A stretch of DNA of 59,512 nt, the filler included, from Circinaria calcarea (lineage: Eukaryota): the NCBI GenBank assembly GCA_051942165.1. It is 7 parts of 7 records of this genome, joined end to end, with 100 filler letters (N's around TTAATTAATTAA, not from the genome) between each part and the next. Parts side by side here need not be neighbours in the genome. Positions count along the whole stretch, not along the records: positions 25,567 to 33,983 come from JAVECS010001119.1; 6 more parts are not named here. One strand, given 5' to 3'. A program made the position numbers and the translations under genes. How positions within the stretch are numbered: the first letter of the stretch is position 1; each line of letters begins with the position of its first letter. The notes beneath the pieces were generated by a model. It was not told the DNA's origin. It searched no databases and was given only the letters and a program-made list of their open reading frames with translations. Below are positions 1 to 59,512 of the stretch, in pieces.

Positions 1-3000
1 GGGTAGGTTTGATAGTCCGGTAAATTAGGCATGGGCGGTAACGTGGGGAGTTGTAAATTTGGCAGTGTCCAGTTCACGCTTTGTTGAAAGTGCTGGATCT
101 GAGCAGCAAGATGATCTCGCCAGGCATTCATGGCTGCGGCGGGTGACATCAAACCAGTCGCCTCGACCAGTTGTTCGGGTGCATGACTAATCACGATACT
201 TGGCTCCATTGTAACGCTAGTGCGTCTGGATTGAGACCAGGGCTGTGCCGGAGTCTCAACGCGTCTTGACCGGAGGTCGTCAAGATCGCTCTCATTAGAA
301 GAATCATCACTGAGGTCGGGTGGGGTATCGTCCGCATTGAACGTTTGTGTTTTAGGAGGAACCCATAAGGATTTGAGAGACACCGAGCTACTGGATCTAC
401 TCTGATTCGATATCGAATGGGCACCAGCACTTCTTGACCGTATGTGATGAGTGTCTTGTACAGCATCATAGACGCCTTGCGTAGTTGCCATATCTGCAGG
501 AGTGAAACCCCGTAAACTGCGGAGGAATGGATCACCCCTAGCTACCCGAAGTCTGCGGACGATTTGAAGATGTCCATTGAGAGCCGCCATGTGCATCGGA
601 GACATGCCGTTTTTGTCCCGTAGATCAGGATTCGCGCCCCTTGCTAGCAAACCGGCTACCAAGCGGTGAAATCCAAGCGATGCACCTAAATGCAGTATGC
701 TTTGTCCGTTCGCCCTTCTCATGTTCAATTGCGCTTGAAAGGGACTGTCATCAAGGTCGATAAGATCAAGACATCTTAGTAGACCGGCTTCTAAGTCCAG
801 CGGCCCAGCCAGACAAGCTTGGAGAGCCGACATCTGTCGCTGTTGATCATTCCCCTGAGGGAGATTGCCACCCCACGTACCAGGCCCGGTAGGATGATGA
901 TTGATGATCCTGCGAGCAATCTCACCGGCATCCTCGATCCTGCCAGTCATTTTCTGATGTACCAAAGCTAGCGCATGCCGTAAGATTTCCTGCTCGTCGT
1001 CATCGATATACTTGAAGTAAACCTGGTTCTTGGGGATGGGATACCGCTGTCCGTGCATTTGCTGCTGTTGATAATGGTGCTTAAATGTCACCGGAACGGC
1101 TCCCGCACGGAGGGCCGGGGGCAATAAGCACACTAGAGATGTTTCGCCCCAGTATGTTGTGGTTGTCGCAAGCGAGTCACCAAACATGACTTCGAGGCCT
1201 TGGCAAAACCCACTTCCGAGACAAGTAACTTCGATACCACCCGCCTTGGTTCCTTCGCTCGGAATCAACTTGTGAATGGTTGGACTTCTTGTGGGATTGG
1301 AGGAAACCGGCAATCCATACAGAGGATTTGTTGTAGGGTGCGCAGGACCTACTGGCATGGTGACTGCACTGTGGGGAGCGGACACTGGACTCGATGTACG
1401 GCTGGGACGAGTTGAATGAACCGGGGAGAACATTTGCTGTACAGCTGACATATTTTCTAGGCTTTGCGACCGATTTGCAGAGGAGAGGAGGCTCATGTCG
1501 TTACTAGTCGGGGTAGGAGGACCGGTACGAAGTTGCGATGGCCTGGAAATTGGGGGAAGACCATGGGCTCGCTCATGGGTACTGTTGTGTGTTGGGAAGT
1601 TTGGGGAAAACGGAGATGTAGCTGCAGAAGTAGCGCTTGGGGGAGCAGTCGTTGTCCAGCTTTGATTCGGCATCCCCGTGCTCTGTTGCGTCTGTAATCT
1701 CGTCATTGTAAGCCCGTCCGGTAGCTTTCCAAGGCCACTAGCTTTTCTCTTCTTATTCGGTCCTGTAGGAGCAGAGGGAGATGCTTGACGAGACAAGTTA
1801 TGGGGAGTTAGAGTTGTGGATGTGTTCTGTGACAATGTTTGCGGCACTGCAAACGGGCTTGCTGTATGTGGTCCAAAATACGGATTGAAGCTCTGCTGCA
1901 GCTTTTGAAGATCTGGTGTAGAATGCGCAGTTCGGAACGGAGCTGAACCGTAATTCTCAAGAGGTTCTCGTGTGAAGATGCCGCCACCTGGAACCTGGGC
2001 ATTTTCCACAAAGATTGTCCCTACCGGAGGCATAGCCGTCGGCGGTGCATGGGTCTTGTGGTCGTCCGTGATGATTATCGGATTTGTTATTGCCTGAGCT
2101 ACTAGTTTATCTTGACTATCCTTGATGGTAAAAATGACTCTGTCCTCTGATCAGCTTATGCCTTCGCTTTATGTCTGCCTCACACATACTGGAACCCAAG
2201 CTTCTCATTTTGATGCCGGCAGTAGCATGCAATCCGCATGGGCACATCGATTTGCATCGCACCTTCCGGAACGACTGGACCTTGCTCTTCGTAAGCCCCT
2301 GCCTGTGTTGAGTCCACTCCATTCAACCCCGCATTAGGTGCCACTGGTGTTTGCCAGTCTTTGACCTCTGTAGTATTGAAGACAATAATCCTCTTAGCCT
2401 CGTCCTTTTGCCATATTTCTTCCTCTTCCGGCTTCTTGGATTTTTTCCGCGCTGCACGCTTTCTCTCCCTGGTAATACAACCGGCGCAAATATTGACTTC
2501 GCCACCATTTAACGGTCTGTTTTCATCGTCCTCGGCCAAAGCATCGCCAGCTGACAAACGTCGACCCTCTTCCGCTTTTACCTCGATGATTGGTTGTGCC
2601 GCTCGGGCAAAAGCTCGTCGCATCTTAACAGGATCTTGCATAGCACTTGTACATACGAGCATGGTGTACAATTCGAGCATATCAGGAGACTTGGGAGGAG
2701 TAGGCTTTGCTAGTAGCTTGGGTTTAGATATCGTATGGGTTGGCAAATGTAGTTTGATAACGCCTTGAGGCATGGGATATAAAGTTAGCTTTATGGGTAT
2801 TTGTGTCTCCACCCGGGATTTATGAGGAGTTGGATGCACAGTCAGGCAGGGATGTAGCATAGTCCTTTGCCGAGACCCTCGCCGGGAATCGCCAGAGAAA
2901 CTTGGTGCTTCCAAAGCAGATACTGGGTAGTTAGTGGGAGGTATGACCCCTGGGTAGTTGTTATACATTGTTTGGTGGCCATATGGCCAAGTTGAGAGCT

Positions 3001-3873
3001 GCTCCATGCCGTTTAGTATAGTACCATCAATATATTCCTCATTGAAGCTAGACGGCGAAGACCTCGAATTCAGAAAAGCTGGCGCCTTGGCTCCCGATAC
3101 AATCGTATTAGCCATTGGTGAAATATCCTGAGATCTCTAGAGAGTTAGATACGTTAGTCTAAGAGCCAAAAGGTATCTACACTCTGGGCACATAACAGTT
3201 GGAAAACATCACTTACTTTGATAGACTGCTGGTTGGTGATCAGACTTGCAGATGACTGCGGCGACGCGCGGTATGGAATTGCAATATGTCGAGGTCCACT
3301 GTAGGCTGTAACATTCGAGTTCATGTTCGGGCTCGGACTACTGGCCGCACTATCGAAATCGAAATCATTCTCCATGGCACGGTTACTAAATTCGTAACTT
3401 ATGTGGCCGGGTATATTCGAATTGGAAAATCCAAAAGCCGGTCCGCTGTGATTTACCGCGTCGACTTTCCAGGTGTTTGGTCTTGGGTCATCGGTCATGG
3501 TGATGTCTTGCCCATTCAGTCCCGAATGAGAAGATCTCGAGGACGACTTGCGCTCATGTCGCCCGGAAGAGTCTGAAGAGGAGTCTTGCGAGGAACTCTC
3601 TGGTGACGCCGAGAACAGAGGGCTGTTGGCCGTTGGCTTTGATACCTCCGGCACATTTTGTATTTTGGTGGATACTGGCGATTGGTATGGGGAGTTGGCG
3701 AAGTTGGTTAGAGAGTCGTCTCTGAAGAACTGGCCCGGAGATTCTTGTGCCAGGGCTGAGTTGAAGAACTCGAGATCACCATCTTGCATCGACCCACCCA
3801 TTTCGGAGTCGAAGATGTGTGGAGAGTCATATCCGGGGAGAGATGAGGGGAAGGGATCGCTACTCGGATCCAT
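1..3873 (-). CDS. MGA2: SPT23/MGA2-like membrane-tethered transcription factor (IPT/TIG + ankyrin), multi-exon, 3' end outside window
   Basis: Conserved motifs KSRVETQIPIKL, CAGCITRERKRAARKK and MRIACYCRHQ. IPT domain PTIHKLIPSEGTKAGGIEVTCLGSGF at about 1100-1300. Ankyrin segment LLARGANPDLRDKNGMSPMHMAALNGH at about 570-720. Intron donor gtaagt at 3216. Confidence 0.9.
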
Positions 3874-5154
3874 GCTGAAGATGCCCAGTGGAGAGACTCA
3901 GGCAATGTGGAATGGTCGTTTTCGGCAGTTGAATGCGAGAATTGATTGATACAGAGATGCCAGCACACTTTACCAGCCAAATTGTCAAAGATGGCGAGTG
4001 AAGCACATAAGGAATCCGGGAGATGAGCAAGCTCGCCAATGCGACTTCTTGTGCTCAAGATGAGTCGAATCGAACACGACGCATCATGCAGGGTGGAGCA
4101 AACTATGTACAAGGCGGAGGAAGACGAGAAAAGGGAACAATGAGAAGCAAACGAGAGAGATTGGAGGTTTGGGTAGAGTAATCAAGTCGATCCCGACTTT
4201 CTCCCTCCTCCACACGGAACAAATCCTCTGCAGGCGGCAGAGCAAAACGAGAGGTGCACGAGGCCCAAAGCCGTTAGCCCGGCCAAGGCGCTGCATGTCA
4301 CACAAATCGGCCCTTCCCCACGTATCGCTAAGGTTAGAAGTGCCTAAATGGAAAATTCATCAGGTAATAAGATATATATTGGATCTGACTGCAGATTAAT
4401 CTGTATACGAGCTTGAATATAAGTCCTCCTCGTTGACCGTCTACTCCTCCAGCCGCAGCTCCGCTTCAGCAAGGACGGAACTTTTACCCTACTAGAGGAT
4501 ACAAAAGGAGAAGAGAGATGCTTATCTCCTTCGACGCCCATTGGAGGCTCACCAGCGGCAGTTCCAGCAGCTGCAGTAGTTTGCTCGACGTTGTACCTGA
4601 CAAAGGATCGCCGATGCTTATTCGAAGGTAGAGCGTCTACCCCGTCCTATGACATTTCCGGCCGAGCTTACGTCTATATGTCCATACTGCCTTAGTCTGC
4701 TCTTCCGCGGTGCTCCCATCTCTTTGCGTGGTGACAGATGCGGGTGGTCGTGCCTTAGCCCTATCAGTCGCTTCCGAATGAACGCCTCAACGCGCCGAGC
4801 AACCCTACACCCACTCCTCCTTCTGCATCACCCCCGCCCACGTCCTTCTAATCTCCCGTCCGATGTCCGCGAATGCGAAAGCTTGAATAAGGTAGATGTC
4901 GCCATCTGTCGATTTGCTCTTGCATGGATCGTCAAAGGTCCTGTTCTCAAGTACCCGGTTGCTGATGCTTAGGCGAGCATCTTTTATTTCAAGAATATGG
5001 TTTGTCGGCCAGTCGCTCACTCCCTTGCCAGTTTTTAGCTGTCTTACTACAAATCTTGCAAATTCGTACCGTACAATTGACGAACATGGATTATTTCATT
5101 CCCGCTACGGAGCACCTCCTACACTACAGCTATGGAACTATGGCTCCCTCGATC

Positions 5155-6197
5155 TCAAGGCACTCCATTGCCCTCTCTAGTTGCCTTGGCCAATTCACTT
5201 TGGGCCGTGTTATCCGCGCTGTCGGTCGAGATCAGTATCAAGTCATCACCGGGTGACTGCAGCGCAACCACTCACTATCTTTGATAGATGGACAGGTACT
5301 TCTCCCTCTCACTTGTTGTTTCTTTGATACTCGGTCTTTCTTCTATTGCAGCCAACCACTTCCTCCATCTCGACCAACTCTTCTCATGCTCTCCGCCTTT
5401 CCCTTCCGCAGGCGCTCCAAGGCCTCCGTGACTGCTCTTGAAATGGTCAAACACCCAGAGACGGATAGCCCACGGAGCCATCACAAAGTCAACCAGAGAC
5501 GGCTCTTTACCGAAGAAGAACGGACCGTTATCTTCCATAGCCTCCGCGAACTGTCTCAGGTTATCAAGGAAATCTGCGCGAAGCTCTTCAATTGGTTTGG
5601 ACGATTGCCCAGGTTGGAATTGCAGGAAGCGATGGAAGCTGGGGATGACTCTTGAGGTTACGAAATCTGCCCAGATTCGACCTAGCGCCCGTTGATAGGG
5701 ATCCGAAGGTAACAACCTCAACCCATGATCCGGATAAGCGTCTTCCAGGAATTCGCCGACGACGATGCTCTCGTATAGCGGCTTATTGTCATACTGTAGA
5801 GTTGGTACTAGCCGATAAGAAAGTTAGCCGAAATATGCCAAGGGTGATTGTAATTGACCAACCCACGTGGATTCAACTTCATTAGACCCTCAGGTTTGTG
5901 GTAGGGGTTGACTTCTATGTACTGATATGGAATGCCTTTTTCTTCAAGGACCGTCCATGTTCGTTGGACTGATTAGCACTATTAGCATGGGAATGGGCGA
6001 AAGCGTTTGACACCATACCGAAGCTGTAGACAAGTATCAGTATCCAATGAAAAGTCCTGGGGGATGTAGGACACAATTACCTACGGGCAGAACCATCCAG
6101 CGTACAGCTTCAAGGGTTGTTCAGCCGTGTGCTTGTCTGCAGTGGCCTTGGCTAAGCCCGTCGCATGGGGAAAGAGGTTGGAGTCAGGGTGAGCCAT
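5155..6197 (-). CDS. Glutathione S-transferase family protein (multi-exon)
   Basis: Spliced reading gives MAHPDSNLFPHATG..LKLYAGWFCP..LEEKGIPYQYIEVNPY..KPLYES, then C-terminal LLPSDPYQRA..PFFFGKEPSLVDFVMAPW, ending NTAQSELAKATREGNGVP*. Confidence 0.9.
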
Positions 6198-6417
6198 TGT
6201 TTGATGTACAAGGAGCTTCGCGGTGGAGATTGATTGAAACTACCACATATCATGAAGTAAATATCCAAGTAATGATGTTACAGTACCTGATTGTGTACAA
6301 GTCCAAACACCCGTCTTTTGATTATGATACTCTGGTGATGATGCTCTCCCCCTCATTGACGCAATCCGACCCCGCGAACCCAACCCTTCCTGTAAACACT
6401 ACCGGTAAATAGCAGAG
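6198..6417. promoter_or_regulatory. Probable short bidirectional promoter between GST and TAD3
   Basis: Two divergent start codons lie about 220 bp apart. No specific site was identified. Confidence 0.45.
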
Positions 6418-7795
6418 ATGATGAGTACACCAAAGACAGCTCATCGTGATCTCGACCACAGCCAAGAAAGCATCGGAAGAAGCGAGCCCCGCAGCAAAGG
6501 ACATTTAGTCCCTTTACGCACAAAAGCAGAAGTATCTGCCAAATTAACTCTTGCAGATGCTTACGTGGTCGACATCCCTCTCCAATCAGCCAATGGAGTC
6601 GTCAAGTGCGTACGGTATTGCCAATGTCTGGAGCGGATATTGATCGGTATCCAGAGCGGCCGACTCAGCTATTCCTCAGTTGCATACCGTGAATCTGCAG
6701 CATCTCCGTCGGTTTGTAAAACCCGAGTTCTTGCCGGTTCATCTACGGGCGTCTTTTGCTTCTTCGGGCGGGGGCCTACAAACAGAGGATGAACAATCGA
6801 TAGGGTCAGGTGATGCAGATACGACTGTGGACTGGGTTCATGAAGCGGGAAAAGCAATTGGCTCCAAAGTCCGAGAAAGGTCGCAGCCTCAAATTCTATA
6901 TTTCCTAATCTGTGCAGCGTCCACATCTACCCAGGAAGTTGTATCTACCATCCTCTCTTCAACAGCCCCATTCTCCACAACCTCCAGACCTCACATCCGA
7001 ACGATACCTATTCCGTTATACCCGCCGACCTCAGAAGAACAGGCTCAGCAATGGAGTCACGACTACTGGCCTACCGTGTACAAAAAGCATAATCCCAATG
7101 GTCCACACCCCAGTATCGTTTCGAGAGCCGAGGAGAGCATTAGACGTTCTGTGGGGAAATGGATGACACTGGCAAGACAAGCAGGCTTCGAAGTCGCGAA
7201 CAACACAATCGGAGAATCCATAGGTGTGGTTGTTGTGGATCCAAGTGTTACTGAGGGTCCAGTTGCTGTCGTAGCTGCAGGTGATGCGCGCTGGCACGAT
7301 GACTCTACGGGCTTGAGAAAAGGGAATGGAAATGTAATGGCTCACGCCGTTATGCGAGCCATCGGCCTAGTAGCCAGAAAACGCCGTCTCCTCCTTCAAC
7401 CCTTTAACCAACCATCCCATCTCCCAGAGTCTGACTCCGGTCCCAACTCCAAAACCTTCCTCGACTACCCACTTACCCCACTTGAGACCACTACAATCTT
7501 CCGCCCTTCTCTCAAAGCAGGCGGATACCTCTGCACCGGACTGGAAATCTACAGCACCCACGAGCCGTGCGTCATGTGCTCGATGGCGATTCTGCATTCC
7601 CGGTTCGATAAAGTGGTATTTGGGAAGCGGATGCCGAGAACCGGAGGGTTAAATGCCGAAACGGAGGGATTGGGCTATGGGCTTTTTTGGTTAGAGGGGC
7701 TGAATTGGAAGTTGTTGGCTTGGGAGTGGGTTGATGAGGAGGAGGATGAGGATGAAGGAATGGGGTTGATGGTTAGAAAGGAGATACATGTCTGA
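6418..7795 (+). CDS. TAD3: tRNA-specific adenosine-34 deaminase subunit Tad3 (ADAT3-like)
   Basis: LQHLRRF, WSHDYWP, HAVMRAI (Val in place of the catalytic Glu, typical of Tad3), GGYLCTGLEIYSTHEPCVMCSMAILHSRF and LNWK. One intron near 6607-6655. Confidence 0.9.
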
Positions 7796-8425
7796 GATTA
7801 ACACATATAAAAGCACATAAACCCTCCCTAAGATAAATAAACTCCCATCCTACATATACCCTTACCCTCACCTAATCACCTAACCATAAACGTCAAACCC
7901 CCTCCTCCCCCCAACACGCTTCCCATTTTCGCCCTATCATCAAAGTCCATATACCCTCTTCCTGCCCCTTCTCCTAAAAACCCCCCACACGAATAAAGTA
8001 TAACAAACGAAGAACCCATCCACCCATCTAAACCCAAACCGAAAGTCCGGGGAACCGGCAACTGCGTACCAAGTTGCCAAGGAAAGACGGAAAGATGCAG
8101 GAACAGGAGAATGGAGAATGGAGATTTGAAGTGTTGGGGGGCTTGAAGTGAGAGAGGAGGGGGGATGGAATACGGTACGGATAGGATACCATAGGAGTAG
8201 TGGTAAGTGGTATGTACACGCTACTTTGATACTGAATCCACCCACTGAACTGGAACTTAAGAAGGGGGAGGGGGGTTCAACAGGAAGGAGTTACGACGCG
8301 AGGACACGATAGAATAGAGAGCTAGTCGAGGGGAATTTTTCTCTGAGGGAGAATTGAGGAAGAGGAAGAGGAAGATGGTAGGAGTGTAGGCGGGTTTTTT
8401 TGGGGGGCGGGGGAGGGGTTGACTG

Positions 8426-8525
8426 NNNNNNNNNNNNNNNNNNNNNNNNNNNNNNNNNNNNNNNNNNNNTTAATTAATTAANNNNNNNNNNNNNNNNNNN
8501 NNNNNNNNNNNNNNNNNNNNNNNNN
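8426..8525. other. Assembly linker (N-run with TTAATTAATTAA six-frame stop spacer)
   Basis: 100-nt artificial spacer. The same spacer occurs at 16948-17047, 25467-25566, 33984-34083, 42498-42597 and 51011-51110. Confidence 0.98.
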
Positions 8526-9731
8526 CTACCACAATCGCAGAAATGCCGACTGTGACTATAGTAATTGCGATAATACCATTACCCCATGTTCCTTCGCCTC
8601 CCGAGCTCAGATTGGACGAGCTCATGACTTGGAAAAGCACTTTGAAAGGAGATAGTCTGAGGCTTATACAAGAAGGTGATGAGTATATCTTGATGGAGCG
8701 GCTTCAATGGCTTCCACACTATTGTGAAACTTCAGGTATGAGGCTGGATCACTCCGATAAGGTATATAATATATATACAGAATAAAGTCATGGTTTAGAT
8801 TCATGTCCTTTCGTCGAGCTTATGTCTTCGATACACCTCTGGAGTGAAATTACTGCCTCGGACTTTCCATGGCACAGCTCGTCGAGCTGAACATGGTGGG
8901 TGTCATCGTAAACCAAAGGGAAGAAGATCGCCCGCAAGATTACCATGCCGTGGTCAATAACGGCACAGATAGCTAGAGTGAACAGTTGGACCGAGGAAGT
9001 AGGTGTAGCTCTATGCATTGCGGGACGATTCTCAATTAACAATAGGTTTTCTTGCGAGGCCTGACACAGGACTCTAGTATGTCTGAAGTCATATGTGCCC
9101 CGCTCTGCCGCTTTGACTGAAATTTTTTGCTTCGTACCGTCATTGAATGCGGCATAGCGGTAGGCTTATCACTAGGTTTCAGGCTATGATAGAGTCTAGA
9201 TCCGTGTGGAGTTTAACTTAATCTTATTAGCGCCATGTCGGATAGGCCTATGCAGGCGAGTTTTCCAGAGCAACGGCGCTCGTGTTTCAGTCGGCGTGTG
9301 GCGAGGTACTGAATTGTCTATAATTTTATGATATCACTGCTGATATACCTGCGTCAACCAAACGAAATCACGCCTTAAAGCTACGGATACATGCATGATG
9401 ATCGCATACGCCTTATACATGCTATCCATAGCGGGTCGATTCTGATCGGCTTTTCCAAAATTGGCTAAATGACCACTCAGGAGCTAATGCCGCATGAGAG
9501 GTGCTGATTTCCTCGGATCGTAATATAGTATCCGATATGACGTAGATTTTCTAAGCTTTATACAATACATAGCACCCCCATATGGAGTATATTTTCTATA
9601 CGAAGGTGCATACGAATCCTAAGGGATAGCACCACTGCTCCTATAAGAAGGTAGTTACTTTGTGTTATATTCTCAACTTAAAGAACCTACCTTACACGAA
9701 TATTAACCGCTCTATTTTTCCTCTACTCGAA

Positions 9732-11100
9732 ATGTCATCTCAAGCTACTTTTCTTGAGATGCTCCAATCTAAATCGATAATAGATTGCGATACTTTGGAT
9801 GTTGAAAGTAACGAGATACGTATCGTATTCTAGTGGTTTTATTGCTGATGCAATTCTTAGCTGCCGAAAAGTTCGGACCCTTCGAAGACTGCACCTCAAA
9901 CCAGGTAGAATTGCATGGCATGTCTTTTAGGTACGTAGAGCTATCCTGACTAGTATAATATAGGTTATAGCATACTCCGCGCTCCAGGAAAAACAACATG
10001 ACCGTCTTCTTGAAGAATCCGCAAGACTCGCAAAAGCCTGGCTGGATAACTTTAACAATGTTTCAGTGGAGCAGCTTGCAGTAGATATATCTGTGAGTAA
10101 GATCCTCCACTTTAGTCAATCTGCGTGTTAAATAGCTATAGTTGGTCAAGCTATCTATACGTATGGTCCCTCATATACGGGGGTATATACATGTACAGAT
10201 CAACCCATTTCATTCGTACTCAACGCTCAAAGCAATCGAGAATGCCCAGCGTAGGTGCTTCCTTTCATCTCACGATATTGAATATATAGCTTAAATTCGG
10301 CAACAGGTATAGTAGATTTGGTCAGGCATGTAAGCCCCGACTTTGATACTTCGCATATTTGCATCAAGATCCCGAGTACATGGGAAGGATTGCAAGCCTG
10401 TCGTGTACTCGAAGCATCCGGGATCAGAACACTCGCAACCACTATTTTCACACTAGAACAAGCGGCTCTAGCTGCCGAGGTTGGCTGTCTCTATGTTGCC
10501 CCGTATGTCAACGAAATCAAGGTATTCGTTGATGATGAGTAAGTCGACTATCTAATTTAACTCATTTCAAAGTCGGTCTTCCTAAAATAATACAGTTTCC
10601 ACGATGATAATCCTCAACCCGATCTTTGCGTCTTAATCCAGCGTTATTACCAGCAATTTTCCCTTCCTACGAAAGTCCTGGCAGCAACCCTAACAACACG
10701 AGCTGAAGTTATGGCGGTTTCGGGGGTCCATCATATGACCATAGCTCCCCCGCTTCTTCAAGAACTCTCTCAGACAAAAGCTTCTGAATCTTATACTGAG
10801 AAGCCATCTCTTTTCGAGGAAGACGTAGCTTCATCCGGGAATAGGATTCCTTCCCTTATGAACTTCTTGGATGATGAAGCTGGCTTTCGTCTTGCGCTGT
10901 CCCGCAATAGCAATGGCGTAAATGAGGGCAAGTTGATTCAGGTCCGTCTACTCTATACACTCTATCCAAACATCTCTCAGCCCTTGAAGTCAGAATACAA
11001 GCTAATACAAACCCGGGCCATACAGGCAATAAATGTCTTTTGCGATATGCAGCAGAACTTGGAAAGCATGGCGAAGGAGCGAATGCTTTCAATCCAGTAA
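9732..11100 (+). CDS. Transaldolase-family protein (divergent fungal paralogue), multi-exon
   Basis: MSSQATFLEMLQSKSIIDCDTLD.., CTSNQ, the Schiff-base Lys motif ICIKIPSTWEGLQAC, GIRTLATTIF, YVAPYVNE and HHMTIAPPLL. Several GT-AG introns. Confidence 0.88.
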
Positions 11101-11452
11101 TTAGCCGTATTATAGCTCGCAAGTGCCTGCTGAGCTCTGTCCATCGAGAACTAAACTGACAGAATTCAATCATGCAAACTGGACCCGACTACTTGACGTG
11201 TTCCTCTGGCAGAGGTAAAGGTACACGCCTGAAAAATGGCGTTTTTTGACTTAAGTGGCATTTCAGGGTTCCCGGTTCTTCTATTAAGAGACCCGAATAT
11301 TCCAGAGGCTTGGGAAACGATATTTAAAAGAAGCCCCATAGCACTTTTTCCCTTAACATCTACCCCACGCTTTCTACCCCGCTAAGGACTCACTTACAGC
11401 GAAAGCACCCAAGAGCCTTAGCTTTATTATCATTATAAGGACAAGTCCTTTC

Positions 11453-11572
11453 ACATACGACCACAGACTCAAGGAACCTGGGCATCCTGTCCGCTCTGCC
11501 GTACAACAGCTTGAGATCGGCTCAATTAGTAGTTGGGTGGGTGATCACCAGCGAAAACCGGCTGTTCTATGT
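11453..11572 (+). rRNA. Dispersed 5S rRNA gene, divergent type
   Basis: 120 nt starting ACATACGACC, containing GTCCGCTC and TTAGTAGTTGGGTGGGTGA.CACCAGCGAA, ending TATGT before a T-run (Pol III terminator). AT-rich TATA-like stretch upstream. Confidence 0.88.
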
Positions 11573-12567
11573 TTTATATTTTGGTGTCTGGTGGTGGAGA
11601 GGGAAAAGGAAAAAGGGGGCTAAGGGGATATCTGGTTGTTTTCTTTTTGAGGGAACGCGGCCTTAAGTTTTCGCAATAGGTTTTAAAGCTAGCCGGTTAT
11701 TGGACAAAATTTTGCGGGCATGCATAGAATGCAAGTTATTTCCATATATACATACTCGCTTCTTATGTTACAGGAAGCAAACGGCTCAATGCCTAATCGG
11801 CTCTACAGCGTGTACGTTTCAACATTTCCTACAAGCCCACAGCAAAACCCTAGTCTACACTGGGAAGCTGCGAGATAGCTCAATTGGGAATTTGATAAGC
11901 CTGGAACTTCCGAAAACATGAGTTTACCCCCTTTTGTTTCGTCAGGAAACTCATCTCGATCGATGATAAATTCAAACGCGTTATTTTCCCAAGAATCAAA
12001 AAGAGACCGGAAGAAAGAGTGTTCCTCAGGCGTCAGGATATATTCCAGCAAGCCATAAAATACCACAGATCTTCATCTAGGAGACCACAATACCTAACTT
12101 GAATGACTCAGACGAATGTCGCCATCCAGCCCGCGGAAAAACAGCGAAAGCATAGCCGAGAGCACGAATACCAGTTCCTCTTCAACCCCTGGGGAGCAAA
12201 AGCATGGCCAGGTTCAATCAAATGGCTTCCACCAGGAAGAATCTAAGAGTGAGCTGGAAAGACCTTAGTCGTGTGAATAACCAGGTTAAGTTTATCAACG
12301 CAATCTATCGCTGGGGAGGTCTCACAGTCCAGGGATCTGGAGTTAAAGGAGACCTCAAACGTTGTTTCGAAGACGATCCGGCTGGCTGCATCTTTTAAGA
12401 GACGGAATCGATGGATCATTATCGGGAAAGCCTTCTAGCCAATGTTACGCAAAATCGAAAAGTGTATTGAGGACGGGTATTTGGACTTTGGTAAAAGCCC
12501 GGAGCAAACTTTTTCTATCGAAAGGATGGTCGTTTGTTTCATCATATGCTACGCAGATGCTCCGGTA

Positions 12568-15500
12568 TTATGGGGTACGGTAAGGTATTGCGAGTCCTTC
12601 CTGCCGCTCGCAAGATGTTGTTGGTAGCGTTCCCTTTGGGTCTTCTGCAGCCTTCTCAAGCAGGAACTGAACCATCGCATCATGACCTTCACTTTTTGCT
12701 TCTTCCAAAGCATCGCCGTATCCTCCCCCCTGCACGTCAATGTATGCACCCTCACTCAATAAAAGTCGGATTATATTTTCGTGACCTCGTGCTGCTGCCG
12801 CTTGCAAAGCGTTGCCATAACGTCCACCCTGCACGTTGATATCTGCACCCTCACTTAATAAAAGCCGGGTTACTGTTTCATAACCTCTTGCTGCTGCCGC
12901 TTGCAAAGCGTTGCCAGAATATCCACCCTGCGCGTTAATATCTGCACCCTCACTTAATAAAAACCGGATTATTGTTTCATGACCTCTTGCTGCTGCGGCT
13001 TGTAAGGCGTTGCCATAATCTCCACCCTGCGCGTTGATATCTGCACCCTCGCTCAATAAGAACCGGACTATACTTTCGTTACCTCCTACTGCTGCGGCTT
13101 GTAAAGCGTTGCCAAAATATCCACCCTGCGCATTGATATCTGCACCTTCACTCAATAAGAGCGGGATTGTCGTTTCATGACCTCCTGCTGTTGCGACTTG
13201 TAAAGCGTTGCTATAAAATCCACCTTGCGCGTTGATATCTGCACCCTCACTTAGTAAAAGTCGGATTATTGTTTCATGACCCATTGCTACTGCGTGTTGT
13301 AAGGCGGTGCTATAAACTCCACCTTGCGCGTTGATATCTGCACCCTCACTCAATAAGAGCTGGACTATAATTTCGTGACCTCCTGCTGCTGCGGCTTGTA
13401 AGGCGTTGCTATAAAATCCACCTTGCGCATTGATATCTGCACCTTCACTCAATAAGAACCGGACTGTCGTTTCATGACCTTTTGCTGCTGCCGTTTGTAA
13501 AGCGTTGCCATAATATGCACCTTCCGCATTGATATCTCCACCTTTACTCAATAAAAACCGGATTATCGTTTCATTACCGTTCTCTGAGGCCTGAGACAGC
13601 AGCGTTCTACCATACTTATCCTCTGAATTCACCTCAACGTCATCCCGCCCCACCAGCAACTTTACCACCGCTTCGCGCCCGTATTTAACAGCCCACGACA
13701 GAGGCGTACCATCGTCACTATCCTTTGGATCCGGCAAATGGCCGCCTTTCAACAATTCTATAATTACCTCCTTTAATCCAAAGTATGCCGCAAGGTGCAT
13801 TGCTGTTATCTGTGTTTGCCAATGCTGACTATAGCCAGTGTAGGCAGGTTTTGAAGTCATTATAACCTGATTCAAGTAGTCTAATTTGAGATTTCCGTCG
13901 AGAAAATTTAGGACAAGCTGTTTAGTTACCTCGTTCGACGCTGCGCGAGCATGCCAGCCAAAGTATTTAGCAGCATACTCAAGAAGTACGTTCTGCTGTA
14001 GCCGTGCCTCGAAATCTTCGTCATTCTTGCAAGGGCCAGGTCCAAAAGCATTAAATGACAGATAGGTAAGACAAGTCCTTGTAATCTCTGTCTGAGCATC
14101 AGGTGCCCAGGAGAGCCGGATGCGTTCAAAATATTCTTGAGCAGTATAATGAACTAGACGGATCACATTGCTTTCTTGGTCAACGGTGACTAGCCCAGCG
14201 CAAGCGGATATCATATCATCCGATTCTGGGAGGTTGGCCTCATCGAGCTCGTTCTCCCCAATTTCCACCGCCAGGGCATGCTGAAGCTCCGAAATGGTCA
14301 ATTGTCTTTCAGCATAAGTGATCCAAGACAGGACCTGCTTAGCAAGAGTCTTGAAGCCGGGTTTCTGGCCGTCGATCCTCTCCAATGCTTCTCCGTATGC
14401 AATCTTTAAAGCCTCGGACCCCTTTGGTAGCTTTTGCAGCGCGAGCTTGATGGCTTTCGGCGTGATTTTATCTGCAAGCGAGTCCAGATGGAGCTGTGCA
14501 AGAAGAAACCTACATATTGCTATTAGCTTCCTCGGTTGTTCTAAAAGACTGTAGGCAACATACATCCCGTCAACTGCCTTAGCTATCTCTGTTTGTATGT
14601 TGTCCTGTAAAGCTTGGTCTCGTAAAACACATTTGGGTAACTCAGCTATACGGCTAGCTAGATATCGTCTTACATCCTCGTCACTCGCGCGGATCTCCTT
14701 TAGTATGGCTCCTTGAAATAACGTTGCGATTTCGGGGTTTTCTCGTGAAGTTGCGAAAAATCCCGCCTTCGTATGAGATTGTAATGTGAAGAGCTCCTCC
14801 AGCAATCGCTTTCTGGTATTATCAATTTTACTGCACTCATCTAACGCATCAACGACGATAAATATCTTAGAATAACTCCTGGAAACTGAGTGGAACAGTG
14901 TTATGATTTCTTCGATAGACGGACGTGTTCCTCTGTCAACATGACGTTGATGCAAATTCCTTATACTTTCAGGCAGATTCGACCGTCCTTTGACAAGCTG
15001 TGCTAATAAACTGGACATAAGATGCTCAAATTTTTGTTCTTGCTGTCTTTTGTAATTGCAGAATAGAAATGCGATAGCAACATCGCTCTCGGCTTGGAAC
15101 TTGCTCCAGAGGTCATCAATCACGATGGATGCGATGATTGTCTTGCCAGCTCCTGGCATCCCCTGGCAAAAAAGAGTCTGCTTCGTGCCGCTGACCCAGG
15201 TTTCGAATTCCTGGGAATCCAAAAGCCATTGTCCGGTTCCCTCTTGCCGTCGGCCGATAAAATCGCTCTGCTGCGCCGCGAAATCGGCGGATGAAAGCCA
15301 ACTCTCGATAAGACGACGTTCGTGGTCATCGTGATGCCTGTGCAAGCGATCCACACTGTCCTTTGTTACCTGAGACAGATTGCTGGCGGGCATCAGTAAG
15401 GCCGGACTATACGAGCTGATAGGGTAAATTCATACATAGCAATACCCCCATTGAAAGCATTTAATAAATTGATATTCGAGCTTATACGGGAGCGAAGCTC

Positions 15501-15900
15501 TGCCACATCATCCGGCTCCCATTTCAACCTTTTCCATAGTCGTTGCGACTTGCCGCTGAGACTCCTGTGATTGACATCTAAACTCCAGTATTTCTCGACT
15601 ATCTTGTCTGAATCGACTAGTACGCTATGATATCCTTGAGTGATATCGTGTAGATGTGTCTTTTGCCGGTCGGTAAGCTCTCGTTCAGGTAGGACGTCCT
15701 CAAGATCCCTGAGGACATTCGATAGGCTCTTTACCCTTTGATAGTTAAAGTGATTAGCGTCGGAACCTTTTGAATGAAGAAATATGTTACTCCTCTGAGA
15801 TTCTCTTGAACTGGTCCGGTGAGTCAACAAATCTCTTGCGGACCTTGTTCGCGAGCGTGGACACTGCGATAATATCACCTACGCCTACACCAAAACTCAT
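12568..15900 (-). CDS. Fungal NLR: N-terminal HeLo-like helical domain + NACHT + ankyrin repeats
   Basis: N-terminus MSFGVGVGDIIAVSTLA..RLWKRLKWE. Walker A GMPGAGKT, Walker B FIVVDALDEC, FLLAQLHLDSL and RLVHYTAQEYF. About 12 ankyrin repeats. Introns near 15740-15790, 15375-15435 and 14510-14565 (approximate). Confidence 0.92.
12640..13521 (-). repeat. 99-bp high-identity ankyrin tandem array (8 similar units + capping unit)
   Basis: Repeated 33-aa unit GGxYxNALQAAAxxGHExxxRxLLSEGADINAQ, visible at both DNA and protein level. Confidence 0.9.
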
Positions 15901-17047
15901 CGTGAAGGTCACAACACAGTTGCGCGTTGCAAATGAGAATATCCAAAAACCATGAATTGCTGTTCAAAGTCGATGTAATACCACGGACAGAGTTCGAAAT
16001 AATAACAATGTAGCATATATTTGTAGGAGCCTTGCGCACATAGTGTTGGACACCAGCTGACACCAGCCAACAAAAATTGATTTAGGAGGTTTCGCTGGAT
16101 TTTTGTTATGTTAAACTAATGTAATGTAGGCTCGGAATAACTGAATTCCAGCCAATCCATACCCTGCACTCGAAAGAGCCCTTATCTACTAGTGAGCCTA
16201 TTCTGACCAATACGAAAGAGCGGATTTCGCTTGAGCAGGGTATGCTGCTAGCCAAGCCTTACTGAACTGGGCTAGAATATCGGTGCCGGCCTTCCGTACA
16301 TAACAAACTTCTTACAAAATTTCAGCGAAACCTCCTAATTGCCCAATAGTCGCAACTTTCACACACCACCTTCTCATCCCTAGCGATGCACCTTCCATTC
16401 GCAGAAGCTGGCTGTCACTTAGGAAACTGACCAGCGCACTTTCGTAGGAGATCGATGTTCGCGAAGCCACTATGGTGGAGAGACAAACTGTCGCAAGACC
16501 ATTACCGCAGAAAATCATCAATTCTAAAGGATGGCTTCGCAATGACCTGTTGCAACAGTGACAACACGAAGTGGAGTGTGGAGTGGATTTTGGTGGAGTG
16601 GGTAAAGGACGAGGTTAGGGGAGGAGAGGGGAACTTTGAGGGTCCATGGGTGGTGGGAAGGTAAGAGGCTTGGAAGGGTTTTGTTAATATGAGAATGCAG
16701 ACAGACCTTTTGTGTCGCTCTTAAAATACAGTATTTACGATGGTCGATTTGATAAATCGCTAGAACCTATGGGAACAAATGCAAGTCGGAATTCGCCGTT
16801 TTGCTACTTTTTGCAAGAATTTACTACCCTGATAGCGAGCCAGATAGCCCTCACCTAACAACACCCTTCCTTAATGGATATTCCCTTCAAACCTCCTTCC
16901 TCTCCCTCTCATCCCTCTTCCCCTCCAGTCCCTCCTCCCCCGGGACCNNNNNNNNNNNNNNNNNNNNNNNNNNNNNNNNNNNNNNNNNNNNTTAATTAAT
17001 TAANNNNNNNNNNNNNNNNNNNNNNNNNNNNNNNNNNNNNNNNNNNN

Positions 17048-18676
17048 ACCCGGCATGCATACTCGACGCCATGGCAAAAACGTTCCCAGTGATCGCGATC
17101 CGGATGATTCGCTCGCTCTCGGCGGATATCTACGAGTAACCTCGCACTCTGTGCAATCAGTGCCTTTGCGTCTGCGGTAGCAAGATAAACCTCCGTAGCT
17201 TCGGTTAGCTGGCGCAAGGTTTTGAAGCCGTGTTTGCCTTTCCAAGCGTCAAGTTTCATTTTGCCAATGCCTTCAATGACGTTCAGACGGAAGTAATCCG
17301 CGTTTCCTCGGGTAGAATGACTAACAGTCTCATGGGTTTTTTCAGAATAGCTTGCTCACTTCGCTGCGGCATTTAAATAGGAATAGTATTGCCGATAGCC
17401 TTGACCGGGATTTTCAACCTCGAGGTTCTTGCCAGTACCTATGCTAACGAATGCCTTGACAGCCCGAGGATTATTGTTGCATATTTGTTGGACTGAACGG
17501 TAAACTTCTTCCGATGGATTATTAGCACCAAAGCCTCCGTCAATAAACTCGAAATCATCATCCTCTTCGATTTTGACCGCTTTAAAGTAAGTGGGGGCAG
17601 CTGCCGTTGCGCGTCCAATTTGCCAGATCGGGTATCCATTGTTTTTATCTGGGTTTCTTTCCAATAGATCCCCATGTGTGCTTTTTGGGTGGCGGTATGA
17701 GCGGAATAGGTATGGGACCCGCGTGCCTTTGACATTTAACTTTTGCCAGGCGATGACAATGCTTCTCAGATGTCAGCGCAGTTCAGAAAACTTTTCGTCA
17801 ACATCTTACGTGCGACACATGTCGGTGTTTGCTTGGGTGAAATTTGAGTTAGCCAACCCGTCAGGCTCGAACTTCCTAACGACCTCTTTTATGATGTCCT
17901 CTAAAGGCCTGTGATCGTATTTGTCCCTAGGTATCCATGGTGGTTTACGGATATAGAATCTCCGAGGATGGGCGAAAACTCGGTCAGCGAGATGCTCATA
18001 TACTTCGAGGCACTCATCCACCGTCATACGGAGCCGACCGAGCATAATAGCAATCAACCTATACTCTTTTAGTCAAATTCCCGCAGGAGTATGATGGTAC
18101 TAGGCCTGCACACCCTCCAGTACTTGTCCCCGCTATATAATCGAAATAATGGCAAGGAAGGTAATTCGATAATGTCTGATGTCGGCGAGGTGCGGGCAAC
18201 GCGAAAATTTCTTCTCTTAGCACAGTACCGGCTCGATGACTGGGTTGCCGCATGACTGTAGTTCGGACACGTGGTTCCAATGGCGACACGCTGCTTGGTG
18301 CAAGAGGTTGTTCCTGTTCCAGTCTGGCAATTTCTTCCATCAAAGCCTGCAGGATCAACAGGCTCGAGTACCCTCTAACCCCGCCTCCGTCTGTTCAAAA
18401 TGATGGTTTAGCATACGATGTACTATGGGAGGTAGGCGACGAACCAAGTGTTAACAGGGTTTTTCTGATCCATGGATCGGGTTCAGCGGCTTCCCCAGGG
18501 GCGCCCGGTGTCTGAACTGTGATGTTGCTGTAACTTGTATGTTGACCGCTTGACGCGCTCTGGGTACTAGTAATATCCAAAGGACTCGGTCGCTGGCGCG
18601 AGGGCGACGAAGCTGTTGCTTGTTGAGACGATTGAGCTTCTGCCAGCACAGTGGTGGGTCTAGGACTAGACGCCAT
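17048..18676 (-). pseudogene. Patatin-like phospholipase, left-arm copy with premature stop (3' end cut by gap)
   Basis: GGGVRG, GTSTG and DGG motifs present. TGA at 17356-17358 where the right copy has TGG (AAK-W-ASY). Confidence 0.8.
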
Positions 18677-21600
18677 TGCAAAGTGCAAAATAGACACAAT
18701 GAATAACTTACAGATACGTTAAGCCAGAGATATGCCATGCATATAGGGACAAACTCAAAATCACGGGTCGGCGGCTGCAGAGCAAATGATAAAGAAAAAA
18801 CCTTCCATCTTTCTGTAAGACGAGGCTGCGAATGTCGCCCATTGGGGGCATTGAATCGGCAGTGAAACTTGACCGAAGCTCTAGAAAGTTGTTGGCAAGA
18901 AAATAAGAAATGCTATCGGAAAAAATGTCCACATCGGCTTCCCGCAAAGGGAATCTTCTAATACGAAGGCGTCCCTTATTCCAGATCCGTTCGCTGGTGT
19001 GGTTCCTAACATCTCCAAGAAGTCCGCTTGTTCGTGTCAGTGCCGCAGGACGGGGTCGCAATCGGCTGAGGATAGCTCTGCAGGGCTGTGGCAAGGTAAG
19101 TCACAGCCTGATGTCCATAATTGTAGTGTGCCATCTCTGCCATGAAGGCGGTCAATAACAATAGCAGAGGCGCAAGGCTGCAAAAGCAATGATGAGATTA
19201 TCAACGAACGCCAGCAGAGCCTCGCGCCACGGCAGGCTTAGCGTGCCAAGCAACCCCGAATCGAGGCAATGCAATCCCATGAATCCTTAGGTACCTTAAC
19301 TACATGGAGAAGAACTTAGCGAGGATGACTTTGGTGGGTGTGCGAAATGTCGAATCCAGTCACTTGATTGGCAATGGCACACAGCGCTCTTGCACTCACG
19401 CGCCTATCCTCAGCCCATGCGTACCCACACCCCTCGTGTGGGTGTCTGATGCTCCTCTTCCAACCCTCGCTTCAGTTTCGAAATAGTGTAAAATCACGGC
19501 TCCGGCTGAAAAGGCCTGGGTGGATGATCAGAAGTACCAAGTCTGCCTTGTAGGTCCACAACCTTTATTGCAGTGGGAATTGCCGGATAAGAAGCCGCAA
19601 TACGCCATAGTCCTGTTTCATCCAAGATCTCCGTGATTGTAACCATGTGCACAATCGTGGCAACGTTAAGGCTCAGTAAAATAACTGACAGATGACTCCA
19701 GGTACATAAAGTCCTGGCTACTGCATCTTACCTGGAATACCGAAGGCAAGAAGCTTTCCATCGATTTATCTTCTTACCCAATCATATTTGATAGGAGAAG
19801 GCATCAACTGGCCATCCTCAGCCACCACTGCCACTTGCTATTATTACTCATTTTTCATGGTATCAGACTTTCCCGATACCCCTCCTGCGCGAGCATTGAT
19901 GCGTGCATCCTCATCAAATCGAGAGGGACCTGTGGCAACTCCTACACCTAGCTCCAGGAGCGCCGACTCGAAACACGAGCCAAAGCCATTAAACTCTCCA
20001 CTGCAGCATCGAAGCACAAGCTGGGAGGTCAAACATCCTGAGGTTATCATCTATAACCCTGAAGATCATGAGTTATCCACAGTCCAACTAGCCGTCCTTG
20101 AAAGTAAGTTTGCAGACGTTCCAAAGTCTCCATCTAGAAACTGACCTTGTAGGGGATTCCAACAAATTCGAGGTGTACCTTCCACGGTGGCAGAACCGAG
20201 TTGATATCTATGTCGACCGCAAGGGGAAATCTGGCTTCGTTGCGAGTGTACAGTTGGATAAACTGGGGCGGAGTAAAAATTGGCAGCGGCGGCTCCGTCA
20301 TAAATACACTAGTCTCTATGTCAAGGGCCAAAAGCCCCGTTGCTGAAACGCAACACAGACATCATAACATTCTCGAGATGAAATTAAAGGGCCGTGTGCG
20401 GCGAAATGTAGATATTTTGTCTCATCAGAGGCTCCCCTGCCAACCACTCTATGCTTAGAGGTGATGATTGCGGTGTATCTGATGGTGATCCTTTGCTGGA
20501 GGGTTTACTGGAGTTGCAGGAAAGACCAACAGCCGATTTCTGGCCCGTATCGACGACCGTAGGTAACCCGATATATGGAATGCCTAATGGAGCTGCACGT
20601 ATATCACCAACAGCTTGCTCAGGTAATGCAAATGCTAGATAACGTGACCCTCAGCTCAAAGAACAAACATCAATCACATAGTCGAGTATAACTTATACTC
20701 CCGTTCAGAATCACTAAAAATACTTGGATACGAAAGAGAAGCAGCACATTAGCCATATAATGTACAGTAAATGACAATAATATCCACAAAGAGCCCGAAA
20801 ATCTCTAGGAGAAAATAACTATTCCTTGCGAAAGTCATCATCGTATAAACATTATAGAAATACTATTACCATTCCATCTTTGAATAAATTTTCGGCCTAA
20901 GAATGCTGAAGAGCGCTTGCTTGCATAGGATAGGGAATACATTGATATAAATATTCAAAATGGCCACGCCTTGAGCAATACTGGTTTCTAGGTAAGCAAG
21001 AGGCACGGTGGAGATAGAACTGTGATATTGAGAAGGGGAATAGGAGTGGAGAACGGAAGGGGGAATGGGGAGGGAGAATGGAGGGGAAAGAGAAGGGAAG
21101 GAGAAAAAGGGCAATCAACAAAGGATTTCATTGCTGCCTAACCACGTAATCGGGCACCATAAGGTATCTCGCTTATCTTATCTCGGACGCCGTCAATACC
21201 CGGCAGGGCTGTGCTAAGGTAGGGGAAAGGCAGCGTTCTTAAGATTTTGTCGTCGGTAACCGTATATATTCTTGCATAAAGAGCTGTCAGCTCTTTATGC
21301 AAGAATATATACGGTACCGACGACAAAATCTTAAGAACGCTGCCTTTCCCTACCTTGGCATAGCCCTGCCGGGTATTAACGGCGTCCGAGATAAGATAAG
21401 CGAGATACCTCACCCGATTACGTGATTAGGCAGCAATGAAATCCTTTGTTGATTGCCCCTTTCCGTTCTCCCCTCCATTTCCCCTTCTCAATATCACAGT
21501 TCTATCTCCACCATGCCTCTTGCTTGCCTGGAAACCAGCATTGCTCAAGGCGTGGATTTTGAATATTTATATCAACGTGTTCCCTATCCTCTGGAAGCAA

Positions 21601-23837
21601 GCGGTCTTCAGCATTCTTAGGCTGAACGCTTATTCAGAGATGGAATGGTAGTAGCATTTTTATGATGTTTATGCGATGGTGACTTTCGCAAGGAATAGTT
21701 ATTTTCTCCTAGAGATTCTCGGGCTTTTTGTGGATATTATTGTCATTTACTGTTGGCTTTCGTATCCAAATATTTCTAGTATTGCTGAACGGGAGTATAA
21801 GTTATACTCGACCATATGATTGATGTTTGTTCTTTGAGATGGGGGTCACGTTATCTAGCATTTGCATTAACTGAGCAAGCTGTTGGTGATGTACGTCCAG
21901 CTCCATTAGGCATTTTAAATTTTGGGCTGTCTACGGTTGTTGATACGGGCCAGAAATCGGCTGTTGGTCTTTCCTGCAACTCCAGAACCCTCCAGCAAAG
22001 GATCACCTTCAGATACACCGCAATCATCACCTTTAAGCATAGAGTGGTTGGCAGAGGAACCTCTGAGAAGACAAAATATCTACATTCCGCCGCACACGGC
22101 CCTTTAATTCTATCTCGAGAATATTATGATGTCTATGTTGCGTTTCAGCAACGGGGCTTTTGGCCCTTAACATAAAGACTAGTGTAGTTATGACGGAGCC
22201 GCCGCTGCCAATTTTTACTCCGCCCCAGTTTATCCAATTGTACACTCGCAACGAAGCCAGATTTCCCCTTGCGGTCGACATAGATATCAACTCGGTTCTG
22301 CCACCGTGGAAGGTACACCTCGAATTTGTTGGAATCCCCTACAAAATCAGTTTCTAGATGGAGACTTTGGAACGTCTGCAAACTTACTTTCAAGGACGGC
22401 TAGTTGGACTGTGGACAACTCATGGTCTTCAGGGTTATAAATGATAACCTCAGGATGTTTGACCTCCCAGCTTGTGCTTCTATGCTGCAGTGGAGAGTTT
22501 ACTGGCTTTGGCTCGTGATTCGAGTCGGCGCTCCTGGAGCTAGGTGTAGGAGTTGCCACAGGTCCCTCTCGATTTGATGAGGATGCACGCATCAATGCTC
22601 GCGCAGGAGGGATATCGGGAAAGTCTGATACCATGAACAATGAGTAATAATAGCAAGTGCCAGTGGTGGCTGAGGATGGTCAGGTGATGCCTTCTCCTAT
22701 CAAATATGATTGGGTAGAAGATGAATCGATGGAAAGCTTCTTGCCTTCGGAATTCCAGGTAAGATGCAGTAACCAGGACTTTATGTACCTGGAGCCATCT
22801 GTCAGTTATTTTACTGAACCTTAACGTTGCCACAATTGTGCACATGGCTACAATCACGGAGATCTTGGATGAAACAGGACTATGGCGTATTGCGGCTTCT
22901 TATCCGGCAATTCCCACCGCAGTAAAGGTTGTGGACCTACAAGGCAGACTTGGTACTTCTAATCATCCGCCTAGGCCTTTTCAGCCTGAGCCGTGATTTT
23001 ACACTATTTCGAAACTGGAGCGGGGGTTGGAAGAGGAGCGTCAGATACCCACATGAGGGGTGTGGGTACGCATGGGCTGAGGATAGGCGCGTGAGTGCAA
23101 GAGAGCTGTGTGCCATTGCCAATCAAGTGACTCGATTCGATTTTTCGCACACCCACCAAAGTTATCCTCGCTAAGTTCTTCTCCATGTAGTTAAGGTACC
23201 TAAGGTATTCATGGGATTGCATTGCCTTGATTTGGGGGTTGCTTGGTAGGCTAAGCCTGCTGTGGCGCGAGGCTCTGCTGGCGTTTGTTGATAATCTCAT
23301 CATTGCTTTTGCAGCCTTGCGCCTCTGCTTTACCATTGCCTAGCTCCTATTTTTATTGACCGTCTTCATGGCAGAGATGGCATACTATAATCATGGACAT
23401 CAGGCTGTGACTTACCTTGCCACAGCCCTGCAGAGCTATATCCCCAGCCGATTGCGACCGCGTACTGCGGCACTGACACGAACAAGCGGACTTCTTGGAG
23501 ATGTTAGGAACCACACCAGCGAACGAATTTGGAATAAGGGACGCCTTCGTATTAGAAGATTCCCTTTGCGGGAAGCTGATGTGGACATTTTTTTCCGATA
23601 GCATTTCTTATTTTCTTGCCAACAACTTTCTAGAGCTTTGGTCAAGTTTCACTGCCGATTTAATGCCCCCAATGGGCGACATTCGCAGCCTTGTCTTACA
23701 GAAAGATGGAAGGTTCTTTCTTTATCATTTGCTCTGCAGCCGCGGATCCGTGACTTTGAGTTTGTCCATATATGCATGGCATATCTCTGGCTTAACATAT
23801 CTGTAAATTATTCATTGGGTCTATTTTGCATACTGCA

Positions 23838-25466
23838 ATGGCGTCTAGTTCTAGACCCACCACTGTGCTGGCAGAAGCTCAATCGTCTCAACAAGCAACA
23901 GCTTCGTCGCCCTCGCGCCAGCGACCGAGTCCTTTGGATATTACCAATACCCAGAGCGCGTCGAGCGGTCAGTATACCGGTTACAGCAATATCACAGTTC
24001 AGACACCGGGCGCCCGTGGGGAAGCCGCTGAGCCCGATCCATGGATCAGAAAAACCCTGTTAACACTTGGTTCGTTGCCTACCTCCCATAGTATATCATA
24101 TGCTAAACTATCATTTTGAACAGACGGAGGCGGGGTTAGAGGGTACTCGAGCCTGTTGATCCTGCAGGCTTTGATGGAACAAATTGCCAGACTGGAACAA
24201 GAACAACCTCTTGCACCAAGCAGCGTGTCGCCATTGGAACCACGTATCAGAACTACAGTCATGCGGCAGCCCAGTCATCGAGCCGGTACTGTGCTAAGAG
24301 AAGAAATTTCCGCATTGCCCGCACCTCGCCGACATCAGACATTATCGAATTACCTTCCTTGCCATTATTTCGATTATATAGCGGGGACAAGTACTGGAGG
24401 GTGGGCAGGCCTAGTACCATCATACTCCTGCGGGAATTTGACTAAAAGAGTACAGGTTGATTGCTATTATGCTCGGTCGGCTCCGTATGACGGTGGATGA
24501 GTGCCTCGAAGTATATGAGCATCTCGCTGACCGAGTTTTCGCCCATCCTCGGAAATTCCATATCCGTAAACCACCATGGATACCTAGGGACAAATACGAT
24601 CACAGGCCTTTAGAGGACGTCATAAAAGAGGTCGTTAGGAAGTTCGAGCCTGACGGGTTGGCTAACTCAATTTTCACCCAAGCAAACACCGACATGTGTC
24701 GCACGTAAGTTGTTGACGAAAAGTTTTCTGAACTGCGCTGACATCTGAGAAGCATTGTCATCGCCTGGCAAAAGTTAAATGTCAAAGGCACACGGGTCCC
24801 ATACCTATTCCGCTCATACCGCCACCCAAAAAGCACACATGGGGATCCATTGGAACGAAACCCAGGTAAAAACAATGGATACCCGATCTGGCAAGTTGGA
24901 CGCGCAACGGCAGCTGCCCCCACTTACTTTAAAGCGGTAAAAATCGAAGAGGACGATGATTTCGAGTTTATTGACGGAGGCTTTGGTGCTAATAATCCAT
25001 CGGAAGAAGTTTACCGTTCAATCCAACAATTATGCAACAATAATCCTCGGGCCGTCAAGGCATTCGTTAGCATAGGTACTGGCAAGAACCTCGAGGTTGA
25101 AAATCCCGGTCAAGGCTATCGGCAATACTATTCCTATTTAAATGCCGCAGCGAAGTGGGCAAGCTATTCGGAAAAAACCCATGAGACTGTTAGTCATTCT
25201 ACCCGAGGAAACGCGGATTACTTCCGTTTGAACGTCGTTGAAGGCATTGGCAAAATGAAACTTGACGCTTGGAAAGGCAAACACGGCTTCAGGACCTTGC
25301 GCCAGCTAACCGAAGCTACGGAGGCTTATCTTGCTACCGCAGACGCAAAGGCACTGATTGCACAGAGTGCGAGGTTACTCGTAGATATCCGCCGAGAGCG
25401 AGCGAATCATCCGGATCGCGATCACTGGGAACGTTTTTGCCATGGCGTCGAGTATGCATGCCGGGT
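23838..25466 (+). CDS. Patatin-like phospholipase (iPLA2-gamma-like), right-arm copy, 3' end cut by gap
   Basis: Spliced TLLTL/DGGGVRGYSSL (intron 24070-24123), FDYIAGTSTGG, IAIMLGRLRM, RATAAAPTYF, FIDGGFGANNP, VSIGTG and YFRLNV. Open to the contig end. Confidence 0.9.
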
Positions 25467-25566
25467 NNNNNNNNNNNNNNNNNNNNNNNNNNNNNNNNNN
25501 NNNNNNNNNNTTAATTAATTAANNNNNNNNNNNNNNNNNNNNNNNNNNNNNNNNNNNNNNNNNNNN

Positions 25567-26442
25567 TCCCGACGGGCTTCGCGCTGGGAAGCGAGCTCAG
25601 CGATAAGAAGATCCACGTCCCGGTTGCCGCTGGCATTGGCATTGGTATTGGTATTGGTATTGGAATTGGAATTGGCGACGTCGGTCATATTGCTGACTGC
25701 GCTGGCAGTGCTGGCAGCTCGTTCCCGAGCGCGAGCGCGGCTTTCTTGTTCGATTTGTTCCAGGCGGGCCCAGTCTTGTTGTTCTCGGGCTTCCCTTCGT
25801 GCCCGTCGGCGTTCCTCTCGCTCCGCTTGTTCGCGACGGCGCGCTTGGCGGATGGCAAATAAAGTTTCCATCTCCTCTTCTCGCTGGGCTTCGACCTCAG
25901 CTTCCGTTTCGGGAAACTCGACTACCGTATCCACTCCTCCCCTTTCGCCTTCCCGCGCGATGAGTTGTTCGGAAGGAAGAGGGGCCACACGGTAGGGAGG
26001 AAGGGTTATAATCGAGCGAACCGAGATGCGACGGTCCACATCGAGGCTGGTGGACGAGGTAGGGACTTCGGTCGAGCCGGAAGGGGCATAGGACGTTGAT
26101 GTGGATTCCAGAGGGGTGTCGCGAGTGTGCGTGGACGGCGGTTTGGCAATGCGGCCATAGCTACCGGTGGAGCGCCAAGCTCGCCATTTGGATTTCAGGA
26201 AGGCTGTTGGGATGTACTTTGGTTCGGGATGTTTGGAACGGAAAACGATCAGGTAGAGATACAGGACGATCAAAACGACAAGCACGGAAATGCCTCCGAA
26301 AACGCCCTATCATATGATAAATCAGCAATAATCCAGTGCAAGTACGAATGATGGGGTCAGATACGACGAGCAGTCCTACTTTGTCCTGAGTGCTGAAGTC
26401 AGGCTGATCCGTTGTGTTCCTCGCTCCCAATGGCAGGTACAT
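25567..26442 (-). CDS. Single-pass membrane protein of unknown function, 3' end cut by gap
   Basis: Hydrophobic helix VLVVLIVLYLYLIVF, then SVRSIITLPPY and IAREGERGGVDTVVEFPET and an Arg/Glu coiled coil. Probable short first exon from 26442. Confidence 0.7.
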
Positions 26443-28278
26443 TGTCGCTTTGGGACGGAGAACAAATCACGTGGGAAGCAAATCGTCCGATCTTAAAAGA
26501 CTGCAAAGATATTTTCTGATGACAAGCTCGACGAGCCGCGAGGCTTTGCATCCGCAAAACTCGCGTCTCCGTCTGAAGATGCAAGAAATTCCAAGTTGGT
26601 AGAATTTGGCCTTCGTCCCTCACCTGAAGCTGACGACCTCTCGGAAGGGGGGCTGAAAATTAAACGGCGTCTAACGAAAAGGGCACAGTTGATCGATTAT
26701 TCCTTCGACTGGTCGGTCGTCGGTCGTCCGCCGTTTTGTGGCCGTGTGCGAAAGGCTAAACTTATGTACTGTGATAGTGTTACCTTACGCTCCAGGCAGG
26801 TTTTAATTAGATACATGGTCGACGATGACGGCCGGGTTTCCTGTTGATCACTGTCCATCACCCATGGTCCCCTTGAGAAAAGCTTCCATTTCAAGCGCCC
26901 TACTAACCCAAAAGCATCGGTAGTCCACCGACGGAAGAGCGGGGATCAATTCACCGATCCAAGAATGACCCACCATTCGGTTAGCCCCCGATAAGACTGA
27001 TCGCCCAAAGGCCCGGACGAAAGGTACGTATGCTCTCCCGTTCCATTGGTGTCCCACCGGTACGATCAGCAAGATCGGGAAGGCAATGGATCTGGGGATA
27101 GAGGCCTCAATTGATACAGCCCCCGGAAGCAGGACGAATGCAAGAGAGGTTACCCGTTAAACGTGGTAATGCATGCCCGCGGTATTTTTAGCAGTATTGC
27201 CATATGATTGGCTTCCTACATTACAGGCAACCTCCAAGGCCTCTACGTGATAATAGGGAATTCGGACGGAGAAAGGTCGTAAAGTACACTTGGAATAGTT
27301 CTGTGTGCACGGTGCTTGTCGAAATGTACCGACCTCTCTATGATGACTACACTGCCCACAATGATAATACATCGTCTGGGGGGTGGTTGCCCAGACCTCA
27401 GAGGTGCCTGGCTACACACACCTATTCCATCTCATAGCAACTCCTTCCTCAACGGCTAAAGAGTTGTCCGCGCTAGCACCACAAAGCTGAGACTTCTCAG
27501 GCTTCTGGCGTCAAGATGGCCCATTCCGGAACACAGAAAAGGGCAGGTCCTCATCCTGTCAGCTTGGGGAATAGGCTTTGATCTTAGGTCCCAACTCTAT
27601 TTTTCGACGTCCTTTCATCATTTAAACCTTTACAGCTTGAGGCCATTCGGAAGTAGACCATCAGGAGCCATTCTAAACGAGAGGTAGTCTTCATCGATAT
27701 CTCTCCGGATGACTTGGTCCGCGAGGGTGCCCAGGCAGACGACGCTAGGCGACCCATACCTGAAACTTTGAAATCGAACCCATATTTGAAGGGGCTTGAA
27801 GTCCTGGGCCAGATTGGACCCATTTCAACATCGCTGGCAGGCTCAGTCTCCAAGAGCTCCAAGTCTCTGCATCCCTCTAGCAGCCACTGGTCCATATCTT
27901 ATCGAGGCGTTCTGTTACTTGGCTGAACCTGGACTCGCTGACGGACCTGAGGTTGATCAAAGGTGTAATCTCAGCAACATCGTCCAAACTGTGATTGGTG
28001 AATTAGTTATGAGTTGGGTGAAATCCAACTATCATCGTTGTTCACGATTCTTGGTGAGCTCTGTTAAGTTGGTCTGTAGGGCAAACCGTTTTGAAGTCGG
28101 ACCACTAGTGTAAATCAGAGACACTAGACATGACAGACGCCACGTGTGGCGTGATGACTTGGTAATAGACTCTTGTTATATTTTGATCGAAAGATTAAAA
28201 GGAATATCATTTCCTTTTTTCGAAGATGTAGAATGCAAGCTAGGCTGGATCGCATAAATATTAAGAGTGGGAGGGATT

Positions 28279-29832
28279 TCATTCCACATTCAGATAGTCG
28301 TCAATTTTAACCCTGGAGAAGAAGGATATGTGACCAAAATCCTGCGGCTGTAATCAGTATTACTATGTGAGAATGCAGAAAACAACCTTTCGTACCTCCC
28401 AATACTGTGCCAAGGAATTGTGCGAAATCATCAGTAGTTGCGAAGGTATGTACCTGTCTGCTATGTGTGAGTTCAAACCACGAGAGTTGAGTCTTCAATA
28501 ATGCCTACCATCCTTGAAACCTCTGACTGCAATATGACCCCAACTCTTAACGACTCTGGCGCCTTTAAACATTTGCTCGTCAGCAACACGAATGAGTCCA
28601 CCACGCCCAATGTCTTCAGCAACCCAGGTGTACTCGCCCCTCGGTACGTTTGGATCACCTGTCAGCTTGATGGCCTCTAAACGGCCGGTGCACCCAGGTG
28701 GATCCTCCTCCTCGGTTGGGTTGACAGCAGCACCCTCACCAGATGTATCGAGTAATAGTCCTGTGTCTGGATCTGTGAATGAGGGCCCTTCAGGTGGGAA
28801 AGGGATGATCCGTCTTGTTTCGTCAACGTCCCGTTGGGTAACAACCAGAAATTCACAACCGTGGCCCGCATAATCGCCGACCCATATGCCCTGCCAGGGT
28901 TTGCTTTCTGTAGGCGTATAACAGTCCGTAGGGAGTGTACTGAATGTCATCACATCTTCGCCCATCCTAACGCCCAAGCGTTGACCCGGACCTCTGAATT
29001 CCATCCACTTACGCATACGGAAGGTGGTGTCACTCATTTCTGATAGAGTCCGAGGACGATGGGCCTCACCCTTGAACAGAGTTGGGCTATCATTACGCAC
29101 ACGATGCGTAGCCGGTATGATGCTGGGCGGCCAAAGAGCCATACCAGGCATCTGCAACTCTGTCGGTATAGGCCGGCTTAGGAACAGTGTCGACCGTATT
29201 CCATGCGAGCTTCGATCTGGCGCTCCCTGCATGAGTATCTCTTGTTGCAAACGACCCCCAGGGCCATATTCACCTGGCCGTATCTTGACGACAGGATCGT
29301 CTAGGAAAAGTGAGATCTTCGGATTGAAGGTGTGTATAATGACCTCATTGTTCCGTTCCCACGTTTCGAAGGTGTGCGGCCCATGTTCAGCAAGAAGCCG
29401 GTAGGCCTCAATGCATCCCGTACGATGGTCATAACGTGCAAGTACCACCTGCCCAACCAAAGTGCTTCCGGTATGTGCCTTGTCCGAATACCAGATCTTG
29501 TGCTTCGGGAGGAACCAGTAGGGATGATGGGCTTCGTAAAGCTTCCGCCACGTATTGTAATGAAAGGGCTGTCTTGGAAGCACAAACAGGTTCTGCGCAA
29601 CGAACGCAGCCCATAAAAGGTCGTTTTCCGTATGAGAGCGCAGGAGATGACAGGTTGCCGACGTTGCAAGGAGCGCAGAGGGTGGTAGGTTCCTGAGGAT
29701 CTGATCAATGATCTCACTGGGCAGCTTCAGCAACGCGGAAATATCCGGGGTCGACTTGGGCATTGCGAGCTGTGGTTCCGGGGGAGTGCTCGTGGCGGAG
29801 GAGAGGGTTAAATAGTTCAGGAGCCTCTCCAT
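28279..29832 (-). CDS. F-box protein with FBXO31-like (cyclin D1-binding-type) C-terminal domain
   Basis: F-box LLKLPSEIIDQILRNL, then GIWVGDYAGHGCEFL and EAIKLTGDPNVPRGEYTW. Two short 3' exons DRYIPSQLLMISHNSLAQYWE and DFGHISFFSRVKIDDYLNVE*. Start uncertain (29832 or 29763). Confidence 0.85.
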
Positions 29833-30878
29833 TGTGCCGACCGAAAGCTCCACCTGCTGATCTTGGAGCTCCCGCCGTAACTCCGTATGGCGGCAACGAT
29901 GATGATGAGTAGACTGGCCTCGGCTTATCTTAGCGTATGCTTGTTCATGGGGGTGTTTCTCGAGCAGATGCAATTGGGAAGGTCGAGATTGAAGGGAACT
30001 TCCATCTTGAGTTCCACTAGGCGCATTGGGCGTATGGGCCCTCTGCGAAGAGAACGGATGTTGTGGTCGAGCGTTTATGAATGGTGCTGTAGGAGAGCAG
30101 TCGGGACGGTTGGTTGGTTCTCTTTCGGAAGGTGAGAGCAAGTTGAGGTTGAACGAGAACAATTCCAATCAGATTCCCTTTACGCTCGCACCGACATCGG
30201 GCAGAATGGTAAAAGCTCGAGGGACTGGTTTTATTCCCCTCTGCTCGTACGAACTATACAAGTTTCGACATAGGTACGCTCGCTAGCCCTTCTTACATTC
30301 CGCCCTCACCTTCTTCTTGGGGGATACTGCAGCCTGACTGCATAACGGCTCGGTAACATGATTAGCCTATGGGACCAGCACCCGACATGTTTCCGGGGAG
30401 CCAGGTCAGAGTACTCTCGAGAAATTCATTCACATGCTTATGACGGCAGCGACCAGAGCATAAATTCTTTGCAATGTAGCATGAGGCTAAAAGCAGTGTT
30501 TGCATGAGCGGAAAACTGTGCCCGATTTCCAGGCTCTAACGCCAGCCCTATGATAAATGAAAACCTCATATCCGCTGTTCCGGTGTAGTCTCGGATGCCG
30601 TAACAACCTTTTGCATGACATAGGCAAAAAAAAAAAACTCTAATAGGCGGGAGATGGCTAGCAGCTTGGCTAGATGTTGCCCTTAAAATGTGTGGAGCGG
30701 ACATAAATCCTCCTAAAGGCGTTTGTCCGTCATAACCGTTGCTGCCTGTTGACCATATGAACCATACTGAGGCTCAAATAAGTAAAACTCCTCCCCTTCC
30801 CTCTTGAACAATAACTCCTCTCCCCCTCACTTTCCACCGAAAGGCGTTTCTCACTTCCATTCACTCAGCCACCCAGAT

Positions 30879-32639
30879 TCAGATCAGAGGCAACTGGGAC
30901 GCTTCGGCTTTGCTCATCCCTTGTGGCTGAATGTCCGGATCGATCCCAATAACTTCTAATCGAGCGTGTCTATTCAGAAGCGCCAAAGCCTCTTCGTCCT
31001 GGAAAACATACTGGGTCGTCGTCCTCTCTATGTCCCCATCTTGCCTTTTCAGCTTGTGATGCTCTGTGATATCCTGCCATTTCGCGATTTTGTGATAAGC
31101 TTGATTTTTGCCTGTGGCGATATCGCCAATGAGCAACAGCCGAGACTTAAGAAACTGCAAACTGTCCGGCCATGCAAGGGAGCGTCGGCTGTGCCAGACA
31201 ATCTGCTTCCACTCATCATCTTGTAAAGTGTAGGGGTCCATACTCTGAAGCACTGAATTCGGTACCTCCATGTACAGTAGAGCCCCCAACCCATTCGATT
31301 TGAGGGCCGCCCACTTAGCGTATCTTACGCCTGTTGTTCTGTCCAACGTGAAATAGAGTAAAGGTGCCCTCCCTTGGAAGTCTGTAGGCCTAACGTATGC
31401 ATCCTGCGTTCGAAGATTATTCGCTTCCGTATTCTGATCACGTGCAAGGTTGATGAGTTCCTGATCTCCCCCACGCCACAATTTCGTGGTCCCTGGCGTG
31501 AAGTTCGGCGTTGCTATTCCAGTTTGCACATTAGGGATAGGATCCCTACCAGCAGAGAATGTCCCACCCGGCTTGCGCTGTCGTTGAGCCCTTGACGCCC
31601 TCTCTTTCATCAAGGCTCTGATGCGTGTCGTACTGGCCTGCTGCATGCCTAGTAACGAGCGAAATCTCATGGCGAATGTATCTCGTAACCAGTATTTAGC
31701 CGAAGCTGTCATCCGAAGGTCTGAGTATTCCGGAATCATGATAACATCGATTAACTCCTTAGAGATTCCAAGCTGGCGTAAAACGGCGTGCCAGTTGTCA
31801 GTCTCATCTTCAGCATCCACTTTAATGCTGCCTATATAGGCATCCGCCATTGTTTGGAATTCATCTGGGAAATCAGGATCTTTTGACAACTCCGCCCATC
31901 TGGTCCAAATGTTACCCGCAGCTTCCTCATCAAATCCCATGAATCTTAGAGTCTGTACGCTTTCAAGCTGCTCGGGTATATCAACAATGTAATCCGACGA
32001 ATAGCCACTGTCGTGGCTACTGCCACTTGATGCAGAAACAACTCGCGCATCACCCTGGGCGACATATTCCCCTTGAGCATTGTAGTGTATACCAGATGCA
32101 GTATTTGTATTCGTGAAACCAGTCTCCTGAAACTCATGCTCGGGAGCGGAAGGTGGGACAGCAGATACCTCTGTAATAGCCTTGACAATCTGCTCTTGTT
32201 GATCCTTGGTTGCGGTTTTCATGCCACGTTCAGAGGCCAAGAGTTGTACGTCCTCCAGTATCCCTTTCATCAAGTTCTGCACCTCAATTCCATTCCCATA
32301 TGCCTTGACTGCCTTATAGTATCGCTTCAACCCCGAGGTACCGTCTGTAGGCATGGCCTTTTGGAACATATCATCCAGCTTCTTGGCCTTCTTTTCGCAA
32401 GCCTCAACGACATGCTTCAACGCCTCACACGAATGTACATCAACATCTCCCCTATTGATATGTTGCTGTGTTGGACCCAAGATATTTTCGACGATTGGCA
32501 GTTGACTTGCGACCTCGCGAAAAGCTTCAGGAAGGCCTTGCGTATTTGTTGCGACGTCGTAAGCTTGCTTGATCCCATCGACAATTGAAATGATAGACGA
32601 AATCACCGCCGACACGGCAATAGCTTCGGCGCCTGACAT
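30879..32639 (-). CDS. SesA-like helical domain + sigma-type amyloid motif fused to a domain of unknown function with putative ADP-ribosyltransferase-like fold
   Basis: Uninterrupted 586-aa ORF. MSGAEAIAV..GLPEAFREVASQLPIV..VQNLMKGILEDVQLLA is SesA-type, followed by GFTNTNTASGIHYNAQGEYVAQGDAR and then LWRGG..DFQG..LYFT..EWKQIVWHSRR..LIGDIA..TQYVF. Confidence 0.8.
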   Translation of the reverse strand: MSGAEAIAVSAVISSIISIVDGIKQAYDVATNTQGLPEAFREVASQLPIVENILGPTQQHINRGDVDVHSCEALKHVVEACEKKAKKLDDMFQKAMPTDGTSGLKRYYKAVKAYGNGIEVQNLMKGILEDVQLLASERGMKTATKDQQEQIVKAITEVSAVPPSAPEHEFQETGFTNTNTASGIHYNAQGEYVAQGDARVVSASSGSSHDSGYSSDYIVDIPEQLESVQTLRFMGFDEEAAGNIWTRWAELSKDPDFPDEFQTMADAYIGSIKVDAEDETDNWHAVLRQLGISKELIDVIMIPEYSDLRMTASAKYWLRDTFAMRFRSLLGMQQASTTRIRALMKERASRAQRQRKPGGTFSAGRDPIPNVQTGIATPNFTPGTTKLWRGGDQELINLARDQNTEANNLRTQDAYVRPTDFQGRAPLLYFTLDRTTGVRYAKWAALKSNGLGALLYMEVPNSVLQSMDPYTLQDDEWKQIVWHSRRSLAWPDSLQFLKSRLLLIGDIATGKNQAYHKIAKWQDITEHHKLKRQDGDIERTTTQYVFQDEEALALLNRHARLEVIGIDPDIQPQGMSKAEASQLPLI

Positions 32640-33836
32640 AATGTGGTTGTGAGAGAAAGGTCCAAAGAGGGACGTCCTAGACAGTCCTATTAGCATCAAA
32701 GCGAAACACTCGAATGGGTACCTTTACAGGCAGTGTTCAACTGGGACTATTATAGATGTGAAGGTGTTGAGACTGAATCGTGGAAGATCAGCGGTGTAGC
32801 TACTTCGTCCGCCACTATCAAACCAAGTGAGGAAGGTCGTCACTTTATGCTTCAAGGACTAGTAAGAAAGGTAGAATGTGAGAAGGTGTCAGTGAGGATA
32901 GAGGATGGGCAATTATGAAATGCCAACGCTTGCGACTGAGCTTGATTGTGTCCTTATGTACTGAAGGTGCCAGCTAGGTTGAGATGTTGACTGACACCCC
33001 TCACTAGGTAGACAGACAGTGAGTGGTACTTAAGCAAGTCAATGAATTGTCAAGTGAAAGCTCGGCTCATCAGAATTTTCACGGAGTAAGTGATTGGGGG
33101 ACTACCTGCTAAATAGAATAGGCTACGAAGGCTATAAATGAGAGCAGTCTTTGCGCACGTTATTTCTTCTGTAGACCTTTGGGCTTTGCATATCATACCC
33201 GCCTGTATTACGGTATGCTGTCTCTGTGAATGTAGATAATACAGAGTAGCGCAAGAAGATTCACAACCCTCCTGCAATGTCTTCAAGACGGAACCCCAAA
33301 CAGTCGTCAGGCGCGCTGTCACGTGGGGATGTTCCTCCGACCAAATCCACTCGGCTTCTCATGCTTCTTCCCCCCCCCCCCCCATACAAAATGTCGCTCG
33401 GTCATGTACTTGGGATCAGGTGAACCTGCTGCTGACCTATTGAAATGACAAAATCCCTCGAAACGATTCTCGTCGAGGGAGTAGCTGCCTGGAGTTTGAA
33501 ACCGCAAGATCCAATCAATTTGTTTTCTCGACGCGAAGATCGCGTTTTCTTATCTTAGCGCTAACTTGGGGGGTTTTTGGACCGGGGGTGCTTCTGTTTG
33601 TTTACACTGTGTTGAGTTTTATATGGTAGCCTGCTGCCTACCACAAACACATGATTTGAGTCACGTATCATTACCGTGTTTCTCCCATATCCAATTCTTC
33701 TTCAATGAGAATCCTGTCAATTCTCCTACAACAGTCGAACTACGTGACTGGAATTATTCCTCTTCAAGCTTGAATGTAAACAAGCAGCAACGCTTTATTA
33801 CGTTTAATCCCTTCAACATCATATATTGGTTTGGAG

Positions 33837-33983
33837 ATGACCAAATCTATGCACCAGCTCACCCAAGACGACTTGGACGATGATAGACCCATCGCGGTGC
33901 GTCGAAAGAGGCGCATGAGCACAGCACTGGCGAGCCCCCATCGAGAAACTCAAGCCAACTCTTCTGATCGAGGAGCACCAAAT
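33837..33983 (+). CDS. Possible 5' fragment of a hypothetical protein cut by gap
   Basis: ATG-initiated frame open to the contig end, with protein-like DDDRPIAVRRKRR. Too short to assign. Confidence 0.35.
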
Positions 33984-34083
33984 NNNNNNNNNNNNNNNNN
34001 NNNNNNNNNNNNNNNNNNNNNNNNNNNTTAATTAATTAANNNNNNNNNNNNNNNNNNNNNNNNNNNNNNNNNNNNNNNNNNNN

Positions 34084-34435
34084 GAAGGTTTTGTTATACA
34101 TAAGTGTTTGTTGTATCCAGCCAACTTCGACTATGAGTCTCATATATACTCTCAGTAATAGCAAGACCAGCGCTCATTTGGGAATCCTTACCACGCGGAA
34201 GCGAATGCGTCCATTCTGGTATCAAGTTAACATCTCGTGAGATATTAACTCCCACCGCAAAACCTCCAAGCCCGACGATGGCAATTATAGTTAATAGAAG
34301 ACAAAATAGCAACCATCTGGTAGACTTGGTTAACGTGTCCAAAGTGTGGATCTGCTTCTCAATCGTCGTAGGATTCTCGTACTCGGAGGGAAGCCGTGAA
34401 TACCGGCTGGAACGAAAACATTTCAAGGATATCAT
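34084..34435 (-). CDS. Probable UstYa/DUF3328-family protein, N-terminal part only (cut by gap)
   Basis: YSRL motif and N-terminal TM helix. Intron 34131-34191 gives VEVGWIQQTLMYNKTF, resembling the DUF3328 N-terminal YNxTF segment. The HxxHC motifs would lie beyond the gap and are not seen. Confidence 0.6.
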
Positions 34436-35350
34436 ATCCAGATATCAAAAAATAGTTCAATGTGGTTGAATTTTGTATGAGACCAAAAATCATATAGTTC
34501 TGGCTCAGCTCCCAAACAGCCTATTATTCCACAAAGTTCAACCTAAGGCGCTGAAGCAGAATAGAATGAAAAAGTTATGGCTTTTTAGAGATAAAAGAAA
34601 AAGTCACGGCTGTTTCATTTCATGCCTTACAGAAGCTAACTTTTTCTAGGCGGGGGCTATCCGATCCTATGTACCTTGATTCGGCTACATGCAGGTGTGA
34701 CTCCTCGCCCTGAAAATCGCTGCGGCAGGCATTATTAACCTAGGAGTATGATGCCATGCACTCCGAAAGTACCACTCGCGGCAAGTATACTTTTAGGTCA
34801 CAGTCGTCAGACCCTAATTACGGCAGGTGCATCTCATGTTTTCATTATTTTCTCCCCTACCTCTTGCCGTTGTTGCATCGGTCGTTTCTTGGCGTTAAGC
34901 TCCAAATGCTGTGCGCGATCAGCATCATTGCCTAAATATGACGTAGTACGGAAACTCTACCGTTGTTTGAGAGTGTGTTCCTGATAGCTGTGCCGTTCAA
35001 GTATTGGAACAGCTAACATAGCACTGTGGTAATGCCTTAGAGCCCAAGACTAAGGTATGTGGGAGGCACGAGGGATACGATGGTTGTACGCATTCTATAC
35101 GAGAGCCTATCATTACAGAAGAAGATTTTCCCTATACGCCAAGACGCCAGTAAAGCGAGGTATCGCCACCCCTGAACATGCACGGCAACTGGCAAAGCCT
35201 AATAATGAGTCGCACTAACTGGGCCTGCCTGTTATGAGAACCATTTCAGCAAGCATCTATTGATATCGCAGCACTTCTTATTCATTTGATATTTTGCAAA
35301 GTTCTGATCTCTAAGTTCACTTCTACTGTTACCACCTATTCTGAACCACG

Positions 35351-36383
35351 ATGTATGAAGATAAGAATGATTCTGCTGCCCAATTATCTCTGGATGATAG
35401 CTCCGGCAATGACGAGGAAGGGCAATTGCTTGACTCGCTTGAAAATCCTCGAAGCATAACACACCTAAATCTTCAATCCAGAAAGAAGCGACCGATTAGC
35501 TGGTTATGGTTACTCCTCATATCTCACTCTTTTATGTTGTTAATTTACTACTCTACTTTTGTCTACCTCATAAGCAAGAGCACCAAATCTGAGAAGACTA
35601 TGGAGCTTATTCCATGTAAGGAGTGGACATTCAGTACCATCTGTTATTCTTTCTAACAAATTCAAAGTACCTGCGCGCAGTGCACTTCAGTGGGAGACTC
35701 GATATTTTCCAACCGACATCGTAAACAACTCCTTTGCTGGAGAGCCCCGTCCCGAATTGGAAGCTGCCTGGCACAACCTCTTGAGAAGTACAAGCATATT
35801 TGGGAGTTATGACGATCTCTGACTCACCATGCTATAGACGACAATATTCGAGTCGCCAACGCTGATCTTGACGCGCTCAACTTAACTACTGTATATCTTA
35901 AAGATAGCCCTTTCGGAGTTGCCTCGTTAGGTGTCTACCATGGTTTGCATTGCCTGGTACATCTAAATCCTCAAGGATATTTCACGCTGCTTACTGTGCA
36001 CAGAAAAAAGTGCGTCACATGGCCTACAAAGATCAGTACCACAAAGGAAAAGATGAACTCCAAATGTGGAGGGAGATGAAACACGTGGGTACGTTGCTTC
36101 AAGCTCTTTTGCTGGCAGCGCCAAACCACTGACCAAAAATCCCTCTGTAGATCATTGTATCGAGTATATCAGAGAAAGCTTAATGTGCAAGCCGGACTTG
36201 TCTCTGGTGACTTTCTTTTGGATCAACGAGACAGCTCAGCACACGGATGATTCCTCTGGGCTATATCCGTCTCAGAATGATGACGGTCTTCACGAATGTG
36301 CTCAATGGGATAGTATCAGCAAATGGGCTGGCGAGCGTGTGTTTGATCTTTCCCGCAGGGATCTGCTTCGCAAGCCTGTATAA
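35351..36383 (+). CDS. UstYa/DUF3328-family HxxHC oxidase
   Basis: N-terminal TM helix, FAGEPRPELEAAWHNLL, two HxxHC motifs (VYHGLHCL and spliced HVDHCIEYIRESLMC) and HECAQWDSISKWA. Confidence 0.92.
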
Positions 36384-36609
36384 ACGCTTTCCCAGGAAAG
36401 CCATAGAATAATGTAAAGGGTACAAAATTAATTAATGCAGTTTCTTGACAGCTTGGTTGGAATGCGTAGGGCTTACCGGGTCACGTGTCGTTTACGAATT
36501 TATGACGTCCACACCTCTCACACCCCGTAAAAGCTTTTCTATGTACCGTTACTTTAGTTTAGTCACGCACGGATAGCGTTATATGCATGCTATCACACAT
36601 GCTGATCAA

Positions 36610-36835
36610 CAAGCTTATGCAGAAGCACTGCCCGTTCTGGCACTTAGGTTGAGACTCTTGGCAATTTTGAGGCGTAACAACACGTCTCTTCAGCTTCGGC
36701 TTTCAGCCAATCGTCCTTCGTACACTCATCATCCAAAGCAAATACTACCTTATACCTTGAAGGCTTGTGCAGAAGTACTGCCCGTTCCAGGCTCTTAGGT
36801 TGAGACTCTCGGCAACCCTGAGGCGCAACCACAAC
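36610..36835. repeat. Imperfect direct duplication of about 75 bp (copies at about 36610 and 36760)
   Basis: gcagaagcactgcccgttctggcacttaggttgagactct versus gcagaagtactgcccgttccaggctcttaggttgagactct. Confidence 0.8.
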
Positions 36836-37338
36836 TTATAGCCGGACAAGCCATGCTCTAGCCTCTAAGAAACCTCGTCATCACGTTTCCGTTTGGCATG
36901 AGCTAAGGGTGTTTACCCCATAATCACATCATGGACAATTCGATCGGCTTTGGATAAATCCTCTGGAAGCCCATCATTATGCACAGCGCCGCCAGTAGTC
37001 CCGACAGTCCAGCTCAGCCCCCGGACTGTGATTGCCAGTCCGGTCCGGAGCGTGGTAGCCTGCCAGTACAATCTGTATTATCAGTCTGTTCGGGAATTAC
37101 GTACATGGGTAAATGACCTTGGTGAGCAAAAGCATTGACCCCGTTTACAAACCTCTGCCCTAGCATAATATATCTATATATGTAGAGACCGTAAACCATT
37201 CTCGGGACCCAGTGCTCGCACTTTCACCCATATTGCTGGTAACTCCTAACAAGCAATATCCACCACATACTCCAACCTATCTCGCCAATACACCAATCCG
37301 TAAAACCGCCAAAAGACACCCTTACGGTCAGGTCAATC

Positions 37339-37607
37339 ATGCATCTCCATCTCTCCCTCGTCTCCCTCATCCTTATAACCGCAACAAGCTTAGCGGTCCC
37401 CCTTCCGCACCGTAAGTCCCTTCCCAAGCATCAGCTTCACACCTCAGTCAGCTCATCAGTACTCCAGCAACTAACAACCTCGCTCTTGTCACGCCTCTAA
37501 ATGATCTCACGTCCCGCGCGGCCGAGCCCTTAGACGCCGACGACGAAGTGGTCTACCCGTCCGATCCCAAGTCCGCGCGCGTGTGGTATTATGCCCACAG
37601 GAACTGA
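37339..37607 (+). CDS. Small secreted peptide (70 aa), candidate RiPP precursor
   Basis: Exons 37339-37411 and 37468-37607 with intron gtaagt...tccag (56 nt). Product MHLHLSLVSLILITATSLAVPLPHPTNNLALVTPLNDLTSRAAEPLDADDEVVYPSDPKSARVWYYAHRN*. Confidence 0.7.
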
Positions 37608-38363
37608 GCTTGCTAGGACGCTGGCCGATAAAGAAATCGATTTCTACGAGTAGAGTATTTGGGAACATATGACTGTAAGAGCGGATATGAATCATTGATT
37701 GAGGTCAGGAAAACCAGGTGTTTCATAGAAATTTCTTGTTTTATCATGAGATGTGGCGGTAGACTATATGATTTATTAGAACAAGAAAGCCTTGGGCCTG
37801 CTTTTTCTCCGCGTCAAACCTACGAAGCACTTGATGAATGGTCAATCAGAAATAATATGAAGCTGAATTAACCTTCGCCTGGATCTACGCTAGGGGCAAG
37901 GCGCGCAATGTTAGGGCCCAAGGACACTCCATCTGGGCATGCGTGGAATTGGGTTACGAACTAAACTAGCTATCGGTGCTACAGGTTGACCCGAGCGGTC
38001 GAGGATCGATACCTGCAAAATGAACGGGTGGGTGGGAGAAGTGCTCCGGAGGCAAAGTGCCGAAGATAAGCAGGACGAAGCCCAGTAGCCGAAAGTCGTT
38101 GCCAGACTCTGATTAGTGCGACTGGCAACGGTATTTAGCTTGCGGAGTGGAGCGCAACGACTAGCACCGGGGGGGGCCACCCGTAGTGACAAACGCAAGG
38201 CTGCGAACGTTTACACCATCCGGCCTCAACAAGGTAGTAGTTCGATAGCACTATGTGCGAGAAACTCACTGGCTGAGTGCCAGACAAGACGCCGAGATTG
38301 CAGGAACGATGTTTTCATACGTGGCCAGGGGCGTACAGTATGCCCCTAGACCCAGGTAGGCCT

Positions 38364-38488
38364 TACGAAGGAGTTCGTATTTGGTCTTCCTATGGGCAGG
38401 CGGAATTACCATATGGTAAGCGAAAAGCCCCCCACATGTTTTGGGGGCGTATCGTGGAGACTACTATGTAAATACGAACTCCTTCGTA
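38364..38488. mobile_element. Possible Tc1/mariner-type MITE (121 bp, 17-bp TIRs, TA flanks)
   Basis: TA-CGAAGGAGTTCGTATTT at 38364-38382 and AAATACGAACTCCTTCG-TA at 38470-38488 are exact reverse complements. Confidence 0.5.
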
Positions 38489-39545
38489 GCATCCGATCGT
38501 TATCACGAACTTTCTCCATCCCATTTTCACGCTGTAATAAAGCGGCACGTCTATGACCTCCAAAGAGATGCATTGGACCGCACGAGGCCGACGTTGCATC
38601 GGCTTGACAGTTCGCAGCCATCCGTTTCTACTGTAGCTGCATGGGAAACACGAAGGAGTTTCGCATTTATTGAGCGATAGTCTGCCCGCATATATATAAT
38701 ATGTAGTGACCAATCAACTGCCTGGTATCTGCAGATCATATCAAGGAGTTCGTATCTTTTAAGCGATAACTTCTCACCACATTCCTGTTTTTGTGATACC
38801 TGTCACCCTGCAACTTCGCAACCACAGCACTCCAGTAGGTGTCGCTGAAGCGCCGGCCTCCCTGCACTGCATTTATGACACCAGGCTGCAGCTCCATGTG
38901 CTGGCCTCCGCATAACCCACTACCCATCTCGAATGCTGCACATCTGCCAAGCTCACCCAGAAGTTTTCGCCCGCGGCCTAGGCCCCGTCAAAGGATCGGA
39001 TCTACTGCGTGTAATCAGCAGCCTGGCACGGGCAGAAACCCAACCGCCAATGGATGCTCAGTAAAGATCCTTCTGCCGCTTCGAGGTTTGAGCTACACAA
39101 CGATTCCGTATGAGCTGATTCGTACTCGAGAAGCTCCTTCGAGACGGTTGCCCTTCCAAGTCGCTAAACCGAGACGGCTTATGCCGTGGAAAGTAACCAT
39201 CTTACATCGCGCAATCTCATGTTTGGACAACGACTATGCCTTTTATGCACCTGATTGACATGTGTCACGGGCCTTTGGGCTGGCCGGAGGTGTGGAAAGA
39301 AGCTGGCGAGGTGTAACATTATATGCAGAATGATACACGTCGTATGCGCGGGAACCTGGAGCTCGCCCCCAATAACGTGGGGTAGAAGATATTCGCATCA
39401 ACAGACCCATACATAAACGGGTACTACTTTTTGGATTATTTCACTTGTTATCTTTAAAAGTTATCGTCGCGTGAGTCCGTTGATCTTCTTGAAAAAGTTT
39501 GAACCAGTTGCTTCTGGTATCAATTATCCTTTCATCCGCTTGAAA

Positions 39546-41001
39546 ATGGTCCAGTCAAGTGGCGGAGTAATTGCCATAACTGTGGCTTTTACCTGTCTTG
39601 CTTTTATTTTTGTGGGACTCCGCGTATGGTCAAGGCGAGTGAAGAAACTAGACCTGGGCGCCGATGATGTTCTTATTCTGCTAGCTACGGTATGTCATTA
39701 ACAATGGAAATGGTAATGCGTCCAGCTGTTTAATTGACGAAGTTCTTCCATGTCCTGTGCCTGGCAATACCTATTATTATTCGTAAGTTCCACAGGCATT
39801 TTCCATTACCATATTAAAATTTCCCATCCATCTGATTTGAGTGTGGTCTAATACTCTGCATCAGTGTGCGCAGATGCCAACCTGGGTAACCATGTTCAGA
39901 GAACACCTGATGGGAACCCAATTCCTCCATCATACTTATTCAACGTAGTAAGAGTCCCAGAGATCTTCAACCACCCATTTGTTGTACTGATTGGATCCTT
40001 CAAGCTTCAAAGAATCTTCGAAACAACCCATGTCATACCCATAACTCTAGCCAAATGCAGCATCCTATTTTTCTACAAGCGAATTTTCCGCGGTCCCATC
40101 TTCGAAGCAAGTGTATGGACTTCTATCACCCTAGCGATTGTCTGGGGCGTCAGCTTCTTCTTCGCCGTACTTTTTCTCTGCACACCCGTTTCTACCGTCG
40201 TTCAACACGGTCCTTCTGCGCCAGGCGTTTCTTGCATCAACGTACTCCAAGTCTACTACTCGCTTGCCATCTCAGATTTCATCATCGACTTCATTATCTT
40301 GGCTATCCCTATCCCATTCGTATGGCGCTTACAAATGCCACCGAGGCATAAGCTCGCTGTATCTGCAATCTTCCTTCTAGGCTGCTTGTGAGTGTTGTCA
40401 TCCCGTTCGAGGCTTTGTAGGCTCCGTAGCTATTGACTCGCAAAGAGGTTAACCTTCGTCAACAGGGCAATTGCAGCTAGCATTACACGAATGGTCACCT
40501 TTATCAACGCTGCCAACCTCCCTCCAGATAAGCAAGTGGATTATACCTGTATAACTCATCTTCTAGCTTCATCCCATAACATGACCCACTAACCCCCCTT
40601 CACCAGACTACACCGCCATAACTTTTTACTGGACCGCCATCGAAGCCTCCCTCGCCATCACGAGCGCCTGCCTCCCAACCCTCCGTCCTCTATTCCAAGG
40701 TTTCTCCCCCGAATCCATCATCAACTCCTTCCGCAGCGCCATCCGAAGCAACCGCAGGACTGGCAGCAGTAAGCAGAGTGAGGCTAGCAACGGCAGCCAG
40801 CAGGGCAACTTCAGCGCAGCGTGGAATCATAAAGAGACAAACTCCTCATCAATGAGGCTCCACCAAACAGAAATGAGTAGTCACAACTCGGAGGCTACGG
40901 TGGATGGAATCGCGCTGCATGAGGTGCCTAAGGGGATGAGTCGGAACAAGGATGGGATTTTGGTGCAGACGAGCTTTGCGACGGGGAATGAGGCTGTTTA
41001 G
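39546..41001 (+). CDS. PTH11-like (SAT4/rhodopsin-domain) integral membrane protein
   Basis: FVGLRVWSR..LGADDVLI, AKCSILFFYKRIF, DFIILAIPIPFVWRLQM..KLAVSAIFLLG and WTAIEASLAITSACLPTLRP. Multi-exon. Confidence 0.9.
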
Positions 41002-42597
41002 GATGAAAGGGAGGGGGACTTGAAAGAGTGATTGGACACAGATGTGCGCCTGATGAGAGGTCTCCCAGCAACCTAGCTTCTTGTCACGACTCAGCCCCGT
41101 GCCATTCCATTCAAGCTACTATGGCTCACCGCACACACGTGGCTCGCATAGAGCATTCAGGGTCCCCACATGGTCCTTCCTTTCCACAAAGGCTATGGAA
41201 TACTACCAATTGTTTGATACGTGTGTGAAACGGCTGTGGATTTGCTACGTGGGAGACTTGCTACTCATATACACGAATGACACTAACGCTACGTCTAATA
41301 CGGTCCATAGGGGCGAGTTCCAACGCCAATCCATACGTGACGTCACTTGCAAATCGCAACTGTGCCTACAATATCGCACTTTCCAACGCATATACAATAT
41401 CACGCCCCAAGTCCAAACAGAACCCAGACCTACCCCTTTTTCCTTTCTCCTTTCTAACAAGCCCCCCCGTAGCCGAAGGGTTTCCTTGCTTTCCTTTCCT
41501 TTCCTTGCAAGCGAGTATATAGGCAACTTGGTACCCCACCCGCTCCTACCCCTATCCCTACCCCTACCCCTCTAATCTCTTCCCGAAGTAGTAAAGTACC
41601 AAGCGGTAGCAAGAAAAACCCGATAAAAAAAACCGAAAAGTATGGAAATTACTACTGAGAGATGGAAAGGGGGTTTGGGTTCCGCGTGCATGACTTTCTT
41701 TGGTTTAAAATTGGCATGCTTTATATCTTCCTCTATCAATTTCCCTGTAAGGATCCTTTACGAATAGTATGATGATCTTACGAATAAAGGGTCGGTAAAC
41801 TGTGTGATAATGTGCTCAATTGGGTTCGCATAGCGTATAAATTATCGCTAAAGAATTCTGGTGTGACGCTTCGCGAGGAAAACCCTTCTCGCTAAGCTAA
41901 TACCTCGTGACCTCGGTGTATAATTCACCCGTCGGGTTCGTAGGGGGTTCTCGGGTAGAGCCCTTGTAATTATTTTAAAGAATAATATCCGCTTTTCATC
42001 TCGCCAATAATCATACCACGTTTCTATGCCGGCTTTTTTTTTTCAAGAACATATAATAGCTTCGAGCCCCCGCCCTCAGCACCGTCGTTAAATATAAATT
42101 TTTTAAATTTGGAATCTAATTAATATTTCCTCCCTCTTTTGGCTCTTCCGGTATAATTGGTGCTTTCCCGCGAGATTAATAATATTGCAGGTCTGAAATG
42201 GCCTAATTCTTTTATGAGCTTAACTCTCCAGGTACTTATATATAGCGCGCTCGTTAGGGAATGTTTATTAGAATACCCGATGCTCTAATTAAATTCCTTT
42301 ATCTTTTTCGGTGTTACTGAGGGGACACCCACTGAGTTATCCGGAAACCTTTGAAAGCCGTTTCGCGTAGATGCAGTATCTTTGCGAGAAGCTTGGGTAT
42401 GGAACGGGTTTTGTGCGCATAATTAACTCTTAGACGGTGGATGCGAAGCCAAAATGCAAGCGCAAAGTTTGAATTATCTGGGTAAGATTTTTTTGTGNNN
42501 NNNNNNNNNNNNNNNNNNNNNNNNNNNNNNNNNNNNNNNNNTTAATTAATTAANNNNNNNNNNNNNNNNNNNNNNNNNNNNNNNNNNNNNNNNNNNN

Positions 42598-43495
42598 AAA
42601 GGAGGCAAAAAAGAAAGTCAAGGAGGACAAAAAAGCGGGAAAGCTGGCAAGGAAAGCTGGGGTGTACCAATCGACTGGGACTCATAGCTCCGGAACTCTT
42701 GACAATCCTCAGAACACGGCGTCTTCCTTGGATAAGGGTAAGGGAAAAGAAAAGGCCATCAGTGGGAGTATGTCAGATCCAGATTTGTCGTTCCGACCGA
42801 GCAAGTCAACACCTAGCGGAAGTTTGTCTAGCAGCAACCCCCAGGTCTATCTTGAAAGGAGTCGTGCTCAGCTTCAGCCTAACGATGGCTCGCAGACAAC
42901 ACAGCCCTACGGACCGAACCTCTACAAACCATCACATCTGCGGACTCTGTCTAATGCGTCATCATCAGCATCTTCTATCATGGATCAGGTCTCAGGCTAT
43001 CGGGAGAGAAGTGGTTCGTATTCTTCTCTTGACGCCTCTCCGAACGCCAGTGGTATCAACCTCTTGCATGGTGACCATTCCGGGGGCGAAGTGGGCACGG
43101 AGATGATGTTTAACTTCAGAAGTCTGGCTGCGATGATCGGAGATGACGAGAAGTCGGAGAAGAGAGGCTTCTCGGAGTATACCGAGGAGGTTATTGACGA
43201 CACAGAACAACGGGATCAACGTGGAGGAAGCTCCAGTGGAATCACAGCGTCTGGGGAGCGCAAAGAGAGCGCCGCTACACTGAAGCAAAGCAATCCGAGG
43301 CTGAGAGCCGAAAATGTGCCCGACGTGGGTGATACAGGTTTGGATAAATGGCCCACGGTTCATCGGTCTGATGGAGAACCTGGGATCGACTGTGGCAGGA
43401 GCGATGTAGGGGCTGCGACTGTGGAGGGTACGCAGCGAGCGACGGGTGGCGTATCAAGAAACATGCTTGGTATGGATAGGGTACAGTTCGGATAA
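42598..43495 (+). CDS. C-terminal fragment of a low-complexity hypothetical protein
   Basis: Frame of about 900 bp starting near the contig edge, Ser-rich with DKGKGKEK. No recognisable domain. Confidence 0.4.
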
Positions 43496-45687
43496 TCACT
43501 GGGAACAAGAGGGCTAGCGAACTTGACTACGTTGAGCGGATGACTTGGCGGGTGGTGGCAATCTGGAATGGATCTTCTGAGTAATGAATGCATTATGGGG
43601 GTTTACTCTCCGGGGGGCTTCTCTAGATAGGTAGGCGTTTAGAACCGATGTTACGGAACGAGTGGGAGGTCGCCAGTGTAAGGATACGAGCAATACCGAG
43701 TCTCCCTAGTGAAACACCGTGCAAGCATGCCCGAGCCGGCATGTTTAGGCGAGGGATGACAGGCTTATGTCATCATCCCGGGCAAACCATCGACCTGCAC
43801 TTCCAGGCGGATGAGACAGGGCCATGCCTCTCGTCATTCTACTGTGTACTGGGACGGTGGACAGAGTGCTGACTCGACTATGCACCGTGTGGAAGAGTCG
43901 CACGCTTTGGTTCTGTGCAGAGGTACCTTCTCAAACCGGAGTGGATATCCCTCTCTCACTCACCGCAAGTTTCAGCTGCATGGGGATACCATCCCTCCCT
44001 CAGACGACTTCATGCCATTATGTGGGGTGGCCGTTATAGATGCGCTCGACAGTCGACTGGAACGCAGATTCCTTAGACCGGTCTCTGCTTACTCGGTGTT
44101 CTAGCGGGCTCGGCGCTCATCCTTGCCTCTCAGCTTTGAGCATCGTATCGGTAGGCAAGCTCGAGTCAGAAAACCAATGCATGTCAGGAATGCCCGTCTG
44201 TCACCTCTGCATACATGTATCCGGTGCATCTTTTCGCCCACTCGCCTTGGATGGATGAGATTTGCCTGTGGCGGCAACATGCCTCCTTTTCCAGCCCTGC
44301 CGTCAAGAGGCTGGCTGATATTCAGGCTCATCACCGAAAACGTCCGTCATGGCGTCGTGGCGGGCGACGAGGATGGTGCGGTGTCGTGCGTGGTATTTGG
44401 ACGAGGAATAGTGCTTATATCTCTCGCCGTAGCCAGGAATAACCTTTCTCGTTCCCTCGGATCACCTTCGACTCGTCTCGTTTCAGCCCATCTCCCATCT
44501 ATAATGTGACATCGCCGGCGGATTCAAAACTCAGTTGAAGCGGCTAAGCTCTTTGCGGGATTTGGTTACCGTTTCACCCTTTGGCGATCGTCAGCCACGT
44601 TCAGAATGTTTCCAAGGACTTCCCGGACGCTGAGGCACTATCAACTGGCAATGACTCTGGGGTCCAGGACTAGGATCCGAAGGTGTGGGATCAAGGCTCC
44701 CTTGCCGCCATGATGAGGCTTCGGGTCTTATAGAGATACATCGGTAAGGCTCGGTTGACGGTGAAACGTGAGAGTCGTTGCGTTCATCGATGGCGAGATT
44801 GCGAAGGCGGCCGTGGAGCGGTGATTGCTCCTTCCAGCCCTACGGAGTATAGCCCGGCATACTTCTCATGCAAAACGGTGGCGCTCTCCGGTACTATTCC
44901 AAGCATCGTCAAGCTGGAGTGCCAGATGACGAGAAACAAGGTATGTCGTCTTACATCGGTTGGGTACCTACCTTATCGGCCTGCTTGCTTCCGAAGGTGA
45001 GAAAATGCTAGCTGCATCTAAGCCGACTGTTGTGGTTAGACGACCAGAGTAACTAGGGCCTAGCGGTGAGTCATGATCCTTACTGCAAGCTACAACTCGA
45101 GCAGTCCAACATGACCAAGTGTGGGTCATTCGGCTCGTATTCTACGAATCCCCAGCACTAGTGTCCATTGGGCATCAGCTGATCTAGAGAGCTCAGAGGG
45201 GCTAGGAAGAGTGATACACTGAACCCCGGCCTACTCTCTCTCGCCTCTTGATTTGGGGCTGAGGGGTGGTCGAGACGGAGCCAAGCCTGGATCCATGTGC
45301 CGCATCATTACGGTGGTCCTTTGTTCTTGTCGACAAATTGACACTTGGCGCTGCACAGAACCGCAATGCCATGCTTACCAAATCAAGGATCATCTATGAT
45401 CATAGCATACTCTCGTGGTAAACCAGGCAAAGCCCAAGTAACGTCCGCTAAATGCCTAGACAGTTTCAAAAGTCATCATCAGCAAGGGACACTGTTTGAA
45501 TAGAGAATGATTGTGCAGTACACTTCACCATAGTGTCTTCTACAATACAATGCATAGTATAACCCGACGGCCTCGCCACGCATAGATCGCACATACGTCA
45601 GCACACTCTCCATACAATGCTACGCGCCCAGATCCTACTTTGTGGATGCTTCCCATGGTAAATTAATCTAATCATGCTGATAGCTTC

Positions 45688-45722
45688 ATTTAGTTCACAT
45701 TTAGTTCACATTTAGTTCACAT
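45688..45722. repeat. 11-bp tandem repeat (TTTAGTTCACA x3)
   Basis: Directly visible in the sequence. Confidence 0.85.
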
Positions 45723-46671
45723 TATTAGTGAATTGTCTCGTCACCCTCCACTTCTTTTCCGCGCACCTTTTGACCAATTTCATCCCCCTTATTCAAAAGC
45801 TCGAGCCTGGAAACCCTTCTTGTCAATGTATGGCATGCATATTCCACTTATTATAAATATGATATCAATGTTAGGGGATCCAAAAATCCACGGATGTTAA
45901 TTACATACAACGCCGAATCTCGAAGCTCACCTAGAGCACTGAATGTTATATCGAGTATTCTCTTCGCATTTGAAATTTCATTGGATATACTATTTGTTTG
46001 GACTGCTTTTCATATATATAACGGGAGGGACTCTAATATACATATGACATTAGTGACTTGGCGTGGCAGCAGGTACTAAAAGGCATTAGATTGCGATAAT
46101 ACAAATATTAATTCCTAATATTTATTCGTATTGTTATTAGAAAAATAGCCGACACTCTGAATCACCAGATTCATTCAGACATCCTAGGTGGAATGAATCG
46201 CTTTTTAAATTTTCTATCATTACATTCTCCAAAACCGATATAAGAAGCATCGCAAGTTCTGTGGATGGGGATATCGTAAGGAGATTTTTGAACTTGGTTT
46301 ACGCATGACCCAAGATTCTTCGAGGTAGCGAAGACGGTCATACCAGATTTACGTCCGGACCAACGCGTCGTGCAGCACAACAACCCTAGGATCCCAGACC
46401 TCCTAGTGGTGACAAACCCCATGAGGCTACCGTCTTTGGTAGATTTGTCCCAGCCCACCGCTGAAGAGCGAGCCGTGCAGCAAATACTTGCTGCTAGATT
46501 ACAATCCCAAGTCGTGCTCAATCGTAACAATCCAGATACGGGCCCACGTGAGCGCACCGCCAAAGGTTGTTGAGGCCTGGCGTGAGGTGCTGGGTATGTA
46601 ACCGATCTGAATTCGACCGAAAGGGGCCTCTGATTCATGTGTTGCAGGCCCTCCCCCAATCGAAGCAGCCG

Positions 46672-46965
46672 CAACAACAGCAAAGACAACAGCAGCAAAG
46701 ACAACAGCAGCAAAGACAACAGCAGCAAAGACAACAGCAGCAAAGACAACAGCAGTAAAGACAACAGCAGCAAAGATAACAACAGCAAAGACAACAGCAG
46801 TAAAGACAACAGCAGCAAAGACAACAGCAGCAAAGACAACAACAGCAAAGACAACAGCAGTAAAGACAACAGCAGCAAAGACAACAGCAGCAAAGACAAC
46901 AGCAGCAAAGACAACAGCAGCAAAGACAACAGCAGCAAAGACAACAGCAGCAAAGACAACAACAG
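46672..46965. repeat. 15-bp minisatellite CAGCAGCAAAGACAA, about 19 copies
   Basis: Directly visible. It produces the SSKDN, QQQRQ, LLLLS and VVFAA repeat ORFs in the track. Confidence 0.95.
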
Positions 46966-49900
46966 GAACCACAATAAGCGCCGTGTTTATAAAATCAAGA
47001 GCAAGCTTCGGCAGCAAGCGCAGATCAATCCTCCTTATTCAAGCTACCCCGAAGGGTTTTACCGGGATGACGAGCTCCCCATCTCAGATGACACCCAAAA
47101 ACGAGTAAGACACGATAGCAAGTCACCAACTGCCTCTACCATTGCCACGATGCCGTCCAAGGCTCCTGTTATCTGCGACGGCTCCTGTTATCTCCGACGG
47201 CTCCTACTTTGCCTAGAGCGCAGCTGTCGTCATCGCAGGGAATGCAGCGCGAGACAACATATGTCCTCCCATCCCAAGGTATGGCCAGAGTACCCTCGCA
47301 GCAGCCCTGCCACCTCACAGCCATTTCGCGGCCACCAATTCCCCGGTCAGCCAATGCCGATAAAGAACCAGACCTGCTCAGCAGGAACGACCGCGTCACC
47401 CAGGCCGCGCGTTTGAACAGGCTCGAATCGGCCCGGAGGGTTGATCTTCAAATTGAGTGGCAAAAGCGGACAGGCCAAGATCCGTTGTCCAGCTACTGTG
47501 CTATCGACTAGCAGCAGCGCCGCTCAAGAGAATACTGGGTCAGTGGCGAATGCAAAAGACCCCGTCATTGTCGGAACAGAGAGAACATCCCTGCACGAGA
47601 AAGGTCGTGCTACCGAATCTAGATTTGGGGCAGCTGCAGCTTGAGATGAATCGTGTACGCAGCGAGCAAAATCGACTTGGAAAGGAGTTAGATTGAGGAA
47701 CCAATCTGGTAAGGACAACGTAGTATATGGCAAAAAGCTAGAGGTAGAGGCTGTTAGCGTGGGCAAGGGAATAGCTTCCCCAACGTGGCAATAGGTCTTT
47801 CGATGAACTGGAATTTCGAAGTCAACAAGTACCCTCGATCTTCTGCGAAATTCCCCCTCCCCGGTCAATGGGGCAGCGATGACCGTAATAAAGCACCATG
47901 CACGATTACAAGAAAAAGAGCTGCAGAAAAGATGAAGGAGGAGATTCGAGAGGAGATAAGGAAAGGATAGATTAAATAGGAGGACAAAAAGTAATTGTCC
48001 GAATAGATAGATAGGCACCACCAGGTCTAGATAGATAACCCTAAGGTTTAAAAAAGCATAACAACCACGAAAAATCTCCTTTACGTGACTTTTCCAATCC
48101 CGGCCATGACAGCATCAACCGTTTTCCCCGAAACGACCACACTTGCCTTACCTTGCCTTGCCTTGCCTGTCCTGTTTTGCAAGTAGACAGGGGCGAAATC
48201 AGCACGTAAGTAAGTGCCAATGAAATTCACAAAAGGTATACGCACGAGATCAACCTGGCACTCCTTCGGTTGTTTTTGCCCCAATGAAAGCCCCAGAATA
48301 AGCAATTGCGTTGACTTTATCTATAATAGCGGGGGTTTACCGTTTGATATCGAGCAAAAAAAGCATGCCCCTTGAAGCCTTGTGTGTCTGTCTTTGATAG
48401 GCTTACTATTAAAAAAAAGTTCAATGTATGACCTTTCCCCCCCCCCAAGAAAGAGAGCTTGCGGGAGCGGGTGAAACTGAAGAGGAAAAAAGGAAACCTT
48501 GGAAGCGATGCCGAGGAAGAAAGGGAAGGAAAAGGGAGAAAAATCGGTGTAGGAATAAGCCCGTATTTTTCGATTAAATAGAAAATAAGATTAATTAAAA
48601 CACCATAGCTTTCCTAGGTAGAGACCCCCTGCAAAGAAAAACGACAACGTCCCGTAGCCTGCATTTTACTGTTTCTTTGATTTACCCCCCCCCCCCTTCT
48701 TTTTTGGAACCGAGACGGGGGAAAAAAAGCCATTGGCCCCCCGGATTCCATCTAGCCACGTGTGTCGCGCGGTAGACGGATTTAAAGGCCGGCCTTGGGG
48801 GCTGGAGAGGAGAACCAATCACCTCGACCCCATCACTGGCATTGCACTCACATAGCCGCAGCCGCAAGCATCGAAGGTCTCCGTCCACAGGATTTCCTCC
48901 GCTCCCCGTTGTTCACATCGGAGCTCGAGTTCCTTATCTCATCTAGAGGGGTGGGATTGCCGAATATACGCCATGTTATATCTGTGCCCCATTTCGTTGA
49001 TAGCCTTTTCGAAGAGGAACAGGCGAAATGGGAGCGGAGGGCACAGATGGGGTGGGTAGATGGCAAGGGGGACTTTGCAAATCCTCTTCATGGTACCCCT
49101 TCTGAGTTTCGAGCTTGAGAGTTGGGGGATATATCCCGCTCCGAGGGGTTTTTCCATTCCAAACCCCGTGGAATTTGGATGCTAGGTAGTCGCCCATCCT
49201 GTAAATAGGCAAAGCACAAGTACACATACGCCCCGAGCCCCAGCCTCGTATGCACCGAGAAATCCCTTGTCCAAGTGACCCCCGTAGCCTTCGTGACGAA
49301 CTTGAGATAGGATCTCCAATCCCCATTGCCTCAAATGTGAGTCCCGCTCAAGGGGAGCTGCGAAATGACATCTTTTCCAGGAGCGGGGGGATCTGCTTCC
49401 CTTGCGCTTGCGTGCAACCTATGCATCTGCCTTTGCATGATCAATTAGTATAAGCGGGGGCCGTCGGCAGCTGACGCCACGTCCTCCGTTTCCTGCAAGA
49501 GGTGCCAAACCTTCGGGGTTGAAGCGCTGTGTTCTCGCATCTTTGGGATAGTGCCAGCGTGGGGATGACGGCTCGAGCGATGCCGAAGAACTCCTCGGCG
49601 TGGGTAATGAGGTTGATGAACGTGTCTATCTCGTTGTCCCCGATGGAGGTATTCGGGTTTAGTATGTTGGTGTTGAAAGGTTGCAAGTAGAAGCTGGACA
49701 GTGGGTGCGCTCCAGCACCAATTGTATCTTTGTACTAGACTGCGCCAAAGGGACTGGGTTGAAATGTGATCGGTGATGCTATTGTGAGCCTGTGTGGGCT
49801 TTCATGCTAGCCGTGGAAAGTAGTCGTTTGTAGGGTCCTTGTAAAATCCGTTCATGCAAAGGGTATAAGCATGTGTCGATCCGTAAGTAAGGGATAACGG

Positions 49901-50207
49901 ATACTCGAAACTAATGATGAGACAAATAAATGACGAAACATTGCAGATCAGAATCTTGCACTGGCGACAACCACAATCAAATACAAAGACTCGCCAGATA
50001 ATGCTCCAGTAGCCACAAGTGTTCGAAGGCTGGTGTGCCCTGAGAAGGTTATATTGATCATTAATAGTAGTGTAGTGGATGAAATTGCCAGTCGACCGTA
50101 AAGCTTAATGATTGGAGCCTTATCCAAGAAACCCATGGCATATATACATTGTATGCAAAAAGAGGCTGCCTCATACGCTAACTCAGTTGTCCGACTGCTG
50201 TCCCAAC

Positions 50208-51010
50208 CTACTTTTTCTCCACAGCCTCGAGATCTGCCCCAGTTACACCGCTTGCCCCAACAACATCTTCGATAGTTTCATCGCTAAAGACAAGGTCATC
50301 CTCTAACGGTACGGTATCTCTAACCTTCCATAAAATCACCGGCACTGCAATGATCAAGCCTCCCACAAGTAGCGCCCAGTTGGCAGCGAATTGGTTCATA
50401 TAAGGTGCTTTGAGAGCATCGACTCGATATGCGATGGCGGCGCCTGCCGATTGAATACCTAAGCTTTTGTATTAGCATTGCTTCCTGATAACTCGCTCGT
50501 TACAAGAGATTTACCCTTATAAAACCCGGCCATATTAGCGAGTTTACGGGAGTTGTTCGTTAAGCTTCCCATCAACCAATAAATCGAGACCTGCCATGCA
50601 GCTATGAAGATTGAGTAAGCACAAATTTGCCATGATTAGCAGGCTAGCTTACCATCAAAGAAGCCATAGCACATGTATAACACCAGTGGACCTAGAGGAC
50701 AGTCAGCGACGATCAACTGTATACGTTGTTGACATTTCCATACCTCCATAACCTCTTGTGGTCCAATCGTCCTTTACGTAATTGTCCGCGGAGACCTCAT
50801 CTCGGGTATATTGCTTTTGCCAAGCGTAGCCGCCTCCCCATATGCTCATAGTGAGTACAAAAAGCGCTACCAAAAGTACTTTAGCTCGTGTGGATCTGCG
50901 AATGCTCTTGATGTCAAGGGCGGATCCAAAGACATATGCTCCGATAATCTGACTCGTCCAGTAAAGAACACCGTTCAGTGCCCTTGTTCTCGTGTTGAAC
51001 TTTGCTAGGT
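50208..51010 (-). CDS. UNC-93-like MFS transporter, C-terminal part (5' end cut by gap)
   Basis: FNTRTRALNGVLYWTSQIIGA, IWGGGYAWQK, LYMCYGFFD/AAWQVSIYWLMGSLTNNSRKLANMAGFYKG/IQSAGAAIAYRVD. Confidence 0.88.
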
Positions 51011-52022
51011 NNNNNNNNNNNNNNNNNNNNNNNNNNNNNNNNNNNNNNNNNNNNTTAATTAATTAANNNNNNNNNNNNNNNNNNNNNNNNNNNNNNNNNN
51101 NNNNNNNNNNAATGTTGGTTGGTCCCCCAGCCCAGACAGAGAAACACCACCACCCCAGGGAGTTCGGAAAACTGTTGGAAGTTGCTGCCGTTTCAGCGCG
51201 CCCCCCTTCCGATCGAACTTCCCTCATGCGCCACCGTCCCTATGTACTATACTCTCACGATCGGTTAGGAGAAATCCAATCTCCCCTCCTTCTAGTCAGT
51301 TCTGTCCCTTTCCTACCGCACAGCCCAGTAGATCCCTAATTTAAAAAAAAAAACATCCCCTCCGTTGGAAACTAAACCGGGAGCCCCCCCTTTGAGCCTT
51401 ATGGGAATAGGGATTCCCCTTACACACACAGAGGGAGGGGCTCTTTCGCTCCTCCCCACCCTGACCAACCAACACCCAAAAAGCTTCCTTCGCGTCAAAA
51501 AGTGCTTCCCGGAATCAAAGCCGGTGTTGTAATGGGGCTGAAGGTTCTACATACTTTCTTCCCACAATGTATTCGGGACGAGTTTGTGCGAGTTGTAGCG
51601 CGCAGAATTGGGGAAGTTCGCCTCAGCCCCGTCTGCTGGAGAGGCGTGAAGAAGGGGGCCCGCCTTAACCAACAAAGATCCCTCCTCACAGAGAGGATCG
51701 TAGCGATAGCTTGTTTCTACAGAACGTTGGGGTTGGGGGGCATTGTCCGTAGTTTCGGTGCGTTGTAGCTTCTTATATAATGCTCACGTCCTGCCCGTCT
51801 ATTCTCAATCATTAGAGACCGGCGCTCCATTCAGCAAATACAAAAAAGCATTCTTATAGATAAACCCCCCAAAAAATAACAGATTTCACTTCCTCGCAAT
51901 CTACCCCAGTCGTTCACAGATTTCTATCGCTTTTTCCCGTTTTAGATCACACGTCCAGTCTCTTCTTTCCAGCTTATCAATCTTTCCAATCTCCCTCACG
52001 TTAAACCCACAGATCAGGCATC

Positions 52023-52607
52023 ATGGTTAACGCAAAGGTAAGCAGTCCACCCCTCTTCCAAAGAGACATCTCGCCAAGTCAGAATCCCGGAAGAAGCTGA
52101 CACCTTTACCAGACTCTCACCGTCATCCTCCTGAGCGGCATGGGTGCCCTCTCCATGGCCGCTCCCGCCGCCGACAATCAAGAAAGAGCCATCGGCAGCG
52201 TCGATGCCGCGGTCGCTCCTCTGCAAGTTCGAATCGCCGAGCTTGAGAAGCGCCTGGCGTCCATCGACAGCATGGTCGAGCTCCAAGCCCGTGATGCCGA
52301 GCCCGAAGCTGAACCCGAAGCCCTACTCGTAAGTAGCCAAGGCCAGGATCCTTTGAGACGATGCTAATCTTCCATCCAGGGCAAGAAAAAGAGCAGCAAG
52401 AAGAACAAGGGCAAGAAATCCAAGTCGAAGTCGCTCGACGACGGCGAATTCGAGTTGGTCTGCTACAAGAAGAAATCCGGCAGCGGCAGCCAGAAGTCGA
52501 AAGCCAAAGGCAGCAAGAAGTCCAAGAGCGGCAAGAAGGGTGGAAAGAAGGATGACAAGAAGAAAGATGACAAGAAGGAGGACAAGAAGGAGGACAAGAA
52601 GGAGTAG
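52023..52607 (+). CDS. Secreted prepropeptide (152 aa) with Lys/Ser-rich C-terminal region
   Basis: Exons 52023-52037, 52113-52328 and 52380-52607 with canonical introns, all in frame. Signal peptide MVNAKTLTVILLSGMGALSMA, pro-region ending ARDAEPEAEPEA, then LLGKKKSSKKNKGKKSKSK...KKDDKKEDKKEDKKE*. Confidence 0.85.
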
Positions 52608-54035
52608 AAGCCCCACTTTCTCTTTCCTCTGAGTGATCGATTTCTGGCAAGGCGTTATTTGGGCATTTTCAGAAGCGCAGTCGAGGAAACCGTCCTCGCC
52701 AGCATCGCTTTTAGCATAGCTTGCATAAGAAAGTCTTTTCAGCTTCGACCCCGAAACTATTCCTTGTCCTTGACAATCTCTTTGTGAAACGATGTGATGA
52801 CTAATGCATCTGGAGTAAATGCTGTAGATGTCGGATTATGTCTAAAAGAAGAGTCAGCATGAGGGACAGTAGTTCCTTTGCCTTACCTTTAAATCGAAGT
52901 TCCAATAAAAAGAGAGCTGTTCTGTGAGAGCAAGCGCAAAGTTCCGACACTCCTCATCCGCTGCCCTTTAGATATACTGCCGTACAGAACTTGTGCCTTT
53001 TGAGAGAGAGAGACAGAAGATCATGAAGCACGGCGGAATACAATATAGGGAATGTACCAGTAAGGATACTCACATATACTTATGTATAAAACCTGTCTGT
53101 ACGGGAGGCAAGCACAATGCCAGCAACGCTGTTCTCCCGGCACTATTAACAGAATCATATATGCCGAAGACATATGGACTCGTTCCTTGTGGAGCAAAGA
53201 GCGAGTCGATTAGCGCAAAGGACGAACATCACGCAAGAGTAATTTCACGATCCGATTGTTGACATCTACACGCCCAACTCAGTTGGAGCTCAAACATAAG
53301 GGGAAAACAGCACGTCGAGAACAAGTGGTTCTTGCGTTAGATGCGGGAACCCTCAATACATATTCCCAAGCCACCAACCGTCCCTCTTTACCCTTTTCCA
53401 AGACAACATGCTCTGCGTCCTCGTCCTCTACGGCCAGTTTCATAACTATGCAGGGAATGAGATCAATCAAAGGGACCCGATAAAGTGGAAGGCAATCAGT
53501 ATGACCATGAAAAAGATCTCCTATTCAAGAGGCCTCGAAGCGTTCGGGTCAGATGTCTGGTGTGAAAGATTTGTTCGTTGGAAAATAACATCGCTTCCGG
53601 TTACGGTGATAAAGATTCGAGCTGTGTAGTAGCCTATTGGGAATTAGTAGGCAGGCGGAACGCGGAGATCATGAAGATGCTGCAAGATGCTGGAAGGGCG
53701 ATTCAGAAACCGCTCCGGTCAAATGAGAACCCTGAAAGGCAAGTCGAGCATGAAGAATCCCTTTGTACTACCACAATGCTGAACCTGCCTAATGCGTTCC
53801 ACAAGGCTGATGAGTATTGGATCATCCGAAAGCCACTTCGAGAGAGGTGAAGAGGGCGAGCCAACTGATGCTAGCGGGATTGGAAACGTTCACCGGGCCG
53901 AAGAAATTGCCTGGCGGTCTATGCCTCGAAACGGAACCACATCGTTTCCTGAAAGGTTATCAACAAAGCATACGCTAGATCATGACTTCTTCAGTGCTCG
54001 GGTCTTTTATTTCTTATCCTAGGCGGTTAGAGAGG

Positions 54036-54610
54036 TCATCTACGGAGCCTAGGGTCTCGACTTGCGTCATACGAGACCGTCTGTTCGAGTTTCGGTGCTA
54101 CCGTTTCAACCTTCGGTACTGCTGTTTCGATGGGACCCTGCTTCATGCGTTCACTGGCTGAATAGTATCTCTCCATAACTTTCGCGGAATGCTTTTCATA
54201 CTCATTGAGTGCAGACAGAGTCTCGTCGACTATAACCAGTTCTTTGCTTTTAACTTGGCCTGGGCCGCCGGATATCCTGCGTGTTTGGGTCTCTGTCGCC
54301 AGGGTAGGCTTCGGTGTGCGAGGGTTCCATCGAGAGTGCAGTGAGCCTAAGAATGCTCGATCGCTATGACCCCGGGATATAGCGCCACTTGAGCGTTGTT
54401 TGTCATAAGATGACTCTGCTTCTGCTTGTCTCAAGTTTGTCAGGCCTTGGACCAGTAAGTCTGACCTATGTAGAAGCTCTTAGTTACCGTGATGGTCCAA
54501 AGCATGACCCTGGTCCGAATTCTTACTTCACCTGCCGGTGGTGGCTTTCCAGGTTCTTGATGATGGTTTCAAGCCTCTGTTCTGTTGAAAGGTAAGCGTT
54601 CGGCGTATCT
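54036..54610 (-). CDS. Hypothetical protein, 3' exons (start not resolved)
   Basis: Protein-like frame ending YDASRDPRLRR*. Upstream segment EQRLETIIKNLESHHRQ is separated by an intron-like stretch. Confidence 0.45.
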
Positions 54611-55279
54611 GCACTGAAAGGATGTTAATCTCCGATTTAGGGGTGATTGTAGACCAAAGATTTTACGTGGGGAATGGTTGTAGCACAGCACGTTGCATTG
54701 AGAGCTGGGATACATTCAGCCATTGTTAAGAGTAAAACAGACGCCATTAAGGAAGACATACATGGCTGCTCTGCATAGGATACTGATCTTCAGGGCCCAG
54801 CATGGCTTGATCGGAGTCAAGTGTGCTAATTTTCAAGACGCTTTCAATGATGTAGATGAGATTCCTTGAAGCCCAGATGACTTGGCATACTCTCAGAATT
54901 TAGGTTTGTAATATACAAAGTCTTTAGATCGTCGCCAACTTGGAGGTCTCTCACAAGCTGATACTGTGGTGAACGGATTAATCTCGGGCCGAAAGGGGCA
55001 TTACCATAACCTGGTCACTTTCCAGATTGATTCGACAAGGTCACTATCCCCAAATACCGTTACAGACGATTAAAACTATGAGGATAATTAGAAGCAGAGA
55101 AATAATATTATACTGATGCCCATATGCAAGATCCACCACTGATTGGAAATCGAAATTAGGTACATAGCCATGATACCGAGTAAATAATAATGATACCTAA
55201 CGTAATTGCTCAAATAATTCAGGAGCCTCTCCTGAAAATTGAAACGTCTCTGGCCATTCATCAAGAAGGCCCAGTCCGA

Positions 55280-55660
55280 AGATTCAGGGCCAGGAAAATG
55301 ATTGGGAGTCAAAAGACGCACTTGCGTGGCAGATCCTGCTCGCCAAAGTCAATGAATCGCGACGCTTGAACATGCTGCAGTAGGATTCCGCTGCCCAGGC
55401 AGGGAAGATGCTTGAACGCAAGCACCGCGAATACAACAAAGCATCGACATTTAGGCTGTAGGCCAAACAACCCCCGCCTTGCGAACGAGAAACGCATGAA
55501 TGTCGACGCCAAAAGCCCTTTAAGCTGAATTTTGCTCAACAGCGAAATTGCAATTGTCGACAAGGGCCTTGTGCTCAGCGATGACTGGCTCACTGCTATT
55601 CTGCTAGACAGCATACCCATAGAATACGACGAAAAAGTTACAATGTTTGAGATGCGAAAA
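55280..55660 (+). mobile_element. Degenerate Ty1/copia Gag fragment
   Basis: WESKDALAWQILLAKV..*DSAAQAGKML..LVLSDDWLTAILLDSIPIEYDEKVT matches the copia Gag (UBN2-type) pattern. In-frame stops present. No pol or LTR recognised. Confidence 0.6.
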
Positions 55661-55990
55661 AGACAAGGAGAAAGACGTCTTTGTGGAAGCGATACGTTTC
55701 TTAAGAGACGGGGAGGAAAACCTTGGCTGATCTCAATTCACGTAAATAGGACCAAATGATTGCAGCAGGGAGTTTCAGAGCATAGGATTGTATAGTTACT
55801 TTATCTCAGCGTCTGTGTTTGGAGATAAGTCTATCAAGCAGAGATATTCTCTAGTGGCCATTCAGATCTCCCGCCAGATGCAATACAAAACATAAATCTA
55901 TCAGCCATGACTGTATAGTCAAAATAACCTCTCTAAAGACAGTATCGCTCATGTCATCATGCATCATTATTCAGATCCCCGATTATTATT

Positions 55991-56630
55991 TTATGAAGCC
56001 TTCATGATCTTCAAAGTGACATTCGATCCGATCAAGACCTGGCCCTTCTTCCGCAGCATCACTTGCGAACCCGTGGCGAAGCTGGTCACAGCAAAAGATT
56101 CGTACCCTATCAAGATACCAGACATTAGCAATGGTTCGAAGAGATACAAATTCCGAGCCAGGAAACCTACCAGAATCACTCCTCGGCTTCAACGCATATA
56201 CCGGTTCACCCTCCGAGCTACAGATGGGCACCACCATAAACGCCGGCTTCGCATTCTGATCTCCTCCGTTGAAGGAGAATCCCTGAAACTGGTCCTTGCC
56301 GGACCGAGCATCCAAATTCGAGCACAGATCGCCTTGATTGCAAAGCTTCCCGCCATTGTTCCCGTTCAAGAAATCCAGCAGAGGGCTTGTCATGGGTGTA
56401 TCGCTCAAGATAAAGTGTCCGGGGCTCTTGGGGTTTTGGGGCCGCTCCCATGCGATCTGGAGTTCGGGTTGGCCCTCGGCGGAGCCATCGACTTGCAGGT
56501 AGAAGCCTTGGATGCGTTCTGGGATGGCGGTGGCTGGGGTACAATTTGAGGTTGCTGGGAACGGATATGGGGTCGGTGCCGTGAGGGCGAGGAGAGGCAG
56601 AGAGAGGAGGAAGAGGATGGAAGAATGCAT
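55991..56630 (-). CDS. Small secreted protein of unknown function
   Basis: Signal peptide MHSSILFLLSLPLLALTAP and 4 Cys. Intron 56107-56170 (gtaggt...atag) joins to GYESFAVT..VTLKIMKAS*. Confidence 0.8.
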
Positions 56631-59512
56631 CTTTGAAGATTGTTGGGAATGTAGAGGGGGAGAAGATGTTGGTACTGGGAGTTTGCTGGAGAGAGGACTT
56701 GGAGAGGAGACGTGAAGAGAAGAAAAGACAAGAGGATGAAGCTGGATGATGCAAAAAGACAAACCATGGGCGCCGAGGCCCTCTTTATATCTTCCCAACC
56801 AGCACCAGCGAAAGGCCCGATGCGGCAGCTTGCAAGGCCGCAGCTGTGCCGTACCTACCTTAAGGAATAGATAGATGCTTGTTGTGTTTTCTGCCGCAGC
56901 AGTCTGTACACCTTCCCATCGTTACCGCCTCAGTGCAGTGCGCGTCATTTCCCAACCCAATCGGTAAAGTCCCATGCTCCGAAAGAGGAGAGGCCTCGTC
57001 ACTTCGTACTCGGGGTTTGAGGGAACTTGAGGTACCTTAGGGGAAAGATAATGCGCTGATGAGTTATCTATCGACCTGCATGGGTGAGAAACTGGTCACA
57101 AAGGCCCGCTTCCCGACGCAGTAATCCTTGAACATTCCCGGCCCCGAAAGAAGACCTGCATATATGATACTTTTGGTTGTTCTCGCGTCCAAGGTACCTA
57201 GCTAGGCAGGCAGAAGTCTCTCCACCGTCATCACCGCCTTCCCACTCGGGCCGCAGCGTCCTTTGCCTCACCTCGCCCCATTATACGATATTGCTTTCAC
57301 TCCAGCCATACAGTCCAATCTCAGCAGTTATGCCAGTAACCCCGCCGCATTCGATTCCCAACTTCGATTCGAAATCATCGACGCAAGGTCCGTATCTACT
57401 GCGGTAAGGTAGCTGAGCTAAGGTCCCTTGCCCTCTTGAAATAACTATTTGCAGAACATTGCATCCTTCGGTGCATGGTACATGCGCGCCATCTGCACCC
57501 AGCCCTGCCCCTGCCGTTTTCCCCCACATATTTCCCCACAATGGTCCGCTTCCGTCAAAGGTTCCCTCGTATGTTTTCTTAGCCCATGCGGCGCCATGCG
57601 ATGATGCGGCCGAGACCCTCGCAAGCTGGCGGAAATGTCCGACACCCAATGGCAATCGGGCCTCCTAATTATTCTCTCTAGGGACCTCTTGGACTGCTCT
57701 CGCCGGCTACCATACCGAATCTGGTATCACACATGGCATAATCACCATTGATCCAGCCGCAAAACCCCGGCTTTCCCCCAGCTCAGGATTGCGACGACAA
57801 TGTACCTCAGTACTCCGTAGGGACAACAATCTATTCCGAGATCTGCAATGTTCTCCAGCGACGCCACCTTATGGAATGATAGCTGCGCATATCTAAAGGT
57901 GCGGGCTAAATCGGTGGAAGCACTTAGAGGACTTCTTTCGAAGCCGAGGTTTATGTTTCTCACGGGCTAGACAATAAACACCTGCAGCTACTGCGTCGCT
58001 CGGCGTTTGTGGCTTCCCGGAATGGATGGATTGCTGGCTTCTATTCATTCATTCGTTCGTTGCCTCAACCACGAAGCCAGTAATGCTCTCTGCTGGCCAG
58101 ACAGAACAACCGGATTCGACTGCGCTTCTGTTACTATGCAGTAGTCATCGTCCGGGTAATGCAAGGTTCAGATGACCTCTCTACGTATTCTGCCACTCAT
58201 GTACTCTCACGTCTTACTCCAGCTAGACTTGACGGGAATAACAGACATGGGATATTCCCACTAAAGCATCCTCTTTCTGCAAGGCGGGTTCCGACGACTC
58301 TAATCGAAGCAGCCACGAGGACCTAGAAGCCGGAAACGGGTCGCAAATGTAACCACGGTACGGAGTACCTGTTATCCCATTTACCGACCTGCATGCATGC
58401 ACAGCCGTCCATACCCGAACACGAGAATAGGAACGTGGAGGCTGGGAGACCATAAGGCGGAAGATGTAGGTACATCGTACTATGGACTGCGACAACAAGG
58501 TTACGGCAGTGGGATACTAAAGTTACGGTTTCTAGATAGACGACGCCAGATTGCAATCGAGACCACGTAGATATTCCACGGCGAGTACAGTTGTTGATGG
58601 AATCAGCTTGGCTGGTTCGATTACTTGTTGCCCCTCGGTATCGCCGACCGCTGTCGACCTTTCCCACTTCCAACCTCCCAAAACCAAAGCAACCAAATAT
58701 CGACATCAGGAATTCCCGCAGCCTCGTAGAGCACCTATACTACACGTCACCCGTGCCCCCCTTAGCCGGGGATCAATCAAGCGGGCAAACTATTCCGGCT
58801 TGCTTACTTACCTCCATATGGTAAAATCCTGTTCCCGGGAAAACTCGGCCAATATTTGGGAAACTTCAAATTGGCCTCGCCTCGAATTACATTCGAAATT
58901 TCTCGACTGTGTAAAAACTCCATCAAATTCTTACCATGCATTACTTTACACCCAAGGAGACTCTTTTTCTATTAAGAAAATACGGGGGGATGTAACTAAA
59001 TCATATTATATATCCTATGAAATTATTAAATAATTCTCGTAATATGATGTAATGTAATGAATTGTGGCTAAAAAGTAAAATTTTCGTTGGATTTTTTTTC
59101 CCGGATAAATTTTATGGAATGCCATACTATATGGCTGCTGCTGTAGTAAGAATCTCTTACGAATGGTGTTAATGATCTTTGACGAATAAGTCAACTGTGC
59201 TTCTAATGATTCGCATGGTGTATGAATCATTGTGCCAAAACTTCGCACCCTATAGTAAACGAATACCTTTCATGACCTCGGTTATATGACTCACGCTATA
59301 GGAGTTCGTAATCGTTCTCCGGGGCCGGTCGATAGCTCTTATTTACAATTATGCACAATGTGCTGTGTATATAAATAATATGTAGATTTGCCAGAGTTGC
59401 GCGAAAAAACCAAGCAAGAGAAAAACTCTGCAGACATACACACACGCACGCTATGGTACTTATTACCAATCAATGGGCAGGGTAATGTGATGCAGAAAAA
59501 ACCCTTTTTATA

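Follow-up and report, generated by a model that had tools for sequence, protein, structure and literature searches.

The window, by which we mean the whole 59,512-nt stretch of Circinaria calcarea DNA that was analysed, is not one molecule but a set of seven contigs of ~8.4 kb each, linked by 100-nt spacers (N44-TTAATTAATTAA-N44). The gene described here is carried by the 8417-bp contig at 25567-33983, which ends at the artificial spacers 25467-25566 and 33984..34083. A NACHT-ankyrin gene (12568-15429) and patatin pieces are located on other contigs, and their linkage to the gene is not shown. Contig 17048-25466, next to that of the gene, is a nearly complete foldback palindrome whose arms are 86-97% complementary, showing that the assembly contains artefacts; foldback palindromes are a typical long-read artefact.

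The locus is a real and intact ORF at 30879..32639 on the minus strand, as are all features of the gene given below. It comprises 586 codons and a stop at 30879-30881 (protein P0001), and no intron is needed to read it. Both halves of the ORF align to relatives without gaps suggestive of introns, in agreement with the intronless 586-aa ORF described in the earlier note on this DNA. Translation from the first ATG yields 605 aa (30879..32696, minus strand) and translation from the ATG at 32639 yields 586 aa; the latter start (MSGAEA...) is used in 13/13 aligned relatives. The Walker A pattern [AG]xxxxGK[ST] is absent from P0001, as that note had also stated, and no NTPase family was found in the protein by Pfam at E<=10. 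Fungal NLRs are defined by a NACHT or NB-ARC domain with a Walker A motif, and P0001 does not qualify as one.

The SesA domain and the N/Q/G-rich linker

Residues 13-134 (32238..32603) form a SesA domain, matching PF17107 from end to end (E 3e-36, 124.7 bits against a gathering score of 26.3 bits, profile positions 1-122/122), and the SesA-type N-terminus proposed earlier is therefore secure. SesA is a HeLo-like, MLKL-4HB-like membrane-targeting domain, a relationship that draws on passages of PMC9815663 and PMC12881547. Homology to SesA-NACHT-ankyrin NLRs, at their N-termini, extends over the first 199 residues, with 56-74% identity among the top ten matches. The search identified 29 other proteins at E<=1e-3, covering up to 100% of residues 1-215, and 26 of these carry a NACHT/NB-ARC-type family. 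The in-frame residues 5' of the start (..SHNHI-MSGAEA) recur in the relative P0154, consistent with the NLR 5' region having come along with the domain.

The N/Q/G-rich motif FTNTNTASGIHYNAQGEYVAQGDAR occupies residues 175-199 (32043..32117), as defined by alignment to relatives; the earlier note had placed its start correctly, and its end at 32120. In related NLRs the SesA-to-NACHT linker is ~40 residues long; the motif corresponds to its first ~25 and is cut after GDAR. The linker consensus in the relatives is FTxNxxGxGTQxNAQGExIAQGxARQYNSxGxMxFG, of which P0001 lacks the QYNSxGxMxFG part. The earlier note was right in describing it as apparently cut short.

The same segment had been called a sigma amyloid module that gates the rest of the protein, and here the profile searches divide: SesA was detected and sigma was not. 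PF17106 (NACHT_sigma) had no match at E<=10 either in the whole of P0001 or in the 87-aa piece at 31980-32240. The profile did recover the positive control, the relative P0172 (residues 173-202, E 6.7e-7, 29.8 bits; gathering score 27.6 bits), and gave a weak match to P0152 (E 1.8, 9.2 bits), the best score among the closest NLR relatives. We regard the segment as a partial SesA-NACHT linker. Sigma motifs are described in part of PMC5485727 as about 40 residues long with three-fold repeats; only 25 residues of P0001 are homologous to the relatives' linker, which does not satisfy that length and repeat description. Six-frame pattern scans revealed no second copy of the motif on the 8.4-kb contig or in the rest of the window, and the contig carries no NLR. 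With a contig this short, a partner gene may lie elsewhere in the genome. The NACHT-ankyrin gene at 12568-15429 was considered as a partner NLR and rejected, as it is on another contig, its N-terminal exon (15393-15878) has no similarity to SesA or the linker, and no copy of the motif is found there.

These observations bear on the suggestion that P0001 is an amyloid-gated NAD+-using toxin, in which the N/Q/G motif would be a sigma-type prion-forming segment templated by an NLR with the same motif, switching on the ART module, SesA or both. The motif does sit at the position that PF17106 occupies in P0172, and sigma motifs are known beside both pore-forming and enzymatic effectors, according to the sections of PMC9815663 that touch on them. 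However, no sigma profile match was obtained for P0001, too little of the linker is left, the motif lies inside the protein and not at the C-terminus as it does in effectors, and neither a second motif in the window nor an NLR on the short contig was found. We consider this explanation highly improbable.

The C-terminal family and its ART-like domain

About 387 residues follow the motif, close to the ~390 claimed previously. Residues 201-586 make up a member of a large fungal family that has no name and consists of a helical domain followed by an ART-fold domain. Exhaustive search identified 839 representatives (clusters at 50% identity) at E<=1e-3, 417 at <=1e-10 and 48 at <=1e-30. Members are mostly stand-alone proteins of 400-480 aa, those with names (from Claviceps and Alyxoria) are all annotated 'hypothetical protein', and none attains a Pfam gathering score. 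A basic, NLS-like cluster is present in the first ~40 residues of most members whose N-terminus is long enough. For the C-part, the closest relative is P0002 (86% identity), which exists only as a predicted fragment of 136 aa, and the copy in a related genome may be broken. Among wider searches, no PHROGs family was matched by more than 1/77 members, an Atlas search with the helical domain alone gave no usable match, and a metagenome scan with the C-part gave 70 pattern matches, of which 0 were confirmed.

The C-part opens with a Ser-rich, low-confidence segment (residues 200-221, 31977..32042; pLDDT 45-61 over fragment residues 1-20) whose homologue in the stand-alone proteins is their Ser-rich N-terminal tail. 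The helical domain (residues 219-355, 31575..31985) begins with a conserved IPxxLxS..LGF motif, is modelled as helices (H29-156) at pLDDT >90, and has conserved columns at P222, S227, G235, W283, G291, R309, W317 and L329. P0001 retains 18/19 of the family columns conserved at >=85%, which is the family median, and has Gly at residue 437 in place of a near-invariant Ala. In the family tree its C-part lies at the 35th percentile of root-to-tip length and the 75th percentile of terminal branch length.

The ART-fold domain (residues 383-565, 30945..31493; model range about 179-376) is a distant relative of DUF3990, as the family's profile matches and fold matches together suggest. PF13151 (DUF3990) matched 12/77 family members at E<=10 and 7/76 at E<=0.03, over profile positions about 23-150 of 152, with a best match of 4.4e-7 and 30.1 bits, below the 32.2-bit gathering cut-off; every other Pfam family was matched by one member. 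P0001 itself had no DUF3990 match at E<=10, and no member scored above the gathering cut-off. By Pfam's rule these sub-threshold matches do not amount to membership, but they support distant kinship at the sequence level. DUF3990 clusters also took ranks 1 and 3 (score 0.88) in an Atlas feature search, which we treat as a lead only. DUF3990 is placed in Pfam's ART clan in a passage of PMC7955679, and part of PMC4524185 describes it in Serratia, where it forms the C-terminal tip of a T6SS effector of the Rhs type. As a separate observation, DUF3990 had no match in E. coli K-12 and was matched in Lactococcus lactis only.

An alignment-based AlphaFold model of the C-part reached pLDDT 87.8 and pTM 0.84, and the single-sequence model (pLDDT 34.3) was of no use. 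With Foldseek, the best match was a RES toxin (E 7.5e-4, TM 0.58 on target); RES, ParT, RhsP2, PARP and ExoA fill the matches listed, and 50/50 of the listed matches are ART-fold proteins. VIA gave RhsP2 at Z 8.4 (128 aligned, rmsd 4.7), followed by ParT (7.6), RES (7.4) and exotoxin A (7.0), with ART-fold proteins making up the best 30 rows of the wide search and 50/50 rows of a second look. On this predicted structure, the C-terminal domain adopts an ART fold, a call that rests on the consistency of the match list, the Z values being middling (<=8.4). Sequence searches of the PDB gave a chance match for P0001 (E 1.8) and, with the family profile, Lmo0066 only (E 1, on the LYRG strand), which is not significant. 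The likeness to ART-fold proteins such as DUF3990, first proposed by eye, was thus upheld both by the PF13151 matches and by the model, for which only ART-fold proteins appear among the Foldseek and VIA matches listed.

The C-terminal motifs on which that proposal was based are all present at 31002-31481: LWRG (387-390), DFQG (420-423), YFT (429-431), YAKWA (440-444), EWKQIVW (476-482), SRR (484-486), LIGDIA (503-508) and QYVF (543-546). The majority coincide with the columns that are best conserved in the family. R389 in the beta-1 'LWRG' position (31473..31475) aligns with K in 41, R in 29, I in 3, H in 3 and Q in 1 of 77 members. Y429 of 'YFT' (31353..31355) is Y in 71/77 and forms a Y-X10-Y pair with Y440 (31320-31322; Y in 66/77), and Q543 of 'QYVF' (31011..31013) is Q in 75/77 and stands at the start of the late strand where ARTs carry their catalytic Glu. 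The ART superfamily has a split beta-sheet and an H-Y-E or R-S-E triad, whose Glu opens beta-5. In the fungal family the putative triad is [K/R]-Y-Q, without a catalytic Glu, and the combination [K/R]-Y-Y-Q occurs in 55/77 members; P0001 keeps the conserved [K/R]-Y-X10-Y...Q set, with R389, Y429 and Q543 as its putative triad. Judging from spacing and secondary structure rather than residue-level superposition, Q543 would be the equivalent of the catalytic Glu in the model. We found neither the [K/R]-Y-Q combination nor 'R-Y-Q' paired with ADP-ribosyltransferase in print.

Origin of the fusion, predicted function and known counterparts

The junction (..GDAR / VVS..) was located at 32037..32045 by tblastn and phmmer. 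NLR homology ends at residue 199/200, where the tblastn alignment of the NLR P0158 stops at 32043, and homology to the ART-like family begins at residue 201, where phmmer aligns P0003 from fragment residue 2 onwards. The join is seamless, with no extra residues, and a chimeric gene, raised as an alternative in the earlier note, is what these limits describe. Base composition does not shift across the junction (GC3 0.497 vs 0.522, GC 0.487 vs 0.495), and none of the 14-mers around it recurs elsewhere in the window. A search for the same fusion in relatives found none: 0/150 listed representatives (of 839) of the ART-like family match the SesA HMM at E<=10, and 0/29 SesA relatives match the HMM of the ART-like family. 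The exact protein is recorded from one contig only. In P0157 (Amorphotheca resinae), SesA and the full linker are found on a non-NLR protein with a hydrophobic C-terminus, an architecture which indicates that the SesA-plus-linker module has been shuffled in nature. The possibility of two separate genes was rejected; the halves are not separated by a stop, and no Met occurs after the junction before M233, which is already within the conserved helical domain.

An assembly or chimeric-read artefact would have linked the 5' end of an NLR to an ART-like gene from a different locus, either in silico or while the library was prepared, with the reading frame kept by chance. It is suggested by the record of the protein on a single 8,417-bp contig, by the neighbouring foldback palindrome and by the absence of any extra residue at the junction. 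We judge it decidedly unlikely, given that the halves share orientation and frame, both breakpoints lie in disordered linkers and all domains are whole, which would be unlikely for a random join; GC3 and GC are constant, no junction 14-mer is repeated in the window, and P0157 provides a natural precedent for SesA and linker on a non-NLR body. The DNA could also be real and the chimera young and selectively neutral, a product of NLR birth-and-death turnover that has no selected function and is decaying. The uniqueness of the architecture in both sets of relatives, the 136-aa fragment that is the closest C-part relative, the truncated linker and the death-and-birth evolution of fungal NLR genes (described in part of PMC9815663) would all fit such a history. 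In the other direction, 586 codons are open, 18/19 highly conserved family columns and all four triad positions are kept, SesA matches its profile along the full length and no branch acceleration is seen; this is a weak test, since a very recent fusion would also show all these features. On balance, neutral decay seems to us fairly unlikely.

The explanation that we favour, with somewhat better than even confidence, is a real NLR-derived chimera that joins a membrane-targeting death domain to a probably NAD-binding enzyme module, forming a NOD-less two-module effector that is not amyloid-gated. The 5' region, SesA and the first ~25 linker residues would derive from a SesA-NACHT-ankyrin NLR and would have replaced the first ~40 residues of a family member. 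The ART-like module is a putative NAD+ binder, with R389 predicted to contact the pyrophosphate and Y429/Y440 the nicotinamide, and with Gln replacing the catalytic Glu its activity might be no more than that of a slow mono-ADP-ribosyltransferase or NAD+ glycohydrolase. Members of the family are otherwise probably addressed to the nucleus; SesA would instead target membranes or damage them, and the predicted role is in cell death or defence. We propose no amyloid-templating gate because the linker remnant is too short, too degenerate and without a partner in the window. An MLKL-like switch, in which an NAD+/ADP-ribose-sensing or slowly self-modifying ART module and a PARP-HD-like autoinhibitory helical domain restrain SesA until a metabolic or infection cue releases it, is a more elaborate idea and an unlikely one. 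Were it true, NAD+ status would be tied directly to membrane-rupturing cell death without a NOD or amyloid step, and a corollary would be that the stand-alone family (at least 839 clusters) represents a eukaryotic clade of ART enzymes, new and probably nuclear, with a [K/R]-Y-Q triad.

A eukaryotic ART-fold family with the [K/R]-Y-X10-Y...Q set would broaden the catalogue of NAD-using enzymes. The chimera, as a fungal NLR SesA-plus-linker module moved onto a non-NLR body, bears on how immune and cell-death architectures are assembled, and represents a natural construct for asking whether a non-NOD part can drive SesA. The weight that the SesA-ART gene can bear in these questions is limited by its being a single instance on one contig.

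Several known systems resemble P0001 in part. MLKL provides a functional analogy only, with an N-terminal 4HB-like killing domain and an enzyme-like domain that lacks a canonical catalytic residue; the C-terminal fold of P0001 is unrelated, and there is no sign that SesA is held back or set free by the ART-like domain. Sigma amyloid signalling shares the order of SesA and then an N/Q/G-rich segment, at the position that PF17106 occupies in P0172, but the segment in P0001 has no PF17106 match, is ~25 rather than ~40 residues long and is internal rather than C-terminal, and no motif-bearing partner gene was found in the window. DUF3990 (PF13151, mostly bacterial) is of the same fold class, and the fungal family matches most of its profile (positions about 23-150/152); the fungal proteins are about 400-480 aa in length, have an extra N-terminal helical domain and basic N-terminal cluster, and score at best 30.1 bits against the required 32.2. 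Catalytic fragments of PARPs (HD and ART) have the same order, with a helical domain before the ART domain, and the alignments to PARP1/2/3/4 span both (model residues about 18-375, 189-222 aligned, Z 5.2-6.5, rmsd 5.5-7.4 A). The patterns LW(R/H)G, YF..., Y-X10-Y and (Q/E)Y(V/I) likewise resemble PARP motifs. However, the Z values are no better than those of ART-only matches, P0001 lacks the His and Glu, and homology of the helical domains is not shown.

Among ART enzymes, the best structural match is RhsP2 (Z 8.4), an RNA 2'-OH ADP-ribosyltransferase with an R-Y-E triad according to part of PMC12340436; as in P0001, its beta-1 residue is Arg instead of His and goes with a Tyr. VopU, which has Gln at the third triad position as P0001 does, is reported as an active H-Y-Q mono-ART in a preprint that, in the portion available, calls itself the first such description (bioRxiv 10.64898/2026.05.07.723553). 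Sequence identity to these two proteins is 12-19%. As a point against the favoured explanation, the E-to-Q substitution E1576Q at the catalytic position inactivates RhsP2, as stated in the same part of PMC12340436. The closest counterparts of the N-terminal half are the SesA-NACHT(NPHP3_N)-ankyrin 'all-in-one' NLRs of, for example, Xylographa, Venustampulla, Pseudogymnoascus and Bacidia, with which P0001 shares the MSGAEA start, the full SesA domain and the beginning of the N/Q/G linker and, in the case of P0154, similar in-frame residues upstream of the start. Unlike these NLRs, P0001 has no NACHT/NB-ARC, Walker A or ankyrin repeats; its linker is cut after GDAR and continues directly into an unrelated family.

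The SesA module and its linker

The fusion gene lies on the minus strand at 30879-32639, where the ORF described in an earlier note was recovered with a length of 605 aa from the first in-frame ATG (32696) and of 586 aa from ATG 32639. Since 13/13 aligned relatives begin MSGAEA, ATG 32639 is the likely start of the product, P0001. The in-frame residues ahead of this start (..SHNHI) were found again in P0154, a relative of the SesA part, and the 5′ region of the donor therefore came along.

Residues 13-134 match the full length of the Pfam profile PF17107 (E 3e-36), confirming the SesA N-terminus that the note had proposed. The stated lack of a Walker A motif was borne out by a motif scan, and Pfam returned no NTPase family at E≤10. 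SesA is described as an N-terminal domain of 'all-in-one' fungal NLRs (PMC9815663, PMC12881547). With residues 1-215 as query, 822 candidates yielded 29 further proteins at E≤1e-3, and a NACHT/NB-ARC-type family was present in 26/29, mostly with ankyrin repeats. The ten best relatives were 56-74% identical, from sources including Xylographa, Amorphotheca, Venustampulla and Claussenomyces, with Pseudogymnoascus and Bacidia proteins just below them (56-57% identity).

The N/Q/G-rich motif FTNTNTASGIHYNAQGEYVAQGDAR was found at residues 175-199 (32043-32117), and alignment with the relatives identified it as the start of the SesA-NACHT linker of NLRs. The linker of the relative P0158, for example, reads FTAINFGSGTQNNAQGEYIAQGDAKQYNIGSGTMNFGS; the P0001 counterpart ends after GDAR, and tblastn similarity of P0158 to the window stops at 32043. 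Another relative, P0157 of Amorphotheca resinae (650 aa), carries SesA and the complete N/Q/G linker followed by a long, apparently multi-pass hydrophobic C-terminal region without a Pfam family, a further case of the SesA-linker module outside an NLR.

The C-terminal part and its ART-like family

Exhaustive phmmer with residues 200-586 retrieved 839 representatives at E≤1e-3, 417 at ≤1e-10 and 48 at ≤1e-30; the median length is 430 aa among the best 150 of the 839 matches. The best full-length relative, P0003, is 38% identical and aligns from fragment residue 2, so family homology starts right where NLR homology ends. An HMM made from the SesA-part relatives matched none of 150 family representatives (best 150 of 839) at E≤10, and the family HMM matched 0/29 SesA-part relatives. 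No Pfam family was found at E≤0.01 in the 18 members tested, and the three named members looked up (from Claviceps digitariae, Alyxoria varia and a record labelled as the tree Carpinus fangiana) are all annotated 'hypothetical protein'. Together these proteins make up an uncharacterised ART-like clade of considerable size.

Stand-alone members have a conserved stretch N-terminal to an IPxxLxS anchor, either ..GLLSxxxNGKRKIS.. or ..RRxHKRRLNRSSDEE... A fuller version of the second form, ..G(T)RRxHKRRLNRSSDEE(Y/H)xxxPL.., was seen in the N-terminal 35-90 residues among the family representatives P0003-P0151. The anchor was present in 118/149 full-length representatives scanned; in 96 it is preceded by 35 residues or more, and 66 of these 96 carry a basic cluster. 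This cluster is followed by acidic Ser-rich sites; it looks NLS-like, possibly an NLS with phospho-sites. No basic cluster was found in the equivalent 90 residues of P0001, in which SesA and the linker took the place of the basic stretch.

The motif series noted earlier in the C-terminal part was present at 31002-31481, and its suggested likeness to ART-fold proteins and DUF3990 held in profile searches of its family and in structure searches of a model. Among 77 aligned family members, DUF3990 (PF13151) was matched at E≤10 by 12 (best E 4.4e-7), and every other Pfam family by one. At E≤0.03 it was matched by 7/76 members, all below the 32.2-bit cut-off; the matches span approximately positions 23-150 of the 152 in the profile and map to the C-terminal domain. 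DUF3990 clusters ranked 1 and 3 (score 0.88) in the Atlas protein-cluster feature search, taken as a lead only, with an ascomycete hypothetical-protein cluster at rank 2. DUF3990 belongs to the ART clan of Pfam (PMC7955679) and, in an Rhs T6SS effector, serves as the C-terminal tip (PMC4524185).

An AlphaFold model built on the alignment was confident (pLDDT 87.8, pTM 0.84), with a helical domain (fragment residues 29-156) linked by a disordered stretch to an alpha/beta domain (185-366). Matches listed by Foldseek against the PDB were RES toxin (E 7.5e-4), ParT, RhsP2, PARP1/2 and exotoxin A. The Foldseek-independent VIA structure search of 48,161 chains gave RhsP2 (Z 8.4), ParT (7.6), RES (7.4) and exotoxin A (7.0), middling values; its best 30 rows were all ART-fold, as were 50/50 rows listed in a second look. 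The uniform match lists and the independent DUF3990 signal make the ART fold of the modelled C-terminal part convincing. Alignments with PARP1/2/3/4 also cover the helical domain (189-222 residues aligned, Z 5.2-6.5, rmsd 5.5-7.4), hinting at a PARP-like HD+ART arrangement in the model.

Four positions stand out across the 77 sequences: R389 in L-W-[K/R]-G of beta-1 (K 41, R 29, I 3, H 3, Q 1), Y429 in YFT (Y in 71/77), Y440, which forms a Y-X10-Y pair with Y429 (Y in 66/77), and Q543 in QYVF at a strand start (Q in 75/77). P0001 retains all four, together with the near-invariant D420, F421 and R485. It keeps 18 of the 19 columns conserved at ≥85%, equal to the family median, the single departure being Gly for Ala at residue 437.

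Reality of the fusion and competing readings

The window comprises seven contigs of ~8.4 kb separated by 100 nt spacers (N44-TTAATTAATTAA-N44) at 8426-8525, 16948-17047, 25467-25566, 33984-34083, 42498-42597 and 51011-51110, across which gene neighbourhood is artificial. The contig of the fusion gene (25567-33983) is 8,417 bp long, the same length as the contig recorded for this exact protein. On it, the only physically linked genes are an F-box/Cyclin_D1_bind gene (28495-30168, minus strand) and, at the beginning of the contig, a CR6_interact-like ORF. Patatin pieces and a NACHT(NPHP3_N)-WHD-ankyrin NLR gene (12568-15429, minus strand) lie on other contigs. The ankyrin repeats of this NLR form a 99-nt tandem array of nine copies whose DNA is 62-82% identical to that of the reference copy, an arrangement typical of the rapidly evolving repeats in fungal NLRs. 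The upstream N-terminal ORF of this NLR (15393-15878, minus strand) is different, with no SesA similarity. Elsewhere, the first contig carries an SPT23/MGA2-type gene (3-3136, minus strand; DNA-binding domain, IPT/TIG and ankyrin) over adjacent ORFs, probably split by introns, as well as an ORF with a cytidine/dCMP deaminase domain (6644-7795, plus strand). A 15-nt tandem repeat of ~29 units, in a stretch of strong AT skew (0.27), underlies overlapping ORFs of both strands at 46597-47034.

We consider it probable that the chimera is real. The frame is open for 586 codons, both breakpoints fall in disordered linkers with every domain left whole, composition does not shift across the junction (GC3 0.497 vs 0.522), none of the 14-mers around the junction occurs a second time in the window, and P0157, in which SesA and the whole linker head a hydrophobic protein that is not an NLR, is a natural precedent. 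Against this, the fusion was seen once, on one short contig, and a metagenome scan with the C-terminal part confirmed no match. The closest relative of that part, P0002 (86% identical over 133 residues), is represented by nothing longer than a predicted protein of 136 aa, possibly the sign of a broken copy in another genome. The assembly also appears to contain at least one artefact: contig 17048-25466 folds back on itself as a nearly complete palindrome (arms 86-97% complementary; outer arms of 1,878 nt at 97%, nested arms to a centre near 21280), with patatin-like ORFs mirrored at its two extremities (17356-17772, minus; 24742-25518, plus). This contig has the look of a foldback artefact of long reads; the alternative is a natural inverted duplication. 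No foldback repeat of that kind was found in the contig of the fusion gene. An assembly artefact is improbable as the origin of the fusion. A young neutral chimera is unlikely. The branch is not accelerated (root-to-tip 35th percentile, terminal branch 75th), a weak sign of upkeep, since a very recent fusion would look the same.

An amyloid-gated toxin, with the linker as a sigma motif, is highly improbable. The 'sigma motif' of the earlier note fails both the Pfam test (PF17106) and the published length of ~40 residues (PMC5485727). A more distant relative, P0172, is matched by PF17106 at the same position (173-202, E 6.7e-7). The profile gives E 1.8 for P0152 and has no match in P0155, P0157, P0158, P0161, P0173, P0001 or an isolated 87-aa piece. 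On this pattern, the N/Q/G segment is a degenerate, truncated relative of a sigma-position linker. The best overall reading, which we favour slightly, is a real chimera in which a putative NAD+-binding ART-like module, keeping the conserved pocket of its family, would be joined to a SesA membrane-targeting or killing domain without amyloid gating; SesA would stand where the family has a basic, probably nuclear, address.

Comparison with known ADP-ribosyltransferases

In the literature searched, we found no fungal case of DUF3990, no description of a fusion of SesA or a fungal NLR with an ADP-ribosyltransferase, and no pairing of 'R-Y-Q' with ADP-ribosyltransferase. The main text of a 2022 survey of fungal NLR effector domains (PMC9815663), whose supplements may list more, lacks ADP-ribosyl, PARP and DUF3990, and in a review covering HeLo-like domains (PMC12881547) both mentions of ADP-ribosyl fall in the reference list. 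A switch of the MLKL type, with the ART-like module serving as an NAD+/ADP-ribose-responsive regulator of SesA, is by analogy conceivable, but quite unlikely.

In RhsP2, the best structural neighbour of the modelled C-terminal part, the triad is R-Y-E: the Arg binds pyrophosphate, the Tyr stacks nicotinamide and the Glu starts beta-5, and E1576Q is inactive (PMC12340436). The family would have Gln in place of this Glu; motif similarity, spacing and the strand-start location suggest that Q543 is its structural equivalent. For VopU, a 2026 preprint reports mono-ART activity with an H-Y-Q triad, and it summarises that diphtheria toxin and PARP1 retain mono-ART or NADase activity after E-to-Q changes (bioRxiv 10.64898/2026.05.07.723553). 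By analogy with these precedents, [K/R]-Y-Q would allow NAD+ binding and a slow mono-ART or NADase reaction, and we put measurable NAD+ chemistry of the module at a little under an even chance. The fusion gene is an NLR-derived SesA module on an ART-superfamily domain, each of a kind already known.

What the first reader, a model, noticed from the sequence alone, without database searches (positions are those of the whole stretch)
34084..37607. Candidate new fungal RiPP (dikaritin-type) cluster: two DUF3328 oxidases plus a hidden single-core precursor
Seen: on one contig, a complete HxxHC-HxxHC DUF3328 gene (35351-36383) lies head-to-head with a probable second one (34084-34435). About 950 bp downstream is a spliced 70-aa gene absent from the ORF track: signal peptide, pro-region, R-AAEPL, acidic DADDE, then VVYPSDPKSARVWYYAHRN. 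Known: UstYa/DUF3328 enzymes cross-link Tyr-containing cores of secreted precursors in the ustiloxin, phomopsin and asperipin-2a pathways, where cores are tandemly repeated between KR Kex2 sites. Inference: this is the cognate precursor, but with one long Tyr/Trp-rich core and no KR repeats, so repeat-based precursor mining would miss it.
Basis: partly seen in the sequence, partly recalled or inferred. Interest (0 to 1): 0.8.

Follow-up and report, generated by a model that had tools for sequence, protein, structure and literature searches.

The report
Fungal peptide cluster with neighbouring receptor
A fungal gene cluster encodes two copper oxidases and a small secreted peptide precursor with a single core instead of the usual repeats, and sits beside an orphan receptor gene that recurs at related clusters in this genome, hinting that the modified peptide may be a signal rather than a toxin.

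Summary
Confirmed and extended. Gene A is an intact DUF3328/UstYa oxidase. Gene B is completed, with both HxxHC motifs, on an overlapping contig. The 70-aa secreted precursor has one unit and no dibasic site. It belongs to a wide Pezizomycotina family with an acidic D-x-D-[DE]-x-V-V-Y unit and no Pfam match. All 3 named orthologues of gene A lie 1-2 accession numbers from such precursors, and enzyme clades follow precursor type. Four relatives from surveyed genomes are absent from a published repeat-based catalogue. Single-core precursors have precedent in print, so this is a variant, not a new class. A receptor gene occurs at 7 of 7 motif loci in this genome, and our receptor's five closest paralogues all lie on DUF3328 contigs. 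It is absent from the three closest metagenome loci. No transcript or product was seen. Best reading: a dikaritin-like cross-linked peptide pathway (0.8). Boldest reading: a peptide-receptor signalling cassette (0.3).

The parts
34084..34435 (-). Gene B, 5' part of a second DUF3328/UstYa oxidase (exon 1 34435-34192, exon 2 from about 34124). It continues on overlapping contig G000:C3667 with both HxxHC motifs; about 243 aa.
   Evidence: Exact 141-nt overlap and spliced model; PF11807 7.6e-15; TM peak 2.67 at residue 43
34436..35350 (.). Divergent intergenic region between genes B and A; a shared promoter is inferred
   Evidence: Sequence; the same head-to-head B/A layout occurs in metagenome locus L093
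35351..36383 (+). Gene A, complete five-exon DUF3328/UstYa oxidase, 273 aa, one N-terminal TM segment, HGLHC and HVDHC
   Evidence: last exon 62-64% identical to 5 fungal homologues; 100/97 clade with enzymes linked to Y...W-type precursors
37339..37411 (+). Precursor exon 1 (73 nt): signal peptide, likely cleaved after residue 19, followed by a phase-1 intron
   Evidence: a phase-1 intron after a 67-82 nt first exon also fits 7 of 7 other precursor loci modelled, with exactly 73 nt in C1815 and C832
37412..37467 (+). Predicted 56-nt intron (GTAAGT...CAG); an alternative in-frame acceptor lies at 37533
   Evidence: not confirmed by RNA
37515..37547 (+). Single Arg, short spacer and acidic leader motif; relatives P0012 and P0015 have KR at this position
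37548..37607 (+). Candidate core (VVY to VW, 13 residues, two longer than the closest relatives), a 6-residue Tyr-rich tail and the stop
39546..41001 (+). PTH11-like (PF20684) membrane receptor gene, about 376 aa in six exons (junctions approximate), no CFEM domain seen; co-inherited with precursor loci
   Evidence: PF20684 5.4e-28; models; co-occurrence and tree

Best explanation
A dikaritin-like ribosomal peptide pathway with a single-unit precursor. Shown here: intact genes, family membership, and conserved linkage of this oxidase clade to this precursor type. Inferred: the signal peptide sends the precursor into the secretory pathway. There the two membrane-anchored DUF3328 enzymes (binuclear copper oxidases, as shown for CctR) read the acidic leader and oxidatively cross-link the invariant Tyr of VVY to a downstream residue, most likely the conserved Trp or a residue near it. 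The ring is released by cleavage at the single Arg and trimming by unlinked peptidases rather than at KR sites. The flanking O-methyltransferase probably methylates it. The neighbouring PTH11-like receptor is a real cluster member in this genome; whether it binds the product or regulates the cluster is open.
For: Both oxidases are complete. Metagenome orthologues were found by an enzyme-only search: 2 of the 3 closest loci carry the precursor unit, and the third (L094) has no upstream sequence. In 3 of 3 named genomes, gene A's orthologue is 1-2 accession numbers from a precursor on a contig of the same length. Enzyme clades match precursor types: 100/97 for the Y...W type and 100/99 for three of the AYAW-linked enzymes. 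D22, D24, V27 and Y29 are invariant in 12 of 12 aligned rows. Our unit beats shuffles against C1815, P0019 and P0031 (0 of 2000 each). Related O-methyltransferases: 6 of 18 genome hits lie on DUF3328 contigs, 0.18 expected, and PF00891 occurs in L092 and L093. Enzyme chemistry: PMC12435403.
Against: No transcript, peptide or metabolite was observed. The precursor is the most divergent member seen, with a 2-residue insertion and a unique tail. A direct search with its second exon found no longer relative at E<=10. DUF3328 enzymes also act on non-ribosomal peptides and polyketides. No tyrosinase, peptidase or transporter was found on C1120 or C3667. The O-methyltransferase runs off its contig and has a 94% copy on C1909, which has no PF11807 match. 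In the enzyme tree, the B-type genes of Y...W loci are unresolved and the C832 enzymes fall outside the supported AYAW clades.
Confidence: 0.8

Rival explanations
1. Ligand-receptor cassette: the cross-linked peptide is a secreted signal read by the adjacent PTH11-like receptor, and precursor, oxidases and receptor diversify together. This extends the best explanation.
For: PF20684 occurs at 7 of 7 motif loci: six directly and C830 through a 123-nt overlap with C2752. The chance per 12 kb is 6-11%. The top 5 non-self paralogues all lie on DUF3328 contigs, against 11 of 84 overall. All 10 DUF3328-linked receptors in a 49-row tree fall in one 13-row clade (88/90). The two Y...W-locus receptors are sisters (100/99), as are two AYAW-locus receptors (100/96).
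Against: No receptor was found in the three closest metagenome loci L092, L093 and L094; only 3 of 13 metagenome loci have one, and two of those look like the same locus. None was found in the fetched stretches of the precursor loci C1349, C1887 and C812. The C874 receptor falls outside the clade, clade support is below the starred level, and the C283, C253, C714 and C715 receptors were not in the tree. Paralogous loci share ancestry, so the P-values overstate independence. PTH11-like genes occur in other clusters (4.2%).
Confidence: 0.3
2. The receptor is an upstream regulator or a co-duplicated passenger: it senses an outside cue that switches the cluster on, or simply travelled with segmental duplications, and the peptide is a defence or effector molecule acting on another organism.
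For: PTH11-like genes lie in PKS and NRPS-like clusters, and a regulatory role was proposed (PMC12842992). Characterised dikaritins are mostly toxins. Non-lichen loci carry an MFS transporter instead. The genome has at least 165 PF20684 matches.
Against: Receptor sister pairs mirror precursor type, including a pair from two different organisms (C883 and L103), and the gene is retained intact at about 58% identity to its nearest paralogue.
Confidence: 0.5
3. The precursor is two short degenerate units (VVYP... and VWYY...) like the C283/C874 type, giving a longer or bicyclic product that includes the Tyr-Tyr tail.
For: It aligns without gaps over 23 residues to that type, in the same register, with scores 49-54 (1 and 0 of 2000 shuffles).
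Against: Gene A groups with Y...W-type enzymes, not with the C283 enzymes. The signal exon length and the receptor are closest to C1815. Lichen relatives have a K-x-A-x-V-W ending like ours.
Confidence: 0.2
4. A decaying relic: a two-unit precursor lost its second repeat and is no longer processed, while the oxidases linger.
For: Most relatives have 2-3 units; only 3 clean single-unit, signal-bearing proteins remain among 58 after inspection. The tail is unique, and the intron's branch site is a weak match.
Against: The signal peptide, donor site, frame, leader, Tyr and Trp are all kept, and both oxidases and the receptor are intact. Single-unit precursors recur at C830 and C832 beside intact oxidase pairs.
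Confidence: 0.1

Closest known systems
Dikaritins (ustiloxin UstA/UstYa/UstYb, phomopsin, asperipin-2a, victorin)
   Same: Secreted precursor with a Tyr-containing core beside DUF3328 genes with two HxxHC motifs; a pair of oxidases from two clades; a methyltransferase nearby.
   Different: One unit, no dibasic sites, no tyrosinase or peptidase seen, a longer Tyr...Trp span, and a linked PTH11-like receptor.
Epichloecyclin gig cluster, including the single-repeat gigA-like genes of Aciculosporium take and Periglandula ipomoeae (PMC10540207)
   Same: DUF3328-dependent Tyr cyclisation; single-copy precursors have been predicted.
   Different: There the core follows an LXKR site and precedes a follower, and the cluster carries kexin and a SET methyltransferase. 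Here an acidic leader precedes the core and there is no KR. Compared by eye with the published cores, not aligned.
Lichen RiPP Clan R1 (PMC12048977)
   Same: Two DUF3328 genes from two clades plus an O-methyltransferase; no repeat precursor was found and a single core was speculated.
   Different: Clan R1 has a tyrosinase and an FGE-sulfatase. No precursor was identified there, and the main text has no receptor term. I did not test orthology to Clan R1.
Kex2-processed repeat proteins (KEPs; PMC7329392)
   Same: Signal peptide, acidic residues near Tyr, DUF3328 neighbours; one three-unit AYAW relative is in the catalogue.
   Different: Fails the requirement of three or more repeats between dibasic sites; 0 of 6 queried Y...W- and YAYH-type accessions are listed.
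Class XIV PTH11-like receptors
   Same: PF20684 domain; expanded in lichen fungi.
   Different: Most fungal GPCRs have no known ligand; no link to a ribosomal peptide cluster family was found in my searches.

Membership tests
Dikaritin RiPP cluster | DUF3328 gene(s) with two HxxHC motifs next to the precursor | tested here: met
Dikaritin RiPP cluster | [quoted passage not shown] | tested here: met
   Hydropathy and cleavage pattern only; SignalP not available
Dikaritin RiPP cluster | Multiple tandem core repeats | tested here: not met
   One pattern match on C1120; a degenerate second unit cannot be excluded
Dikaritin RiPP cluster | Kex2 dibasic cleavage sites | tested here: not met
   No KR/RR/KK/RK
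Dikaritin RiPP cluster | Tyr-containing core | tested here: met
   Tyr invariant in 12 of 12 aligned rows
Dikaritin RiPP cluster | Methyltransferase, tyrosinase, peptidase or transporter in the cluster | tested here: inconclusive
   O-methyltransferase 5' part on C3667; the others were not seen in about 10.6 kb, but the contigs end
Dikaritin RiPP cluster | Product is an oxidatively cross-linked peptide | not testable with these tools
   Needs expression and LC-MS/NMR
KEP (Umemura 2020 definition) | Three or more repeats of 8 or more residues between dibasic sites | tested here: not met
   Definition
PTH11-like GPCR (class XIV) | PF20684 fungal rhodopsin domain | tested here: met
   5.4e-28
PTH11-like GPCR (class XIV) | Seven transmembrane helices | tested here: inconclusive
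   5 hydropathy peaks at or above 1.5 on an approximate model
PTH11-like GPCR (class XIV) | G-protein coupling and ligand binding | not testable with these tools
   No assay; no unspliced full-length sequence was available for complex prediction

The most novel reading that the evidence does not exclude
These loci are self-contained signalling cassettes: a one- to three-unit precursor, a pair of copper oxidases and a methyltransferase make a cross-linked peptide that is the ligand of the adjacent PTH11-like receptor, with ligand, enzymes and receptor diversifying as a set. That would name candidate ligands for a clade of the largest, mostly orphan fungal receptor family. It would also recast many precursor-less DUF3328 clusters of lichen fungi as hormone-like systems rather than toxin pathways.
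Probability: 0.3. Interest if true: 0.92.

Novelty: new variant of a known kind. Interest (0 to 1): 0.72.

Why it matters
In the KEP survey only 31.8% of 9,399 DUF3328 counts lay near a repeat precursor, and a lichen survey called the missing precursor a mystery and speculated on single cores. This locus gives a concrete, searchable answer for part of that gap: a short acidic-leader unit whose one- and two-unit, KR-less members are missed by repeat mining. It does not close the gap: the strict motif marks 6 of this genome's 36 DUF3328 contigs. A one-unit precursor with two cognate oxidases is also the simplest substrate for studying DUF3328 recognition. The receptor linkage offers testable ligand-receptor pairs for a family in which lack of known agonists is the stated bottleneck.

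Tried and rejected
RNA evidence: no RNA holder was listed, so no reads were laid; this is no evidence either way. Direct searches with the precursor found no relative: own genome, only self plus one weak hit; longer proteins, 0 of 9 candidates; ESM Atlas, no usable hit; Pfam, none. Relatives appeared only with profiles built from paralogues. No solved structure matched the gene A profile. A relaxed pattern gave 38 matches against 15 in the control; all 26 extra ones are off DUF3328 contigs, so it was dropped as background. C874 could not be joined to a DUF3328 contig. No precursor was found for the C3961/C5157 oxidases, or at C52, C946, C320 and C195, which have receptors; these scans also miss some true precursors, such as C830. 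Motif searches of supplements found nothing, but the KEP table holds no sequences, so one search is uninformative. In one search the hydropathy line used a wrong first-listed splice model; it was redone. No structure or complex prediction was run: the full proteins are spliced and the mature peptide is modified. Earlier findings were not open. The Kessler and Chooi review is not held. Rejected: an unspliced precursor (stop after 53 residues), and gene B as a fragment.
Full report
Observation. The window is a chain of short contigs separated by N-spacers. The finding lies on G000:C1120, window 34084-42497, in a 31.5-Mb, 5,512-contig fungal assembly. A public protein identical to my model of a paralogous precursor is annotated from a lichen-forming fungus. 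Gene A splices to 273 aa with one TM segment and two HxxHC motifs and matches PF11807. Gene B is cut by the contig end, but C3667 overlaps C1120 by an exact 141 nt and completes a protein of about 243 aa with both motifs. A 30-mer from that overlap occurred only in stretches of those two contigs among the loci held. The precursor starts at 37339 and, with intron 37412-37467, gives 70 aa. It has a signal-like N-terminus and no dibasic site. A second in-frame acceptor at 37533 gives 48 aa with the same C-terminal unit. I favour 37467 because relatives P0012 and P0015 encode the same spacer after their KR site. No RNA could be examined.

The precursor family. The genome has 71 PF11807 matches on 36 contigs, 0.98% of its bases. 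Scanning those contigs showed small secreted genes with a unit D-x-D-[DE]-x-[VI]-[AV]-Y. There is one unit at C1120, C830 and C832, two motifs without KR at C283, and KR-separated repeats at C883 (three) and C1815 (two). A genome-wide pattern found 12 matches on 7 contigs (reversed control 3); 6 of 7 are DUF3328 contigs, and C874 is the exception. The pattern was tuned on these loci, so this shows mainly that the unit is rare elsewhere. Profiles of the units found 28 and 88 proteins (8,000 candidates scored), 107 distinct, from many Pezizomycotina orders. None of 9 tested matched Pfam above cut-off. By eye they form three types: VVY[PS]...W, [IV]AYAW, and a double-motif type ending YAYH. Of 58 hits with a crude signal call, 12 have three or more units plus dibasic sites and 25 have no dibasic site. 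Eleven scored one unit; on inspection 4 have extra degenerate units and 4 look like intron read-through, leaving 3 (P0008, P0015, P0083). The search favoured short proteins. Our unit matches the lichen Y...W type with a two-residue insertion and a unique six-residue tail; it also aligns without gaps to the YAYH type.

Cognate pairing. Two tests did not use the precursor's position. An enzyme-only metagenome search gave 13 loci; of the three closest, L092 and L093 carry Y...W-type precursors and L094 lacks upstream sequence. L093 has the same head-to-head B/A layout. The three named orthologues of gene A (Nemania sp. FL0916, Aspergillus spectabilis, A. steynii) lie 2, 1 and 1 accession numbers from two-unit, KR-less Y...W precursors. 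In a 51-row tree of about 110 columns around the motifs, gene A falls in a 100/97 clade with the C1815, C3961, L092, L093 and L094 enzymes and those orthologues; three AYAW-linked enzymes form a separate 100/99 clade. The bootstrap had not settled, the B-type enzymes of Y...W loci are unresolved, and the C832 enzymes do not join the supported AYAW clades.

Missed members. C3667 also carries the 5' part of an O-methyltransferase. Its 94% copy on C1909 matches PF00891. Related genes occur at 5 of 7 motif loci, 6 of 18 genome hits are on DUF3328 contigs against 0.18 expected, and L092 and L093 have PF00891 too. About 1.9 kb after the precursor lies an intact PF20684 gene of about 376 aa. The family is large here (165 matches, 150 of 313 candidates scored), giving a 6-11% chance per 12 kb. 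Yet 6 of 7 motif contigs have one. The seventh, C830, overlaps by 123 nt with C2752, whose receptor had already grouped with the cluster-linked ones. Our receptor's five best paralogues all lie on DUF3328 contigs, against 11 of 84 overall. In a 49-row tree, all 10 DUF3328-linked receptors included fall in a 13-row clade (88/90), with C1120+C1815 (100/99) and C883+L103 (100/96) as sister pairs. Against this: C874's receptor is outside the clade; those of C283, C253, C714 and C715 were left out; and paralogues are not independent. No receptor was found in L092, L093 or L094, in 10 of 13 metagenome loci overall, or in the fetched stretches of precursor loci C1349, C1887 and C812. L092 and L093 have an MFS transporter and a third oxidase instead.

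Mechanism. Shown: gene integrity, family membership and linkage. From the literature: DUF3328 proteins are membrane-anchored binuclear copper enzymes with luminal HxxHC motifs (PMC12435403), and dikaritins are cyclised through Tyr (PMC9233826). Inferred: secretion, recognition of the acidic leader, a Tyr cross-link probably to or near the conserved Trp, release at the single Arg plus trimming, and O-methylation (0.8 for the pathway; the bond is a guess). For the receptor I give 0.3 to cognate ligand binding, 0.5 to regulator or passenger, and leave the rest unassigned.

Comparison and novelty. The locus works like a dikaritin cluster but fails two defining precursor features, repeats and dibasic sites, so I file it as a variant. 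Single-repeat precursors beside DUF3328 were predicted for gigA-like genes (PMC10540207), and a single core was speculated for lichens (PMC12048977). The KEP catalogue requires three repeats. It lists 0 of 6 queried accessions, four of them from strains it surveyed, but does list one three-unit AYAW relative. Full-text searches for the motifs and for a PTH11-DUF3328 link listed no paper describing either. The nearest are a statement that cluster metabolites may be ligands of cluster GPCRs (PMC12842992) and one PTH11-type gene in a putative Trichoderma RiPP region (PMC7099791). The library lacks most subscription journals, figure content is not searched, and bioRxiv supplements were closed. The Kessler and Chooi review was not held, and I recall but did not see Nagano 2016 or recent DUF3328 chemistry papers, any of which may show these motifs.

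What I read. PMC12048977: parts 1-3 of 7 and passages. PMC7329392: passages, sections 7 and 13, supplement searches. PMC12435403: part 1 of 3. PMC10540207: passages and section 13. Passages only: PMC9632046, PMC9233826, PMC10589705, bioRxiv 10.64898/2026.06.16.732702, PMC12842992, PMC13308352, PMC7099791. PMC6339444: listing and a supplement search.

Verdict. A real, well-linked single-unit precursor with two intact cognate oxidases, belonging to a broad family that repeat mining under-samples, with an unexpected receptor neighbour. New variant of a known kind; interest 0.72.

Noticed in passing
G000:C874 (L087:6362-8400): A YAYH-type precursor nearly identical to that of C283, on a contig with no DUF3328 gene but with a PF20684 receptor, a UbiA prenyltransferase, a SAM methyltransferase and an alpha/beta hydrolase. 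It lies 1.5 kb from the contig end.
   Followed up: partly
P0086, P0088, P0090, P0093, P0101, P0105 and similar: The double-motif YAYH-type precursor is almost invariant over its last 25 residues across distant fungal classes, single-copy and usually without KR; it looks like a conserved signal worth its own study.
   Followed up: no
G000:C4784, C5272, C1815 (L040, L071, L067): Three contigs join by 141-nt overlaps into a paralogous locus: B-type oxidase, A-type oxidase, two-unit precursor and receptor.
   Followed up: yes
L056:4701 (C1887), L052:4435 (C253), L051:5884 (C1349), L058:6634 (C812): Further precursor candidates beside DUF3328 genes: three KR/RR-repeat proteins of other types and one 54-aa non-repeat secreted peptide ending in an acidic, Tyr-containing stretch.
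   Followed up: no
G000:C3667:1-1238 and C1909:207-1427: The O-methyltransferase region is duplicated at 94% identity on a contig with no PF11807 match; it may be a recent duplication or a second haplotype.
   Followed up: partly
window 36613-36682 and 36763-36833: A roughly 70-nt direct repeat, 84-92% identical, spaced 150 nt, between gene A and the precursor; function unknown.
   Followed up: no
window about 41745-41965: A roughly 220-nt dispersed repeat with about 40 listed copies at 88-94% identity, from 307 candidates; probably a transposon relic or short element marking the right border.
   Followed up: no
window 38472-38493 and 38734-38755: A 22-nt inverted repeat (82%) in the region between the precursor and the receptor gene.
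   Followed up: no
G000:C3515 and C1020 (L063, L072): Another DUF3328 gene split across two contigs that overlap by 141 nt; contig counts overstate the number of loci.
   Followed up: no
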